In this document: positions 1 through 64,000 of the stretch, piece by piece
How positions within the stretch are numbered: position 1 is the first letter of the stretch
Layout of the letters: each line of letters begins with the position of its first letter
Source: Mayamaea pseudoterrestris
Lineage: Eukaryota
NCBI GenBank assembly: GCA_027923505.1
Contig: BROI01000001.1
Span: 2,170,001-2,234,000, forward strand
DNA: 64,000 nt
Direction: 5' to 3'
Notes under the pieces: generated by a model
What the model saw: only the letters and a program-made list of their open reading frames with translations
What the model was told of the DNA's origin: nothing
The model's database searches: none
Translations under genes and position numbers: made by a program

Positions 1-3000
1 GGGCTGAGACTGGTGACAAGTTGTCACCAAATACATTGCCATCCCCTGAGACACCAGCCAAGCCTACCATCTTGTAGCGCAGCCTGAATAATGATGTTGG
101 CATCATTCTGGTGTATTTTGGGCACCTACAGGGCTTGCTGTAGGGGCGTTTGAATATCCCAGCATCTGCGGGTTGAGACTGGTGACAAGTTGTCACCAAA
201 TATATTGCCATCCCCTGAGACACCAGCCAAGCCTACCATCTTGTAGCGCAGCCTAAATAATGATGTTGGCACCATTCTGGTGTATTTTTGGCACCTACAG
301 GGCTTGCTGTAGGGGCATTTGAAAGTCCTGGTATCTGCGGGCTGAGACTGGTGACAAGTTGTCACCAAATACATTGCCATCCCCTGAGACACCAGCCAAG
401 CCTACCATCTTGTAGCGCAGCCTGAATAATGATGTTGGCACCCTTCTGGTGTATTTTGGGCACCTACAGGGCTTGCTGTAGGGGCGTTTGAATGTCCCAG
501 CATCTGCGGGCTGAGACTGGTGACAAGTTGTCACCAAATACATTGCCATCCCCTGAGACACCAGCCAAGCCTACCATCTTGTAGCGCAGCCTTAATAATG
601 ATGTTAACACCATTCTGGTGTATTTTGGGCACCTACAGGGCCTGCTGTAGGGGCGTTTGAATGTCCCGGCATCTGCGGGCTGAGACTGGTGACAAGTTGT
701 CACCAAATACATTGCCATCCCCTGAGACACCAGCCAAGCCTACCATCTTGTAGCGCAGCCTGAATAATGATGTTGGCACCATTCTGGTGTATTTTGGGCA
801 CCTACAGGGCTTGCTGTAGGGGCGTTTGAATGTCCCGGCATCTGCGGGCTGAGACTGGTGACAAGTTGTCACCAAATACATTGCCATCCCCTGAGACACC
901 AGCCAAGCCTACCATCTTGTAGCGCAGCCTGAATAATGATGTTGGCACCATTCTGGTGTATTTTGGGCACCTACAGGGCTTGCTGTAGGGGCGTTTGAAT
1001 GTCCCGGCATCTGCGGGCTGAGACTGGTGACAAGTTGTCACCAAATACATTGCCATCCCCTGAGACACCAGCCAAGCCTACCATCTTGTAGCGCAGCCTG
1101 AATAATGATGTTGGCACCATTCTGGTGTATTTTGGGCACCTACAGGGCTTGCTGTAGGGGCGTTTGAATGTCCCCGCATCTGCTGGCTGAGACTGGTGAC
1201 AAGTTGTCACCAAATACATTGCCATCCCCTGAGACACCAGCCAAGCCTACCATCTTGTAGCGCAGCCTGAATAATGATGTTGGCACCATTCTGGTGTATT
1301 TTGGGCACCTACAGGGCTTGCTGTAGGGGCGTTTGAAAGTCCCGGCATCTGCGGGCTGAGACTGGTGACAAGTTGTCACCAAATACATTGCCATCCCCTG
1401 AGACACCAGCCAAGCCTACCATCTTGTAGCGCAGCCTGAATAATGATGTTGGCACCATTCTGGTGTATTTCTGGCACCTATAGGGCCTGCTGTAGGGGCA
1501 TTTGAATGTCCCGGCATCTGCGGGCTGAGACTGGTGACAAGTTGTCACCAAATACATTGCCATCCCCTGAGACACCAGCCAAGCCTACCATCTTGTAGCG
1601 CAGCCTGAATAATGATGTTGGCACCATTCTGGTGTATTTTGGGCACCTACAGGGCTTGCTGTAGGGGCGTTTGAATGTCACGGCATCTGCGGGCTGAGAC
1701 TGGTGACAAGTTGTCACCAAATACATTGCCATCCCCTGAGACACCAGCCAAGCCTACCATCTTGTAGCGCAGCCTGAATAATGATGTTGGCACCATTCTG
1801 GTGTATTTTGGGCACCTACAGGGCCTGCTGTAGGGGCGTTTGAATGTCACGGCATCTGCGGGCTGAGACTGGTGACAAGTTGTCACCAAATACATTGCCA
1901 TCCCCTGAGACACCAGCCAAGCCTACCATCTTGTAGCGCAGCCTGAATAATGATGTTGGCACCATTCTGGTGTATTTTGGGCACCTACAGGGCTTGCTGT
2001 AGGGGCATTTGAATGTCCCGGCATCTGCGGGCTGAGACTGGTGACAAGTTGTCACCAAATACATTGCCATCCCCTGAGACACCAGCCAAGCCTACCATTT
2101 TGTAGCGCAGCCTGAATAATGATGTTGGCACCATTCTGGTGTATTTTGGGCACCTACAGGGCCTGCTGTAGGGGCATTTGAATGTCCCGGCATCTGCGGG
2201 CTGAGACTGGTGACAAGTTGTCACCAAATACATTGCCATCCCCTGAGACACCAGCCAAGCCTACCATCTTGTAGCGCAGCCTGAATAATGATGTTGGCAC
2301 CATTCTGGTGTATTTTGGGCACCTACAGGGCTTGCTGTAGGGGCGTTTGAATGTCCCGGCATCTGCGGGCTGAGACTGGTGACAAGTTGTCACCAAATAC
2401 ATTGCCATCCCCTGAGACACCAGCCAAGCCTACCATCTTGTAGCGCAGCCTGAATAATGATGTTGGCACCATTCTGGTGTATTTTGGGCACCTACAGGGC
2501 TTGCTGTAGGGGCGTTTGAATGTCCCGGCATCTGCGGGCTGAGACTGGTGACAAGTTGTCACCAAATACATTGCCATCCCCTGAGACACCAGCCAAGCCT
2601 ACCATCTTGTAGCGCAGCCTGAATAATGATGTTGGCACCATTCTGGTGTATTTTGGGCACCTACAGGGCTTGCTGTAGGGGCGTTTGAATGTCCCGGCAT
2701 CTGCGGGCTGAGACTGGTGACAAGTTGTCACCAAATACATTGCCATCCCCTGAGACACCAGCCAAGCCTACCATCTTGTAGCGCAGCCTGAATAATGATG
2801 TTGGCACCATTCTGGTGTATTTTGGGCACCTACAGGGCTTGCTGTAGGGGCGTTTGAATGTCCCGGCATCTGCGGGCTGAGACTGGTGACAAGTTGTCAC
2901 CAAATACATTGCCATCCCCTGAGACACCAGCCAAGCCTACCATCTTGTAGCGCAGCCTGAATAATGATGTTGGCACCATTCTGGTGTATTTTGGGCACCT

Positions 3001-6000
3001 ACAGGGCCTGCTGTAGGGGCGTTTGAATGTCCCGGCATCTGCGGGCTGAGACTGGTGACAAGTTGTCACCAAATACATTGCCATCCCCTGAGACACCAGC
3101 CAAGCCTACCATCTTGTAGCGCAGCCTGAATAATGATGTTGGCACCATTCTGGTGTATTTTGGGCACCTACAGGGCTTGCTGTAGGGGCGTTTGAATGTC
3201 CCGGCATCTGCGGGCTGAGACTGGTGACAAGTTGTCACCAAATACATTGCCATCCCCTGAGACACCAGCCAAGCCTACCATCTTGTAGCGCAGCCTGAAT
3301 AATGATGTTGGCACCATTCTGGTGTATTTTGGGCACCTACAGGGCTTGCTGTAGGGGCGTTTGAATGTCCCGGCATCTGCGGGCTGAGACTGGTGACAAG
3401 TTGTCACCAAATACATTGCCATCCCCTGAGACACCAGCCAAGCCTACCATCTTGTAGCGCAGCCTGAATAATGATGTTGGCACCCTTCTGGTGTATTTTG
3501 GGCACCTACAGGGCTTGCTGTAGGGGCGTTTGAATGTCCCGGCATCTGCGGGCTGAGACTGGTGACAAGTTGTCACCAAATACATTGCCATCCCCTGAGA
3601 CACCAGCCAAGCCTACCATCTTGTAGCGCAGCCTGAATAATGATGTTGGCACCATTCTGGTGTATTTTGGGCACCTACAGGGCTTGCTGTAGGGGCGTTT
3701 GAATGTCCCGGCATCTGCGGGCTGAGACTGGTGACAAGTTGTCACCAAATACATTGCCATCCCCTGAGACACCAGCCAAGCCTACCATCTTGTAGCGCAG
3801 CCTGAATAATGATGTTGGCACCATTCTGGTGTATTTTGGGCACCTACAGATCTTGCTGTAGGGGCGTTTGAATGTCCCAGCATCTGCGGGCTGAGACTGG
3901 TGACAAGTTGTCACCAAATATATACAATGCTATCCCCTGAGACACCAGCCAAGCCTACCATCTTGTAGCGCAGCCTGAATAATGATGTTGGCACCATTCT
4001 GGTGTATTTTGGGCACCTACAGGGCTTGCTGTAGGGGCGTTTGAATGTCCCGGCATCTGCGGGCTGAGACTGGTGACAAGTTGTCACCAAATACATTGCC
4101 ATCCCCTGAGACACCAGCCAAGCCTACCATCTTGTAGCGCAGCCTGAATAATGATGTTGGCACCATTCTGGTGTATTTTGGGCACCTACAGGGCCTGCTG
4201 TAGGGGCGTTTGAATGTCCCGGCATCTGCGGGCTGAGACTGGTGACAAGTTGTCACCAAATACATTGCCATCCCGTGAGACACCTATCAAGCCTACTTTC
4301 TTGTAGCGCAGCCTGAATAATGATGGTGGCACCATTCTGGTGTATTTTGGGCACCTACAGGGCTTGCTGTAGGGGCGTTTGAATGTCCCGGCATCTGCGG
4401 GCTGAGACTGGTGACAAGTTGTCACCAAATACATTGCCATCCCCTGAGACACCAGCCAAGCCTACCATCTTGTAGCGCAGCCTGAATAATGATGTTGGCA
4501 CCATTCTGGTGTATTTTGGGCACCTACAGGGCTTGCTGTAGGGGCGTTTGAATGTCCCGGCATCTGCGGGCTGAGACTGGTGACAAGTTGTCACCAAATA
4601 CATTGCCATCCCCTGAGACACCAGCCAAGCCTACCATCTTGTAGCGCAGCCTGAATAATGATGTTGGCACCATTCTGGTGTATTTTGGGCACCTACAGGG
4701 CTTGCTGTAGGGGCGTTTGAATGTCCCGGCATCTGCGGGCTGAGACTGGTGACAAGTTGTCACCAAATACATTGCCATCCCCTGAGACACCAGCCAAGCC
4801 TACCATCTTGTAGCGCAGCCTGAATAATGATGTTGGCACCATTCTGGTGTATTTTGGGCACCTACAGGGCTTGCTGTAGGGGCGTTTGAATGTCCCGGCA
4901 TCTGCGGGCTGAGACTGGTGACAAGTTGTCACCAAATACATTGCCATCCCCTGAGACACCAGCCAAGCCTACCATCTTGTAGCGCAGCCTGAATAATGAT
5001 GTTGGCACCATTCTGGTGTATTTTGGGCACCTACAGGGCCTGCTGTAGGGGCGTTTGAATGTCCCGGCATCTGCGGGCTGAGACTGGTGACAAGTTGTCA
5101 CCAAATACATTGCCATCCCCTGAGACACCAGCCAAGCCTACCATCTTGTAGCGCAGCCTGAATAATGATGTTGGCACCATTCTGGTGTATTTTGGGCACC
5201 TACAGGGCTTGCTGTAGGGGCGTTTGAATGTCCCGGCATCTGCGGGCTGAGACTGGTGACAAGTTGTCACCAAATACATTGCCATCCCCTGAGACACCAG
5301 CCAAGCCTACCATCTTGTAGCGCAGCCTGAATAATGATGTTGGCACCATTCTGGTGTATTTTGGGCACCTACAGGGCTTGCTGTAGGGGCGTTTGAATGT
5401 CCCAGCATCTGCGGGCTGAGACTGGTGACAAGTTGTCACCAAATACATTGCCATCCCCTGAGACACCAGCCAAGCCTACCATCTTGTAGCGCAGCCTGAA
5501 TAATGATGTTGGCACCATTCTGGTGTATTTTGGGCACCTACAGGGCTTGCTGTAGGGGCGTTTGAATGTCCCGGCATCTGCGGGGCTGAGACTGGTGACA
5601 AGTTGTCACCAAATACATTGCCATCCCCTGAGACACCAGCCAAGCCTACCATCTTGTAGCGCAGCCTGAATAATGATGTTGGCACCATTCTGGTGTATTT
5701 TGGGCACCTACAGGGCTTGCTGTAGGGGCGTTTGAATGTCCCGGCATCTGCGGGCTGAGACTGGTGACAAGTTGTCACCAAATACATTGCCATCCCCTGA
5801 GACACCAGCCAAGCCTACCATCTTGTAGCGCAGCCTGAATAATGATGTTGGCACCATTCTGGTGTATTTTGGGCACCTACAGGGCTTGCTGTAGGGGCGT
5901 TTGAATGTCCCGGCATCTGCGGGCTGAGACTGGTGACAAGTTGTCACCAAATACATTGCCATCCCCTGAGACACCAGCCAAGCCTACCATCTTGTAGCGC

Positions 6001-9000
6001 AGCCTGAATAATGATGTTGGCACCATTCTGGTGTATTTTGGGCACCTACAGGGCTTGCTGTAGGGGCGTTTGAATGTCCCGGCATCTGCGGGCTGAGACT
6101 GGTGACAAGTTGTCACCAAATACATTGCCATCCCCTGAGACACCAGCCAAGCCTACCATCTTGTAGCGCAGCCTGAATAATGATGTTGGCACCATTCTGG
6201 TGTATTTTGGGCACCTATAGGGCCTGCTGTAGGGGCGTTCGAAGGTCACGGCATCTGCGGACTGAGACTGGTGACAAGTTGTCACCAAATACATTGCCAT
6301 CCCCTGAGACACCAGCCAAGCCTACCATCTTGTAGCGCAGCCTGAATAATGATGTTGGCACCATTCTGGTGTATTTTGGGCACCTACAGGGCTTGCTGTA
6401 GGGGCGTTTGAATGTCCCGGCATCTGCGGGCTGAGACTGGTGACAAGTTGTCACCAAATACATTGCCATCCCCTGAGACACCAGCCAAGCCTACCATCTT
6501 GTAGCGCAGCCTGAATAATGATGTTGGCACCATTCTGGTGTATTTTGGGCACCTACAGGGCTTGCTGTAGGGGCGTTTGAATGTCACGGCATCTGCGGGC
6601 TGAGACTGGTGACAAGTTGTCACCAAATACATTGCCATCCCCTGAGACACCAGCCAAGCCTACCATCTTGTAGCGCAGCCTGAATAATGATGTTGGCACC
6701 ATTCTGGTGTATTTTGGGCACCTACAGGGCCTGCTGTAGGGGCGTTTGCATGTCCCGGCATCTGCGGGCTGAGACTGGTGACAAGTTGTCACCAAATACA
6801 TTGCCATCCCCTGAGACACCAGCCAAGCCTACCATCTTGTAGCGCAGCCTGAAGAATGATGTTGACACCATTCTGGTGTATTTGGGGTACCTACAGGGCT
6901 TGCTGTAGGGGCGTTTGAATGTCCCGGCATCTGCGGGCTGAGACTGGTGACAAGTTGTCACCAAATACATTGCCATCCCCTGAGACACCAGCCAAGCCTA
7001 CCATCTTGTAGCGCAGCCTGAATAATGATGTTGGCACCATTCTGGTGTATTTTGGGCACCTACAGGGCTTGCTGTAGGGGCGTTTGAATGTCATGGCATC
7101 TGCGGGCTGAGACTGGTGACAAGTTGTCACCAAATACATTGCCATCCCCTGAGACACCAGCCAAGCCTACCATCTTGTAGCGCAGCCTGAAGAATGATGT
7201 TGGCACCATTCTGGTGTATTTTGGGCACCTACAGGGCCTGCTGTAGGGGCGTTTGAATGTCCCGGCATCTGCGGGCTGAGACTGGTGACAAGTTGTCACC
7301 AAATACATTGCCATCCCCTGAGACACCAGCCAAGCCTACCATCTTGTAGCGCAGCCTGAATAATGTTGTTGGCACCATTCTGGTGTATTTTGGGCACCTA
7401 CAGGGCTTGCTGTAGGGGCGTTTGAATGTCCCGGCATCTGCGGGCTGAGACTGGTGACAAGTTGTCACCAAATACATTGCCATCCCCTGAGACACCAGCC
7501 TAGCCTACCATCTTGTAGCGCAGCCTGAATAATGATGTTGGCACCATTCTGGTGTATTTTGGGCACCTACAGGGCTTGCTGTAGGGGCGTTTGCATGTCA
7601 CGGCATCTGCGGGCTGAGACTGGTGACAAGTTGTCACCAAATACATTGCCATCCCCTGAGACACCAGCCAAGCCTACCATCTTGTAGCGCAGCCTGAATA
7701 ATGATGTTGGCACCATTCTGGTGTATTTTGGGCACCTACAGGGCCTGCTGTAGGGGCGTTTGAATGTCACAGCATCTGCGGGCTGAGACTGGTGACAAGT
7801 TGTCACCAAATACCATTGCCATCCCCTGAGACACCAGCCAAGCCTACCATCTTGTAGCGCAGCCTGAATAATGATGTTGGCACCATTCTGGTGTATTTTG
7901 GGCACCTACAGGGCTTCCTGTAGGGGCGTTTGAATGTCCCGGCATCTGCGGGCTGAGACTGGTGACAAGTTGTCACCAAATACATTGCCATCCGCTGAGA
8001 CACCAGCCAAGCCTACTATCTTGTGGCGCAGCCTGAATAATGATGTTGGCACCATTCTGGTGTATTTTGGGCACCTACAGGGCTTGCTGTAGGGGCGTTT
8101 GAATGTCCCGGCATCTGCGGGCTGAGACTGGTGACAAGTTGTCACCAAATACATTGCCATCCACTGAGACACCAGCCAAGCCTACCATCTTGTAGCGCAG
8201 CCTGAAGAATGATGTTGACACCATTCTGGTGTATTTTGGGCTCATACAGGGCCTGCTGTAGGGGCGTTTGCATGTCCCAGCATCTGCGGGCTGAGACTGG
8301 TGACAAGTTGTCACCAAATACATTGCCATCCCCTGAGACACCAGCCAAGCCTACCATAATGTAGCGCAGCCTGAATAATGATGTTGGCACCATTCTGGTG
8401 TATTTTGGGCACCTACAGGGCTTGCTGTAGGGGCGTTTGGATGTCCTGGCATCTGCGGGCTGAGACTGGTGACAAGTTGTCACCAAATACATTGCCATCC
8501 CCTGAGACACCAGCCAAGCCTACCCTCTTGTAGCGCAGCCTGAAGAATGATGTTGGCACCCTTCTGGTGTATTTTGGGCACCTACAGGGCCTGCTGTAGG
8601 GGCGTTTGCATGTCCCGGCATCTGCGGGCTGAGACTGGTGACAAGTTGTCACCAAATACATTTCCATCACCTGAGACACCAGCAAAGCCTACCATCTTGT
8701 AGCGCAGCCTGAAGAATGATGTTGACACCATTCTGGTGTATTTTGGGCACCTACAGGGCTTGCTGTAGGGGCGTTTGAATGTCCTGGCATCTGCGGGCTG
8801 AGACTGGTGACAAGTTGTCACCAAATACATTGCCATCCCCTGAGACACCAGCCAAGCCTACCATCTTGTAGCGCAGCCTGAATAATGATGTTGGCACCAT
8901 TCTGGTGTATTTTGGACACCTACAGGGCCTGCTGTAGGGGCGTTTGAATGTCCCGGCATCTGCGGGCTGAGACTGGTGACAAGTTGTCACCAAATACATT

Positions 9001-9034
9001 GCCATCCCCTGAGACACTAGCCAGGCATACCATC
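1..9034. repeat. 169-bp tandem satellite, homogeneous subfamily A, array 1 (~53 monomers, runs off the window start)
   Basis: Exact 169-bp period. Each monomer carries the dyads TGGTGACAA-G-TTGTCACCA and CCTACAG-N6-CTGTAGG. Most monomers read AATGTCCCGG. The array ends at the TG of an LTR at 9035. Confidence 0.99.
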
Positions 9035-9363
9035 TGACACAATATTATTGAGTTGAGTTGACCTGCGTCTTATGACAAGACGGTTAGCTACCTGTGTTTT
9101 GTATGCATTTAATCCTGTGCAGGGTTGAGTCACACTTGTGACCGAATCCTCACATACATGAGTGAAATCGCTGACGATCGAGGCGTGAACCTCGACCGTG
9201 AACCCAGTGAGAATGAGAAAGAAGCGCACGAGTAGAGTAGCGAGTAACATGCACTATTCTAGCAATTGAGTTTGTTTGTTTGCTTTACGCTGGACGAAGA
9301 GGTTGATCGCTCCGAGTCCATTGTAGTCGCTGGAATAAAGGTTCGTCTGATATTATCGTGTCA
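9035..9363 (+). repeat. 5' LTR of copia family A, copy A1 (329 bp)
   Basis: TGACAC...GTGTCA termini; near-identical to 26418-26746, 30981-31309 and 37376-37704. Confidence 0.97.
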
Positions 9364-9378
9364 GATTAACAGTCTTGC
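9364..9378 (+). promoter_or_regulatory. Putative primer-binding site of family A (GATTAACAGTCTTGC); also at 26747 and 31310
   Basis: Lies immediately 3' of the LTR. Its reverse complement GCAAGA-CTGTTAA-TC has the form of a tRNA-Asn(GUU) anticodon arm. Confidence 0.7.
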
Positions 9379-12300
9379 TAGCTTGTCTTGACCTGAGAGA
9401 GCTGTGCGAAAGAGAGAGAGTGAAAGAATCGAGAAATTGAGAGAGAAAGAGCAGATTCCTTGCGGCGTCGTCAATCCGAATACTTGGCATGAGCGCGTAG
9501 AACAGGATCATATAAGGCTCGACTGCATTGAGAGCGGTTGTTGTGTGAGAAAGGACTTGCGGAAAGCGAGGTATTCACTATCATGGTTTCGGTTACTGCG
9601 GAGGCTTTGCAAGCGCTCTGTGTGAACGTTTTCGGACGAGACATCCAAGAAGCGTTCTTGTTTTGGAATGTAACCACCACTACCCAGATGTTGAGATTGA
9701 CCAAGGAGCAACTTGAAGCCCCCTACTGGGTCGACAGAGCCGCCATCCCACCAGGCGTTGGCCAACCTGAAGGCGCGCAACCCGACGATGCGCAGCCGGG
9801 CGACAAGCCGGCCGAGGAACCGGCCGAAGAACAAGCAGCCGCCGCCCCAGCACGATACGAGACGCGTCTACCACCAGTCGACGTGAACCTTATCCTCGAT
9901 GCATGCGAAAGGTTTAACATGCACAACGGAGCCCCGAACACCAAGAGGTGGACGGAGCTTGATTTAGGCAAGCTTGAGCGATTCCAAGAAAGACTCGCCG
10001 AACAAGAAATCGGTCGGAAGCGTGAAGAAGGGTACTATAACCTCAAGTCCAAGAGGGCGCAAGCCGAGCTACTTGCCAAGCAACTCGAAAATGAGAATAT
10101 GAAGGCTGAGAAGGCCGAAAAGGAAGCAGATGCCAAGGGTCGTTTCTCGAACATCAAGACGAAGCGAGATTACAAGGACTACAAAACGTTCCAGCATCCC
10201 CACGGGTGGTTGAGTTGGAGCGCGTCTACCAAGGCAATCGCCAAGCTCCATGGCTGTTCTAACGTGCTCGGAAGAAGAGAAGGAAGAGTTCAAGGAGCAG
10301 CAAATCTTCATGTACACTGCGTTTTGCAATTGTCTCGAAGTACCTGGATACCAATCGCTCCTAATGAAGTACGCTGACGAGTCTGACGCTCAGAGCGTCT
10401 ATCGCAACCTCGCGACCAAGTTTGGTTCCAGCGAGTTAGCTACCATCCAAGCGAACGAACTGCAAGCCAAGCTTGCGACGATTCGCCTAGATTCGACCTG
10501 GACAAAAGGACACTACAAGTTCCTAAACTACATCGAACAGCTCATGAAGAATCTCGAAGAGTTCCGTCCTGGAGTGACGGATGACAAGAAGAAGTACTAC
10601 TGGCTCCGAGCTGCAGTGGAAGGCGACGAAGAGTTCGGCCCCACGTGCACGACATTTGACCAGCACTTAACATTTGAACGATGACGCATCATCAGTGCAA
10701 ACGGTGACCCAGACCCCATCGTAATGGAAGATTATGACTATCATTTTGACATGTTGTCACAGCAGGCTCTGCCCGTCGACAACAAAAACGCCAAGTTGAA
10801 CAAGGGCAAGAAGAACGCCGACCGCCAAGCGAACAACGTGAACACTTCCGGGCAAGGACGTGGTAATGGACGCGGTTCCGGCCATGGCGGAGGACGCGGC
10901 GGCCAAGGCGGACGCGCAGAGACGGACGGTGGGCGTGGCACCCAAGTGGCGCTACGGGTTCCGAGGACGAGGCTCTTCCGCGCCACTACCAGCGAGCCGG
11001 TACGCTGAAGTGCATCGGGAACGATTTCCTGGTGATTATCTGAACTTTGAACAGTTGTTGCAGGCCCCCTGGTTGTTCATGTCGTACAGCACTCGCCGAC
11101 TCAACAGCGCGACGAAACGCCAGCCCACGCAAGCCGCCCTGCAAGACCCGAACAACAAGACGCGCGAATCAACGGAAACCGCTGCGAAAACCAGCAGTCA
11201 GCAGCAGCCGCATCGGTGCCCGCAATCTCGTATCAGAATGACGCCGCCCCCGAAGCACCAACGCACAGCCACTCAAGGTGCAACGATGACATGATTAGAT
11301 CTTCCTTGCGAACGCCGGGTCGTTCGCACTCGCGCGAAACACCAGCAAGAGCTTCGGGGAGCGACGGCCGCCGAACCAAGGCAATGGTATCGGGCGCTAC
11401 ACTCGCGAATCGAGCCGCAGCAACCCCCGAGAGGAACGGGGTCGAGGGGACCGAGCGATATGAGAACTTGAGTACTACCAACACACGAACGTGACAGGTT
11501 TGAGCAACCACACGGTTCGCGACTCCAAGTCGGAACTGGCGCCGCATGATTGAGACTCTCGGACTGAATCTATTTATTATCAGTCTAACCAGTATGCTGG
11601 TACGACGGTGCGAATCCATTCAGCGCAATCGCAGCTGTTCGCTCGCCATCTGGATCGACTAACGCCGCCGCTTCCCAGCAGCGGCGCGCCATTGTCACCA
11701 GTTGTGGCAAGACCATCCCCTTGGCGATCCGTGACGGTTTGCTCTGTATGGATAAGGGCGCCCAACCGACGGATGCAGAGTTGAAATGTATCCGACGGGT
11801 CATTTTCTTCATGGACACCCTTGGATCCGGGCAGAGTTGGATAATGAATGGAACGAAGAAGACGAGTTTAATCGTCAGCTGAATGAATGGAAGAAAACTA
11901 CGGTTTCACGACGCCGCGATGGATGCACTCGGCGACTCCACCTACCGGAACAACATGAACTCAGTGGAACGTGGTGCAAAAAGCATCGACGCAATCAGGT
12001 TGATACGACGCAAGCCAATGCACGACGCATAATGCCAATAAGAAATTTCCGACTACCAAGCGCTTCTCTCTCTCGACCCTTACCTTGGCTATACTACTTG
12101 AACGAGTCAAGCGCACTCATTAAGAATACGATTACAGCTTCGTGCATCGGCACACACCCCATTTCGCCAATACTTTAAGTCGCGATTCCCTGCCGCCATG
12201 TGTGTTTCCCTGACGACACGAGGACAGATACTCTGGTTTTCCAAGGAAGCCGCCAGAAACGACGGGAACCGCGGCCATGGCGGATGCAAGATGATGCAAC

Positions 12301-13672
12301 TGTTCGCCGTGGCAAGAAGAGCCTGCTGACGCAGGGATACCCACTGAGAACCGAGAGAAGCGCTCCTGGCGCAAGACTTAATTCGAGACATGGGCGTCCC
12401 GACTTGCCTATTAGCGATAATCATGAGTGCAGCTCGGAAGCAAAGTTGAAACCTGTTGCGATTCTACGCGATTCAGGACTAACAGAGCGAGCCCGACAGA
12501 ACCAGAATCGCCGAGCGCCGATCCGGCCAGGCCAGTCATCAGTCCAGAACATCATGAACCGCATCGGGCGCACTCCGCTGGAGCCTGGCTCGCGCGCGCT
12601 GCACGTAATTGCCTTGGTCAACAATCTGGCGACCGAGTCCCTCAACTGGGAAGACCCCACTGAAGCCGCCAACCGAGTAATACCTCGACATTACTGCCGG
12701 CTTCCTGCAGTTCGCCCTGGGAACGAGTCCTGTACTGGGCTGGAGCCGACGCAGCCGCCGACATTTCCTCACACACATAGGAAGCAGCAGGACGCTGGGC
12801 CGGCATTGCAGAGAACAAGGGTGACATCCCTCGCGTACTCAAGTTCGATCCGATCGAATCCGGAATGGTTGTTGTCCGATCCAACGCCCGCCCTTTCTCC
12901 GAAGGACAACCTACGCGCTGAAGCTGAAAGCGCCCTGAACCTGAGTCCGAACGACCATTGTTCCGCGGAACCTGTCTTCGACGCACGCCCGCGCGCAGAA
13001 CGAGTGAAACTGGGTCGACGAGTTTGGACGATGAGTATGACCTCCAGCGTCGGTCCGGTGTTTGAACACGACCTACACCGAGCCCACAGCGCCTGACTGG
13101 GGAACGCGGGATGAAGACGCATTCACGCTTGGAAAAGGGCCGAAGTTAGCCGGGTTTGGATCCCGACGGACTCCATGCCGCCCTTTACTCGCTGAACTGA
13201 TGGGACGCGACTGTCCTTCTTGACGAGGAAGACGGCTCCACGCGACGCTACAAGGTTATCGAGCAAACTAAACGATCGCGATGAAGCCAACCACAAGATC
13301 ATCAAGTTCCACTGAGCCTCGGCGACGGGCGACGTCGACGAGCTTATTACCTACAACGAACTAGCCACCTGTGCGAGCGGCAAGATTCTTTACGACTGGG
13401 GACGATGACAACGACGACCAGTACCACAAGTTTGGGATTTCATTGACGGACATGAGGGTCCACTGACACAAGCCGACGCCACGCGCACCGCGGCTCATCC
13501 CACAACTTGCTCATACACTGGGCAAATGAAGTAGGAAGACCTGGGAGCCACTGCATTGATTATCAAGTCCCATTCCTGTGACCGCTGCCGAGTATGGCAA
13601 GCGCAAGGGTATGCTGGAAAAGGATGGATGGAAGCGCTGAGGCGCATGGCAGGACACACTAAACTGTTCCGA

Positions 13673-14490
13673 ATGCAGCTACTGGGTGCAGGAGCATCCC
13701 AATGTCTTCGCGGGTAGCAGTGAGAGACCTTGCAGGACGGCGACTTTTATATTCCATCATGCCATATTGTCGAGACGGTGAGTCTGTTTGGAGTCGTCGT
13801 TCAGTATGCAGAGGAGGTGGAGGAGCAGCTGGAATGCCAGAACCTGTTGCTCGCTTTTGGTTTCGACAAATCTTGCGGGTGCGCGTCATGGGGAGCTCGA
13901 GTGAGCGCTAGTTGTATTACTGTTCACTCACATGTAGCCATTTACTGTTTTCAGGAGTCTGGATCATTTACAGAAGGAAGGCGTTTGCCACCGTGACTTA
14001 TCTTTAGAAAATGTTTTGGTGGATGGCGAGAAATGCATGATAATCGACATGGGCATGTGTTTGCGCGTACCTACACTGATCATAAGCGTACAAAACGCAG
14101 TCTGAACGTTGTACGAGGAACGATACGGCGCCTGATGAAACCCCAAGGTGTCTGCGGCAAGCATAACACATGTCACCTAGAGTGTTTGCAAACATAAAGA
14201 AAACTTTGATGGATTTGCAATTGATCTGTGGGCGGCTGGGTCATTTTGTACATTATGCTGACAAGGGTTCCACCATACGACCAAAGCAAGTCCAGACTGA
14301 CCAAAGATTTGAGCTGATGGTATCTGGCAGGCTCATGGAGCAACTTGCAATTGGGACATAATACCCAACCGACGAGGCTGGCGACCTCATGCAAAGATGT
14401 AGGTACAAACGGGATCGGCTAACTTACTGGCCGAGGTTATGTCTCATCCATGGAGTTACTAATGACCACGTGGAAAGCGCCACCTCCATA
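13673..14490 (+). pseudogene. Ser/Thr protein kinase (CAMK-like), 5'-truncated and frameshifted
   Basis: Fragments across frames: HPNV, YSIMPYCRDG, GMPEPVARFWFRQIL, VCHRDLSLENVLVD, IIDMGMCLRVP. Probable intron at ~13878-13954. The end is approximate. Confidence 0.8.
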
Positions 14491-15357
14491 GCACCTCCTT
14501 TATTTTAATCAGGACTGACTATGTGTTAACTACTTCAACAAACGTAGGACCGACATGTCACGTGAACTCGTAGCTGAGAAGGGCTGGCTTGGATACACTA
14601 AAGCTATTCGGAACGTGAGACTGATGGAGCATTTTCTACAGTACGTAGGCGAAGAACATCATTGGTTAACATTATAAAGAAACGAGAAACGTTTCATCAA
14701 TTCAAGACCAAAAGCTACCTTAATATCGTAGTATCCGTTTGATTGCTATTAGCCGTCACTTGTGCTACCTGAACACCACTCAGCTTCTCGTTTCTCTAAA
14801 AGCGATGTTGGAAATCTTCCGCATGATCAGCCGCATCTCCCAACTTGAACGATTACCACAGTGACGACCATCGAGTGGCCACTTAGATAATGTTCGCTGC
14901 ATAACCTTCTTTAGTATTAGCCATGGAGCAATGTTTTCTGCTCGTAGGAGACAAATGCATAGTAATCTGCAAATATCGTAACAAGACAAGCAAAGGGTCA
15001 GCCGCATGATGGAAATGGTGCGAAACGTTTTCCAAATGACATAAGAGCAGTAAATCTCACCTCTGCATCAAGACCAGGCTTCTTTTTCCCACCATTTGAC
15101 CATGGATTGGATTCGCGCTTAATCGCGAGCACATGTTCGAGCAAAAGCACCAAGAGCCGCCATGGTCGATTGTGGCTGCAGATTGTGACGTTGAAGGCAG
15201 CGGCGACATAAGGATCTACTTTAGTCTCAAGCAACTGTGCAGCTCTTAGTGGGCGTTGTACAATGTGACACACAGTAGATGTGGTGGTCATCAGTCGTGC
15301 ATGACCTGGAAACCAGCAACGACATTTTCCTTCGATAAGCCTTCATCTTTCATCTCC

Positions 15358-16580
15358 ATGCCAATGAACAACCAACAATCAGATGTGCACAAGTTTGACT
15401 GGCACGGTCAGCCGGAATAAGCTCCACCCAAAGCACGAAAATCCGAAGCCGAAGTGAAGATTAATGATTCACCATTCAGTGTCGCCAGACTTGTTGAACA
15501 GGCTGGTCCACCAGTCTCTCAGCTTCCCTAAACCTCGTATTCTACAATGCCATCGAAAAATCATATGGGCGTCAAGAACCACCAAACAGGAGATTTCATT
15601 GAAAATCAAATTAATATTTTGTGTCCGTGGGCGACATCGACCGAGCTTATGTCGTCGAAGACGATAGCGAAAGTTCCTCTGGACTGGTGCGGCTTTGTAT
15701 TCCTCTCAAGAAGAAGTCGGCAACCGAGCCTTATAGCGCAGCGCAATGGGAAACTACAGATGAAGCTTGTCGTCTTAGCAACGTTATTGCAAGATGCAGG
15801 CCAAGCAAAGGATCCACTGAAGGTAACCTTGTACTGCAATACGTGGGTGACTATCACCCTCATGTTCTCGGTTGCGAGGTGATCTTTCAAGATGCTGACT
15901 ACCTTTACATTGTTACCAAGTACTGTGCGGGAGAGACTTGTATCTGAAAAATGCAACGAACACTGAGTATTCGAGGACGCAGTTGCCTTTCTCAAACCGG
16001 AGCTACTGCAAGCTCGCGTATGGTTTCGACAGCTCATTCAGGCCATTAGTCATTTGCAGACAGAAAGGAGTCTGTCACCTTGACATTTCAGCTCGAAAAT
16101 TTACTCATAGACGACCACAACAACTTGCAGTTGGTCGACTTTGGATCAGCATATAGAGTACCGTAGTAGCTCTGCATGCACAGGGTCATGTTCTGCATAT
16201 CTGATGGGTCGGAGCGCCGATTGATTTCGGCTCCCGATCAAGGAGGTGACGCACCTACTTGGCACCGGAAAATGGTGGACAGGGTTCCTTTTGACGGCTT
16301 CGCATGTGACATTTGGTCTGCTGGTATTGTTTTATTCATTCTCTTGGTCGACATGGCACCATTTCAGTGGGCGCATCTTTCAGATCTCCGCTTCCAGCAA
16401 AATTGCTCAGGGACGCTTGAAGGAAGGTTCGGGGAGCTTGAAAAATTTCCGTGAGCGATGACGCCTGTCAGATTTTTTGCTTCTCCAGAACATGATGATG
16501 CATGATCCAAAGCAAGAGACTAAATATCAAACAGATCACGGAGCATCCATGGTTCACAGGATAGATATAAGACGTTGCGA
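15358..16580 (+). pseudogene. Second Ser/Thr kinase of the same family, frameshifted (pseudogene or sequence error)
   Basis: LQYVGDYHPHVLGCEVIFQDADYLYIVTKYC, GVCHLDIS, LVDFGSA and PFDGFACDIWSAGIVLFILL occur in shifting frames. Ends are approximate. Confidence 0.8.
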
Positions 16581-16680
16581 CTGCATTAATCTTTTAATCA
16601 ACTGGCCGTTTTTATACAAGCGTCATTTAACTACGCACAACGATTTCTTTTGCTTTGTAAACTAGAAAATCGACTCCAAA

Positions 16681-17773
16681 TCATTTCGCGCTTTGCACCT
16701 TGATGGAGACTTCGTTCAAGCGCTTCCATGGTGGCGTGAATGGATCGTTATATTGCGACAGCGTAACTGCCTTAGCACCTGGGACAATTTCCCATTCCTT
16801 GCTGCTCCGCTAGACCTTGCATCAGTTGTTCCCCTTCCGGCGGTTCGTTTCCACTTTTCGATGCATATCCGCCAAACATTATAACTGCGCGACGTTGTCC
16901 CCCTGCAGGGCCAAGCCTCACGCCACTCCCTTCAATTGGTTGTGGGGCTTGTGTCAACCGGTCGCTACTCCAGAAATCGGAGGGCATGACGAAGGATCAT
17001 CTTTCGTTGGTCGCCACTTTCGTCCATGAGCACTGGAATCGTCATTTTCATTGGCGTTTGCTGTTGATTCTTTCCGAAAAAGATACCCGGCAAGAAGTAT
17101 ATTAAAGGATCCAGCGCTGACTGTCTTGGGTTTGTCGTTGTTCGGGCGCGCGTCGTCGTCAGAGGGGTTCGCGGCGCCCTTGAGACGACGGAGCACACCT
17201 GCAAAGGGCTGGTATTGTCTATATTCGATACCATCTCGGCCGGCTCGGACCAGGATGTCATACTTTGGTGTCTCGAGGTCTTCACCCATGCGTCTTCGGA
17301 GCTCATCTTGTGCCCGAGGTGCAAAAGCTTTTCTTTAGCTCCCGACGAGCCTTGTATTCATCACGCGAATCGCAGGAGTCCGTAGTCCTCGCAGCAGTTT
17401 CTCTTTAATTGTGCTAGTCGACCTCGTCTGGCTCTGTGGGCCAATTGTCTCAAGATTGATACAAGCACTCGCCGTCGGCGGCGCAGTTGGTCAATTGCGT
17501 CGACACCATTCGAGTCATTTGCATCTTCGTCCGATGGAGGAGGTGTCGTGATATCAAGCGTTCTTTGCAGCGATGCCATGCGCAACCTTTTCGAAAATCT
17601 TGTGAGCAGTCTAGAGCGACTCAAAATGCTTGGTCGGTTCGATCGGGTCCCTGAGAAAGGAGGGTGTTCAAGAATTCATCGATTTCTCTTGAATCAGTTC
17701 CATTGGAACGCATTTCATTCAATTCATTGACGAGGTTGCGGCAGCAGAAGAGTTGAAACTTTTTAAAGCATCA
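16681..17773 (-). pseudogene. SOUL heme-binding family protein, frameshifted
   Basis: LETPKY, LAGYLF/FGKNQ, MKMTIPV, MPSDFW, AVIMFGG and the C-terminus QYNDPFTPPWKRLNEV, with the stop at 16681. The start is approximate. Confidence 0.8.
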
Positions 17774-18089
17774 TATAGAAGCGTGATTTCTCTGTCATAT
17801 GGTATACTTCTGATTCTTCAATGGTAACGCTGGGAACGTCCGCATAATTGTCGACTGTTGACGTTTCTGCCTCGGCAGCGAGTGGAAAAAGCACAGTCAT
17901 TTTCAGGTGATGGGCACCGTCCGCTTTTTACATCCTTTTCCAACTGACGAAAGGAACCCGTCGGCTACATACGCTAGCAGGCATGCGATCACTAAGGCGA
18001 TTGAACGGACGCTTTTTCGCCATGGTATGGTGGTAGGAAGCCAAAAAAATGAAAGCCAAAGATTCGCTGCAATGGTAATGACGTCACGC

Positions 18090-19263
18090 ATGTCTTGCCG
18101 GTACTACCGTCAAGCTTTCGTTCCACTCGCTACCAAGCCATGGCACTATGAAACTATGATTGCAACCAACAAAAAATGTTGCGCCGCTCAGTAACCGGTA
18201 GCTCCTTGTCTTCAGCGAAATCCACAGTGGCACTCCAGAAGATTGTTGCATGGATCCGAAGATAAATTCGGAGGTCTTCCGATCGACGAAGGCCCTGCCG
18301 CCGAAGTCATCACGTCGACACAATCATATCTTTCTCCCGCGGATTTACATCAGCTTGTTACGCATCAAGCGTCTGCCATTCATGTTCGGATTTTCCCAAA
18401 GACAGCAGCCAAGACACTAGGAGAGAAGCTAACTTTCCGTGCGAGGCTGGATTGGCGCGCAACTGGAAAGTAAGCACGAGTCGCGGGTTAGAGTCGAGCG
18501 ATGTTTCGACACTGGGTGCCATGATCCTTTAATATTGTGTCGGCGTGCTGCCAGTACGGACAAGCGGGATGATTACTTTGAAGGGTTTCTCGAAGTTGCA
18601 GAACCGACGGGTTGCTGAGCAATCAGATGGACGCTCCTTCCTCAACTATGGCCGCTCGACTTGCTGCGTCTCCGGTTAGATGAGCATGGTCCGGAAGGTG
18701 CTGGCGCTGGCACCTTCCTGTGAAACGACCGTTTGGTGGGGTGTTTGACGCGTGTGATGAAGGGTCTACGCGCTGGAATCAGGTTTCATTCCCGTCGATG
18801 AAATGGGACCTTTAGATCCAAACCAGAGTTATTTTCCCAACATATACTTGCAGCTGCCAAGGCACCATAAAGACGAAAATGTATCTGCTGCTACATGTCA
18901 TAAAGAGACGCTTCGCATATGGCCGGTTGGTGTGCGCTCTCGCTGGGATTGTTATCGCAATGCGCTCTTGTTATCTGGCTTACACTGGCCTGATCTGGAA
19001 GCGCAGATGCGGCTACGAACGACGCTTGGACAGGCCCAAACTATTGCAGTGGAGCCTGGAGATCTTGTTCTCATTTGCGCACAAAGACGTAAGTTAGACT
19101 GATCACTTTCTTCTGTTGAGTTGAGTCCGAGTCACTAACACACTAACTGGACACCATACGCTCAGCTCACGAAGCGATTGGGTTTCAACATGGAATCAGA
19201 ATATCTCTGCAATGCTTTTTACAACATCATGGGCCAGATAAGCGACTGCTGATTGACTCCTGA
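18090..19263 (+). pseudogene. Possible 2OG-Fe(II) dioxygenase-like protein, frameshifted
   Basis: H-x-D-like segment before MGPLDP, then NIYLQLP, VEPGDLVLI, an intron, and [17 protein letters not shown] (distal His and R-x-S). Stop at 19261-19263; the start is uncertain. Confidence 0.5.
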
Positions 19264-19929
19264 TGGCGCCTCCGATATGTGTGCAGTTGAACGACTCGAT
19301 GGATCAACAGGCTACTTAAAGCGGTATATGCTTCCTGGCAACTGTACACATAAACGCTAGTATCATGCAAATGGGTTCAATGGAGGGATTTGTATGTTGA
19401 TCCGCTGGCGGAGTTTATTCCCCTGGTCATACCAACTACCAATATCGGTACACCTTGCGTTCATACTTTTGCCGCATTTTTCTGTAAAAGCACAGCCTGT
19501 CCTTGCATACGTATCACCCTTTATCATGTACGACGTAGGTATGTACATACAGGACAATGTACTCACTGTCAGTACTGTACTCCACTGTAGTACTATGGCG
19601 CCATGCTAGCAAGTTCCTATGAGATGAGAAGACTATCTCTGGCACCTCAAGCTTTGAACAGCACCCAAAGTTTGAACAGTGGACAAAATTTGCTGCCACA
19701 CATCCATCAAGGTAGTGGCAGTTATTCTGCCACTGTTAACCCCAATGATCAATCTACTAGTTTATCAATCATGCTTTGTTACGGTCACCCTTAAGGACAC
19801 AGGATGTCACACATTTATTTCTCTCCGTTTGAGGCATCTGCATCTGTGTCGTTCCACCAACCAGACAATGCCATTGCACTCTCCATGGACTGCAATAAGG
19901 TGGCACTCAAAGCTTGCCAGAGAATGGAC

Positions 19930-20640
19930 TCCATTCTGGCTTGATTTGGGCGTACTCATGGCTCTAGGTATGAGCATTTGAAAATCACAGCATCTGCTGG
20001 CTGAGACTGGTGACAAGTTGTCACCAATCGCATTGCAGTCTACTGAGGGACCAGCCAGGCAATCCATCTTGTAGCGCACCTGAAATAAGGATGTTAGCAC
20101 CATTCTGGCTTGATTTGGGCAAACAGATGGCTCTAGGTATGGGCATTTGAATATTACGGCATCTGCTGGCTGAGACTGGTGACACGTTGCCACCAATCGC
20201 ATTGCAGTCTACTGAGGGACCAGCCAGTCAACGTATCTTGTAGCGCATCTGAAAAAAGATGTTAGCACCATTCTAGCTTGATTTGGGCATACGCATGGCT
20301 CTAGGTATGGGCATTTGAAAAGCCTGTCATCTGCTGGCTGAGACTGGTGACAAGTTGTCACCAATCACATTGCCATCTACTGAGGGATTAGCCAGGCAAT
20401 TCATCTTGTAGCGCATTTGAAATAAGGATGTTAGCACGATTCTGGCTTGATTTGGGCATGCGCATGGCTCTAGGTATGGGCATTGAAAATCACGGCATCT
20501 GCTGGCTGAGACTGGTGACAAGTTGTCAACAATCACATTGCAGTCTACTGAGGGACCAGCACAGGCAATTCATCGTGTAGCGCACCTGATAAAAAGATGT
20601 TAGCACCATTCTATTTGATTTGAAATACACATGGCTCTAG
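19930..20640 (+). repeat. 169-bp satellite, diverged subfamily B (~4 monomers), same orientation as the A arrays
   Basis: Keeps GAGACTGGTGACAAGTTGTCACCAA but has GGCTCTAGGTATGGGC and TGGCTTGATTTGGG variants. Switches abruptly to subfamily A at ~20641. Confidence 0.92.
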
Positions 20641-23600
20641 GTTGAGACTGGTGACAAGTTGTCACCAAATACATTGCCATCCCCTGAGACACCAGCCAAG
20701 CCTACCATCTTGTAGCGCAGCCTGAATAATGATGTTGGCACCATTCTGGTGTATTTGGGGCACCTACAGGGCTTGCTGTAGGGGCGTTTGAATGTCACGG
20801 CATCTGTGGGTTGAGACTGGTGACAAGTTGTCACCAAATACATTGCCATCCCCTGAGACACCAGCCAAGCCTACCATCTTGTAGCGCAGCCTGAATAATG
20901 ATGTTGGCACCATTCTGGTGTATTCTGGGCACCTACAGGGCTTGCTGTAGGGGCGTTTGAATGTCACGGCATCTGCGGGATGAGACTGGTGACAAGTTGT
21001 CACTAAATACATTGCCATCCCCTGAGACACCAGCCAAGCCTACCATCTTGTAGCGTAGCCTGAATAATGATGTTGGCACCATTCTGGTGTATTTTGGGCA
21101 CCTACAGGGCTTGCTGTAGGGGCATTTGAATGTCACGGCATCTGCGGGCTGAGACTGGTGACAAGTTGTCACCATATGCATTGCCATCCCCTGAGACACC
21201 CGCCAAGCCTACCATCTTGTAGCGCAGCCTGAATAATGATGTTGGCACCATTCTGGTGTATTTTGGGCACCTACAGGGCTTGCTGTAGGGGCGTTTGAAT
21301 GTCACGGCATCTGCGGGCTGAGACTGGTGACAAGTTGTCACCAAATACATTGCGATCCCCTGAGACACCAGCCAAGCCTACCATCTTGTAGCTCAGCCTA
21401 AATAATGATGTTGGCACCATTCTGGTGTATTTTGGGCACCTACAGGGCTTGCTGTAGGGGCGTTTGAATGTCACGGCATCTGCGGGGCTGAGACTGGTGA
21501 CAAGTTGTCACCAAATACATTGCCATCCCCTGAGACACCAGCCAAGCCTACCATCTTGTCGCGCAGCCTGAATAATGATGTCGGCACCATTCTGGTGTAT
21601 TTTGGGCACCTACAGGGCTTGCTGTAGGGGCGTTTGAATGTCACAGCAACTGCGGGATGAGACTGGTGACAAGTTGTCACCAAATACATTGCCATCCCCT
21701 GAGACACCAGCCAAGCCTACCATCTTGTAGCGCAGCCTGAATAATGATGTTGGCACCATTCTGGTGTATTTTGGGCACCTACAGGGCTTGCTGTAGGGGC
21801 GTTTGAATGTCACGGCATCTGCAGGATGAGACTGGTGACAAGTTGTCACCAAATACATTTCCATCCCCTGAGACACCAGCCAAGCCTACCATCTTGTAGC
21901 GCAGCCTGAATAATGATGTTGGCACCATTCTGGTGTATTTTGGGCACCTGCAGGGCTTGCTGTAGGGGCATTTGAATGTCACGGCGTCTGCGGGATGAGA
22001 CTGGTGACAAGTTGTCACCAAATACATTGCCATCCCCTGAGACACCAGCCAAGCCTACCATCTTGTAGCGCAGCCTGAATAATGATGTTGGCACCATTCT
22101 GGTGTATTTTGGGCACCTACAGGGCTTGCTGTAGGGGCGTTTGAATGTCACAGCAACTGCGGGCTGAGACTGGTGACAAGTTGTCACCAAATACATTGCC
22201 ATCCCCTGAGACACCAGCCAAGCCTACCATCTTGTAGCGCAGCCTAAATAATGATGTTGGCACCATTCTGGTGTATTTTGGGCACCTACAGGGCTTGCTG
22301 TAGGGGCATTTGAATGTCACGGCAACTGCGGGCTGAGACTGGTGACAAGTTGTCACCAAATACATTGCCATCCCCTGAGACACCAGCCAAGCCTACCATC
22401 TTGTAGCGCAGCCTGAATAATGATGTTGGCACCATTCTGGTGTATTTTGGGCACCTACAGGGCTTGCTGTAGGGGCGTTTGAATGTCACGGCATCTGCAG
22501 GATGAGACTGGTGACAAGTTGTCACCAAATACATTGCCATCCCCTGAGACACCAGCCAAGCCTACCATCTTGTAGCGCAGCCTGAATAATGATGTTGGCA
22601 CCATTCTGGTGTATTTTGGGCACCTACAGGGCTTGCTGTAGGGGCATTTGAATGTCACGGCAACTGCGGGCTGAGACTGGTGACAAGTTGTCACCAAATA
22701 CATTGCCATCCCCTGAGACACCAGCCAAGCCTACCTTCTTGTAGCGCAGCCTGAATAATGATGTTGGCACCATTCTGGTGTATTTTGGGCACCTACAGGG
22801 CTTGCTGTAGGGGCGTTTGAATGTCACGGCATCTGCGGGCTGAGACTGGTGACAAGTTGTCACCAAATACATTGCGATCCCCTGAGACACCAGCCAAGCC
22901 TACCATCTTGTAGCGCAGCCTGAATAATGATGTTGGCACCATTCTGGTGTATTTTGGGCACCTACAGGGCTTGCTGTAGGGGCGTTTGAATGTCACGGCA
23001 TCTGCAGGATGAGACTGGTGACAAGTTGTCCCCAAATACATTGCCATCCCCTGAGACACAGCCAAGCCTACCATCTTGTAGCGCAGCCTGAATAATGATG
23101 TTGGCACCATTCTGGTGTATTTTGGGCACCTACAGGGCTTGCTGTAGGGGCGTTTGAATGTCACGGCATCTGTGGGCTGAGACTGGTGACAAGTTGTCAC
23201 CAAATACATTGCCATCCCCTGAGACACCAGCCAAGCCTACCATCTTCTAGCGCAGCCTGAATTATGATGTTGGCACCATTCTGGTGTATTTTGGGCACCT
23301 ACAGGGCTTGCTGTAGGGACGTTTGAATGTCATGGCATCTGCGGGCTGAGACTAGTGACAAGTTGTCACCAAATACGTTGCCATCCCCTGGGACACCAGC
23401 CAAGCCTACCATCTTGTAGCGCAGCCTGAATAATGATGTTGGCACCATTCTGGTGTATTTTGGGCACCTACAGGGCTTGCTGTAGGGGCGTTTGAATGTC
23501 ACGGCATCTGCGGGCTGAGACTGGTGACAAGTTGTCACCAAATACATTGCCATCCCCTGAGACACCAGCCAAGCCTACCATCTTGTAGCGCAGCCTGATT

Positions 23601-25269
23601 AATGATGTTGGCACCATTCTGGTGTATTTTGGGCACCTACAGGGCTTGCTGTAGGGGCATTTGAATGTCACGGCATCTGCGGGATGAGACTGGTGACAAG
23701 TTGTCACCAAATACATTGCCATCCCCTGAGACACCAGCCAAGCCTACCTTCTTTTAGCGCAGCCTGAATAATGATGTTGGCACCATTCTGGTGTATTTTG
23801 GGCACCTAGAGGGCTTGCTGTAGGGGCGTTTGAATGTCACGGCATCTGCGGGATGAGACTGGTGACAAGTTGTCACCAAATACATTGCCATCCCCTGAGA
23901 CACCAGCCAAGCCTACCATCTTGTAGCGCAGCCTGAATAATGATGTTGGCACCATTCTAGTGTATTTTGGGCACCTACAGGGCTTGCTGTGGTGGCGTTT
24001 CAATGTCACGGCATCTGCGGAATGAGACTGGTGACAAGTTGTCACCAAATACATTGCCATCCCCTGAGACACCAGCCAAGCCTACCATCTTGTAGCGCAG
24101 CCTGAATAATGATGGTGGCACCATTCTGGTGTATTTTGGGCACCTACAGGGCTTGCTGTAGGGGCGTTTGAATGTCACGGCATCTGCGGGCTGAGACTGG
24201 TGACAAGTTGTCACCAAATACATTGCCATCCCCTGAGACACCAGCCAAGCCTACCATCTTGTAGCGCAGCCTGAATAATGATGTTGGCACCATTCTGGTG
24301 TATTTTGGGCACCTACAGGGCTTGCTGTAGGGGCGTTTGAAAGTCACGGCATCTGTGGGCTGAGACTGGTGACAAGTTGTCACCAAATACATTGCCATCC
24401 CCTGAGACATTAGCCAAGCCTACCATCTTGTAGCGCAGCCTGAATAATGATGTTGGCACCATTCTGGTGTATTTTGGGCACCTACAGGGCTTGCTGTAGG
24501 GGCATTTGAATGTCACGGCATCTGCGGGATGAGACTGGTGACAAGTTGTCACCAAATACATTGCCATCCCCTGAGACACCAGCCAAGCCTACCATCTTGT
24601 AGCGCAGCCTAAATAATGATGTTGGCACCATTCTGGTGTATTTTGGGCACCTACAGGGCTTGCTGTAGGGGCGTTTGAATGTCACGGCAACTGCGGGCTG
24701 AGACTGGTGACAAGTTGTCACCAAATACATTGCCATCCCCTGAGACACCAGCCAAGCCTACCATCTTGTAGCGCAGCCTAAATAATGATGTTGGCACCAT
24801 TCTGGTGTATTTTGGGCACCTACAGGGCTTGCTGTAGGGGCGTTTGAATGTCACGGCAACTGCGGGCTGAGACTGGTGACAAGTTGTCACCAAATACATT
24901 GCCATCCCCTGAGACACCAGCCAAGCCTACCATCTTGTAGCGCAGCCTGAATAATGATGTTGGCACCATTCTGGTGTATTTTGGGCACCTACAGGGCTTG
25001 CTGTAGGGGCATTTGAATGTAACGGCATCTGCGGGCTGAGACTGGTGACAAGTTGTCACCAAATACATTGCCATCCCCTGAGACACCAGCCAAGCCTACC
25101 ATCTTGTAGCGCAGCCTGAATAATGATGTTGGCACCATTCTGGTGTATTTTGGGCACCTACAGGGCTTGCTGTAGGGGCGTTTGAATGTCACGGCATCTG
25201 CGGGATGAGACTGGTGACAAGTTGTCACCAAATACATTGCCATCCCCTGAGACACCAGCCAAGCCTACC
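20641..25269 (+). repeat. 169-bp satellite subfamily A, array 2 (~27 monomers)
   Basis: 169-bp period; most monomers read AATGTCACGG. Ends at the TG of LTR C. Confidence 0.99.
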
Positions 25270-25463
25270 TGTTATGAATACGCACTCGCCATGACTCATT
25301 AATATCCTATTCTGTCCACCATCCATTTCATCGCTGTGCTCAGCCACTCGATTAGCAAGAGTCTCCTGGCGCTTACCGCCATGATCTCGTTAATGTAACA
25401 ATTCAACGTTATTGAACTAGTCTGCTTCGAGTGTCTGCTGTAGTACCTTGTGGCCCTTCAACA
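25270..25463 (+). repeat. Putative 5' LTR of copia family C (194 bp)
   Basis: Sharp junction with the satellite, TGTT...AACA termini, followed by a gag-like ORF. There is no partner LTR, so the 3' boundary is inferred. Confidence 0.75.
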
Positions 25464-25539
25464 GAATTGTTACATCTTACCCACCCTTCTCTTCGCTTTA
25501 CTCATCTTTCCCTGCTCCGTGCCTCCAAAGCTCCTCACG

Positions 25540-26307
25540 ATGTTGATCAAACTTCCTGAGTTGACGCCCTTGCCCGCCCTCACCACCGAACCCAACTATG
25601 CTAATCTGCTTCTACTCAACAATGCTCTATGTGAACAAGCCCGCAAGATCCCTCTCCGTAATGGCGACGAAACTTTCGGTCACGATTTCCTTTGCCTCCA
25701 ACCTGCTCAATACGCCTACCGTCACCCCGACACTCCTTTCGTCATGCCTGCTCAGCCAGCCGCTCTTGCTGATGCCAATGACGACATGCCTACCAACGCC
25801 CTTACCGAACGCAATCGCAAGTACAAAGATGCGCTTAACGATTTCAACACGATGCACCTTGCTGACGTAGCCCTCAAAGCGCTCATCATTGCTGCCGTCC
25901 CCGAAACTTACTACGCGGTTTTGAAACACCCCCTTCACAACTACGCCACCATCACTACTCTCCAACTGCTCACGCACTTGTTACTTACCTACGCCAACAT
26001 CACTGGTCCCGAACAAGATGAAAACGTTCAGCGCCTCCATGCCCCCTGGGATCCCAACGAACCCATCGAAACCATTTGGAGTCGCATCACTGAAGTTACC
26101 GATTTTACCATCGCAGCCGGCGAAACACTCAGTGAAAGAACCATCGTCCGCTACACACTTACCGTCCTCGAAAACAGTGGTGTCTTCAACGAAGCTGTTG
26201 CACGATTTGAACACGAATTCTGCCACACCCATTCCGGCCGTCCAGGCCAAGACCGGCACAAGCCCTCGCCAAGGCCACGGATTGCCCTGAACTACACCAT
26301 CCCCTGA
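25540..26307 (+). CDS. Gag-like protein of a diatom-type copia element (family C), truncated by the family A block
   Basis: EPNYANL...GHDFLCL.PAQY...AAVPETY...LLTHL..TY..IT...PWDPNEPIETIW resembles diatom copia Gag. This is recognition from memory, not a search result. Confidence 0.7.
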   Translation: MLIKLPELTPLPALTTEPNYANLLLLNNALCEQARKIPLRNGDETFGHDFLCLQPAQYAYRHPDTPFVMPAQPAALADANDDMPTNALTERNRKYKDALNDFNTMHLADVALKALIIAAVPETYYAVLKHPLHNYATITTLQLLTHLLLTYANITGPEQDENVQRLHAPWDPNEPIETIWSRITEVTDFTIAAGETLSERTIVRYTLTVLENSGVFNEAVARFEHEFCHTHSGRPGQDRHKPSPRPRIALNYTIP

Positions 26308-26417
26308 GACATCAGCGTACTGCAGCTCTTCCATCTGTACGCGCAGCCTAATGGCACCACCACCACGCCTGCTCAGCTTTCAACGCCAGCGCCCACCTTA
26401 CACCTGCCACACGCTCC

Positions 26418-29400
26418 CGACACAATATTATTGAGTTGAGTTGACCTGCGTCTTATGACAAGACGGTTAGCTACCTGTGTTTTGTATGCATTTAATCCTG
26501 TGCAGGGTTGAGTCACACTTGTGACCGAATCCTCACATACATGAGTGAAATCGCTGACGATCGAGGCGTGAACCTCGACCGTGAACCCAGTGAGAACGAG
26601 AAAGAAGCGCACGAGTAGAGTAGCGAGTAACATGCACTATTCTAGCAATTGAGTTTGTTTGTTTGCTTTACGCTGGACGAAGAGGTTGATCGCTCCTAGT
26701 CCATTGTAGTCGCTGGAATAAAGGTTCGTCTGATATTATCGTGTCAGATTAACAGTCTTGCTAGCTTGTCTTGACCTGAGAGAGCTGTGCGAAAGAGAGA
26801 GAGTGAAAGAATCGAGAAATTGAGAGAGAAAGAGCAGATTCCTTGCGGCGTCGTCAATCCGAATACTTGGCACGAGCGCGTAGAACAGGATCGTATAAGG
26901 CTCGACCGCATTGAGAGCGGTTGTTGTGTGAGAAAGGACTTGCGGAAGCGAGGTATTCACTATCATGGTGTCGATTACTGCGGAAGCTTTGCAGCTTCTC
27001 TGCACGAACGTTTTCGGACGAGACATCCAAGAAGCGTTCTTGTTTTGGAATGTAACCACCACGACCCAGATGTTGAGATTGACCAAGGAGCAACTTGAAG
27101 CCCCCTACTGGGTCGACAGAGCCGCCATTCAAGCTGGCGTTGGACAACCTGAAGGTGCGCAACCCGACGATGCGCCGCCGGGCGACGAGCCGGCCGAAGA
27201 ACCGGCCGAAGAGCAAGAAGCCGCCGCCCCAGTACGATACGAAACGACACTAGCACCAGTCTACGTGAACCTTGTCCTCGATGCATGCGAATGGTTTACC
27301 ATGCACGACGGACCCCCGAACACCAAGAAATGGGCGTTGCTGGATTTAGGCAAGCTCGAGCGATACCAAGCGGTTCTCGCGGAACAAGAAATCGCGCGGA
27401 AGCGTGAAGAAGGATACTACGTACTCGAGTCCAAGAAGAAGCAAGCCGAGCTACTTGCCAAGCAACTCGAAAATGAGACCATCAAGGCTGAGAAGGCCGA
27501 AAAGGAAGAAGATGCCAAGGGTCGTTTCTCGAACCTCAAGACGAAACGAGACTACAAGGACTACAAAACGTTCCAACATCCCCACGCGTGGTTGAGTTGG
27601 AGCGCGTCTACCAAGGCAATCGCCAAGCTCCATGGCTGTTCTAACGTGCTCGACAGCAAGTACGTACCAGTCACGGAAGAAGAGAAGGAAGAATTCGAGA
27701 ATCAGTGTATCTTCAGGTACACTTCGTTTCGCAATTGCCTCGAAGTGGGCTGATACCAGTCGCTCTTGATGAAGAGCAGCGACAAGTCTGACGCTCAAGG
27801 CGTCTATCGCGAACTCGCGACCAAGTTTGGTTCCGGCGAGTTAGCTACCATCCAAGCGAATGAACTGCAAGCCAAGCTTGCGACGATTCGCCTAGATTCG
27901 ACCTGGACGAAAGGACACTACAAGTTCCTAAACTACATCGAACAGCTCATGAAGAATCTCGAAGAGTTCCGTCCTGGAGTGACGGATGACAAGAAGAAGT
28001 ACTACTGGCTCCGAGCTGCAGTGGAGGGCGACGAAGAATTCGGCCCCACGTGCACGACGTTCGACCAGCACCTGCAATTTGAACGACGACGCATCATCAG
28101 TGCAAATGGTGATCCAGATGCCGTCGTGACGGAAGATTATGACTGTCTTTTTCGACATGTTGTCGCAGCAAGGCTTTGCGCGTCGACAACAAGAACGCCA
28201 AGCTGAATAAGGGCAAGAAGAACGCCGACCGCCAAGCGAACAACGCGAACACTTCCGGCAAGGACGTGGTAATGGACGCGGTTCCGGTCGTGGCGGAGGA
28301 GCGGGCGGCGAAGGCGGACGCGGGGTGGGCGAGACGGTGGACGCGGTTCCCAAGTGAGCCGCGGTTCCGGAGGACGAGGCTCTTCCGCGCCACTACCAGC
28401 AGCCGGTACGCAAGCGCATCGGGAACGATTCCCTGGCGATTATCTGAACTTTGAACAGTTGTTGCAGAACCCCTGGTCGTACATGTCGTATGAACGACTC
28501 GGCCGACTTAACGAGGACGAATACGCTCAGCTCATGGCTCGACGTGAAGCCGTCCCAAGACCCGCCACCACAAGACGCGCGAACAACAGTAACCGTGCGA
28601 ATAACCAGCAGTCACAAGCGGCTGCATCGGTGCCTGGTACAATCTTGTATCAGAACGACGCTGTCTCGATCGCCCCGACGACAGCCACTCAAGGTGCACC
28701 GGATGACATGATTAGATCTTTCCTTGCGAACGCCGCGTCGTCTCGCACTCAAGCTGCGAATAACACCCAGCAAGAGTTTATGGGAAGCGACGGCCGTCGG
28801 TACCGCGCAATGGTATCGGTGCGCTACACTGTGAATCGAAGCTTCGCAGAAGACCCGCCAAGGATCACTGATTGACGGCGGTGCGAACGGTGGACTCGCT
28901 GGAAGCGATATGAGAATCTTGAGTACTACCAACCACACGTGTAACGTGACAGGTTTGAGCGACCACACGGTTCGCGACCTTCAAGTCGGAACTGGCGTCG
29001 CATTGATTGAGACTCGGACTGGACCCATTATCGGGCAGTTCAACCAGTATGCTTTGTACGACGGTGCTGAATCCATTCATGCTCCGTCGCAGCTTCGGTC
29101 GTTCGGTCATCTGATCGACGACGTCCCTCGCTCCCAGAATGGAACACAAGCCATTGTCACCAGTTGTGGCAAGACCATCCCCTTGGCGATCCGCGACGGT
29201 TTGCCTCGAATGGATATGCGTCCGCCGACGGACGCAGAGTTGGAAATGTATCCGACGGTCATTTTCTCTGCGGACACCCTTTGGGATCCGGCGGACTTAG
29301 ACAATGAATGGAACGAAGAAGAACTTGAGTTTAATCGTCACCTCGACGAATTAGAAGAAACCCACGGTTTCGTCGACGCCCGCATGGATGACTTCGGCGA

Positions 29401-30980
29401 CGCCACCTACCGGAACAACATGAACTCAGTGGAACGTGTGGTGCAGTATGTCGATCGCAATCAGGCTGATACGACGCGCCAAGCCAATGCACGACGCATA
29501 ATGCCACAAGAACCTGACTACCAAGCGCTTCGACCCTACCTTGGCTACACGCCACTTGAACGAGTCAAGCGCACCATTAAGAATACGACACAGCTTTTCC
29601 GTGCATCGGCACACACCCCATTTCGCCAACACTTTAAGTCGCGATTCCCTGCCGCCAATGTGGTTCGTTTCCATGACGATACGGCGACAGATACCTGGTT
29701 TACCCAGGTACCCGCCTTTAACGACGGAATCCGCGGCCATGGCGGATGCAAGATGATGCAACTGTTCGTCGGCAAGAAGAGTCTGCTGACGAGGGGATAC
29801 CCACTGAGAACCGAGAGTGACATGCCCATGGCGCTCGAAGACTTCATTCGAGACATTGGCGCTCCCGATTTGCTCATTAGCGATAACTCGCGAGTGCAGC
29901 TCGGGAAGCAAGTTGAAACCTTGTTGCGATTCTACGCGATTCGTGACCAACAGAGCGAGCCCGGATACCAGAACCAGAACCCTGCCGAGCGTCGCATCCA
30001 AGAAGTCAAGTCATCAGTCCAAAACATCATGAACCGTACGGGCGCACCCGCTGGAGCCTGGCTCCTATGCGCGCTGTACGTAATCGCCTTATTCAACAAT
30101 CTGGCGACCGAGTCCCTCAACTGGAAGACCCCTACTGAAGCCGCCTTCAACCGAGTACCCGACATTTTGCCGTTCCTGCAGTTCAAGTTCTGGGAACGAG
30201 TCCTGTACGAAGCTGGAGCCGACGAGCCGCCGACATTTCCTCACACCAAGGAAGCAGCAGGACGCTGGGTCGGCATTGCAGAGAACAAGGGTGACATCCT
30301 CACGTACCAAGTTCGATCCGATCGGACTGGAATGGTTGTCGTCCGATCCAACGTTCGTCCCTTCTCCGAAGGGCGTAACCTACGCGCTGAAGCTGAAAGC
30401 GCTCCTGAACCCGAGTCCGAACGACCACTGTTCGCGGAACCTGTCTTCGACGCGCGTCCCGCGCGTGAACGAGCCCAAGTCGAAACTGTCGACGAGTTTG
30501 ACGATGATTATGACCTAGTCGGTCCGGTGTTTGAACACGACCTTACACCGACCCCAGCGCCTGATTCTGGGGGAACCGTGGATGAAGACGCATTCACGTT
30601 GGAAAGCGCTGCCGAGTTAGCCGGTTTGGATCCCGACGGACCCATGCCGTCCTTTACTCCGGCTGAACTGATGGGACGCACTGTCCTTCTTGACGAGGAA
30701 GACGGCTCCACGCGACGTTACAAGGTTATCGAGCAACTGAACGATCGCGATGAAGCCAACCACAAGATTATCAAGTTTCGATTGAGTCTCGGCGACGGCG
30801 ACGTCGACGAGCTTATTACCCACCGAACCAGCCACCTTTGCGGAATACGCAGATCTGTACGACGACGATGACAACGACGACCAGTACTACAAGTTTGATT
30901 TCATTGACGGACATGAAGGTCCACTGACACAAGCCCACGCTACGATCGCGGCTCATCCTACAAGGCTTGCTGATTAAATG
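26418..30980 (+). mobile_element. Copia family A copy A2: LTR (26418-26746)-gag-PR-INT, truncated tandem duplicate of A3
   Basis: Near-identical to 30981-35540 at an offset of 4563 bp. Protease LIDGGANGG; integrase TDTWF...ISDN...QNPAERRI. Confidence 0.96.
28910..30871 (+). CDS. Pol fragment (protease C-terminal part and integrase) of copy A2
   Basis: 653-aa ORF with DDE integrase motifs; identical translation to 33472-35433. Confidence 0.9.
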   Translation: MRILSTTNHTCNVTGLSDHTVRDLQVGTGVALIETRTGPIIGQFNQYALYDGAESIHAPSQLRSFGHLIDDVPRSQNGTQAIVTSCGKTIPLAIRDGLPRMDMRPPTDAELEMYPTVIFSADTLWDPADLDNEWNEEELEFNRHLDELEETHGFVDARMDDFGDATYRNNMNSVERVVQYVDRNQADTTRQANARRIMPQEPDYQALRPYLGYTPLERVKRTIKNTTQLFRASAHTPFRQHFKSRFPAANVVRFHDDTATDTWFTQVPAFNDGIRGHGGCKMMQLFVGKKSLLTRGYPLRTESDMPMALEDFIRDIGAPDLLISDNSRVQLGKQVETLLRFYAIRDQQSEPGYQNQNPAERRIQEVKSSVQNIMNRTGAPAGAWLLCALYVIALFNNLATESLNWKTPTEAAFNRVPDILPFLQFKFWERVLYEAGADEPPTFPHTKEAAGRWVGIAENKGDILTYQVRSDRTGMVVVRSNVRPFSEGRNLRAEAESAPEPESERPLFAEPVFDARPARERAQVETVDEFDDDYDLVGPVFEHDLTPTPAPDSGGTVDEDAFTLESAAELAGLDPDGPMPSFTPAELMGRTVLLDEEDGSTRRYKVIEQLNDRDEANHKIIKFRLSLGDGDVDELITHRTSHLCGIRRSVRRR

Positions 30981-33471
30981 GGACACAATATTATTGAGTT
31001 GAGTTGACCTGCGTCTTATGACAAGACGGTTAGCTACCTGTGTTTTGTATGCATTTAATCCTGTGCAGGGTTGAGTCACACTTGTGACCGAATCCTCACA
31101 TACATGAGTGAAATCGCTGACGATCGAGGCGTGAACCTCGACCGTGAACCCAGTGAGAACGAGAAAGAAGCGCACGAGTAGAGTAGCGAGTAACATGCAC
31201 TATTCTAGCAATTGAGTTTGTTTGTTTGCTTTACGCTGGACGAAGAGGTTGATCGCTCCTAGTCCATTGTAGTCGCTGGAATAAAGGTTCGTCTGATATT
31301 ATCGTGTCAGATTAACAGTCTTGCTAGCTTGTCTTGACCTGAGAGAGCTGTGCGAAAGAGAGAGAGTGAAAGAATCGAGAAATTGAGAGAGAAAGAGCAG
31401 ATTCCTTGCGGCGTCGTCAATCCGAATACTTGGCACGAGCGCGTAGAACAGGATCGTATAAGGCTCGACCGCATTGAGAGCGGTTGTTGTGTGAGAAAGG
31501 ACTTGCGGAAGCGAGGTATTCACTATCATGGTGTCGATTACTGCGGAAGCTTTGCAGCTTCTCTGCACGAACGTTTTCGGACGAGACATCCAAGAAGCGT
31601 TCTTGTTTTGGAATGTAACCACCACGACCCAGATGTTGAGATTGACCAAGGAGCAACTTGAAGCCCCCTACTGGGTCGACAGAGCCGCCATTCAAGCTGG
31701 CGTTGGACAACCTGAAGGTGCGCAACCCGACGATGCGCCGCCGGGCGACGAGCCGGCCGAAGAACCGGCCGAAGAGCAAGAAGCCGCCGCCCCAGTACGA
31801 TACGAAACGACACTAGCACCAGTCTACGTGAACCTTGTCCTCGATGCATGCGAATGGTTTACCATGCACGACGGACCCCCGAACACCAAGAAATGGGCGT
31901 TGCTGGATTTAGGCAAGCTCGAGCGATACCAAGCGGTTCTCGCGGAACAAGAAATCGCGCGGAAGCGTGAAGAAGGATACTACGTACTCGAGTCCAAGAA
32001 GAAGCAAGCCGAGCTACTTGCCAAGCAACTCGAAAATGAGACCATCAAGGCTGAGAAGGCCGAAAAGGAAGAAGATGCCAAGGGTCGTTTCTCGAACCTC
32101 AAGACGAAACGAGACTACAAGGACTACAAAACGTTCCAACATCCCCACGCGTGGTTGAGTTGGAGCGCGTCTACCAAGGCAATCGCCAAGCTCCATGGCT
32201 GTTCTAACGTGCTCGACAGCAAGTACGTACCAGTCACGGAAGAAGAGAAGGAAGAATTCGAGAATCAGTGTATCTTCAGGTACACTTCGTTTCGCAATTG
32301 CCTCGAAGTGGGCTGATACCAGTCGCTCTTGATGAAGAGCAGCGACAAGTCTGACGCTCAAGGCGTCTATCGCGAACTCGCGACCAAGTTTGGTTCCGGC
32401 GAGTTAGCTACCATCCAAGCGAATGAACTGCAAGCCAAGCTTGCGACGATTCGCCTAGATTCGACCTGGACGAAAGGACACTACAAGTTCCTAAACTACA
32501 TCGAACAGCTCATGAAGAATCTCGAAGAGTTCCGTCCTGGAGTGACGGATGACAAGAAGAAGTACTACTGGCTCCGAGCTGCAGTGGAGGGCGACGAAGA
32601 ATTCGGCCCCACGTGCACGACGTTCGACCAGCACCTGCAATTTGAACGACGACGCATCATCAGTGCAAATGGTGATCCAGATGCCGTCGTGACGGAAGAC
32701 TATGACTGTCTTTTTCGACATGTTGTCGCAGCAAGGCTTTGCGCGTCGACAACAAGAACGCCAAGCTGAATAAGGGCAAGAAGAACGCCGACCGCCAAGC
32801 GAACAACGCGAACACTTCCGGCAAGGACGTGGTAATGGACGCGGTTCCGGTCGTGGCGGAGGAGCGGGCGGCGAAGGCGGACGCGGGGTGGGCGAGACGG
32901 TGGACGCGGTTCCCAAGTGAGCCGCGGTTCGGAGGACGAGGCTCTTCCGCGCCACTACCAGCAGCCGGTACGCAAGCGCATCGGGAACGATTCCCTGGCG
33001 ATTATCTGAACTTTGAACAGTTGTTGCAGAACCCCTGGTCGTACATGTCGTATGAACGACTCGGCCGACTTAACGAGGACGAATACGCTCAGCTCATGGC
33101 TCGACGTGAAGCCGTCCCAAGACCCGCCACCACAAGACGCGCGAACAACAGTAACCGTGCGAATAACCAGCAGTCACAAGCGGCTGCATCGGTGCCTGGT
33201 ACAATCTTGTATCAGAACGACGCTGTCTCGATCGCCCCGACGACAGCCACTCAAGGTGCACCGGATGACATGATTAGATCTTTCCTTGCGAACGCCGCGT
33301 CGTCTCGCACTCAAGCTGCGAATAACACCCAGCAAGAGTTTATGGGAAGCGACGGCCGTCGGTACCGCGCAATGGTATCGGTGCGCTACACTGTGAATCG
33401 AAGCTTCGCAGAAGACCCGCCAAGGATCACTGATTGACGGCGGTGCGAACGGTGGACTCGCTGGAAGCGAT

Positions 33472-35433
33472 ATGAGAATCTTGAGTACTACCAACCACAC
33501 GTGTAACGTGACAGGTTTGAGCGACCACACGGTTCGCGACCTTCAAGTCGGAACTGGCGTCGCATTGATTGAGACTCGGACTGGACCCATTATCGGGCAG
33601 TTCAACCAGTATGCTTTGTACGACGGTGCTGAATCCATTCATGCTCCGTCGCAGCTTCGGTCGTTCGGTCATCTGATCGACGACGTCCCTCGCTCCCAGA
33701 ATGGAACACAAGCCATTGTCACCAGTTGTGGCAAGACCATCCCCTTGGCGATCCGCGACGGTTTGCCTCGAATGGATATGCGTCCGCCGACGGACGCAGA
33801 GTTGGAAATGTATCCGACGGTCATTTTCTCTGCGGACACCCTTTGGGATCCGGCGGACTTAGACAATGAATGGAACGAAGAAGAACTTGAGTTTAATCGT
33901 CACCTCGACGAATTAGAAGAAACCCACGGTTTCGTCGACGCCCGCATGGATGACTTCGGCGACGCCACCTACCGGAACAACATGAACTCAGTGGAACGTG
34001 TGGTGCAGTATGTCGATCGCAATCAGGCTGATACGACGCGCCAAGCCAATGCACGACGCATAATGCCACAAGAACCTGACTACCAAGCGCTTCGACCCTA
34101 CCTTGGCTACACGCCACTTGAACGAGTCAAGCGCACCATTAAGAATACGACACAGCTTTTCCGTGCATCGGCACACACCCCATTTCGCCAACACTTTAAG
34201 TCGCGATTCCCTGCCGCCAATGTGGTTCGTTTCCATGACGATACGGCGACAGATACCTGGTTTACCCAGGTACCCGCCTTTAACGACGGAATCCGCGGCC
34301 ATGGCGGATGCAAGATGATGCAACTGTTCGTCGGCAAGAAGAGTCTGCTGACGAGGGGATACCCACTGAGAACCGAGAGTGACATGCCCATGGCGCTCGA
34401 AGACTTCATTCGAGACATTGGCGCTCCCGATTTGCTCATTAGCGATAACTCGCGAGTGCAGCTCGGGAAGCAAGTTGAAACCTTGTTGCGATTCTACGCG
34501 ATTCGTGACCAACAGAGCGAGCCCGGATACCAGAACCAGAACCCTGCCGAGCGTCGCATCCAAGAAGTCAAGTCATCAGTCCAAAACATCATGAACCGTA
34601 CGGGCGCACCCGCTGGAGCCTGGCTCCTATGCGCGCTGTACGTAATCGCCTTATTCAACAATCTGGCGACCGAGTCCCTCAACTGGAAGACCCCTACTGA
34701 AGCCGCCTTCAACCGAGTACCCGACATTTTGCCGTTCCTGCAGTTCAAGTTCTGGGAACGAGTCCTGTACGAAGCTGGAGCCGACGAGCCGCCGACATTT
34801 CCTCACACCAAGGAAGCAGCAGGACGCTGGGTCGGCATTGCAGAGAACAAGGGTGACATCCTCACGTACCAAGTTCGATCCGATCGGACTGGAATGGTTG
34901 TCGTCCGATCCAACGTTCGTCCCTTCTCCGAAGGGCGTAACCTACGCGCTGAAGCTGAAAGCGCTCCTGAACCCGAGTCCGAACGACCACTGTTCGCGGA
35001 ACCTGTCTTCGACGCGCGTCCCGCGCGTGAACGAGCCCAAGTCGAAACTGTCGACGAGTTTGACGATGATTATGACCTAGTCGGTCCGGTGTTTGAACAC
35101 GACCTTACACCGACCCCAGCGCCTGATTCTGGGGGAACCGTGGATGAAGACGCATTCACGTTGGAAAGCGCTGCCGAGTTAGCCGGTTTGGATCCCGACG
35201 GACCCATGCCGTCCTTTACTCCGGCTGAACTGATGGGACGCACTGTCCTTCTTGACGAGGAAGACGGCTCCACGCGACGTTACAAGGTTATCGAGCAACT
35301 GAACGATCGCGATGAAGCCAACCACAAGATTATCAAGTTTCGATTGAGTCTCGGCGACGGCGACGTCGACGAGCTTATTACCCACCGAACCAGCCACCTT
35401 TGCGGAATACGCAGATCTGTACGACGACGATGA
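33472..35433 (+). CDS. Pol fragment (protease and integrase) of copy A3
   Basis: DDE integrase motifs, preceded in frame by LIDGGANGGLAGSD. Confidence 0.9.
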   Translation: MRILSTTNHTCNVTGLSDHTVRDLQVGTGVALIETRTGPIIGQFNQYALYDGAESIHAPSQLRSFGHLIDDVPRSQNGTQAIVTSCGKTIPLAIRDGLPRMDMRPPTDAELEMYPTVIFSADTLWDPADLDNEWNEEELEFNRHLDELEETHGFVDARMDDFGDATYRNNMNSVERVVQYVDRNQADTTRQANARRIMPQEPDYQALRPYLGYTPLERVKRTIKNTTQLFRASAHTPFRQHFKSRFPAANVVRFHDDTATDTWFTQVPAFNDGIRGHGGCKMMQLFVGKKSLLTRGYPLRTESDMPMALEDFIRDIGAPDLLISDNSRVQLGKQVETLLRFYAIRDQQSEPGYQNQNPAERRIQEVKSSVQNIMNRTGAPAGAWLLCALYVIALFNNLATESLNWKTPTEAAFNRVPDILPFLQFKFWERVLYEAGADEPPTFPHTKEAAGRWVGIAENKGDILTYQVRSDRTGMVVVRSNVRPFSEGRNLRAEAESAPEPESERPLFAEPVFDARPARERAQVETVDEFDDDYDLVGPVFEHDLTPTPAPDSGGTVDEDAFTLESAAELAGLDPDGPMPSFTPAELMGRTVLLDEEDGSTRRYKVIEQLNDRDEANHKIIKFRLSLGDGDVDELITHRTSHLCGIRRSVRRR

Positions 35434-35547
35434 CAACGACGACCAGTACTACAAGTTTGATTTCATTGACGGACATGAAGGTCCACTGACACAAGCCCAC
35501 GCTACGATCGCGGCTCATCCTACAAGGCTTGCTGATTAAATGGACGA

Positions 35548-37026
35548 TTGTCGAACGTCCGCCTGATATGCTGTGACGCGCGCGAGCAGCGCAAGGGTAT
35601 GCTGGAAAAGGATGGATGGAAGCGCTTGAGGCGCATGGCAGGACGCACTAAACTGTTTAACCGCATGTGCAAGGCTGCAAAGAAGAACCGTGTCCAAGAA
35701 GCGCGTTTCAAGTTTGGCGTTCAAGTTCCTAATACCTGGAAGGAAGCGAACCGCCTCGACGCTGCTAATGGAAACACCCTGTGGGCTGACGCCGTCAAGA
35801 CTGAGATGGAGCAGCTACACGAGTACGACACTTTCATCGACAAGGGCATCGGTGCCTTCATGGAAAGTGACTGGAAGCGTATCAACGCGCATCTTGTTTT
35901 CGACTGCAAGAACGATCTACGACGTAAGGCCCGGCTCGTCGCCGGGGGACATTTGACCGCTCCGCCCAAGGACTCCGCCTACTCCGGCGTTGTATCTATG
36001 CGAAGCATTCGAACCATAGCACTGTTAGCTGAACTGAACGACCTCAAGTTTTGGGCTGCCGATGTCGGTAACGCCTACCTCGAGGCCAAGACCAAGGAAA
36101 AGGTCTACATTGTTGCCGGTCCCGAGTTTGGACCATTGGAAGGCCATACCTTGGTCATCTACAAGGCACTTTACGGATTGCGCACTTCTGGCGCGCGTTG
36201 GCATGAGCACTTTGCCGACACACTCCGCGACATTGGATTCTACCCAAGCTACGCGGATCCTGACGTCTGGATGAAAGACTGTGGCACTCACTACGAGTAC
36301 GTCGGCGTGTTCGTCGACGATCTGGCTATGGCCATGAAAGATCCACAAGCCTTCACGGACCTCCTCAAGGACAAGTACAAGTACAAGTTGAAGGGCGTCG
36401 GCGACATCAAGTATCACCTTGGAGCCGACTTCTATCGTGATCCCGATGGAACCCTCTGCATGAGCGCGAAGACCTACGTCGGTCGCATGCTCAAGAACTA
36501 CGAGACCATGTTTGGCGAGAAGCCACGCAAGCGCAAGTCACCGCTTGACGACGGGGACCACCCCGAACTTGACCTTACCGAAGAGCTGGATGCCCGTGGC
36601 ATTCAACAGTACCAGTCTCTTATCGGTGCCCTCCAGTGGGCAGTGACCCTATGTCGACTTGACATTCATTGTGCCGTAATGACACTTGGCCGATTCCGCT
36701 GCGCCCCGCGCCGCGGACACCTGGACCGAGCCAAGCGAGTCTGCGGTTACCTAGCTGAGTACCCTGATGCGGCGATTCGTTTCCGGACGAAGATCGTCGA
36801 TCACGGGGAACCTACCAAGTATGATTGGTTGCAATCGGTCTACGGCAACTCAAGCGAAGAGCTTCCGTGGAACATGCCGATCCCGAAGGGCAAGCCTGTG
36901 CAACTAACTACCTTTATGGACGCGAACCTGTACCATGATTACACTACTGGACCGCCCAATGGGAGTCCTGCATTTCCTGAACCAGACGCCCGTCGAATGG
37001 TTCTGCAAGCGTCAGAATACTATTGA
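35548..37026 (+). CDS. Reverse transcriptase and start of RNase H of copy A3
   Basis: Copia-type RT motifs. RNase H continues through frameshifts to ~37364. Confidence 0.93.
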   Translation: MSNVRLICCDAREQRKGMLEKDGWKRLRRMAGRTKLFNRMCKAAKKNRVQEARFKFGVQVPNTWKEANRLDAANGNTLWADAVKTEMEQLHEYDTFIDKGIGAFMESDWKRINAHLVFDCKNDLRRKARLVAGGHLTAPPKDSAYSGVVSMRSIRTIALLAELNDLKFWAADVGNAYLEAKTKEKVYIVAGPEFGPLEGHTLVIYKALYGLRTSGARWHEHFADTLRDIGFYPSYADPDVWMKDCGTHYEYVGVFVDDLAMAMKDPQAFTDLLKDKYKYKLKGVGDIKYHLGADFYRDPDGTLCMSAKTYVGRMLKNYETMFGEKPRKRKSPLDDGDHPELDLTEELDARGIQQYQSLIGALQWAVTLCRLDIHCAVMTLGRFRCAPRRGHLDRAKRVCGYLAEYPDAAIRFRTKIVDHGEPTKYDWLQSVYGNSSEELPWNMPIPKGKPVQLTTFMDANLYHDYTTGPPNGSPAFPEPDARRMVLQASEYY

Positions 37027-37704
37027 GACTGCAAAGTACGGATCCGAGTTCGCGCGCCAAGCCGCGACGGAACAGATTACCGTGGTTTGGGATTCACTGC
37101 TCGCAGTTGGGATCTTGCGTGGACCAGACGTTCGCGACGTGTCAAGGCGTCAACGCCGCCACACTTTAGCCCGCATGCGCCGACTACCACCGAGTTCGCG
37201 AGGCCATTGCAAGCAATGTTCTGTACTTTGAGCACATCTTCGGCAAGCAGAACGTCGCCGACGTTCTTACCAAGTTCTTGCCGCATGCCACGTTCCAACC
37301 CCTGATTATTCCGATTCTTTTCAGGAAGGGTGATACGGCAAACCGATCGTTGTCACAAGCCTAGATCAAGGGGGATGACACAATATTATTGAGTTGAGTT
37401 GACCTGCGTCTTATGACAAGACGGTTAGCTACCTGTGTTTTGTATGCATTTAATCCTGTGCAGGGTTGAGTCACACTTGTGACCGAATCCTCACATACAT
37501 GAGTGAAATCGCTGACGATCGAGGCGTGAACCTCGACCGTGAACCCAGTGAGAACGAGAAAGAAGCCCACGAGTAGAGTAGCGAGTAACATGCACTATTC
37601 TAGCAATTGAGTTTGTTTGTTTGCTTTACGCTGGACGAAGAGGTTGATCGCTCCGAGTCCATTGTAGTCGCTGGAATAAAGGTTCGTCTGATATTATCGT
37701 GTCA

Positions 37705-37774
37705 AAAATGGTGCTAACTTTCAGGTGCGCTACGAGATGCATTGACTGGCTGGTCAATTAGTAGACTGCATGTA
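37705..37774 (-). repeat. Partial 169-bp subfamily B monomer, reverse orientation
   Basis: AATGGTGCTAACTTTCAGGTGCGCTAC...GGTCAATTAGTA nearly matches 41311-41379. Confidence 0.85.
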
Positions 37775-40242
37775 GCTAAAATGGGAGCAGGGCTGGCACA
37801 TTCAACCATTGGTTGAATGTGCAGAGTCTCAGGGCATGGTGATGGCTTCCACGCCCAAATGGACAAGTCTATGAGTCCCAATCATTGTTCAAGTGCATAT
37901 TGGTTGTATTATGGGGTCTGCAGGCCATTTTGGAAGTCTCACTTGCCACTTGAGGTGCACCGCTAGCAGATCCAACAAGTTGTTGGATCTGCTCAGTCTC
38001 CATGTGGCATACATGGTGATGGATGCTGAGGTGCAACTGACCAACTTATGGACCATCATTGACATTAAACATGATTGGAAAGAAATTGGAGGGCTCAGCG
38101 GGCAATGCTGATGATCCCTGCAGCCAAAATGGGCGCAAGGCTGGCACATTCAACCATTGGTTGAATGTGCGGAGTGTCAGGGCATGGTGAAGGCTTCCAC
38201 GCCCAAATGGACAAGTCTATGAGTCCCAGTCATTGTTCAAGTCCATATTGGTAGTATTATGGGGTCTGCAGGCCATTTTGGAAGTCTCACTTGCCACTTG
38301 AGGTGCACGGCTAGCAGATCCAACAAGTTGTTGGATCTGCTCAGTCTCCATGTGGCATACCGGTACATGGTGATGGATGTTTAGGTGCAACTGAAGAACT
38401 TATGGCCCATCATTGACAACAAACATGATTTGAAAGAAATTGGAGGGCTCAGCGGGCAATGCTGATGATCCCTAGAGCCAAAATGGGCGCAGGGCTGGCA
38501 CATTCAACCATTGGTTGAATGTGCGGAGTGTCAGGGCATGGTGATGGCTTCCACACCCAAATGGACAAGTCTATGAGTCCCAATCATTGTTCAAGTGCAT
38601 ATTTGTTGTATTATGGGGTCTGCAGGCCATTTTGGAAGTCTCACTTGCCACGTGAGGTGCACAGATAGCAGATCCAACAAGTTGTTGGATCTGTTCAGTC
38701 TGCATGTGGCCTACATGGTGATGGATGCTGAGATGCAACTGACCAACTTATGGCCCAACATTGACACCAAACATGATTGGAAAGAAATTGGAGGGCTCAG
38801 CGGGCAATGATGGGCGCAGGGCTGGCACATTCAACCATTGTTTGAATGTGCGGAGTGTCAGGGCATGGTAATGGCTTCCACGCCCAAATGGACAAGTCTA
38901 TAAGTCCCAATCATTGTGCAAGTCCATATTGGTTGTATTATGGGGTCTGCAGGCCAATTTGTAAGTCTTACTTGCCACTTGAGGTGCATGGCTAGCAGAT
39001 CCAACAAGTTGTTGGATCTGCTCAGTCTCCATGTGGCCTACATGGTGATGGATGCTGAGGTGCAACTGACCAACTTATGGCCCATCATTGACACCAAACA
39101 TGATTGGAAAGAAACTGGAGGGCTCAGTGGGCAATGCTGATGATCCCTGCAGCCAAAATGGGCACAGGGCTGGCACATTCAACGATTGGTTGAATGTGCG
39201 GAGTGTCAGGGCATGGTGATGGCTTCCATGCCCAAATGGACAAGTCTATGAGTCCCAACCATTGTTCAAGTCCATATTGGTAGTATTATGGGGTCTGCAG
39301 GCCATTTTGGAAGTCTCACTCGCCACTTCAGGTGCACCACTAGCAGATCCAACAAGTTGTTGGATCTGCTCAGTCTGCATGTGGCATACATGGTGATGGA
39401 TGTTTAGGTGCAACTGACCAACTTATGGCCCATCATTGACAACAAACATGATTGGAAAGAAATTGGAGGGCTCAGCGGGCAATGCTGATGATCCCTGCAG
39501 CCAAAATGGGCACAGGGCTGGCACATTCAACCATTGGTTGAATGTGCGGAGTGTCAGGGCATGGTGATGGCTTCCACACCCAAATGGACAAGTCTATGAG
39601 TCCCAGTCATTGTTCAAGTCCATATTGGTAGTATTATGGGGTCTGCAGGCCATTTTGGAAGTCTCACTCGCCACTTCAGGTGCACCACTAGCAGATCCAA
39701 CAAGTTGTTGGATCTGCTCAGTCTGCATGTGGCCTACATGGTGATGGATGCTGAGGTGCAACTGACCAACTTAAGGCCCATCATTGACAACAAACATGAT
39801 TTGAAAGAAATTGGAGGGCTCAGTGGGCAATGTTGATGATCCCTGCAGCCAAAATGGGCGCAGGGCTGGCACATTCAACCATTGGTTGAATGTGTGGAGT
39901 GTCAGGGCATGGTGAAGGCTTCCACGCCCAAAAAGACAAGTCTATGAGTCCCAATCATTGTTCCAGTCCATACTGGTTGTATTATGGGGTCTGCAGGCCA
40001 TTTTGGAAGTCTCACTTGCCACTTGAGGTGCACCGCTAGCAGATCCAACAAGTTGTTGGATCTGCTCAGTCTGCATGTGGCCTACATGGTGATGAATGCT
40101 GAGGTGCAACTGACCAACTTATGGCCCAACATTGACACCAAACATGATTTGAAAGAAATTGGAGGGCTCAGCGGGCAATGCTGATGATCCCTTCAGCCAA
40201 AATGGGCGCAAGCTGGCACATTCAACCATTGGTTGAATGTGC
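37775..40242. repeat. 348-bp tandem satellite (~7 units) with two long palindromes per unit
   Basis: Period 348 (centres 37809 and 38157). Dyads GCACATTCAACCA-T-TGGTTGAATGTGC and AGCAGATCCAACAA-G-TTGTTGGATCTGCT. Confidence 0.97.
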
Positions 40243-41380
40243 TGTAAATTTTCAAGTGCCCATACCTAGAGCCATGTGTATGCCCAAATCAAGCCTGAAT
40301 GGTGCTAACATCCTTATTTCAGGTGCGTTACAAGAAAGTTGACTGGTTGGTCCCTCAGTTGACTGCAATGTGACTGGTGAGAAGTTCTCACCAGTCTCAG
40401 CCAGCAGATGCCGTAATATTCAAATGCCCATACCTAGAGCCACATGTATGCCCAAATCAAGCCTGAATGGTGCTAACATCCTTATTTCAGGTGCGCTACA
40501 AGAAAGTCTGACTGGCCGGTCCCTCGGTTGACTGCAATGTGACTGGTGAGAAGTTCTCACCAGTCTCAGCCAGCAGATGCCGTAATTTTTTATGCCCATA
40601 CCTAGAGCCACGTGTATGCCCAAATTAAGCCAGAATGGTGCTAACATCCATATTCTAGGTGCGCTACAAGAATATTTGACTGGATGGTCCCTCGGTAGAC
40701 TGCAGTGTGATTGGTGACGACTTGTCACCAGTCTCAGCCAGCAGATGCCATTATTTTCAAATGCCCATACCTAGAGCAATGTGTATGCCCAAATCAAGCC
40801 AGAATGGTGCTAACATGCATAATTCAAGTGCTCTACCAAGAAATTTTGACTGGCTTGTGGCTCAGTAGATGGCAATGTGATTGGTGACAACTTGTCACCA
40901 GTCTCAGCCAGCAGATGCCATAATTTTCTAATGCCCATACCTAGAGCCACGTGTATGCCCAAATCATGCCAGAATGGTGCTAACATGCCTAAGTCAGGTG
41001 CGCTACAAGAAATTTTGACCGGCTTGTGGCTCAGTAGATGGCAATGTGATTGGTGACAACTTGTCACCAGTCTTAGCCAGCAGATGCCATAATTTTCTAA
41101 TGCCCATACCTAGAGCCACGTGTATGCCCAAATCATGCCAGAATGGTGCTCACATGCTTAATTCAGGTGCGCTACAAGAAATTTTGACTGGCTTGTGGCT
41201 CAGTAGATGGCAATGTGATTGGTGACAACTTGTCACCAGTCTCAGCCAGCAGATGCCATAATTTTCATATGCCCATACCTAGAGCCATGTGTATGCCCAA
41301 ATCAAGCCAGAATGGTGCTAACTTTCAGGTGCGCTACAAGATGCATTGACTGGCTGGTCAATTAGTACACTGCGTGTAGT
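40243..41380 (-). repeat. 169-bp satellite subfamily B, reverse orientation (~7 monomers)
   Basis: Reverse complement of the 19930-20640 type: TGCCCATACCTAGAGCC...TTGTCACCAGTCTCAGCC. Confidence 0.95.
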
Positions 41381-42568
41381 ATCAATTGTTTGGGGGGCAG
41401 ACACCCACACAGTAACAGTAACCAGCTCAAGGTGCTACAGTGTGAGGCCTTCATAGACTACCCCAATAGTCTTGCTCCATGAATTCTGTTTTGGCTATGC
41501 TTGGGGACACGTATGCAGTGAGATTGGTGCATAACAATCATTCCCAGCTCATGTGTAGCATCAGTTGTTTGTGAGGGCAGTGGTCCACACAGTATTCAGC
41601 TCCACAATAATACAATGTGTTGCCTTCAAAGACTACCCCCAATAGTCTTGTTCCATGAAATCCACTCTGGCTATGCTTGGAGACACGTATGCAGTGTGAT
41701 TGGTGCATAACAATCATTCCCAGTTTTTGTGTAGCATTAGTTGTTTGGGAGGGCAGAGGTCCACACAGTAACCAGCTCCATTATGCTACAGTGTGTGGCC
41801 TTCAAAGACTACCCCCAACAGTCTTGTTTCATGAATTATGATCTGTCTATGGGGACATGTATGCGGTGAGATTGTTGCACAACAATCATTCGCAGCTCAT
41901 GTGTAGCATCAGTTGTTTGGGAAGGCAGAGGTCCACACAGTAACCAGCTCCATGGTGCTACAGTGTGTGGCCTTCAAAGTCTACCCCCAAAAATAGTCTT
42001 GCTCCATGTATTATGTTCTGGTTATGCTTGGGGACACATATGCGGTGAGATTGGTGCATAACAATCATACCCAGCTCACGTGTAGCATCAGTTGCTTGTG
42101 AGGGCAGTGGTCCACACAGTATTCAGCTCCACAATAATACAATGTGTTGCCTTCAAAGACTACCCCCAATAGTCTTGTTCCATGAAATCCGCTCTGGCTA
42201 TGCTTGGAGACACGTATGCAGTGTGATTGGTGCATAACAATCATTCCCAGCTTTTGTGTAGCATTAGTTGTTTGGGAGGGCAGAGGTCCACACAGTAACC
42301 AGCTCCATTATGCTACAGTGTGTGGCCTTCAAAGACTACCCCCAACAGTCTTGTTCCATGAATTATGTTCTGGCTGTGCATGGGGACACGTATCCAGTGA
42401 GATTGGTGCATAACAATCATTCCCAGCTCATGTGTAGCCTCAGTTGTTCGGGAAGCAGATGTTTACACAGGAACCAGCTCCATGGTGCTACAGTGTGTGA
42501 TCTTCAAAGACTACCCACAATAGTCTTGTTTCCATGAAATCCGCTCTGGCTATGTTTGGGGACACATA
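41381..42568. repeat. ~176-bp tandem satellite (~7 monomers) with a 527-bp trimer repeat
   Basis: CCACACAGTA recurs at 41405, 41585, 41761, 41933, 42112 and 42288. The units at 41585 and 42112 share private variants. Confidence 0.93.
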
Positions 42569-42822
42569 CATACCTAGAGTCATGTGTATACCTGAATCAA
42601 GCCCGAACGGTGCTTACTTCCTTATTTTAGGTGCACTACAAGATGCATTGACTGGCTAGTCCCTCAGTGGACCGCAATTGGTGACGACTTGTCACCAGTC
42701 TCAGCCAGCAGATGCCATGATTTTCAAATGCCCAAATCTAGAGCCACGTGTATGCCCAAATCATGCCAGAATGGTGCTAACATCCCCATTTCAGGTGCAC
42801 TACAAGGTGAGTTGGCTGGCTT
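42569..42822 (-). repeat. Terminal degenerate 169-bp subfamily B monomers (~1.5), reverse orientation
   Basis: TTGGTGACGACTTGTCACCAGTCTCAGCCAGCAGATGCC is present. Confidence 0.88.
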
Positions 42823-43032
42823 GCAAACTTCTGGGTAAAGATTTTGGATTGTTCTTTGAGCTTATTTATGCAATTTCGTTTCAGTGTTTGAAAATTGTTG
42901 CTCCAATCAGCTTTGCCTAAGCATGTTGCATCCTTCCACCTATTTATTTCTACAAAGAATGCCAAGAGCTTATACACTATAAGATTAGTGTCAATTTAGT
43001 TCATAAATATCGTGTTGAGTAAAGACGCATCT

Positions 43033-45912
43033 TTAAAACGTCAATCTTGTACGTTCACTATTGATCCGGATCACGTTTAACCCCTCGTATTCCTCCAAAC
43101 AAGCCTGCAATTGCTGCGACGTAAAGCCCTTGCGCAGCACCATGGCTTCGCAAAGACTAATCTCCAGCTCGTTCGACCCCGACACCGTAGCAAAATCACG
43201 AATGATGTGAAACACCCGCGACATGACATCCTCACCCCGACGTCTACGTCCATTATCGTCATCATTATCTTCTAAACTAGCCTTACTCATGTGCGTCAAC
43301 CGAATCGCTTCGTCCACATCCTCCCGGGCGACAAAGTCCGAAAACCGAAGGCGGGCCAATGCTTGACTCAAGCGCAAAATGGATAAAAGCTGTCGTGCTG
43401 TCATTGACGTTTGGTCTCCCTGCTTGCGGGGTCGTCCACCAGGTCGATCCTGCATGCGAAGCGAAACATATGCTTCGACAATATAAGGTGCCACATCAGG
43501 CGGAACAACAGGCTGATGCCTTCGTGCACGGGAAATATATTCGCGCAGCACACGCGGAGGGATTACATTCTTATCGGCCCCACCATTGCGATTAGGTGCT
43601 TCATCTGTGTCTGAGTCGTCATCATCGCCCCTTGAGCGCTCCAAACCTTCGTTTTGGTGCACAAACGTAACGTGCCGAGCAAGAGCAGTGTCTTTATCAA
43701 CATCCGCCAGGTCTAGAATCAAAAACATAAGATCGAATCGACTCAACAGCGAGTTTGGAAGATTCACATTTTCAGACAACGACCTTGATCGATTATAACG
43801 TCCATACAGCGGATTTGCTGCCGCTAAAACAGCAGCGCGGGCATTCAAGGTAGCGACAATACCCGCCTTTGCAATTGACACAGTCTGCTGCTCCATGACT
43901 TCGTGAATTGCTGTGCGATCGCCTTCGTCCATTTTGTCAAATTCGTCAATGGCGCAAATACCTCGGTCAGCTAACACAAGCGCTCCTCCTTCCAATGCCA
44001 TTTCTCCTGTTGCCATGTCTTTAGTTACGGCCGCCGTTAAGCCGACGCCGGAAGAACCCTTGCCAGTCGTATAAACACCTCGCGGAGCAATTGATGCAAT
44101 CTGCTTCAAAAGCTGCATCAGAGTAAAAGGCAAGATTGAGTAACACGTAACGAAAGACAGCATGTTCACAAACTGCATATTCATTTTTACCTGGGACTTT
44201 GCCACTCCTGGATCGCCCATGAGACAAATGTTAATATCGCCTCGAATTCTCATTCCATCGGGCAGTGTTCGCGTACACCCACCCACAAGCTGCAAAAGCA
44301 GCGCTCGCTTAATATCTTCATGACCAAAGATTTCTGGCGCAATGGATCTAGCCAGTCGCCCAATCGGATCGTCGCTGCTTGTGGCAATTTCCATAATCTG
44401 TGCAGTCAGTCGCGCAACTTCTTCTTCCGATAGGCTACCATCCGCCAAGAGCGACTCGTCGTACGACTTCTTGTGCACGTGAACGTGTTGTGCCTCCAAG
44501 TATGTGGTTGTAATCAAACCAGCCTGCATTGCACGGTAGCCCGACTCAGCCAGGCGCTGTGGCAAAAAGACGCCGTCAATTGTCACCACGTCGCCCGGAA
44601 GCGCTAATCGGGTCAACTCGCCCCGACAGTAGACACTCAAACTTCGCGGTACGTGCCCCATTGGCACTTGGTTCGGCAATTCTTGGAGCTTTAATTCTTG
44701 AAACTTGCAAAATTTGCTCGCCCGCGTTTGCAAGTGCAGTGTATCAGGTTGCTTGCAGTCAGCATTGGGACAAGCACGCTGCGGCATGAACTCGCGCTTG
44801 TTCTGAACCACTTGGTAGACTTCCACGCCACATGCGTCGCACGAGTAGGCGGCCACAATCAGTGAAGGTTTCACATCGGATGCCCTAACAATCATTCCAG
44901 TAATTGTCACCAAATGTCCCATGGCCTTGGAGCGAACATTGCGAAGACTGGCACCGACCAGTGTCGATGAGCTCTTGTCAGCACTTGCACGCTTGACAAC
45001 ATGTCGATCAAACGGGGGCATTGTTCCTGGCCGCCCAAAGGGAAGGATGCGCAGCTCGTATCGTCGCAGTAGGACTGGTGGAATCATTTCCTGCGCATTC
45101 GTGCGTTGCTGCTGGTTTTGCTGCTGGTCGTCTTGTTCGAAATTGGCATTACCAGCGTAAATGTTGTTGATTCCATTGTTAGCATCCTGCTGGTCCTGCT
45201 GTTGGCGACGAATTTGGTCCTGCTGTAGTCGCTGCTCCTGTAAAATGTCAATGGGATCGCGAATGACTCCGACGCGATGAACATTGTTGCGACCAGCCGA
45301 TGGTTGCATTTGCGCGAGCGTCTGATCAATGACATTGCAAAATAGTTCTTGGTAACGCATGGTATTGATAGCGGCTCGCTGTGCCAAGTCTCCACCTTCA
45401 ATGGAAAAGTTCTTGAGCTCATCGAGTGGTACTTCAACGACAAAGGTATTCGAGGCAAACGGAGAAGATGCAGCAGCAGCCTCGCTTGGCGCTAAATGTT
45501 CGCTCTCATAGTAACGTCTATCCTTGATTCGCTGCAAATGCTGCCGATAACAAAGCTCTCGACGCGTTCCAGTCGTTGCAGACGCCGTTGGGTTGAGCAT
45601 CATGGATTCATCCTCATCGCTATCGTCCGTTCCGGCGAGTGAAACGACTGCCAGCGAAGTATGCTGCTGCAGGAATTTGGAAAAGATTTCTGTTCCAATC
45701 AATAGAGAAATTATATAGTCAGTACAATATAAGATTGAGTTTCTTCGCATCGATTAGGTTGAGGATTACTCTACCTCTCTCTCGTCCGCCAGTCTCCCTC
45801 AACATTCATCTGATCATCCCTCACCTTCATCCTTTTGATAGTCTGGATAATTGCTCAACACTGGGTCTGAAACAAGATTATCGTCATTGTCTTCACTTCG
45901 TTGGGATGCCAT
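43033..45912 (-). CDS. MCM7: DNA replication licensing factor MCM7 (introns 45690-45824 and 44113-44190)
   Basis: Walker A GDPGVAKSQ|LL, Walker B IDEFDKM, SRFD arginine finger, C4 zinc finger, KFQELKLQELPNQVPMGHVPRSL and TSMTARQLLSILRLS. Both introns are GT-AG and splicing keeps the frame (YPDYQKDE|EIFSKFL). Confidence 0.95.
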
Positions 45913-46155
45913 TACAGCAGCAGTCTCTTACTCGTAGTGTACCAGTAAAAAATGAATTTCACGCAATGGGCGCTCACTCGTGGTCATGGTGCCCGCATTG
46001 GAGGGACTGATGATGTCGCACCGCAAATGAGTGAAAACTGGTGCGACATTCAAAGCTTGACGACCATCCGATGTGCACGATAGCAATCATTCCTCTCCCT
46101 TTTGTGATACATCCTTCCTGTCATTTAAAAAGGAGAACAATCCAAATAATTTGTC

Positions 46156-46968
46156 ATGAGACACCGACTAATAGTTCTAGAGGTATTCATAATAGCTCTT
46201 AGCAGCCAGGCGTATGTCTTCGTGCATCAGAAGCAACGGACTTTTACAGGCTCGGTTGGTCCTCGCTTCGACGGTGGATCGACATTAGAGTCATCGACAG
46301 ACTCTGGCGACCTGCCTCCCGCATTGCCAGCACAGCCAGATACAAATGATATAAGACTGGAACCTTTTCTACCAGCTGCAGATTCTAACTACCGCAATGT
46401 TGGTCCTGTTGGTCATGGTGATTTCATAGTGTCACGAGAAGGAGAGCCTCGAGCGAATGAGCTCGTGAATGACAATATTCTTCGCATTGTACGAGGCAAC
46501 TGCACTGATTTGGAAGTCAATACTTTAGTCTGGAAGTGCTTGGGTTATAGATTCGCCAATGGCGCATGGAATTGTGAGAAAGTCTTCCCAAAGTGGCGCG
46601 ACAAGTATCCAGATCCACCAGACTTTATCGGCATGCAACGAGTCTACAGCAAGCAAGTGGATGAACCAAGTTTAAGGGCCAATCAACAACTCGTGCGTAG
46701 TATACCTGCCGAGCACAAGCAGCAGCTTAGACTACATTTGAAACCAATGGGATTCGATGGCTTTAAAATTGCCACGCTGACGCCAAACAAGACGCGACGA
46801 GCGCAATGCGCCAACTGGCTACTGTATTATCGGGAACATTTGTTTGGATACACGCTAGAGGACTTGATTGAACGACGAAACAGACGAGAGGATGAAAAAG
46901 CTAGTCGTCAAGTGCAGCAGCAATCGATAGACGAGGATTGGCGGCCACCGATTAAGGAAGTGTTCTAA
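46156..46968 (+). CDS. DUF1823-like protein with N-terminal signal/transit peptide (probably plastid-targeted)
   Basis: VNTLVWKCLGYR, WRDKYPDPPDFIG, RSIPAEHKQ and LTPNKTRRAQCANWLL; hydrophobic N-terminus ending SQA-Y. Confidence 0.75.
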   Translation: MRHRLIVLEVFIIALSSQAYVFVHQKQRTFTGSVGPRFDGGSTLESSTDSGDLPPALPAQPDTNDIRLEPFLPAADSNYRNVGPVGHGDFIVSREGEPRANELVNDNILRIVRGNCTDLEVNTLVWKCLGYRFANGAWNCEKVFPKWRDKYPDPPDFIGMQRVYSKQVDEPSLRANQQLVRSIPAEHKQQLRLHLKPMGFDGFKIATLTPNKTRRAQCANWLLYYREHLFGYTLEDLIERRNRREDEKASRQVQQQSIDEDWRPPIKEVF

Positions 46969-47262
46969 ATGGTGCAACGACGACACGTTACTAAATATCG
47001 CACTAACGAACATGTTGTGAAGGTATTCACTGCATTTTATGATAGACCATTTGCTAGGAATGTGTAAAAACTAATCCGTTCGGCAAGTTGCCGAGGCTCA
47101 TACGATATAATGTTTTTAAAAGAGGATTATACACCTTGCTTTTCGCTTCAGAGGTTGCTACTCCTTGAGACGACCCGTTCCGAGTCGAATTACTGATAGT
47201 TGGCAATGCTGCACTTACAGATACATTTGCCTCGTTTTGCTAGAGTAATCTGTAACAAAAGT

Positions 47263-48084
47263 CTACGCCGCCCGCGACCCCATGCGCGTCTCGAGCGGCC
47301 GCTTTTGCATGTGCGAAAAGTCGAGTGTATGGGCAATCGTTTGCGTAGTATTCTTGGCAGCGCACGCACAATCCTCGTCGTCACTTGCTAAATCACCAGA
47401 GCACTCACTGCCGGCATCATCGTCGGCGAGGTCAAACTGGTTTGTGTATGATGGTTCGTGCGTCGATGGTCCGTTGAGCGAAAGACTTGAAACGAAGAGA
47501 GCCTTGCTAAGCTGCAGTAACGTTGGCGGAGGAGGCCGTTGAGGGGAAGGGGAATCTGACGAAGCAGACGTTTTGTGTGTGATTGCTGCTTGGATCGGCT
47601 GCTTAGGGATCGGTTTTGGCTCTGGTTGCTGCAACGGCGGCCTCTTGGGTCTAAATACAGACTTGCGTCCCAAATTGACCAGTGAATCGCGGCAGAAGCT
47701 CTCTACATCATCATCATCCCTGCTACTGTCGCTCTCGTCGTCCGTCGCGGCCGTGGAACGAGCTGCTGGTGTTCGATGACGCCGAGGCGGATGTGGTTGA
47801 TCCTTTGCTGCCAAGGAATTCTTGCCAAAGCTTTCCATGTCACTCTCGTCGTCGTCACTGTTATGCATCGCCAAGGCAGAATCTTTGCAATAGCTGGATA
47901 GTGCACCGTTTGTCGGCGATTCTGTCGAGAGAGCTGTGGATGGCGCAGGATTGCGAGGGCAAGATGGACGCTGGCCAGCGACAGAATCCTTGCAAAAGCT
48001 GTCGTCGTCAAAGTCGCCCCAACTGCTGCTGCTGCTTTCGGAAGAGCTGGAAGAGTCGTGTCGTTCGTAAAGGTTCAAGTTCAT
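47263..48084 (-). CDS. Hypothetical low-complexity acidic/Ser-rich protein
   Basis: 273-aa ATG ORF with four repeats of an S-F-C-K-D-S-like motif. Confidence 0.6.
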   Translation of the reverse strand: MNLNLYERHDSSSSSESSSSSWGDFDDDSFCKDSVAGQRPSCPRNPAPSTALSTESPTNGALSSYCKDSALAMHNSDDDESDMESFGKNSLAAKDQPHPPRRHRTPAARSTAATDDESDSSRDDDDVESFCRDSLVNLGRKSVFRPKRPPLQQPEPKPIPKQPIQAAITHKTSASSDSPSPQRPPPPTLLQLSKALFVSSLSLNGPSTHEPSYTNQFDLADDDAGSECSGDLASDDEDCACAAKNTTQTIAHTLDFSHMQKRPLETRMGSRAA

Positions 48085-49204
48085 GGTGCTTGGTCGTTCA
48101 GTCTTGATTCAGCAGCTATCCTCTTGCTTACGAGTACTGGTGATTGTATAATGCATTGAAGCGAACAGCAGTTGGATGCTGGATCATCGGAAGCGTTTGT
48201 TGCAAGTAACCAATGGGAATAAACGACGACTAACCGGCATGCCAGCCCACGATTGCCACCAAGAAGGTCAACAGTAAGGAAGGAGCCCACTGTGATGGCT
48301 TAATTCAAATTATGGTCACTGACTCATTTCTACGACTTGGCAATTCAAGAGGCACGACCAGGGCAATAGCCATAATATCAACCCATCGGCGGTTTCCCCA
48401 TTGGAAACTACTCGCGAAAGAGGAAACATGGCGCCACGCCATCACGTTAACCAAAAGGGAGTACTTGATTATATATCTCAATCGACGTATAGTCTGTTGC
48501 TGTTTTATGGGCAGAATTGCTGCAGAAGAGCCGAGCCAAGGCAGCAGCAGCAGCAGCGGCACGATCGAATACACGTTTTCAGCCAAGGAGTCGTGCGTTC
48601 ACCAAATATGTGACGTCAATAGTGTAAATTCAAACTGCATCTTGTTTCACAGTGAGCGTTAAAGTACTTTTTACTTCAAAATCCGCACCCATGACGGAAT
48701 ATATTTATCTCCTCATATTTACTCTCTCTTCGCGTGTACAGTATTTCACATCATCGCTCGCCGATTGTGCCACTAGTACGATTACGATGAAAGCGGATCT
48801 CAACTTTTGATATCCATACCGGTTGCGTCAAAGTACAATATGTATTGAACTCACTTGGCCGATTGTGCCAGAGTACGCCCACAAATGAAACGCAATGTCG
48901 ATTTTATCGCCTCGGGTCTCGGTATCACACGGCATTTTCGCGAAATATAGAGCTTTTAGAGATCCAGAAATGCATATCATCGCTCGAATGCACAATTATT
49001 CCAGGCAAGCGCAAGTTCAAAGGTACGAATTGGTGTGCAAGAAGGAGTACAAAATAAGATACGAATCGCCTCGTCAATGTCTTTTCAGTGTATCACATTT
49101 ATAAAAGCGTTGCATGATTTTCTGTTTGAGTCATTGAACGAACGAAATCACCAACAAATGGTTCAAACACAACAATGTAAGCTTTAAATCTATAAAGTCT
49201 TTCA

Positions 49205-52200
49205 CTATGCCTCTTCTTCTGTCCAATCATTAGAGGAAGACATGTGCACATGGTCCGTCGGAACTTCGTACGACTCCGCCGCCGGTCCTAGCAGCTGCAC
49301 TAATGCATGTGCAGCTTCATTCTTCACGTCGTCGTCTCGCCAAAACTTCTCAAGCGCCGTAGCCATTGCAACAAACCCGCCGGCATGAGCCAGTGCTGTC
49401 AGTCGCTCGCCATCGTCCAGACACAAATTTGCGAGCGTGCCGCAAGCATTTCTTTGCACTTGTGCATCATCGGCGTGACGCGTCATGCATGCAACCTGAA
49501 CCGGTTAAATGAAGAGGCAATTAGGATGAAAGGTTTAACGCAGATAGGTACACTAGTTCACTGCTACTGATCAACGTTCACTCACCAAACCACCATGGTT
49601 CAACGAACCGCAATCGGCATTGCCACAACTAAGATTCCACAGGGCCGCCCACGCTGCTTCCTGTACACGCGTATCTCCAAAATGGGTCATCATGGCACCC
49701 TGAATGGCCTCTAAACCACCGACTTCACCAATCGCCAACTCATTGTCGGAATCCAGAGCTAACTTTTCTAAAGCCTTACAAGCGGCGACCTGAATACCAG
49801 CATGCATTGTGTGTTGCTCCATGCAGTTGACAATTGCTAGCAATCCTCCGGTTCGAGCAATCAATGCGACCTTTTCTGGATCACTGGCAACGTCAGCGAG
49901 ATACAACAAGGCGCTCTCAACTTGGGCAGAGTCATGACTCCACAAGTCTTTCCGAATCAATCGCGTCATTACGCGCGTCGCTGATTCTTTTCGATGTTGC
50001 GGAGGCAAGATGAAGCTCTCGCGCACGCCAGCAAAAGCTGGCAAATGTGGTCGCATCTGAAGTCCATTATATGCGGACGAAGAGCTACTGAGTTGACTTG
50101 ATCCTGGCGATGGTCCCTGACTTGGGTGAGGCGACGCTGTTCTCGAAGGTACGGGGGTTGTTATTGACGATGATGAGCGCGGTGGTCGAAAAACATGCGC
50201 CACTTCGTGTGACGCACGCACAGATAATCGTCGCTTCGGCGCTGCCAAAGACGAGTTTCCTGTTTGTGATAAAATCGAGATTTCGTCCACCGGCCCTGAA
50301 CCTGACGACAATTGCGATGCAGGTGTGATCAATATAGAAGAATCATTCAGTCTGTCTTGACAGTTAGAGCCAGGCGAGTCGTTGCAAAAAAGAGGCTGAT
50401 CGCGTCTATTCTGGGGTAACGATCGACTGTCGCCATCATCATTGTCTGCAAACTCAAACGAGTCCATTGGTAAATTACGCTCTACCTGCGGCGTTTGCAT
50501 TCCCGAACTGTCAAGTGTCGAAGCCATAGTCCCTAGGTCTGGCAATCTTGGAGGCACCTCTTGCTCGCATGGCGAGTTTTGCAGGGATACGTCGGACGTA
50601 TTGTTCTTTCTTAAGAGAGTCATATTAACTTTCGGCGGGCTTCCTTCCTTCTGCGTAAGTTTTTTCTTCAATTTTCCAAAGAAGCCCTTACGTTTCCTTC
50701 CTGGCGTCGTCGCTGGCGACGAAGTAACACTTGCACTATCGTCATGCAAACAAACTCCCCCAGCATCAATTGGATCCAAAACACCCGAGTCGTCCGAAAT
50801 ACAACTGGAAAGGACGTGCACTGCCTCGAGTGAGAGTTCGCCATGAGCCATATCACTCGTCGACGTCTCGCCTTGAGAGTCCGACCCATGCACATTTTCG
50901 AGTAACTGCCCCATCCGAGCCTCCAACACTACATCCGACGCTTTATCTATGTCAACATCAGCGTTAGTTTCTTTGGGAATGCTGTCAACGCTCGGCTTCC
51001 ATTCCTTTTCAAGCAGGTTGTCCGGCAATTGGGCGCCTTTAATTCCACGCGGTGGTGTACAATCTCCTTCGCTTACTTCGGCAAGCTCATTCGTACTTTC
51101 TAAAAGTGCTGCGTCTTGCGACAAAGGACTCGAACTAATCGACGACGGCGGCATTAATGCCTGAGTCGCAGGCGATTCAGCCTGCATAACAATTTCAATG
51201 GCGCTTTGATCCGCCCCACTACCAGTAGAAGCCAATTGGCATTCGTAAGTCGCTTGCTCTGCACCATCGCGTTCAAGTACTTCGTCATCGACAGAGAGTG
51301 AAGAAAGGAGTGCATGAGGTTCAGTCTCCTCGAGGTCTTCGTCATTTTCTTTCGCGACTAATTCATCGTCGACAAATAACTCATGGATCGTCCCTTGAGA
51401 TTCAGCTATCTCTGTAACTGCCAAGTCTACATGCAACTCGTCCACTAGTCTTGCCGCTTTGTCAGTTTCCATCGCAAAAGACTCGCCTTCCGACAGTAAA
51501 GATTCTTCAAGAGGCTGTTCCGGTGCACTAACACCGATGAATCGCTCATCTTGTTCGACAGATTGATCTCCCATTCGTTCCGGAGTGGTTGGAACGGAAA
51601 GCTCCTCCTTGGCACTGACGAATCCACCCAAACTGCTGCTGCCGTCCGAGTACTCCTCCCGATCCGGTTCTACTACTGAATTGCTGCCGTCCTGCTGATC
51701 GCATGAAAGCTGGTCAAGTGCTTCAATCGACAGCTTTTGTGGTGATCGTACATTGGACTTGATGGGAGTATTCGCCTCGGCGACTCCGTCTCGTTGCATC
51801 AAAAGTATGTGTTCAATTTCCTGTTGCGCACTTTGTTGCGATTCAGCCTCCAATCGCGCAAGCAACGCATGAGCGTCATGCGAGTCGTCCTTCTTTTCTT
51901 CTACATTCTCATGCGAGTGAATGGAACTGGAATTGGCCAATGAGTCATGGTGTTGGGGAGCTTGTCCGTCTTGCGGTGGCAATAATGGCGTTGAATGCGT
52001 TTCTCCTTCACTTTGACACTCTTTTGCAGGCGATTCCTTTTCCTCCACTTCCTCCAATGATGATTGACTGGCGCTACAGGAACTGCTGCTGCTACTGGTC
52101 GCCGGAGTTTCTTCCTTGTCCTCGTCGGGAGAGGATGAAACGGTTTCAATTATTTTTTCTTCCAACCGAAAGGTTATTGAGAGTCGCTTCGTCAGCTCGT

Positions 52201-52408
52201 CCATTACTTGGTCACGAGGAGCAACTGTCTCATCCGCATAGACTTGAAGGGTTTCCTCCAAGTTTACATCTTCGACAGGATGAATTGACTCGTCGCTTCC
52301 ATCAGTCGTACTATCGGTATCCTCATTGGCTGCTGCTGCTGATTGCTGCTGTTGCGGCTTATGCGAGTCTTCGTCAATGGGAACTAGTAGCTTGGAAAAT
52401 ACGACCAT
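49205..52408 (-). CDS. Large acidic disordered protein with C-terminal armadillo repeats (intron 49496-49585)
   Basis: GGLLAIVNCM, ACKALEKLA, AWAALWNLS and ACGTLANL repeats. A GT-AG intron joins GGL|VACMTRH in frame. The start Met is uncertain. Confidence 0.85.
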
Positions 52409-53034
52409 TGTTTGGCGCTTCTTTTGTGGAGAAGTTTTCCAATAGTTGCAAACGGTAGTAGACTTTAGCAAACTCTCCTCCAAGGCTTCCGTCAAGGGCA
52501 AGAGGCAGCAGCATGTGCTTGCCATCGCGCGTTTTCGCTCGGCGTCTAACCCTATGTCGCACTTGGCGCGCCTCGACTGTGAGTAACGCAGATGCTCGGC
52601 TGACGTTGGGAACACAATTTTCAGTTAGCGATTCAACGCATGAGGCGCGTGCCGGAGCTGGCGGGCGCGGCATAGAGGCGCGAGACCGGTACCGGTAGTA
52701 GATGAGTGTGACGGAGCCCGAGCCAAGTCCCTTGGCCCGAGCTATCAACTTCAGTACAGTAGCAGGATAACTCAGCTACGAGTATGATCGTGCCAGTCTA
52801 GTACGCGTACAAATCTCTGTAGCTCATTTACAGTCTTGTTGATGTTACATTGTCTTTTAAATTTGCTGCTAATAATCATGGTGGACATTTGCCGAAGATC
52901 CGCACGCTCGCCTTCCCGAGCAGCAAGAATCGTTGGCTTGCATATTCAAACCCGTACGCAACTCGCATCGATGTGACGATATGTAACAGCAGCTGGCCAT
53001 GTCGTTGGCGAGTGTATATCAGTTCAAGTTCGTC

Positions 53035-53877
53035 TCAGCCACTTGCAGCCGACAGCCGCTGGTGAAGATTCCTGGACTTGACGATGACCAAACGAGGCTC
53101 CCATAAATCAAACACTACTTGCAAACACTGGAGAACGGCTTCCAACTCGCGCGTGCCATTGATGTCAATTGCGAGTACATCCACAGCTACACCAGCTAGC
53201 TTTTCAGGCAGCTTAGTTGAATCTTCCAAAATGTCCCAGAGCAAAAGGTTCAAATGGGGATGATTCTTTCGTGCAGTAGCAACACTAGTCTCGGATTTAT
53301 CAACACCAAATACGCATTTCGTTGACTTTTGGTAGACGCGATTCACATTGTCGCCAAAAGCACTGCCAATCTCTACAAACACGTCGTCGGGCAGCGTATT
53401 TACGACGCACGCTCGGCGGTAGATTGGAGTTTCAGGGTAAACCAACACTAGTTGTCGCTGATTTTTGTCAAGAATTCGGACAATATTGCTCCTGCAGATG
53501 GTATATGTACTCCCCAATGGATATTGGACGCGAATGCGAGAATTTGATGCAGCAAGTGCATCGTCGTCGGTGACGCGAGCTCGAAGGAACAGCTCAAGAC
53601 GTTGTGCAGGAACATGTTCTTTCTGGTCAACTTCTTCCTGCAATTCTTCTAGTGGATTGTTGCGCATGGCATCATTATTGTCCGATGCCGACGTCCGTTT
53701 CATCTCACCGCCAGACTCATTCTTTGAATTGCGACGTCGTCCTTTGCTTCTCAGAACCCATACGAGCTCGTCTTTCCGAAGAGGATTGTTCAAAGATTGC
53801 TTTTCCAATTCATCATGACGAAGATAGCTATAGAAATTACCACTACATGGCTGAGGTAGCTCTTTCTCGATGGCCAT
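53035..53877 (-). CDS. Class I SAM-dependent methyltransferase-like protein
   Basis: Motif I-like VFVEIGSAFG, then VFGVDKS, WDIL and AIDING. Confidence 0.65.
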   Translation of the reverse strand: MAIEKELPQPCSGNFYSYLRHDELEKQSLNNPLRKDELVWVLRSKGRRRNSKNESGGEMKRTSASDNNDAMRNNPLEELQEEVDQKEHVPAQRLELFLRARVTDDDALAASNSRIRVQYPLGSTYTICRSNIVRILDKNQRQLVLVYPETPIYRRACVVNTLPDDVFVEIGSAFGDNVNRVYQKSTKCVFGVDKSETSVATARKNHPHLNLLLWDILEDSTKLPEKLAGVAVDVLAIDINGTRELEAVLQCLQVVFDLWEPRLVIVKSRNLHQRLSAASG

Positions 53878-53941
53878 GGTCGATCAGATTTTGACGTCGA
53901 TTTGCAGTGGAACGGGATTGAGTACCGTATCATGTGTCGTA

Positions 53942-54336
53942 CCGTCATCTTGAAAAATCGCGGCATGAGCTTTTCACTATGGCAGTTTTAGCCAACGGCA
54001 GCTTATTCATTGGTCACTTGTATGTAAATGAGTAGGTTCTTGCTTTGAAATGGTTGCCGATGTCTGGTGTGGGTCCCGTAGAGAGCTTTGAATGTCCACG
54101 TAGCCAAGTAGGCTGACTACTGCGCGCGCAAGCCGGTCATTTCGGACCTCCACCAAGGATCCACTTGGGGCGCATCCTGTTGGCGGGACCATCAATGCAA
54201 ATCCAAAACTAATACTCTGACTACACTAATATTGATATGGTGGTTGTAGCCATCTATATATTGTCTTGATACGACATATACAAGTGATGGTACGGCTCGC
54301 CCCAGTTGACCGTGCCAAGACTTTTCAAGATGACGG
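53942..54336. mobile_element. MITE / non-autonomous Tc1-mariner-like DNA transposon (395 bp)
   Basis: Perfect 15-bp terminal inverted repeats CCGTCATCTTGAAAA / TTTTCAAGATGACGG (imperfect to ~26 bp), flanked by TA on both sides. No transposase. Confidence 0.75.
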
Positions 54337-54477
54337 TAGGCGACACTACATTCATCATCATCTTCTCTTCTTGGGTTAGGTGCTCGTTTTAGTTATTACC
54401 AGCGAGTGATTACCACTAAATCTAACTAAAGAGTATGTTTTGTGACGACTTGCATATCAACATGACCGCTGGTGGTA

Positions 54478-55174
54478 TTATAAGTTTCTCGTAAGAAAAG
54501 ACCAATAATACTCGTCCGTCGCGAGACAGTAGACAGCTCGACCAGCATAAGCTGCCACAATCGTCGACCAGACCAGCGTCAGCGCCAAGTTTTTGTTGTC
54601 AATGTCAGTGTAGTTTCGTTTAAAACCAGTCCGTTTGCTCTCCAGACGCTCAAACGCCCAATCTGGCAAAGTGAGTGGCAAGACGCGACTGGCGATTGTT
54701 AGCGTTTTAGCAAGTGTCACTGCATGCGAATGCATTGTGTCGTACCTTGCGCATTTTCCAGATAAGCGTCCATGTTACCTTGTGCTTCAATGCGGTCGCA
54801 TTTGTCCAAAGCCATGACTAAAAGATGTAGAAAAATGAGCAAGTACGCGCAACGTGAGTTATGGCTCCGACGGCGTTGAGCATTGAAATGGCCAAGATTG
54901 ACTCACATTTTAGCACTGCTTGCTCATAATCTTCTGGTTGAAAGAGTCTATGAAAGAAAGGCTTTGGTCCACGCAACAGCAATGTCTTGCCAATTCCGTA
55001 GCCGGCTTCAGGTCGATCGGCAGCAGTGCTCGGTGACCACTTTGCCAACTTTTTGTCGTACTTTGGAACCATCAGCAGTGCAGACTTTCCCTTGTTAACC
55101 ACATGGCTTACTTGAAAGCCGTGAGACATGCACACGCTAAGAGCGATGCATACAAAAAGGAAGGGAAGAGCCAT
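54478..55174 (-). CDS. Hypothetical membrane protein with signal peptide, three exons (introns 54818-54906 and 54663-54745)
   Basis: GT-AG splicing gives YEQAVLK|FMALDKCDRIEAQGNMDAYLENAQ|DWAFER. Signal peptide ends SHG-F; C-terminal hydrophobic segment. Confidence 0.75.
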
Positions 55175-55413
55175 GGTGAACGGCGTGTGTGACGGATGAA
55201 AATTGGAAGCGCAGAAAATGCTGACGAAGCGAGCGTGTCGTGGTGCGACAGCTTCGATCACTACCTACGGTGTGAAAAAATAGGTTCAATTCAACCGACT
55301 ACAAGTACTACAATCAAACTCGAATGAAAGAAGTGATTAACGGTATGTAATTTATCGAGAGGTCTCGCTTGCTGGCTTGTCACAAGGCGCACAGTATGAC
55401 TTTGGTTCAAACC

Positions 55414-55944
55414 TCAAAAGACACCGGACGATTGCTGCCAGCGCGACAACATATTTCGGTGTGCTGGAATGGTTTCATCGTTTCCTGCCTTCCTAGTCAC
55501 TGGTTCCTTTGATTCATCCTTTTCTGGTTCCTTCCTTGATACATCATCTTCATCCAAAGAGGCAAACGAGTTTGCAAGTCCAATATTTCCCCCATCGACG
55601 CCCGGCCGTTTACTCGACTGAGTCGGCGAACCAGTAAGTGCATCCGCCATGTCCAGCATGCTAAAGTCACTGCTCGCCTCGTACAATTCCGAAGATGAAG
55701 GTGTTCTTCCGTAGGGGTCCGCTTCGACTGGTTTTTGAAATAGCAAAGACGACCGAAGCTTGGAGGCTGCGTTGGAAACCGTCTCAGGCACGGACGGCAT
55801 CAGATCTAAACGAGAAAAGCGTTTCTGTCTCCTTACATGCTTGGCTGAAGGTGGGGTGATTGTCGTTGAATCGTCTCTAGTCTTCATTGTCAACACTTTG
55901 CTTAACAAGTGACGCTCTTGCGATGTGAGTGGCGGCGCGCCCAC
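55414..55944 (-). CDS. Hypothetical protein
   Basis: 176-aa ORF with no recognised domain; the start is unresolved. Confidence 0.4.
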   Translation of the reverse strand: MGAPPLTSQERHLLSKVLTMKTRDDSTTITPPSAKHVRRQKRFSRLDLMPSVPETVSNAASKLRSSLLFQKPVEADPYGRTPSSSELYEASSDFSMLDMADALTGSPTQSSKRPGVDGGNIGLANSFASLDEDDVSRKEPEKDESKEPVTRKAGNDETIPAHRNMLSRWQQSSGVF

Positions 55945-56273
55945 GCTCGCGCGTTTGAAGCCTTCCGTGCCAACAGCTGTTTCGTGTCCAGGTCATTATG
56001 ACTCATGGCAAATGACTCCTATTCATATGGGGAAACTATACCGATACTCCAAGGCTTTCGTATCGTTTACCTAGCGGATGGACTTGCACAACGTAGTTCA
56101 AAGTATACATTCTCAAACTAACTGTAAGGTTAATTGAACTACCTTAGCTGGAGAGCAATCACATATAAATTTGAGCAATCAGCCAAAAGCCGAATTCAAA
56201 CGAGTATGATCATAATGCCACACTAGTTACTGCATGCAATCTTCTGCGCCACCAAGTCAAGCAATAATGTTGC

Positions 56274-57001
56274 CTAGCAGCACTGCTTCTTCGGCTGCGA
56301 TCCTTGAGAAGCCTTGAGGTTGAGCCCTTGCTTATTTTGCTGCGGGCCACCCTGCCCATCTGCAACCAACCTGTCCTTGACAGCGCGGGCAATGCCTACA
56401 AAGGAAGGGTCAACATTAATGTCATTCTTCGCCGAGCACTCCCAAAATGGAATATTGAATTCCTTGGCGAGTTTCTCTCCCTCTTCCGTGCTGACAACCT
56501 TGTCGTCCAACATGTCGCACTTGTTCCCGACCAAAATCTTGTTAACATGTACATCCGCATGCTGCTGAATTTGTGAGATCCAATTGCGAATGCTCTCAAA
56601 CGAGCGTCGGTCAGTAACGTCATACACGAGCAAAATTCCCTGCGCACCGCGAAAATAGCTTGTCGTAATTGTACGAAAGCGTTCCTGGCCTGCCGTGTCC
56701 CAAATCTGAAGCTTGATGCGAGTTCCATCAATATCGACATTCTTAATTTTAAAATCAATGCCAATCGTAGTAATAAACGTCGGCGAGAACGAGTCGTTGG
56801 CGTAACGGAGCAACAGCTGCAAAGCAAGTACGGAGCGAAAGGAATCGGTGAGACGCTGGTTCGAGCAAGATTACGCGGTCCATGTGTCCATGCAGCTGCA
56901 GCTGCTAATGCTGTTAAACTCACGCAGGTCTTCCCAACTCCACTGTCACCGATCATTAGCAGCTTAATCTGCATATCGTATGGAGCGGAGCCTTGAGACA
57001 T
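56274..57001 (-). CDS. RAB8: Rab8/RabE/Sec4-type small GTPase (intron 56817-56923)
   Basis: [46 protein letters not shown] and C-terminal CC. Confidence 0.93.
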
Positions 57002-57246
57002 CTTGAATATTATTAAAAGCAATGAGAAAACAGGCAGGAGCGTGCGGAAGCTTTTGCTGCAGCGGCGCTCCACTCGTCAAAATCGAAGGTGTTGGTCGAC
57101 GATGACGATGGTCATCCGTTGAACTAGCCGAGTTAGAGGGAAGGTTAATATTCTTAGCTAGCAACAGCAAGCCAGCCAATTCATTCATGTATGATAATGT
57201 ATGTTATTACTCATGTCAAACGATTACACAGCACTCTATTTCACTT

Positions 57247-58533
57247 TTAAGCATTGTCATTTGTCAATGGTTCTGGCAAGAGCGGAATACCAGCAATGAA
57301 CTGAATTACGGCTGCAGCGGATGGTCGACTCGATGGCACAAGATTCATACAAGCAGCTGCGATCTGGCCAATCGATTCAAGTACCTGCCTATGAGCCACT
57401 GGTCTTAGTTTTAGGTCCGCCTCGAATGGATTCTCGCCAAACAGGTTATCAAAAAGCACGTCGTTTGACATGCCGTTCGGATTCTTTCTCGTACCCTGGA
57501 GGCAGCCAGTTAACAGTTCAGCAGCAATCACACCGAACGAAAACATATCACTGGCAGCATCGTACTGACAAGACCCGCGTTCATAGCGAGGGCATCGATA
57601 TCCACGCGAGCCAAACACTGCTTCGCCCGAATGAAACCTGCCACGATCCGTTGCAATTAACCGACTCAGTCCGCAACCAGAAAGCTTGGCAACAGAGTAG
57701 TCGCTTGCGACAAAAATGTTGCTGGGATTGATATCGCCATGAAAGCTTGGCTTGCGACGAGATTGGTCGCCTTCGTGAACGTAGTGCAACGCTTGTGCAA
57801 TACAGAGCATGGTCTTAACTCGCAGGTTCCACGAAAAGGCCGTGCGAGCGTACTCATTTTCAAGAATATCACGGAGCGATTTGCGATTGCGCAAGTCGTA
57901 CAGGAAACAGTAGACGGATGGCCCTAGCAACTGCGCCGTTATTCGCATAATGTTGTCGTGCTGAATATGTTTCAACTCACCGACAACAGACGCTCGCACT
58001 TCATTCATCGCCCCTGCTGTATGCATGTAAAGGCTGCGGACCATTAAAGTGGCACCATCGAGTTCATCATCATGAGCGTCATAGATATTGCCGACGGAGG
58101 AATATGTGATGATTCGTTTCGGAGAAAAGTTGCTCGTCAGGAGATTAAAATACGCATGAGAGAGGTCAATGGCTGGTCCACCGCTTGCATCCATGGGCTG
58201 CTCCAAAACGTTCTTTAGCAAAGCTTTTTCATCATTCATTATAACATCATTGCCGGCTTCGTCGTCTTCTGCTTCTGCCTCGGTCAAATCAAATGAGATG
58301 CTTTCGAAGGCCGACGTTTGCCGCAGAGGCCTTGGTGGTGTGGGAGACATGATAATAGTTGGCCGCGACTTGGTGCTTTCCACCATTCGCTGTTGATCAT
58401 GTTGCCTGTGCTTCAGCAAAACATCCAAGATTCTAGCCCGGGCCTCTGACACTTGATTACTTGTTGTATCCAATACGCGCAAGCTTGGAATTTCGTCGAG
58501 CAGCTCCACGAATGCTCCAGCGCCGCCATCTCC
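57247..58533 (-). pseudogene. 3' part of an LRR + Pelle/IRAK-like (pseudo)kinase gene interrupted by copia B
   Basis: LRVLDTTSNQV LRR; kinase motifs HDNIMRI, WNLRVK..IAQALHYVH, HGDINPSNI, FGSRGY and SDMFSFGV..ELLTG. Confidence 0.88.
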
Positions 58534-58909
58534 TGTTGAGAGTAAATACGTTTTGCATGAGACTTGGCTATGTAACTGATGGGAAAGTATATGTGCCCGA
58601 GAAGGGGCGAAGGGATTCGCTAAGTGGGTCCTAAGTAATTGAGTGAATGATACAGTCAGCTGTTCTGACTGTCTAAGTGGAGGTCCGTGGGCGACCGAGA
58701 TATAGGCTATGAGCGAAGTAGGTTGGCGAGGGTGCGGATGCACCTCGACCAGGTTTGAAATAATAAAGATCACTTTTCTATGGCAACAACAGGTTGTAGA
58801 ACATACTAGTAGCAATTTTCTGAAGACCTTCCAGCATTTCTCGAGAAAGATTCGTGGACTGGGTCTCGGAAAGAAGTAAGAGAAAGGTCAGGAACAAGGA
58901 GACTGCGCC

Positions 58910-61144
58910 ATGACGGATACTATCAAGACGTCGGTGGGCAAGCTCGCTGAGTTCAGTGGAAACCAAGAGGACTTCATCACATGGAGACTAAGGTCAAACG
59001 CCGTATTGGCGTGCAACGAAGTGTTGCAATATTGTGGGACAACCAAGCATTCCAGTCTACCAAGGACGGAGGAATCAACGGACGTGTCGCCACACAGTGA
59101 CGCGCAAAAGTTAGCGGTCAAGAGGAACAGCAAGGCAGTCGCCATGCTGGTGCAGGCGTTCAAGAAGGATTCGCTATTGCTATTATATCACCAGTGCTGC
59201 ACGAGCGACTGGCCGACGGGTCTAGCCTCCGATCTCATGAAGAGGCTTCAAGACAGATACCAACCGAATGACGCATTGACGGGCATCGAGTTGGAGCAGG
59301 CTATTCAAGCCATCAAGGACGTATCAGCGACAAGTAATCCTGAAGTCCTATTCGATGCGATCGATCGGGTCGCCATCAAGTTCGCGACGTCAAGTGTTAA
59401 GCTCACTGAGTCGCAGAAGGAAGTAATCATCTGGCAGCGTTGTCAGAAAGTGTACGCAAACGTGCTGACGTCACTTCGCATCAACTATCGAGAGAGTCTA
59501 ACGACAGACCTGATGAGACAGAACATCCTCGATGAGTATCGCTCCCGTCACGGATGGAGTGACGAGAAGAAAGGGAATGACGACGACAGTGACAGTGGGG
59601 ATCAAGCGCTTGCGGCATTCACCGGCAACTGTAACAAGTGCGGAAAGAAAGGACATAAAGAACGCGACTGTCGTTTGAAGAAGAACAACAACAACAACAA
59701 TAATAACAGGAACAATAACAATGGAGGCAACCGGATCAACGGAAGCTGCAACAACTGCGGCAAGCCAGGACACAAGGCGGTCGATTGCTTCGACAAACCA
59801 GAGAATGCTGCGGCAAAGGCGGCATGGTTCAAGAAAATAAAGGGCAAAGAAAGGAACAATGGCGGAAGCGGCGGAAGCGGAAGCAATGGAGGTGGAAACA
59901 GAAACCAACAGCAAGCGAACGCTGGCTTCGAGTTCGTTTGTATGGCAGTCAACAGTATGTCGACGGTCAACAACGACAGCAGTCTTTGGATATCGGATAG
60001 CGCTTGTACAAGACATATAACAAACAACAAGGTTGGTTTGAGCAACACACGTCTGGTCGGCAACGGCGACGGAGTGAAAGGGATCAATGGCGAGCTACTC
60101 GAGTGTGAGCTCATTGGAGATTTAAAAGGGATCGTCTGCAACCAAGACGGAAAGGAATTGTACACGACGTTGATGAAACCAGTGCAGTATTCAAAGACGG
60201 CATACGGCAACCTCTTTAGTGAGGCCAAGATGATTAAGGAAGGATGGAGCATCACGAAGGAACGCGAGCGGACCATCATGAAGAAGGGAGAGCACAGGTT
60301 GGTGTTTGATATACCGATCCATCAAGGCGGTGGAGTCATGCACGCTATAAGAATCAAGCGTGACGAAAGCATAAAGAACGAGGTGGCAAATGCAGCTATC
60401 GATATAATGACTGTCCATGATCGACTCGGGCATCCAGGGCAAGAGATGACCAAGCAAGTGGCAGCGCATCTAGGATGGGAAGTCGAGGGGTCAATGACTC
60501 CATGCGCTTCATGCGCAGTTGGAAAGGCAAGACAAAAGAATATAAAGAGAGAAGAACCAGCAGGCAAGGCTGACGTACCGAACGGACGAGTCTTTGTGGA
60601 CTGCGCGGTATTAAAGGCAAGCGACAGCAGCAAGAAGATCAAGAAGAGCGTGTGGATTATGATCGTTGATGAGTACAGTGGACTCAAACATTCCTATTGT
60701 TGCGAAACAAAGGATCAAATGCCAAAGATAGTTTGCAGTCGCTTCTTGATTTGGAAGAACGAAGGCAAGCCAGTCAAGATCGTAAGGATGGACAACGCAG
60801 GCGAAAACCAAACATTAAAGGAGCTGGCGAATGGAACGGAGTACAATCTTGGAATTAAGTTTGAATTGACTGCGGCAAGAACGCCTCAGCAGAACCACTT
60901 GGTAGAGGTGGGTTTCAATACCATAAAGGGAAGGAGTCGGGCGTTGCTCTGTCGAGCAAACGTGCCGCAAGGCGTGCGATGGAAATTCATGCCACACTTG
61001 GTAGTAACGACTACTAAGCTTGAAGGATTGGCGGTCATTACTATTGACGGCGTCAAGCAAACTCGGTACGAGCACTGGGGAGCGGAGATTCCCGCATGGG
61101 CGCCGCAGCTGTCACTAAGATGGGGGAATGGCAGTCGTCGTTAA
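58910..61144 (+). CDS. Copia B Gag (two CCHC knuckles)-protease-integrase
   Basis: CNKCGKKGHKERDC, CNNCGKPGHKAVDC, WISDSAC, HDRLGH..CASC, VRMDNAGE and PQQNHLVE. Confidence 0.95.
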   Translation: MTDTIKTSVGKLAEFSGNQEDFITWRLRSNAVLACNEVLQYCGTTKHSSLPRTEESTDVSPHSDAQKLAVKRNSKAVAMLVQAFKKDSLLLLYHQCCTSDWPTGLASDLMKRLQDRYQPNDALTGIELEQAIQAIKDVSATSNPEVLFDAIDRVAIKFATSSVKLTESQKEVIIWQRCQKVYANVLTSLRINYRESLTTDLMRQNILDEYRSRHGWSDEKKGNDDDSDSGDQALAAFTGNCNKCGKKGHKERDCRLKKNNNNNNNNRNNNNGGNRINGSCNNCGKPGHKAVDCFDKPENAAAKAAWFKKIKGKERNNGGSGGSGSNGGGNRNQQQANAGFEFVCMAVNSMSTVNNDSSLWISDSACTRHITNNKVGLSNTRLVGNGDGVKGINGELLECELIGDLKGIVCNQDGKELYTTLMKPVQYSKTAYGNLFSEAKMIKEGWSITKERERTIMKKGEHRLVFDIPIHQGGGVMHAIRIKRDESIKNEVANAAIDIMTVHDRLGHPGQEMTKQVAAHLGWEVEGSMTPCASCAVGKARQKNIKREEPAGKADVPNGRVFVDCAVLKASDSSKKIKKSVWIMIVDEYSGLKHSYCCETKDQMPKIVCSRFLIWKNEGKPVKIVRMDNAGENQTLKELANGTEYNLGIKFELTAARTPQQNHLVEVGFNTIKGRSRALLCRANVPQGVRWKFMPHLVVTTTKLEGLAVITIDGVKQTRYEHWGAEIPAWAPQLSLRWGNGSRR

Positions 61145-61192
61145 GACTGCAACCAAGACGACATCAAACGATATGGACAAGGAGCCATTGGA

Positions 61193-63355
61193 ATGTTCAT
61201 TGGCTTATCGGATGAGCATGGAGGAGACGTGATTCAAGTATGGAATCCGAAGACGAATCGAGTCTGTCTAGTTAGAGACTGGTCGTCACTCAAACGCTGG
61301 TATTACAACGAACCCAACAAGGAGCTGCGTGAACTAAAGGAACAGCAGCAGCCAGAAGAATGGGAGTGGGACCCCGACGCTGAACTTGCGGAGCGCGAAG
61401 CTAAGGAAGAGCAAGAAGAAGAAGAAGAAGATGAAGAGGCCGAGCAAGAAGGAACGAATGAAGAGGAAGAAGGCGGCAGAAGCGGTACGACACGCTCAGG
61501 ACGCGCAGTAAATCCTCCTCGACGTTTGATTGAAGAGATGGCAGCGGCAGCATGGCATACTGAGGTTGCGGAGCGAGCGCTTGTCGTCTACCCTCAAGAG
61601 AATGAGTATAATGCGGGGATCCTACAAGCAATGGATACGGACGAGTACGTTCCGATATACAAGGAAGAGGTCAGCTGGGTTGGAGCAGGGATTGGTGGCG
61701 GATTCACCAACACCAACGAGCTGCAGACTATCAAGTACGAAGACGCAATGGCTGGTCCTAACAAGAAAGAATGGGAGGCAGCGCTCGATCGCGAGCGAGC
61801 GAACGTGGAAGGCAAAGGAACCTATGAGGTCGTGCCGCGTTCATCAATGCCAGCAGGAACGAAACTGATCGGCAACACATACGCTTTTAAGAAGAAAGCG
61901 AACGGCATTTACAAAGCCAGATTGGCAGCGCAAGGATTCATGCAGATTCCAGGCAAGCACTACAACCCCAAGCATGTGTCATCACCCGTCGTGATGGATT
62001 CGACGATACGCTTGGTGCTTGGCCTAATGCTGATGGCAGGATGGGGAGCAGAGATAATGGACGTGCGAGGCGCGTTCCTACAAGGAGAGTTTCTGGACAA
62101 CGAAGAGCTCTATATGAAGATGCCGAAAGGATTTGAAAAGCATCATCCACCTAACTCGGTGTGCAGAATGCTGCGGCCGTTGTACGGATTTATACAAGCG
62201 TCATACGCCTTCTGGGTGGCGCTATGGAAAGCGATGCAAAGGATGGGATACGCGAAGAGCAAGGCGGATCCATGCTTGTACTTTAAATGGACAGCAATTG
62301 GACTGTCAATCTGGATGAGCTTCATCGACGACTGTTTCAATACGGGTCCAGATAAGCTGATTGCAATTGCGAAGAACAAGATGAACGAAGAGTTCGATAT
62401 GGAGGATCTAGGGGAGATGAAAGAGTACGTCGGATGCAAGATTGAAAGGAATAGGGAGGAACGGTCCCTCAAGATTACTCAACCAGTCATCATTCAAAGC
62501 TTGAAGGACGAGTTTGAATTGTCAGAAGGAGGCGAGGAGCCTCGAACACCAGCAGAACCAGGAACGGTTCTAGTGAAAGGAAAGCCGACTGAGTCACCTG
62601 AGCTGCACTCTATGTACAGATCAGCTGTGGGCAAGCTGCAGTGGGTGAAGCGCCAGACGAGGGCGGATTTGGTTAACGCGGTAAGAGAGTTATCGAAGTG
62701 GGTATCGGGCCCATCGGCTGCTCATTTAAAAGCAGTCGACAGATGCATGAGGTACACTCTTGCAACAAAGAACAGAGGCGAGGTCATGAAGGCGGACGCC
62801 GAATGGGATGGAAGCCCAGAGCATGAGTTTGTTCTGTGGGCAGTGAGCGACTCTGATCACGCAAAGGATCCAGACAGTCGCCGCAGTATTACGGGGTATT
62901 GCACGTTTATGCACGGCATGCCTATCGTCAGAAAAGGGAAGCAACAGGAGTTTGTGACTCTATCGCCAACTGAGTCGGAGCTCGTTGGAGAAACGGAAGC
63001 GGTAAGGGACTTGCTCGCGCACAAGAAGCTGCTCGAGTCAATCGGTTTGAAAGTCAAGCTCCCAATGAAAGTCATGGGAGACAATAGAGGCGTCAAGGAG
63101 CTGATGGAGAATCAGTCTACAGGCGGGCGAACGAGGCACATTGATGTGCGCTATTACTTTCTGCGTGAGTTGCAGGAAGAAGGAATCATTGAGTTGGTTT
63201 GGATCCCAGGCAAGACGAACCCTGCGGATCTCTTCACCAAGAATTTGGGAGGAAGTGACTTTGAGCGTCACACGGCTCGATTCACTGGAGTGGACGAGTA
63301 CATGCGGTTGATAGACCGCGCTGGAGAAGAAGGCGTGAGCGCCGACGAGGAATAG
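61193..63355 (+). CDS. Copia B integrase C-terminus, reverse transcriptase and RNase H
   Basis: YKARLAAQG, MDVRGAFL, LYGF, FIDD, SDSDHA, TESE, RHIDVRY and ADLFTK. Same reading frame as 58910. Confidence 0.95.
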   Translation: MFIGLSDEHGGDVIQVWNPKTNRVCLVRDWSSLKRWYYNEPNKELRELKEQQQPEEWEWDPDAELAEREAKEEQEEEEEDEEAEQEGTNEEEEGGRSGTTRSGRAVNPPRRLIEEMAAAAWHTEVAERALVVYPQENEYNAGILQAMDTDEYVPIYKEEVSWVGAGIGGGFTNTNELQTIKYEDAMAGPNKKEWEAALDRERANVEGKGTYEVVPRSSMPAGTKLIGNTYAFKKKANGIYKARLAAQGFMQIPGKHYNPKHVSSPVVMDSTIRLVLGLMLMAGWGAEIMDVRGAFLQGEFLDNEELYMKMPKGFEKHHPPNSVCRMLRPLYGFIQASYAFWVALWKAMQRMGYAKSKADPCLYFKWTAIGLSIWMSFIDDCFNTGPDKLIAIAKNKMNEEFDMEDLGEMKEYVGCKIERNREERSLKITQPVIIQSLKDEFELSEGGEEPRTPAEPGTVLVKGKPTESPELHSMYRSAVGKLQWVKRQTRADLVNAVRELSKWVSGPSAAHLKAVDRCMRYTLATKNRGEVMKADAEWDGSPEHEFVLWAVSDSDHAKDPDSRRSITGYCTFMHGMPIVRKGKQQEFVTLSPTESELVGETEAVRDLLAHKKLLESIGLKVKLPMKVMGDNRGVKELMENQSTGGRTRHIDVRYYFLRELQEEGIIELVWIPGKTNPADLFTKNLGGSDFERHTARFTGVDEYMRLIDRAGEEGVSADEE

Positions 63356-63676
63356 CCGTCTCATGGCGGAGCGTGTTGAGAGTAAATACGTTTTGCATGA
63401 GACTTGGCTATGTAACTGATGGGAAAGTATATGTGCCCGAGAAGGGGCGAAGGGATTCGCTAAGTGGGTCCTAAGTAATTGAGTGAATGATACAGTCAGC
63501 TGTTCTGACTGTCTAAGTGGAGGTCCGTGGGCGACCGAGATATAGGCTATGAGCGAAGTAGGTTGGCGAGGGTGCGGATGCACCTCGACCAGGTTTGAAA
63601 TAATAAAGATCACTTTTCTATGGCAACAACAGGTTGTAGAACATACTAGTAGCAATTTTCTGAAGACCTTCCAGCA

Positions 63677-64000
63677 TCTCCAATCTGATTGCACGAAAGG
63701 TTCAAAATTTTGAGCCTCGTTTGTTGCTTCGTCTGCTTGGGTGTATCATTTGCGTCGATACCATTCTGCAGTGGCGAGCGCGATCCAACATCGTCTTCGT
63801 CCTCGTTTGACGCGTCACCCAGTTCGGTCAAATCTTCCTCTTCACTGCCGTCTCCGTCTCCGTCTTCGTCATCCTCACTCACGTCTTCCTCATATACTAG
63901 TCCATGCGCAATAGAGATACACCTAGAATTCTGAATCTTGTTGTTGGCTAGTTGAAGCACCTGCAGATTGGTCATGCCCAATAGCCGATCGCCCAAGTGC
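63677..64000 (-). pseudogene. 5' part of the interrupted LRR-kinase gene (continues beyond the window)
   Basis: LQVLQLANNKI and LKILNLSCNQIGD LRRs; joins in frame to GGAGAFVELL across the TSD. Confidence 0.88.

Follow-up and report, generated by a model that had tools for sequence, protein, structure and literature searches.

The primer binding site of the Drosophila copia element, which we take to be GGTTATGGGCCCAG, presumably spans the anticodon loop of its tRNA and reaches two bases into the 3' side of the stem. As a retroelement site, GGTTATGGGCCCAG was not found in a full-text literature search. Priming of copia is by a half-tRNA, and Ty5 of yeast starts from internal cleavage of the initiator tRNA-Met (PMC5371799). 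For the rust-fungus Copia/Helenus elements, priming from the anticodon loop has been inferred with tRNA-Tyr, Ile, Asp and iMet, and tRNA-Asn-GTT was adopted once in the fungal Helenus (Kojima, PMC10886601). In plants, half tRNA-Met is described for Osser, Bryco and part of Gymco-II, and half tRNA-Ile for Bianca; half tRNA-Asn is not among the primers listed in the accessible part of that survey (PMC6317226). The site of the fungal Copia element FunCo1, ATTAAGAGTCT, matches an internal region of tRNA-Lys (PMC5445492).

A literature search that covered article text found no published description of the primer site in Copia elements of diatoms, CoDi-I and CoDi-II included. By a term search, neither tRNA nor primer binding site is mentioned in the accessible main text of Maumus et al. 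2009 (PMC2806351), and no such site is described for diatom Copia in the accessible text of PMC4247016.

Here we describe a Ty1/copia family, family A, and the sequence that adjoins its 5' LTRs. Three copies are located in the window (the whole stretch of DNA that was analysed, 64 kb). We consider it likely that the 15 bases following the 5' LTRs of family A are a primer binding site that pairs with positions 26-40 of a host tRNA-Asn(GUU) half. Priming by half-tRNAs is already known; what is added is an Asn site common to a large diatom-associated clade, not a new mechanism. The use of tRNA-Asn is less novel than the first-pass annotation of this DNA had assumed, because Asn-GTT anticodon-loop priming has already been proposed for the fungal Helenus (PMC10886601).

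The coordinates of the family A copies, their predicted primer binding sites and the other features of the window are collected in Table 1.

Table 1. Features of the window, with positions counted from its first letter
Feature	Position	Strand	Remarks
5' LTR, copy 1	9035..9363	+	TGACAC...GTGTCA; sits within 169-bp satellite
LTR segment, alternative pairing partner	9075..9089	+	10/15 bases match
Predicted primer binding site, copy 1	9364..9378	+	GATTAACAGTCTTGC
Internal part, copy 1	9379..13511	+	degenerate; ~87% identity to full copy
5' LTR, copy 2	26419..26746	+	without first T of TG
Predicted primer binding site, copy 2	26747..26761	+	GATTAACAGTCTTGC
Internal part, copy 2	26762..30981	+	cut at element position 4562; adjoins next LTR
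5' LTR, full-length copy 3	30982..31309	+	without first T of TG
Predicted primer binding site, copy 3	31310..31324	+	GATTAACAGTCTTGC
Gag-like open frame, copy 3	31495..32316	+	273 aa; no Pfam match
Protease/integrase-region open frame, copy 3	33397..35433	+	678 aa
Reverse transcriptase frame, copy 3	35536..37026	+	Pfam RVT_2, PF07727, E 5.6e-26
Polypurine tract AAGGGGGA	37368..37375	+	directly 5' of 3' LTR
3' LTR, copy 3	37376..37704	+	unrelated sequence AAAATGGTG comes next
MCM7-like helicase gene	43033-45753	-	
DUF1823 protein gene	46150-46968	+	
Protein kinase gene	57247-58887	-	
Family B LTRs	58534-58837, 63374-63677		304 bp, 100% identical

The full family A copy occupies 30982-37704 (6723 bp). 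Four LTRs of 328 or 329 bp were delimited by self-comparison of the window, and the LTR together with the first 37 internal bases is 99.5% identical among the three copies. The LTRs at 9035 and 37376 keep their first T; in its place copies 2 and 3 have C and G at the start of their 5' LTRs (window 26418-26419 and 30981-30982). The TG...CA ends of the LTR (TGACAC...GTGTCA), the polypurine tract and the RVT_2 type of the reverse transcriptase are features by which the sequence classes family A as a Ty1/copia element. No copy has both of the flanks from which a 5-bp target site duplication could be read: copy 1 breaks off internally, and a tandem LTR is common to copies 2 and 3. Copy 1 (9035-13511) stops upstream of the reverse transcriptase at element position ~4552, and copy 2 ends almost alike (window 30981, element position 4562), just upstream of the same frame. 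Copy 2 abuts the LTR of copy 3; tandem element-LTR-element arrays also occur in the metagenome relatives L094, L096, L099 and L106.

None of the frames upstream of the reverse transcriptase has a Pfam match at E<=0.01. These frames, the 678-aa one among them, align with the polyproteins of relatives, which are 1,100-1,970 residues long, and two of these relatives have PF00665 before PF07727. In the full copy, pol is spread across several frames, and the element may not be active at present; this is counted against the explanation that we prefer. Protein relatives number 3349 at E<=0.001, and PF07727 is found in all of the 120 listed. Among the matches listed, the diatom Mayamaea pseudoterrestris supplies the nearest named relative, a hypothetical protein with 67% identity, and most of the remaining listed relatives are metagenome contigs of 6-8 kb. 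The diatom match is the one pointer to a possible place of family A with the CoDi clades of diatom Copia elements (Maumus et al. 2009, PMC2806351). No relatives of the family A element were found in viral contigs.

Arrays of a 169-bp satellite lie at 1-9034, ~20600-25300 and 40248-41373, the last as an inverted variant, with units 96-100% alike. The family A copies are in or beside these arrays, copy 1 directly inside one. The helicase, DUF1823 and kinase genes are located beside the repeats, so that part of the window is ordinary gene space. A second complete Copia element, family B (58534-63677), contains the domains zf-CCHC, Pol_BBD and RVT_2. The junction of its LTR with the internal part is a 12-base palindrome, TTTCTCGAGAAA. 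A half-tRNA site at this junction was rejected by eye, since there is a palindrome and no tRNA-loop complement. The palindrome recalls the conserved hairpin site of fungal GalEa elements (PMC5445492, accessible part).

All 5' LTRs of family A end in ...ATCGTGTCA immediately 5' of the 15-mer GATTAACAGTCTTGC. The 15-mer has exactly three matches in the 64-kb window, all on the + strand and each beginning at the first base 3' of an LTR, the ends of which are fixed by the 3' LTR and the polypurine tract. No extra match appears when up to two mismatches are allowed, and three or more matches were obtained in 0 of 100 shuffles. A TGG-type site follows none of the three 5' LTRs. The sequence after the 3' LTR is different. 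As the three copies hardly differ over the LTR and the next 37 bases, we treat them as a single observation, and the recurrence inside the window proves no more than that the 15-mer is part of the element. Metagenome contigs add 42 distinct contexts from related elements as independent support.

The reverse complement of GATTAACAGTCTTGC reads G, CAAGA, CTGTTAA, TC. In standard tRNA numbering, these are presumably G26, the stem at 27-31, the loop C32 U33 GUU A37 A38, and positions 39-40. The TC 3' of the loop pairs with the GA 5' of it, as read from the sequence, and the stretch is therefore self-consistent as part of a hairpin. The complementarity of the 15-mer to tRNA-Asn(GUU) runs from 26 to 40; it takes in G26, the 5' side of the stem, the 7-base loop and two bases of the 3' strand.

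The predicted 17-base arm, CAAGA-CTGTTAA-TCTTG, was composed and then scanned against a collection of viral contigs, in which it has 57 exact matches. In 46 of them the match lies across a tRNA-Asn(gtt) called by ARAGORN, and in none across a tRNA-Lys. Nine of the other 11 matches are without a tRNA call; in another, the one tRNA called is unrelated and lies at a different place in the locus, and in the last a tRNA-Ala was called over the region. A G stands directly 5' of the arm in 32 of the 57. It follows from these matches that the 15-mer is the exact complement of positions 26-40 of natural tRNA-Asn genes. Both parts of the first-pass description are thereby borne out, namely that the 5' LTRs of family A continue with GATTAACAGTCTTGC where a TGG would be looked for (3/3 copies) and that its complement reads as a tRNA-Asn anticodon arm. 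The giant-virus bins L015 and L052, which are viral contigs, encode a tRNA-Asn with exactly the arm of family A.

A survey of the site across related elements had been set beforehand as a check. The alignment of 30 polyproteins led to 78 distinct metagenome loci, among 542 confirmed relatives. In the 456,127 bases of these loci the 9-mer GATTAACAG is present on the coding strand at 44 of 78 loci (48 matches) and on the opposite strand at a single locus (2 matches). The two bases 5' of it are always CA (27) or TA (17). The sites are located 3.9-5.6 kb upstream of the reverse transcriptase match or 2.1-3.3 kb downstream, the downstream position being the LTR junction in tandem or circularly assembled contigs. 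In the relatives L091 and L094 the LTR repeats stop exactly 5' of the motif.

The contexts of the motif were compared over 60 bases in 43 distinct versions, 42 from the loci and one from the window. The searched 9-mer is followed by T in 43/43 and then by C in 42/43. The three bases after this TC vary and give ten versions of the stem, of which the commonest are TCGCA (12), TCACA (10), TCGTA (6), TCTCG (5) and TCTTG (4). There is almost no conservation past the stem bases or upstream of the last six bases of the LTR. The AAC that complements the anticodon is invariant in the 44 loci. A fixed core with a varying stem is the pattern that would be expected of a match to a fixed anticodon loop with a host-specific stem. 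The core conserved across the clade is 11 bases long, and the distal 3-4 bases of the 15-mer may therefore not all be needed; this is counted against the pairing as proposed. The motif is lacking in 34 of the 78 loci, most of which are too short to include the junction, and five have near variants.

One relative, L088, has GATTAAAAGTCTGG after its LTR end, which is the complement of a tRNA-Lys(UUU) arm in an unchanged register. The arm predicted from L088 has at least 119 viral matches, and tRNA-Lys(ttt) was called in 29 of the 30 tested. L088 thus appears to represent one switch of primer with the register kept. The proposal of the first-pass annotation that family A is primed by a half of tRNA-Asn gains support from the 11-base core at 44/78 junctions, from its varying stem and from this Lys arm. 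The Lys-UUU arm that fits L088 is present in many giant-virus bins.

Other relatives fit less well. L063, L073, L075 and L099 carry an extra base in the loop part of the site, after TTAA and before AG (GATTAATCAGTCTTG and GATTAACAAGTCTTG are examples). These one-base-longer sites may form a bulged duplex or pair with a different primer; conceivably, the elements have adjusted to an anticodon loop that is unusual or modified. The extra base is not explained by a simple duplex and is counted against the tRNA-Asn explanation. The same applies to L076, L122 and L135, in which no recognisable site was found 4.5-5.2 kb upstream of the reverse transcriptase match.

No tRNA genes were found in the 64-kb window by ARAGORN, or by Rfam at gathering scores, and a scan of 60 of the 78 metagenome loci (the first 60) gave none either. 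Eight sequencing runs from two studies contain about half of the element's sampled words; among RNA runs, a search by the same words found no family A element. The contigs of four runs that hold the element were compared, at 80% likeness, with a viral tRNA-Asn that bears the predicted arm (bait L033:265-349). One contig each from X1 and X5 covers positions 282-336 of the bait, corresponding to tRNA positions 8-62, and agrees with it at 51 of 55 bases with no gap. The loose ends of these contigs are complementary over 7 bases (acceptor stem), and are followed by one unpaired base and, five bases on, by TTTT. Two or more of the four differences must be in the 5' strand of the T-stem, since its 3' strand departs from that of the bait. 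This leaves at most two for the other 48 bases, 18 of which are G26 and the arm. The tRNA gene of X1 and X5 therefore likely carries the predicted arm, judging from the partial match; up to two differences could fall in the arm or the anticodon, and this is counted against the assignment. Two further types of tRNA-like contig have five differences in 35-40 bases, and X2 and X4 gave these only.

A full-length tRNA has no 3' end at the site, and the primer must for this reason be a 3'-truncated tRNA-Asn, the 5' half. In the mechanism that we propose, tRNA-Asn would be cut after position 40, inside the 3' side of the anticodon stem. The cut tRNA would anneal by its last 14-15 bases, and the new 3'-OH would be extended into U5 by the reverse transcriptase of the element, giving minus-strand strong-stop DNA. 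We infer the cleavage, the exact position of the cut and the priming by analogy with Drosophila copia and yeast Ty5. A37 is modified in both tRNA-Asn and the initiator tRNA-Met, and a doubly methylated G is common at position 26. A modified position 26 would fit a complementarity that ends at 26-27.

The Copia elements of diatoms are activated by stress. It is conceivable, if rather unlikely, that the diatom-associated Copia clade is locked on 5' halves of tRNA-Asn and that its replication is gated by the supply of such fragments, for example through stress-induced cleavage. If true, the activation of these elements by stress would be tied to the supply of their primer.

Explanations that keep the tRNA-Asn arm or a closely similar one were weighed against the proposed priming. 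The motif might bind intact tRNA-Asn, or mimic its arm, in packaging, dimerisation or translation control, with priming achieved otherwise. Such a role gains from the fact that priming by the motif is itself deduced, and it accommodates the one-base-longer variants of the four relatives more easily, as no polymerase would have to extend from them. However, the motif starts at the first base after the LTR every time, where the 3' end of a primer must sit, and other candidate sites are absent, there being no TGG-type site and no LTR self-complement. In copia and Ty5, a site arranged in this way is proven to be the primer site (PMC5371799), and a role of the motif outside priming is given a low probability. 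The primer might also be another host small RNA or tRNA, such as a tRNA-Lys with a near-identical arm and one mismatch at position 34. The arms of tRNA-Lys and tRNA-Asn are alike, L088 has clearly switched to the Lys-UUU arm, and the nearest host tRNA could differ from the bait in its anticodon. Against this stand the anticodon complement AAC, which does not vary in the 44 loci, and the natural matches of the 17-base arm, which are tRNA-Asn(gtt) in 46/57 and tRNA-Lys in none; a primer other than tRNA-Asn is thus improbable.

Self-priming of the Tf1 type, in which the site would pair with a segment of the LTR in the element's own transcript, had been named in the first-pass annotation as the alternative to a tRNA, with a partner near 9075. 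The segment at 9075-9089 does match at 10/15 bases with a run of 6, but 24% of shuffled queries equal 10/15 in the same LTR (p = 0.24). None of 36 relatives has a significant complement (p<=0.05) within 600 bases upstream, and the segment lies 40 bases inside the LTR, which would leave almost no U3. Self-priming is very improbable on this evidence, and the alternative was abandoned. Chance resemblance without function has the shortness of the site in its favour and nothing more. It is refuted in practice by the strand-specific recurrence of the motif at the junction (44/78 loci against 1 on the other strand) between flanks that are not conserved, and its probability is negligible. Pairing of the site with a 5' half of tRNA-Asn remains the preferred explanation.

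This explanation clearly assigns a primer to a large group of Copia elements that has been little studied and is abundant in diatom-rich metagenomes. It also suggests that, outside fungi, plants and animals, the half-tRNA strategy first seen with the initiator tRNA-Met was taken up with tRNA-Asn and in one case with tRNA-Lys. Where it follows an LTR end, the 11-base core GATTAACAGTC can serve as an annotation marker for family A-like elements, the sites of which are missed by standard PBS finders because these test tRNA 3' ends alone. Neither this core nor its complement was found in a retroelement or tRNA context in the full-text literature search.

Comparison with the described systems places family A among several partial likenesses. 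Tf1 and family A are both without a site for the 3' end of a tRNA, but family A lacks the complement by which Tf1 is defined, that of the site with the beginning of the transcript. The FunCo1 site is also internal to a tRNA and about 11 bases long, and it is one base off the core of family A. The difference falls in the complement of the anticodon, which is CTT (Lys) in FunCo1 and GTT (Asn) in family A (PMC5445492, accessible part). Bianca, Osser, Bryco and Gymco-II resemble family A in that a half-tRNA primer is used lineage-wide within Ty1/copia. They differ in the tRNA and in the kingdom of the host, and the tRNA-Asn mentioned in the plant survey is used via its 3' end (PMC6317226).

The Asn case in Helenus involves a non-autonomous fungal element and a single lineage, whereas family A is of the autonomous type and its Asn site is clade-wide (PMC10886601, accessible part). 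With copia and Ty5, family A shares the superfamily (RVT_2) and a site that adjoins the 5' LTR, and presumably also the register, with pairing over the anticodon loop that stops two bases into the stem's 3' strand. Unlike family A, for which the primer is assigned from sequence alone as tRNA-Asn(GUU) of a diatom-like host, copia and Ty5 use the initiator tRNA-Met, and their use of it is proven.

Follow-up and report, generated by a model that had tools for sequence, protein, structure and literature searches.

A copia-type retrotransposon lineage of diatom type with a conserved pairing between LTR and leader suggestive of Tf1-like self-priming

A truncated retrotransposon fragment beside a satellite array

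The window, by which we mean the whole stretch of 64,000 nucleotides that was analyzed, is rich in satellites and LTR elements, with a 169-bp satellite filling positions 1-9035 and 19931-25269 and a further element (element B, with a 329-bp LTR) running from 26418 to 37704 in the order LTR-internal-LTR-internal-LTR. A unique stretch begins at 25270 with TGTTATG, exactly where the 169-bp satellite stops. The window contains a single copy of this stretch (25270-26418) and a single occurrence of each of the motifs at its LTR-like start and end. Its features and those of its flanks are the following:

19931-25269, no strand assigned: 169-bp satellite array, adjoining the fragment on its 5' side
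25270-25463, + strand: putative 5' LTR of family C, 194 bp, with TGTT...AACA ends, single copy in the window
25393-25404, + strand: 5' arm ATGTAACAATTC, putative self-primer, with homologous arms in relatives, at or near the start of R under the model set out below
25405-25463, + strand: spacer of 59 nt, the rest of R-U5 under the same model, containing the TTGAA/TTCAA pairing
25464-25475, + strand: 3' arm GAATTGTTACAT, putative primer binding site (PBS), starting at the first base after the LTR-like end, without TGG
25540-26220, + strand: N-terminal part of Gag, ~226 residues, with an ATG at 25540 and homology ending at 26220
26297-26351, no strand assigned: degenerate piece of the 169-bp satellite, ~76% identical to many satellite units, located after the truncated fragment

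Since the start and end motifs of the family C LTR are single-copy, the window holds no 3' LTR for it, and with a single copy of the 194-bp LTR the window alone cannot fix where that LTR ends. The open frame from 25540 continues to 26307 through unrelated sequence. Contigs of public DNA runs cease to fit beyond 26220, with a depth of zero from 26230, and a 206-nt contig in both X1 and X2 also fits only to 26220; at the 5' side, contigs of other satellite copies, among the loose ends listed, continue past 25269 as satellite. The ~950 bp from 25270 to ~26220 are a truncated, dead 5' fragment consisting of the LTR, the leader, and the N-terminal two-thirds of Gag, and not a functional element. 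The dead copy in the window has no consequence for the host, and its interest lies in a lineage-wide signature.

An inverted repeat joining LTR and leader

As the first-pass annotation had read from the letters, ATGTAACAATTC (25393-25404) and, 59 nt further on, GAATTGTTACAT (25464-25475) are reverse complements without a mismatch, and the match begins at the first base past ...AACA: the string ...CCCTTCAACA ends at 25463, directly before the 3' arm, and TGG is absent after it. The proposal that TTGAA and TTCAA could lengthen the stem also held, in that TTGAA (25412-25416) is complementary to TTCAA (25457-25461) and the minimum-free-energy fold takes up part of this inner pairing.

When the 64-kb window was scanned for the 12-mer with at most one mismatch, 2 sites were found, both of them these arms, versus 0.44 expected, and at least 2 sites at the same tolerance were found in 11 of 100 shuffles. 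The window holds 18 perfect inverted repeats of 12 nt or more whose arms are 3-100 nt apart, of which 17 lie in a 348-bp satellite and the 25393/25464 pair is the sole one outside it; by our own estimate (64000 x 98 x 4^-12), ~0.4 such repeats would be expected at random per 64 kb. The z-score of the leader fold in the window is just -1.5 to -1.8. Taken by itself, the bare inverted repeat is not significant, being within chance expectation across 64 kb, and the weight of the argument rests on its position and on its conservation among relatives. Elements A and B of the same window do not have the arm pairing (complementarity of the LTR to the 30 nt that follow it reaches at most 7 nt in B and stays below 7 nt in A), which makes the trait lineage-specific and not common to every copia-like element of this genome.

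Gag homology and copia-type gene order

Representative homologues of the Gag fragment number 1,822 with a threshold E-value of 0.001, 750 with 1e-10, and 3 with 1e-30, and their length is mostly 340-400 residues; the best matches span query residues 2-226, and the best E-value is 1.7e-49. Among named proteins, a hypothetical protein from the diatom Mayamaea pseudoterrestris comes closest, at 45% identity, and the nearest Atlas clusters, which are unnamed, belong to Bacillariophyta wherever a taxon is recorded. Searches with Pfam of the window open reading frames and 10 Gag homologues gave no relevant family, and a search for longer, fused homologues of Gag gave none at E-values up to 0.001. 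A PDB sequence search with the L003 pol gave no match, and scans of viral contigs with the Gag and integrase (INT) alignments gave no relatives.

Whole elements came from contigs fetched with Gag or integrase alignments. Within one protein, P0046 carries Gag, then a DTG protease (PR), then a D,D,E integrase. In L003, PR (~residue 110) and INT (~350-490) are followed by RVT_2 (927-1090) at 23.6 bits, below the cut-off; in the L015 pol, PR-INT at ~35-434 are followed by RVT_2 at 800-1034 with 37.7 bits (cut-off 31.6), and L001 has an RVT_2 match of 32.7 bits, above the cut-off. Gag-bearing relatives thus have INT before a reverse transcriptase (RT) of RVT_2 type, as is characteristic of Ty1/copia, and they place PR and INT before RVT_2 rather than following the Pol order PR-RT-RH-INT of Tf1/sushi (Ty3/gypsy chromovirus). 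The INT-before-RT order, which the first-pass annotation had listed as something to be confirmed, is found in both L003 and L015. Judged from these proteins, the lineage has copia (Pseudoviridae) gene order and is of diatom type; the window copy, whose own sequence ends within gag, is assigned to it through Gag homology only.

The helix in related elements

We examined 21 elements, namely the window copy and 20 loci, and a Gag HMM placed gag in 15 of the loci. Eleven of the loci with a placed gag have at least 150 nt upstream and, together with the window, provide 12 readable leaders. L017 and L020 were left out (no Gag match), and L014, L018, L019, L002, L005, L006, and L009 have no upstream sequence. 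The helix was found at the homologous place in 8 of the 12 readable leaders, decayed relics in 2, and none in 2. The eight helices are as follows:

Window: 5' arm ATGTAACAATTC; 3' arm GAATTGTTACAT; 12/12 paired; spacer 59 nt
L003, both copies in the contig: 5' arm ATTGCTAACAAC; 3' arm GTTGTTAGCAAT; 12/12 paired; spacer 38 nt
L010: 5' arm ATTCTGCTAAGAC; 3' arm GTCTTAGCAGAAT; 13/13 paired; spacer 36 nt
L011: 5' arm CTTTAGTTAGGAC; 3' arm GTCCTAACTAAAG; 13/13 paired; spacer 42 nt
L013: 5' arm TTAATTATTTACGTC; 3' arm GACGTAAATAATTAA; 15/15 paired; spacer 54 nt
L001: 5' arm AATTTAGTTAGCAC; 3' arm GTGCCAACTAAATT; 13/14 paired; spacer 21 nt
L008: 5' arm TTTAGTTAGGAC; 3' arm GTCCCAACTAAA; 11/12 paired; spacer 23 nt
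L015: 5' arm ATGTAAATC; 3' arm GATTTACAT; 9/9 paired, 9 bp only; spacer 40 nt

Among these 8 elements there are at least 6 different 3' arm sequences, each matched by the arm in its own LTR, and the spacers in the relatives span 21-54 nt. L004 retains a remnant of its 5' arm, and in L007 both arms survive, though decayed, each of the two copies being stop-ridden; the leaders of L012 and L016 have no helix, with L016 offering 171 nt upstream only. Gag identity of the relatives to the window is 21-29% (tblastn best segment or BLASTP; L013, recruited via integrase, stands outside this comparison). L017 contains an unrelated inverted-repeat cluster at 5688-5966.

Within the 38,951 nt of L001-L012, 4 places hold a perfect inverted repeat of 12 nt or more (spacer 10-100 nt), and all 4 are at the helix position. 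Inverted repeats with one mismatch are a common background, found at 11 other places in the same 38,951 nt, so L001 and L008 count mainly by the position of their helices.

For covariation, an alignment of the arms and spacer only was used, with 9 rows and 12 pairs; a 7-row version was also computed. Standard pairs make up 97.2% of the 107 cells, a percentage that follows in part from the choice of the arms as inverted repeats, in rows that are related by descent. Changes on both sides were found in 9 of the 12 pairs (35 cells). The covariation score was 0.898, versus 0.186 in shuffles, and was reached in none of 500 shuffles; when the partners were slid by 1-3 columns, it was 0.157 at most. 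The pair at the junction is C:G in all 9 aligned rows. An unexplained oddity is that L001 and L008 are mismatched at one and the same pair, A.C in both. In folding, the arm helix lies within the minimum-free-energy fold in 6 of 6 leaders (z-scores of -1.8 to -3.8). Together with the helix in 8 of 12 leaders, the two-sided changes and the shuffles bear out the conservation and covariation that the first-pass annotation had put forward as a check, and they point to pairing that is maintained in the relatives while the letters of the arms change.

Position of the LTR end

Terminal inverted repeats are expected of integrase substrates. In all 8 elements with the helix, the 3' arm starts with G after ...(C/T)A, and the junctions (LTR and arm separated by a slash) read AACA/G in the window, L003, and L011, AATA/G in L008, L010, and L015, TTCA/G in L013, and TTTA/G in L001. 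LTR starts in the relatives can be recognized by a purine run followed by TG (GAGGG/TGTGTTG in L003, L001, and L015; GAGGG/TGTGTAG in L013), and the proposed LTR ends, when reverse complemented, read TGTTGA or TATTGA; the window has TGTTA...TCAACA, and its TGTT/AACA ends agree with the TGTTGA...TCAA(C/T)A ends of relatives. Because the ends mirror the LTR starts as a terminal inverted repeat, the LTR end is placed just before the 3' arm. L008 is the one locus with two recognizable LTRs (73% identical) and has the 5' arm in both; its 3' LTR runs into unrelated sequence and not into a 3' arm.

The summed contig depth in X1 is 4,600-10,500 over 25270-25469 and 200-1,300 over 25470-26229, falling ~10-fold between the bins 25430-25469 and 25470-25509, as is expected where LTRs outnumber internal parts. 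In X2, the high depth stops after 25389, with a hole at 25390-25429, and in X3 it stops after ~25429, with a drop within 25430-25469; the contig starts at 25438, 25448, and 25460, among those listed, give no single boundary. The LTR end at 25463 given by the first-pass annotation is favored by the TGTT...AACA repeat, the 3' LTR of L008, and the depth drop in X1, and the earlier depth stops in X2 and X3 make it less precise. This indirect evidence suggests an LTR end just before the 3' arm, at ~25463, with the exact base in family C being a predicted one. Among the variants listed for four runs, none falls inside either arm, and positions 25383, 25389/90, and 25533 onward vary, which lends weak support to constraint on the arms.

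A self-priming model and its alternatives

The primer of minus-strand synthesis must anneal directly 3' of U5. The 3' arm is the sole sequence in that place, it lacks TGG, and it is partnered by the element's own LTR 21-59 nt upstream, which leads us to read the 5' arm as a self-primer. No TGG lies at or near the LTR end in the window, and a tRNA scan of the window returned 0 tRNA genes. Our preferred reading, which we hold to be probable though far from assured, is that the lineage self-primes its reverse transcription in the manner of Tf1, without a tRNA. This could proceed through the following steps: (i) transcription would start inside the LTR, either right at the 5' arm (25393-25404) or a few bases ahead of it; (ii) the 5' arm would fold back on the 12 nt just past the LTR (25464-25475), closing a hairpin over a short R-U5; (iii) the RNase H of the element would cut just past the final base of this arm (C25404), which is always paired to the G following the LTR; and (iv) the freed 3' OH would be extended through U5-R, giving minus-strand strong-stop DNA. 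The PBS would be rewritten from the primer in each cycle, and the arms would thereby stay complementary while their sequence drifts. Because of this recopying, self-priming would make LTR and PBS co-vary, and a host tRNA or tRNA half would not.

We infer the priming itself and the transcription start. For cleavage past the final arm base, extension across an R-U5 of 21-59 nt, and strand transfer, the template of the model is Tf1, in which bases 1-11 anneal to the PBS and the RNase H cut falls between bases 11 and 12, as described in PMC7175516. An R-U5 of 21-59 nt is very short and leaves little R for strand transfer, which counts against the model. In plants, self-priming has been called where the 5' LTR holds a complement of at least 10 bp to a region that starts 0-5 bp downstream of the LTR, a criterion given in PMC6317226; the window has 12/12 bp at offset 0 from the LTR-like end at 25463, a value that hinges on the indirectly supported LTR end.

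In the relatives, CTCATAA or a variant of it stands directly before the 5' arm, fitting TCAH(+1)W in L003, L010, L001, L013, and L015, and the TAGCTCATAA that precedes the arm is identical in L003 and L010 despite their different arms. The window has TCTCGTTA at the Inr-like site, with TCG and not TCA. TCAH(+1)W is the Inr-like motif proposed for diatoms in passages of PMC4686930, which also report TCAHW as frequent, occurring in 68% of P. tricornutum flanks. The motif before the arms is only a hint, consistent with a transcription start 0-5 nt before the arm.

A conserved helix may also have a role other than priming. As a structure of the leader or LTR, in RNA or DNA, it could serve in packaging, dimerization, or the control of translation or polyadenylation, or be a retrovirus-like U5-leader stem, with an unrecognized primer elsewhere. 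Covariation shows that a pairing is kept and not what it is for, the LTR end of family C is not base-exact, and fungal copia elements of the GalEa type carry a conserved hairpin of unknown role in the place of the PBS, according to the part of PMC5445492 that describes it. However, the 3' arm begins at the first base past the LTR-like end in 8 of 8 elements, which is the site of the minus-strand primer; no alternative TGG... PBS lies within a few bases in any of the 8; and the invariance of the junction C:G in 9 of 9 rows is as expected of a priming or cleavage site. A different role for the helix is thus unlikely in our judgment, albeit worth serious consideration.

It is improbable, given at least 6 different 3' arms in 8 elements that are each matched by their own LTR arm, that the 3' arm binds a primer RNA supplied by the host (half of a tRNA, an inner tRNA segment, or another small RNA) to which the LTR arm bears no more than a resemblance. 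A host primer would leave the LTR without co-variation, and no arm starts with TGG. Half-tRNA PBSs without TGG are nevertheless known in copia lineages, as listed in the relevant part of PMC6317226, and the A.C mismatch shared by L001 and L008 would be a curious feature of a PBS copied from its own arm. Coincidence within a dead fragment could account for the inverted repeat of the window itself: 64 kb should hold ~0.4 such repeats by chance, the z-score of the fold is just -1.5 to -1.8, and 11 of 100 shuffles give at least 2 sites; with the same architecture, in different letters, at the homologous place in 7 other elements, we consider this explanation very improbable. The self-priming of a copia-type lineage, as proposed by the first-pass annotation, is supported by an arm pairing conserved with compensatory changes, by copia gene order, by the lack of TGG, and by the lines that put the LTR end just before the 3' arm; the premise of novelty (discussed below) does not hold, and the copy in the window is a truncated fragment.

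Comparison with known priming systems

To our knowledge, self-priming has been proved experimentally for Tf1-type gypsy elements only. Like Tf1 of Schizosaccharomyces pombe (Tf1/sushi), the elements described here have a PBS that probably lacks a tRNA complement, and ~11-12 nt of their own predicted LTR transcript are complementary to the sequence directly past the LTR. Unlike in Tf1, the gene order is PR-INT-RT instead of PR-RT-RH-INT, the host is diatom-like, R-U5 is 21-59 nt, and the start and cleavage sites are predicted ones.

Within copia, self-priming has been predicted for the plant Ty1/copia lineage TAR, which includes Houba and Osr-1, in the portion of Neumann et al. (2019, PMC6317226) that deals with this lineage. 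The present elements resemble TAR in being copia-type with a PBS complement in their own 5' LTR, and by the self-priming criterion of the same paper the window has 12 bp at offset 0. They differ in belonging to another host kingdom and in having a Gag without a Pfam family, the likeness lying in the PBS criterion. The first-pass annotation had regarded such priming as not established for copia elements; as it had already been put forward for Houba and Osr-1 and predicted for TAR, going by the same portion of PMC6317226, this premise holds for experimental proof only.

The GalEa copia elements of fungi have no tRNA-type PBS and carry a "Conserved Hairpin Site" where the PBS should be. As described in PMC5445492, both arms of that site lie downstream of the LTR, the first forms a palindrome with the LTR's last base, and the LTR held no complement that the authors could find. 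Here, in contrast to that description, one arm is within the LTR-like region, 59 nt from its end, and in L008 it is present in both LTRs. Assignment to the GalEa-type "Conserved Hairpin Site" was considered and rejected, one arm being inside the LTR, with an LTR complement.

In the relevant entries of PMC6317226, half-tRNA PBSs correspond to 1/2 tRNA-Met in Osser, Bryco, and Gymco-II and to 1/2 tRNA-Ile in Bianca. The present elements share with these copia lineages, as those entries describe them, a PBS without TGG; there, the PBS corresponds to an inner stretch of a host tRNA, whereas here it matches, and co-varies with, the element's own LTR.

Like the CoDi elements (Maumus et al. 2009), the elements studied here are copia-like LTR elements with a diatom connection, in that their closest named Gag homologue is from a diatom, a likeness that does not imply membership. 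A term search of the CoDi paper (PMC2806351) turned up neither primer binding nor tRNA, and the single match to PBS there is a wash buffer. A search of the full text of the literature found no report of self-priming in diatom elements.

Implications

A self-priming copia lineage of diatom type would join a known class of mechanism and not be a new kind. That a large protist (diatom-type) lineage of copia gene order, with 1,822 Gag representatives, would use Tf1-like self-priming, with an invariant C:G, an R-U5 of ~21-59 nt, and a PBS rewritten in every cycle, is in our view an evenly balanced proposition. If it is true, self-priming either arose independently of Tf1/sushi and TAR or is an old trait of Pseudoviridae. 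The latter option would fit the suggestion, made in a passage of PMC3601003, that the ancestral LTR element used a hairpin at its 5' end for priming.

For the annotation of diatom LTR elements, the signature would be an LTR end in ...(C/T)A followed by G and a 9-15 nt complement located 21-59 nt upstream; standard searches for tRNA-type PBSs miss elements with such a signature. Since diatoms can be transformed, the model is directly testable. So far, self-priming in copia elements has been a sequence-based prediction in one plant lineage. A second copia lineage in an unrelated host, alike in architecture and with compensatory changes among its distant members, would, if the model is true, mean that tRNA-independent priming is wider in Pseudoviridae than has been assumed.

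Relatives: source contigs, gag-pol junction and arm mismatch

Eight of the loci of relatives, those fetched by integrase alignments (L013-L020), lie on contigs that carry this lineage's eukaryotic retrotransposon integrase and yet are catalogued under bacterial metagenome-assembled genomes; they are therefore likely to be binning contaminants. In one of these (L015), the two contig ends overlap with 141 identical nt: the assembler has wrapped a single LTR together with the internal part.

In all four relatives with intact genes (4/4), gag and pol lie in the same frame with one stop codon between them, and the pol frame extends into the LTR. The stop codons are positioned as follows:

L003, 1977-1979: gag/pol stop codon
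L001, 3403-3405: gag/pol stop codon
L013, 2089-2091: gag/pol stop codon
L015, 1372-1374: gag/pol stop codon

Because the two genes share a frame with a single stop between them, the sequence suggests that gag-pol expression in these relatives would occur by stop-codon readthrough and not by frameshifting.

In the arm helices of L001 (2183-2231) and L008 (1327-1373), an A.C mismatch occurs at the identical pair, the fifth from the junction, where the L011 helix has A-T. With a PBS that is copied anew from the arm in every cycle, a mismatch common to two relatives would not be expected.

Other LTR elements of the window

Two other LTR elements of the window are located as follows:

58534-63676: element A, a classical, intact-looking copia element
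26418-37704: element B, with an LTR-internal-LTR-internal-LTR layout
35544-37375: unique RT-bearing part of element B, followed by the third LTR

The LTRs of element A are 303 bp each and 100% identical, the element is bounded by a 5-bp target-site duplication (TCTCC), and Pfam matches were obtained to zf-CCHC, gag_pre-integrs and RVT_2 (141 bits). The sequence after its 5' LTR does not start with TGG; from the first base it forms a perfect 12-nt palindrome, TTTCTCGAGAAA (58837-58848), reminiscent of the "conserved hairpin site", likewise palindromic, that GalEa elements of fungi carry (PMC5445492).

Element B has 329-bp LTRs with the ends TGACAC...GTGTCA, the first of which opens with CG and not TG. 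Its 4,563-bp unit at 26419-30981 recurs at 30982-35543 with 99.96% identity, and an 87% copy lies at 9035-13511. Comparison of the two outer flanks (CTCCC and AAAAT) revealed no target-site duplication. A Pfam search of its ORFs gave no match, although an integrase-like D,D,E motif can be made out. Directly 3' of the LTR, at 26747-26761, is GATTAACAGTCTTGC, which lacks TGG and has no complement of at least 8 nt within the element B LTR. An Asn-type tRNA may match it through the anticodon arm, in the manner of a half-tRNA primer.

Satellite arrays

Long satellite arrays, with LTR elements interspersed, occupy five stretches of the window:

1-9035: satellite array
19931-25269: satellite array
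37774-40242: satellite array
40247-41322: satellite array
41415-42565: satellite array

The array periods are 169, 348 and 176 bp. The summed contig depth of the 169-bp unit is near 6 million in a public DNA run (X1), and this unit is therefore a major satellite of the genome, possibly a centromeric one.
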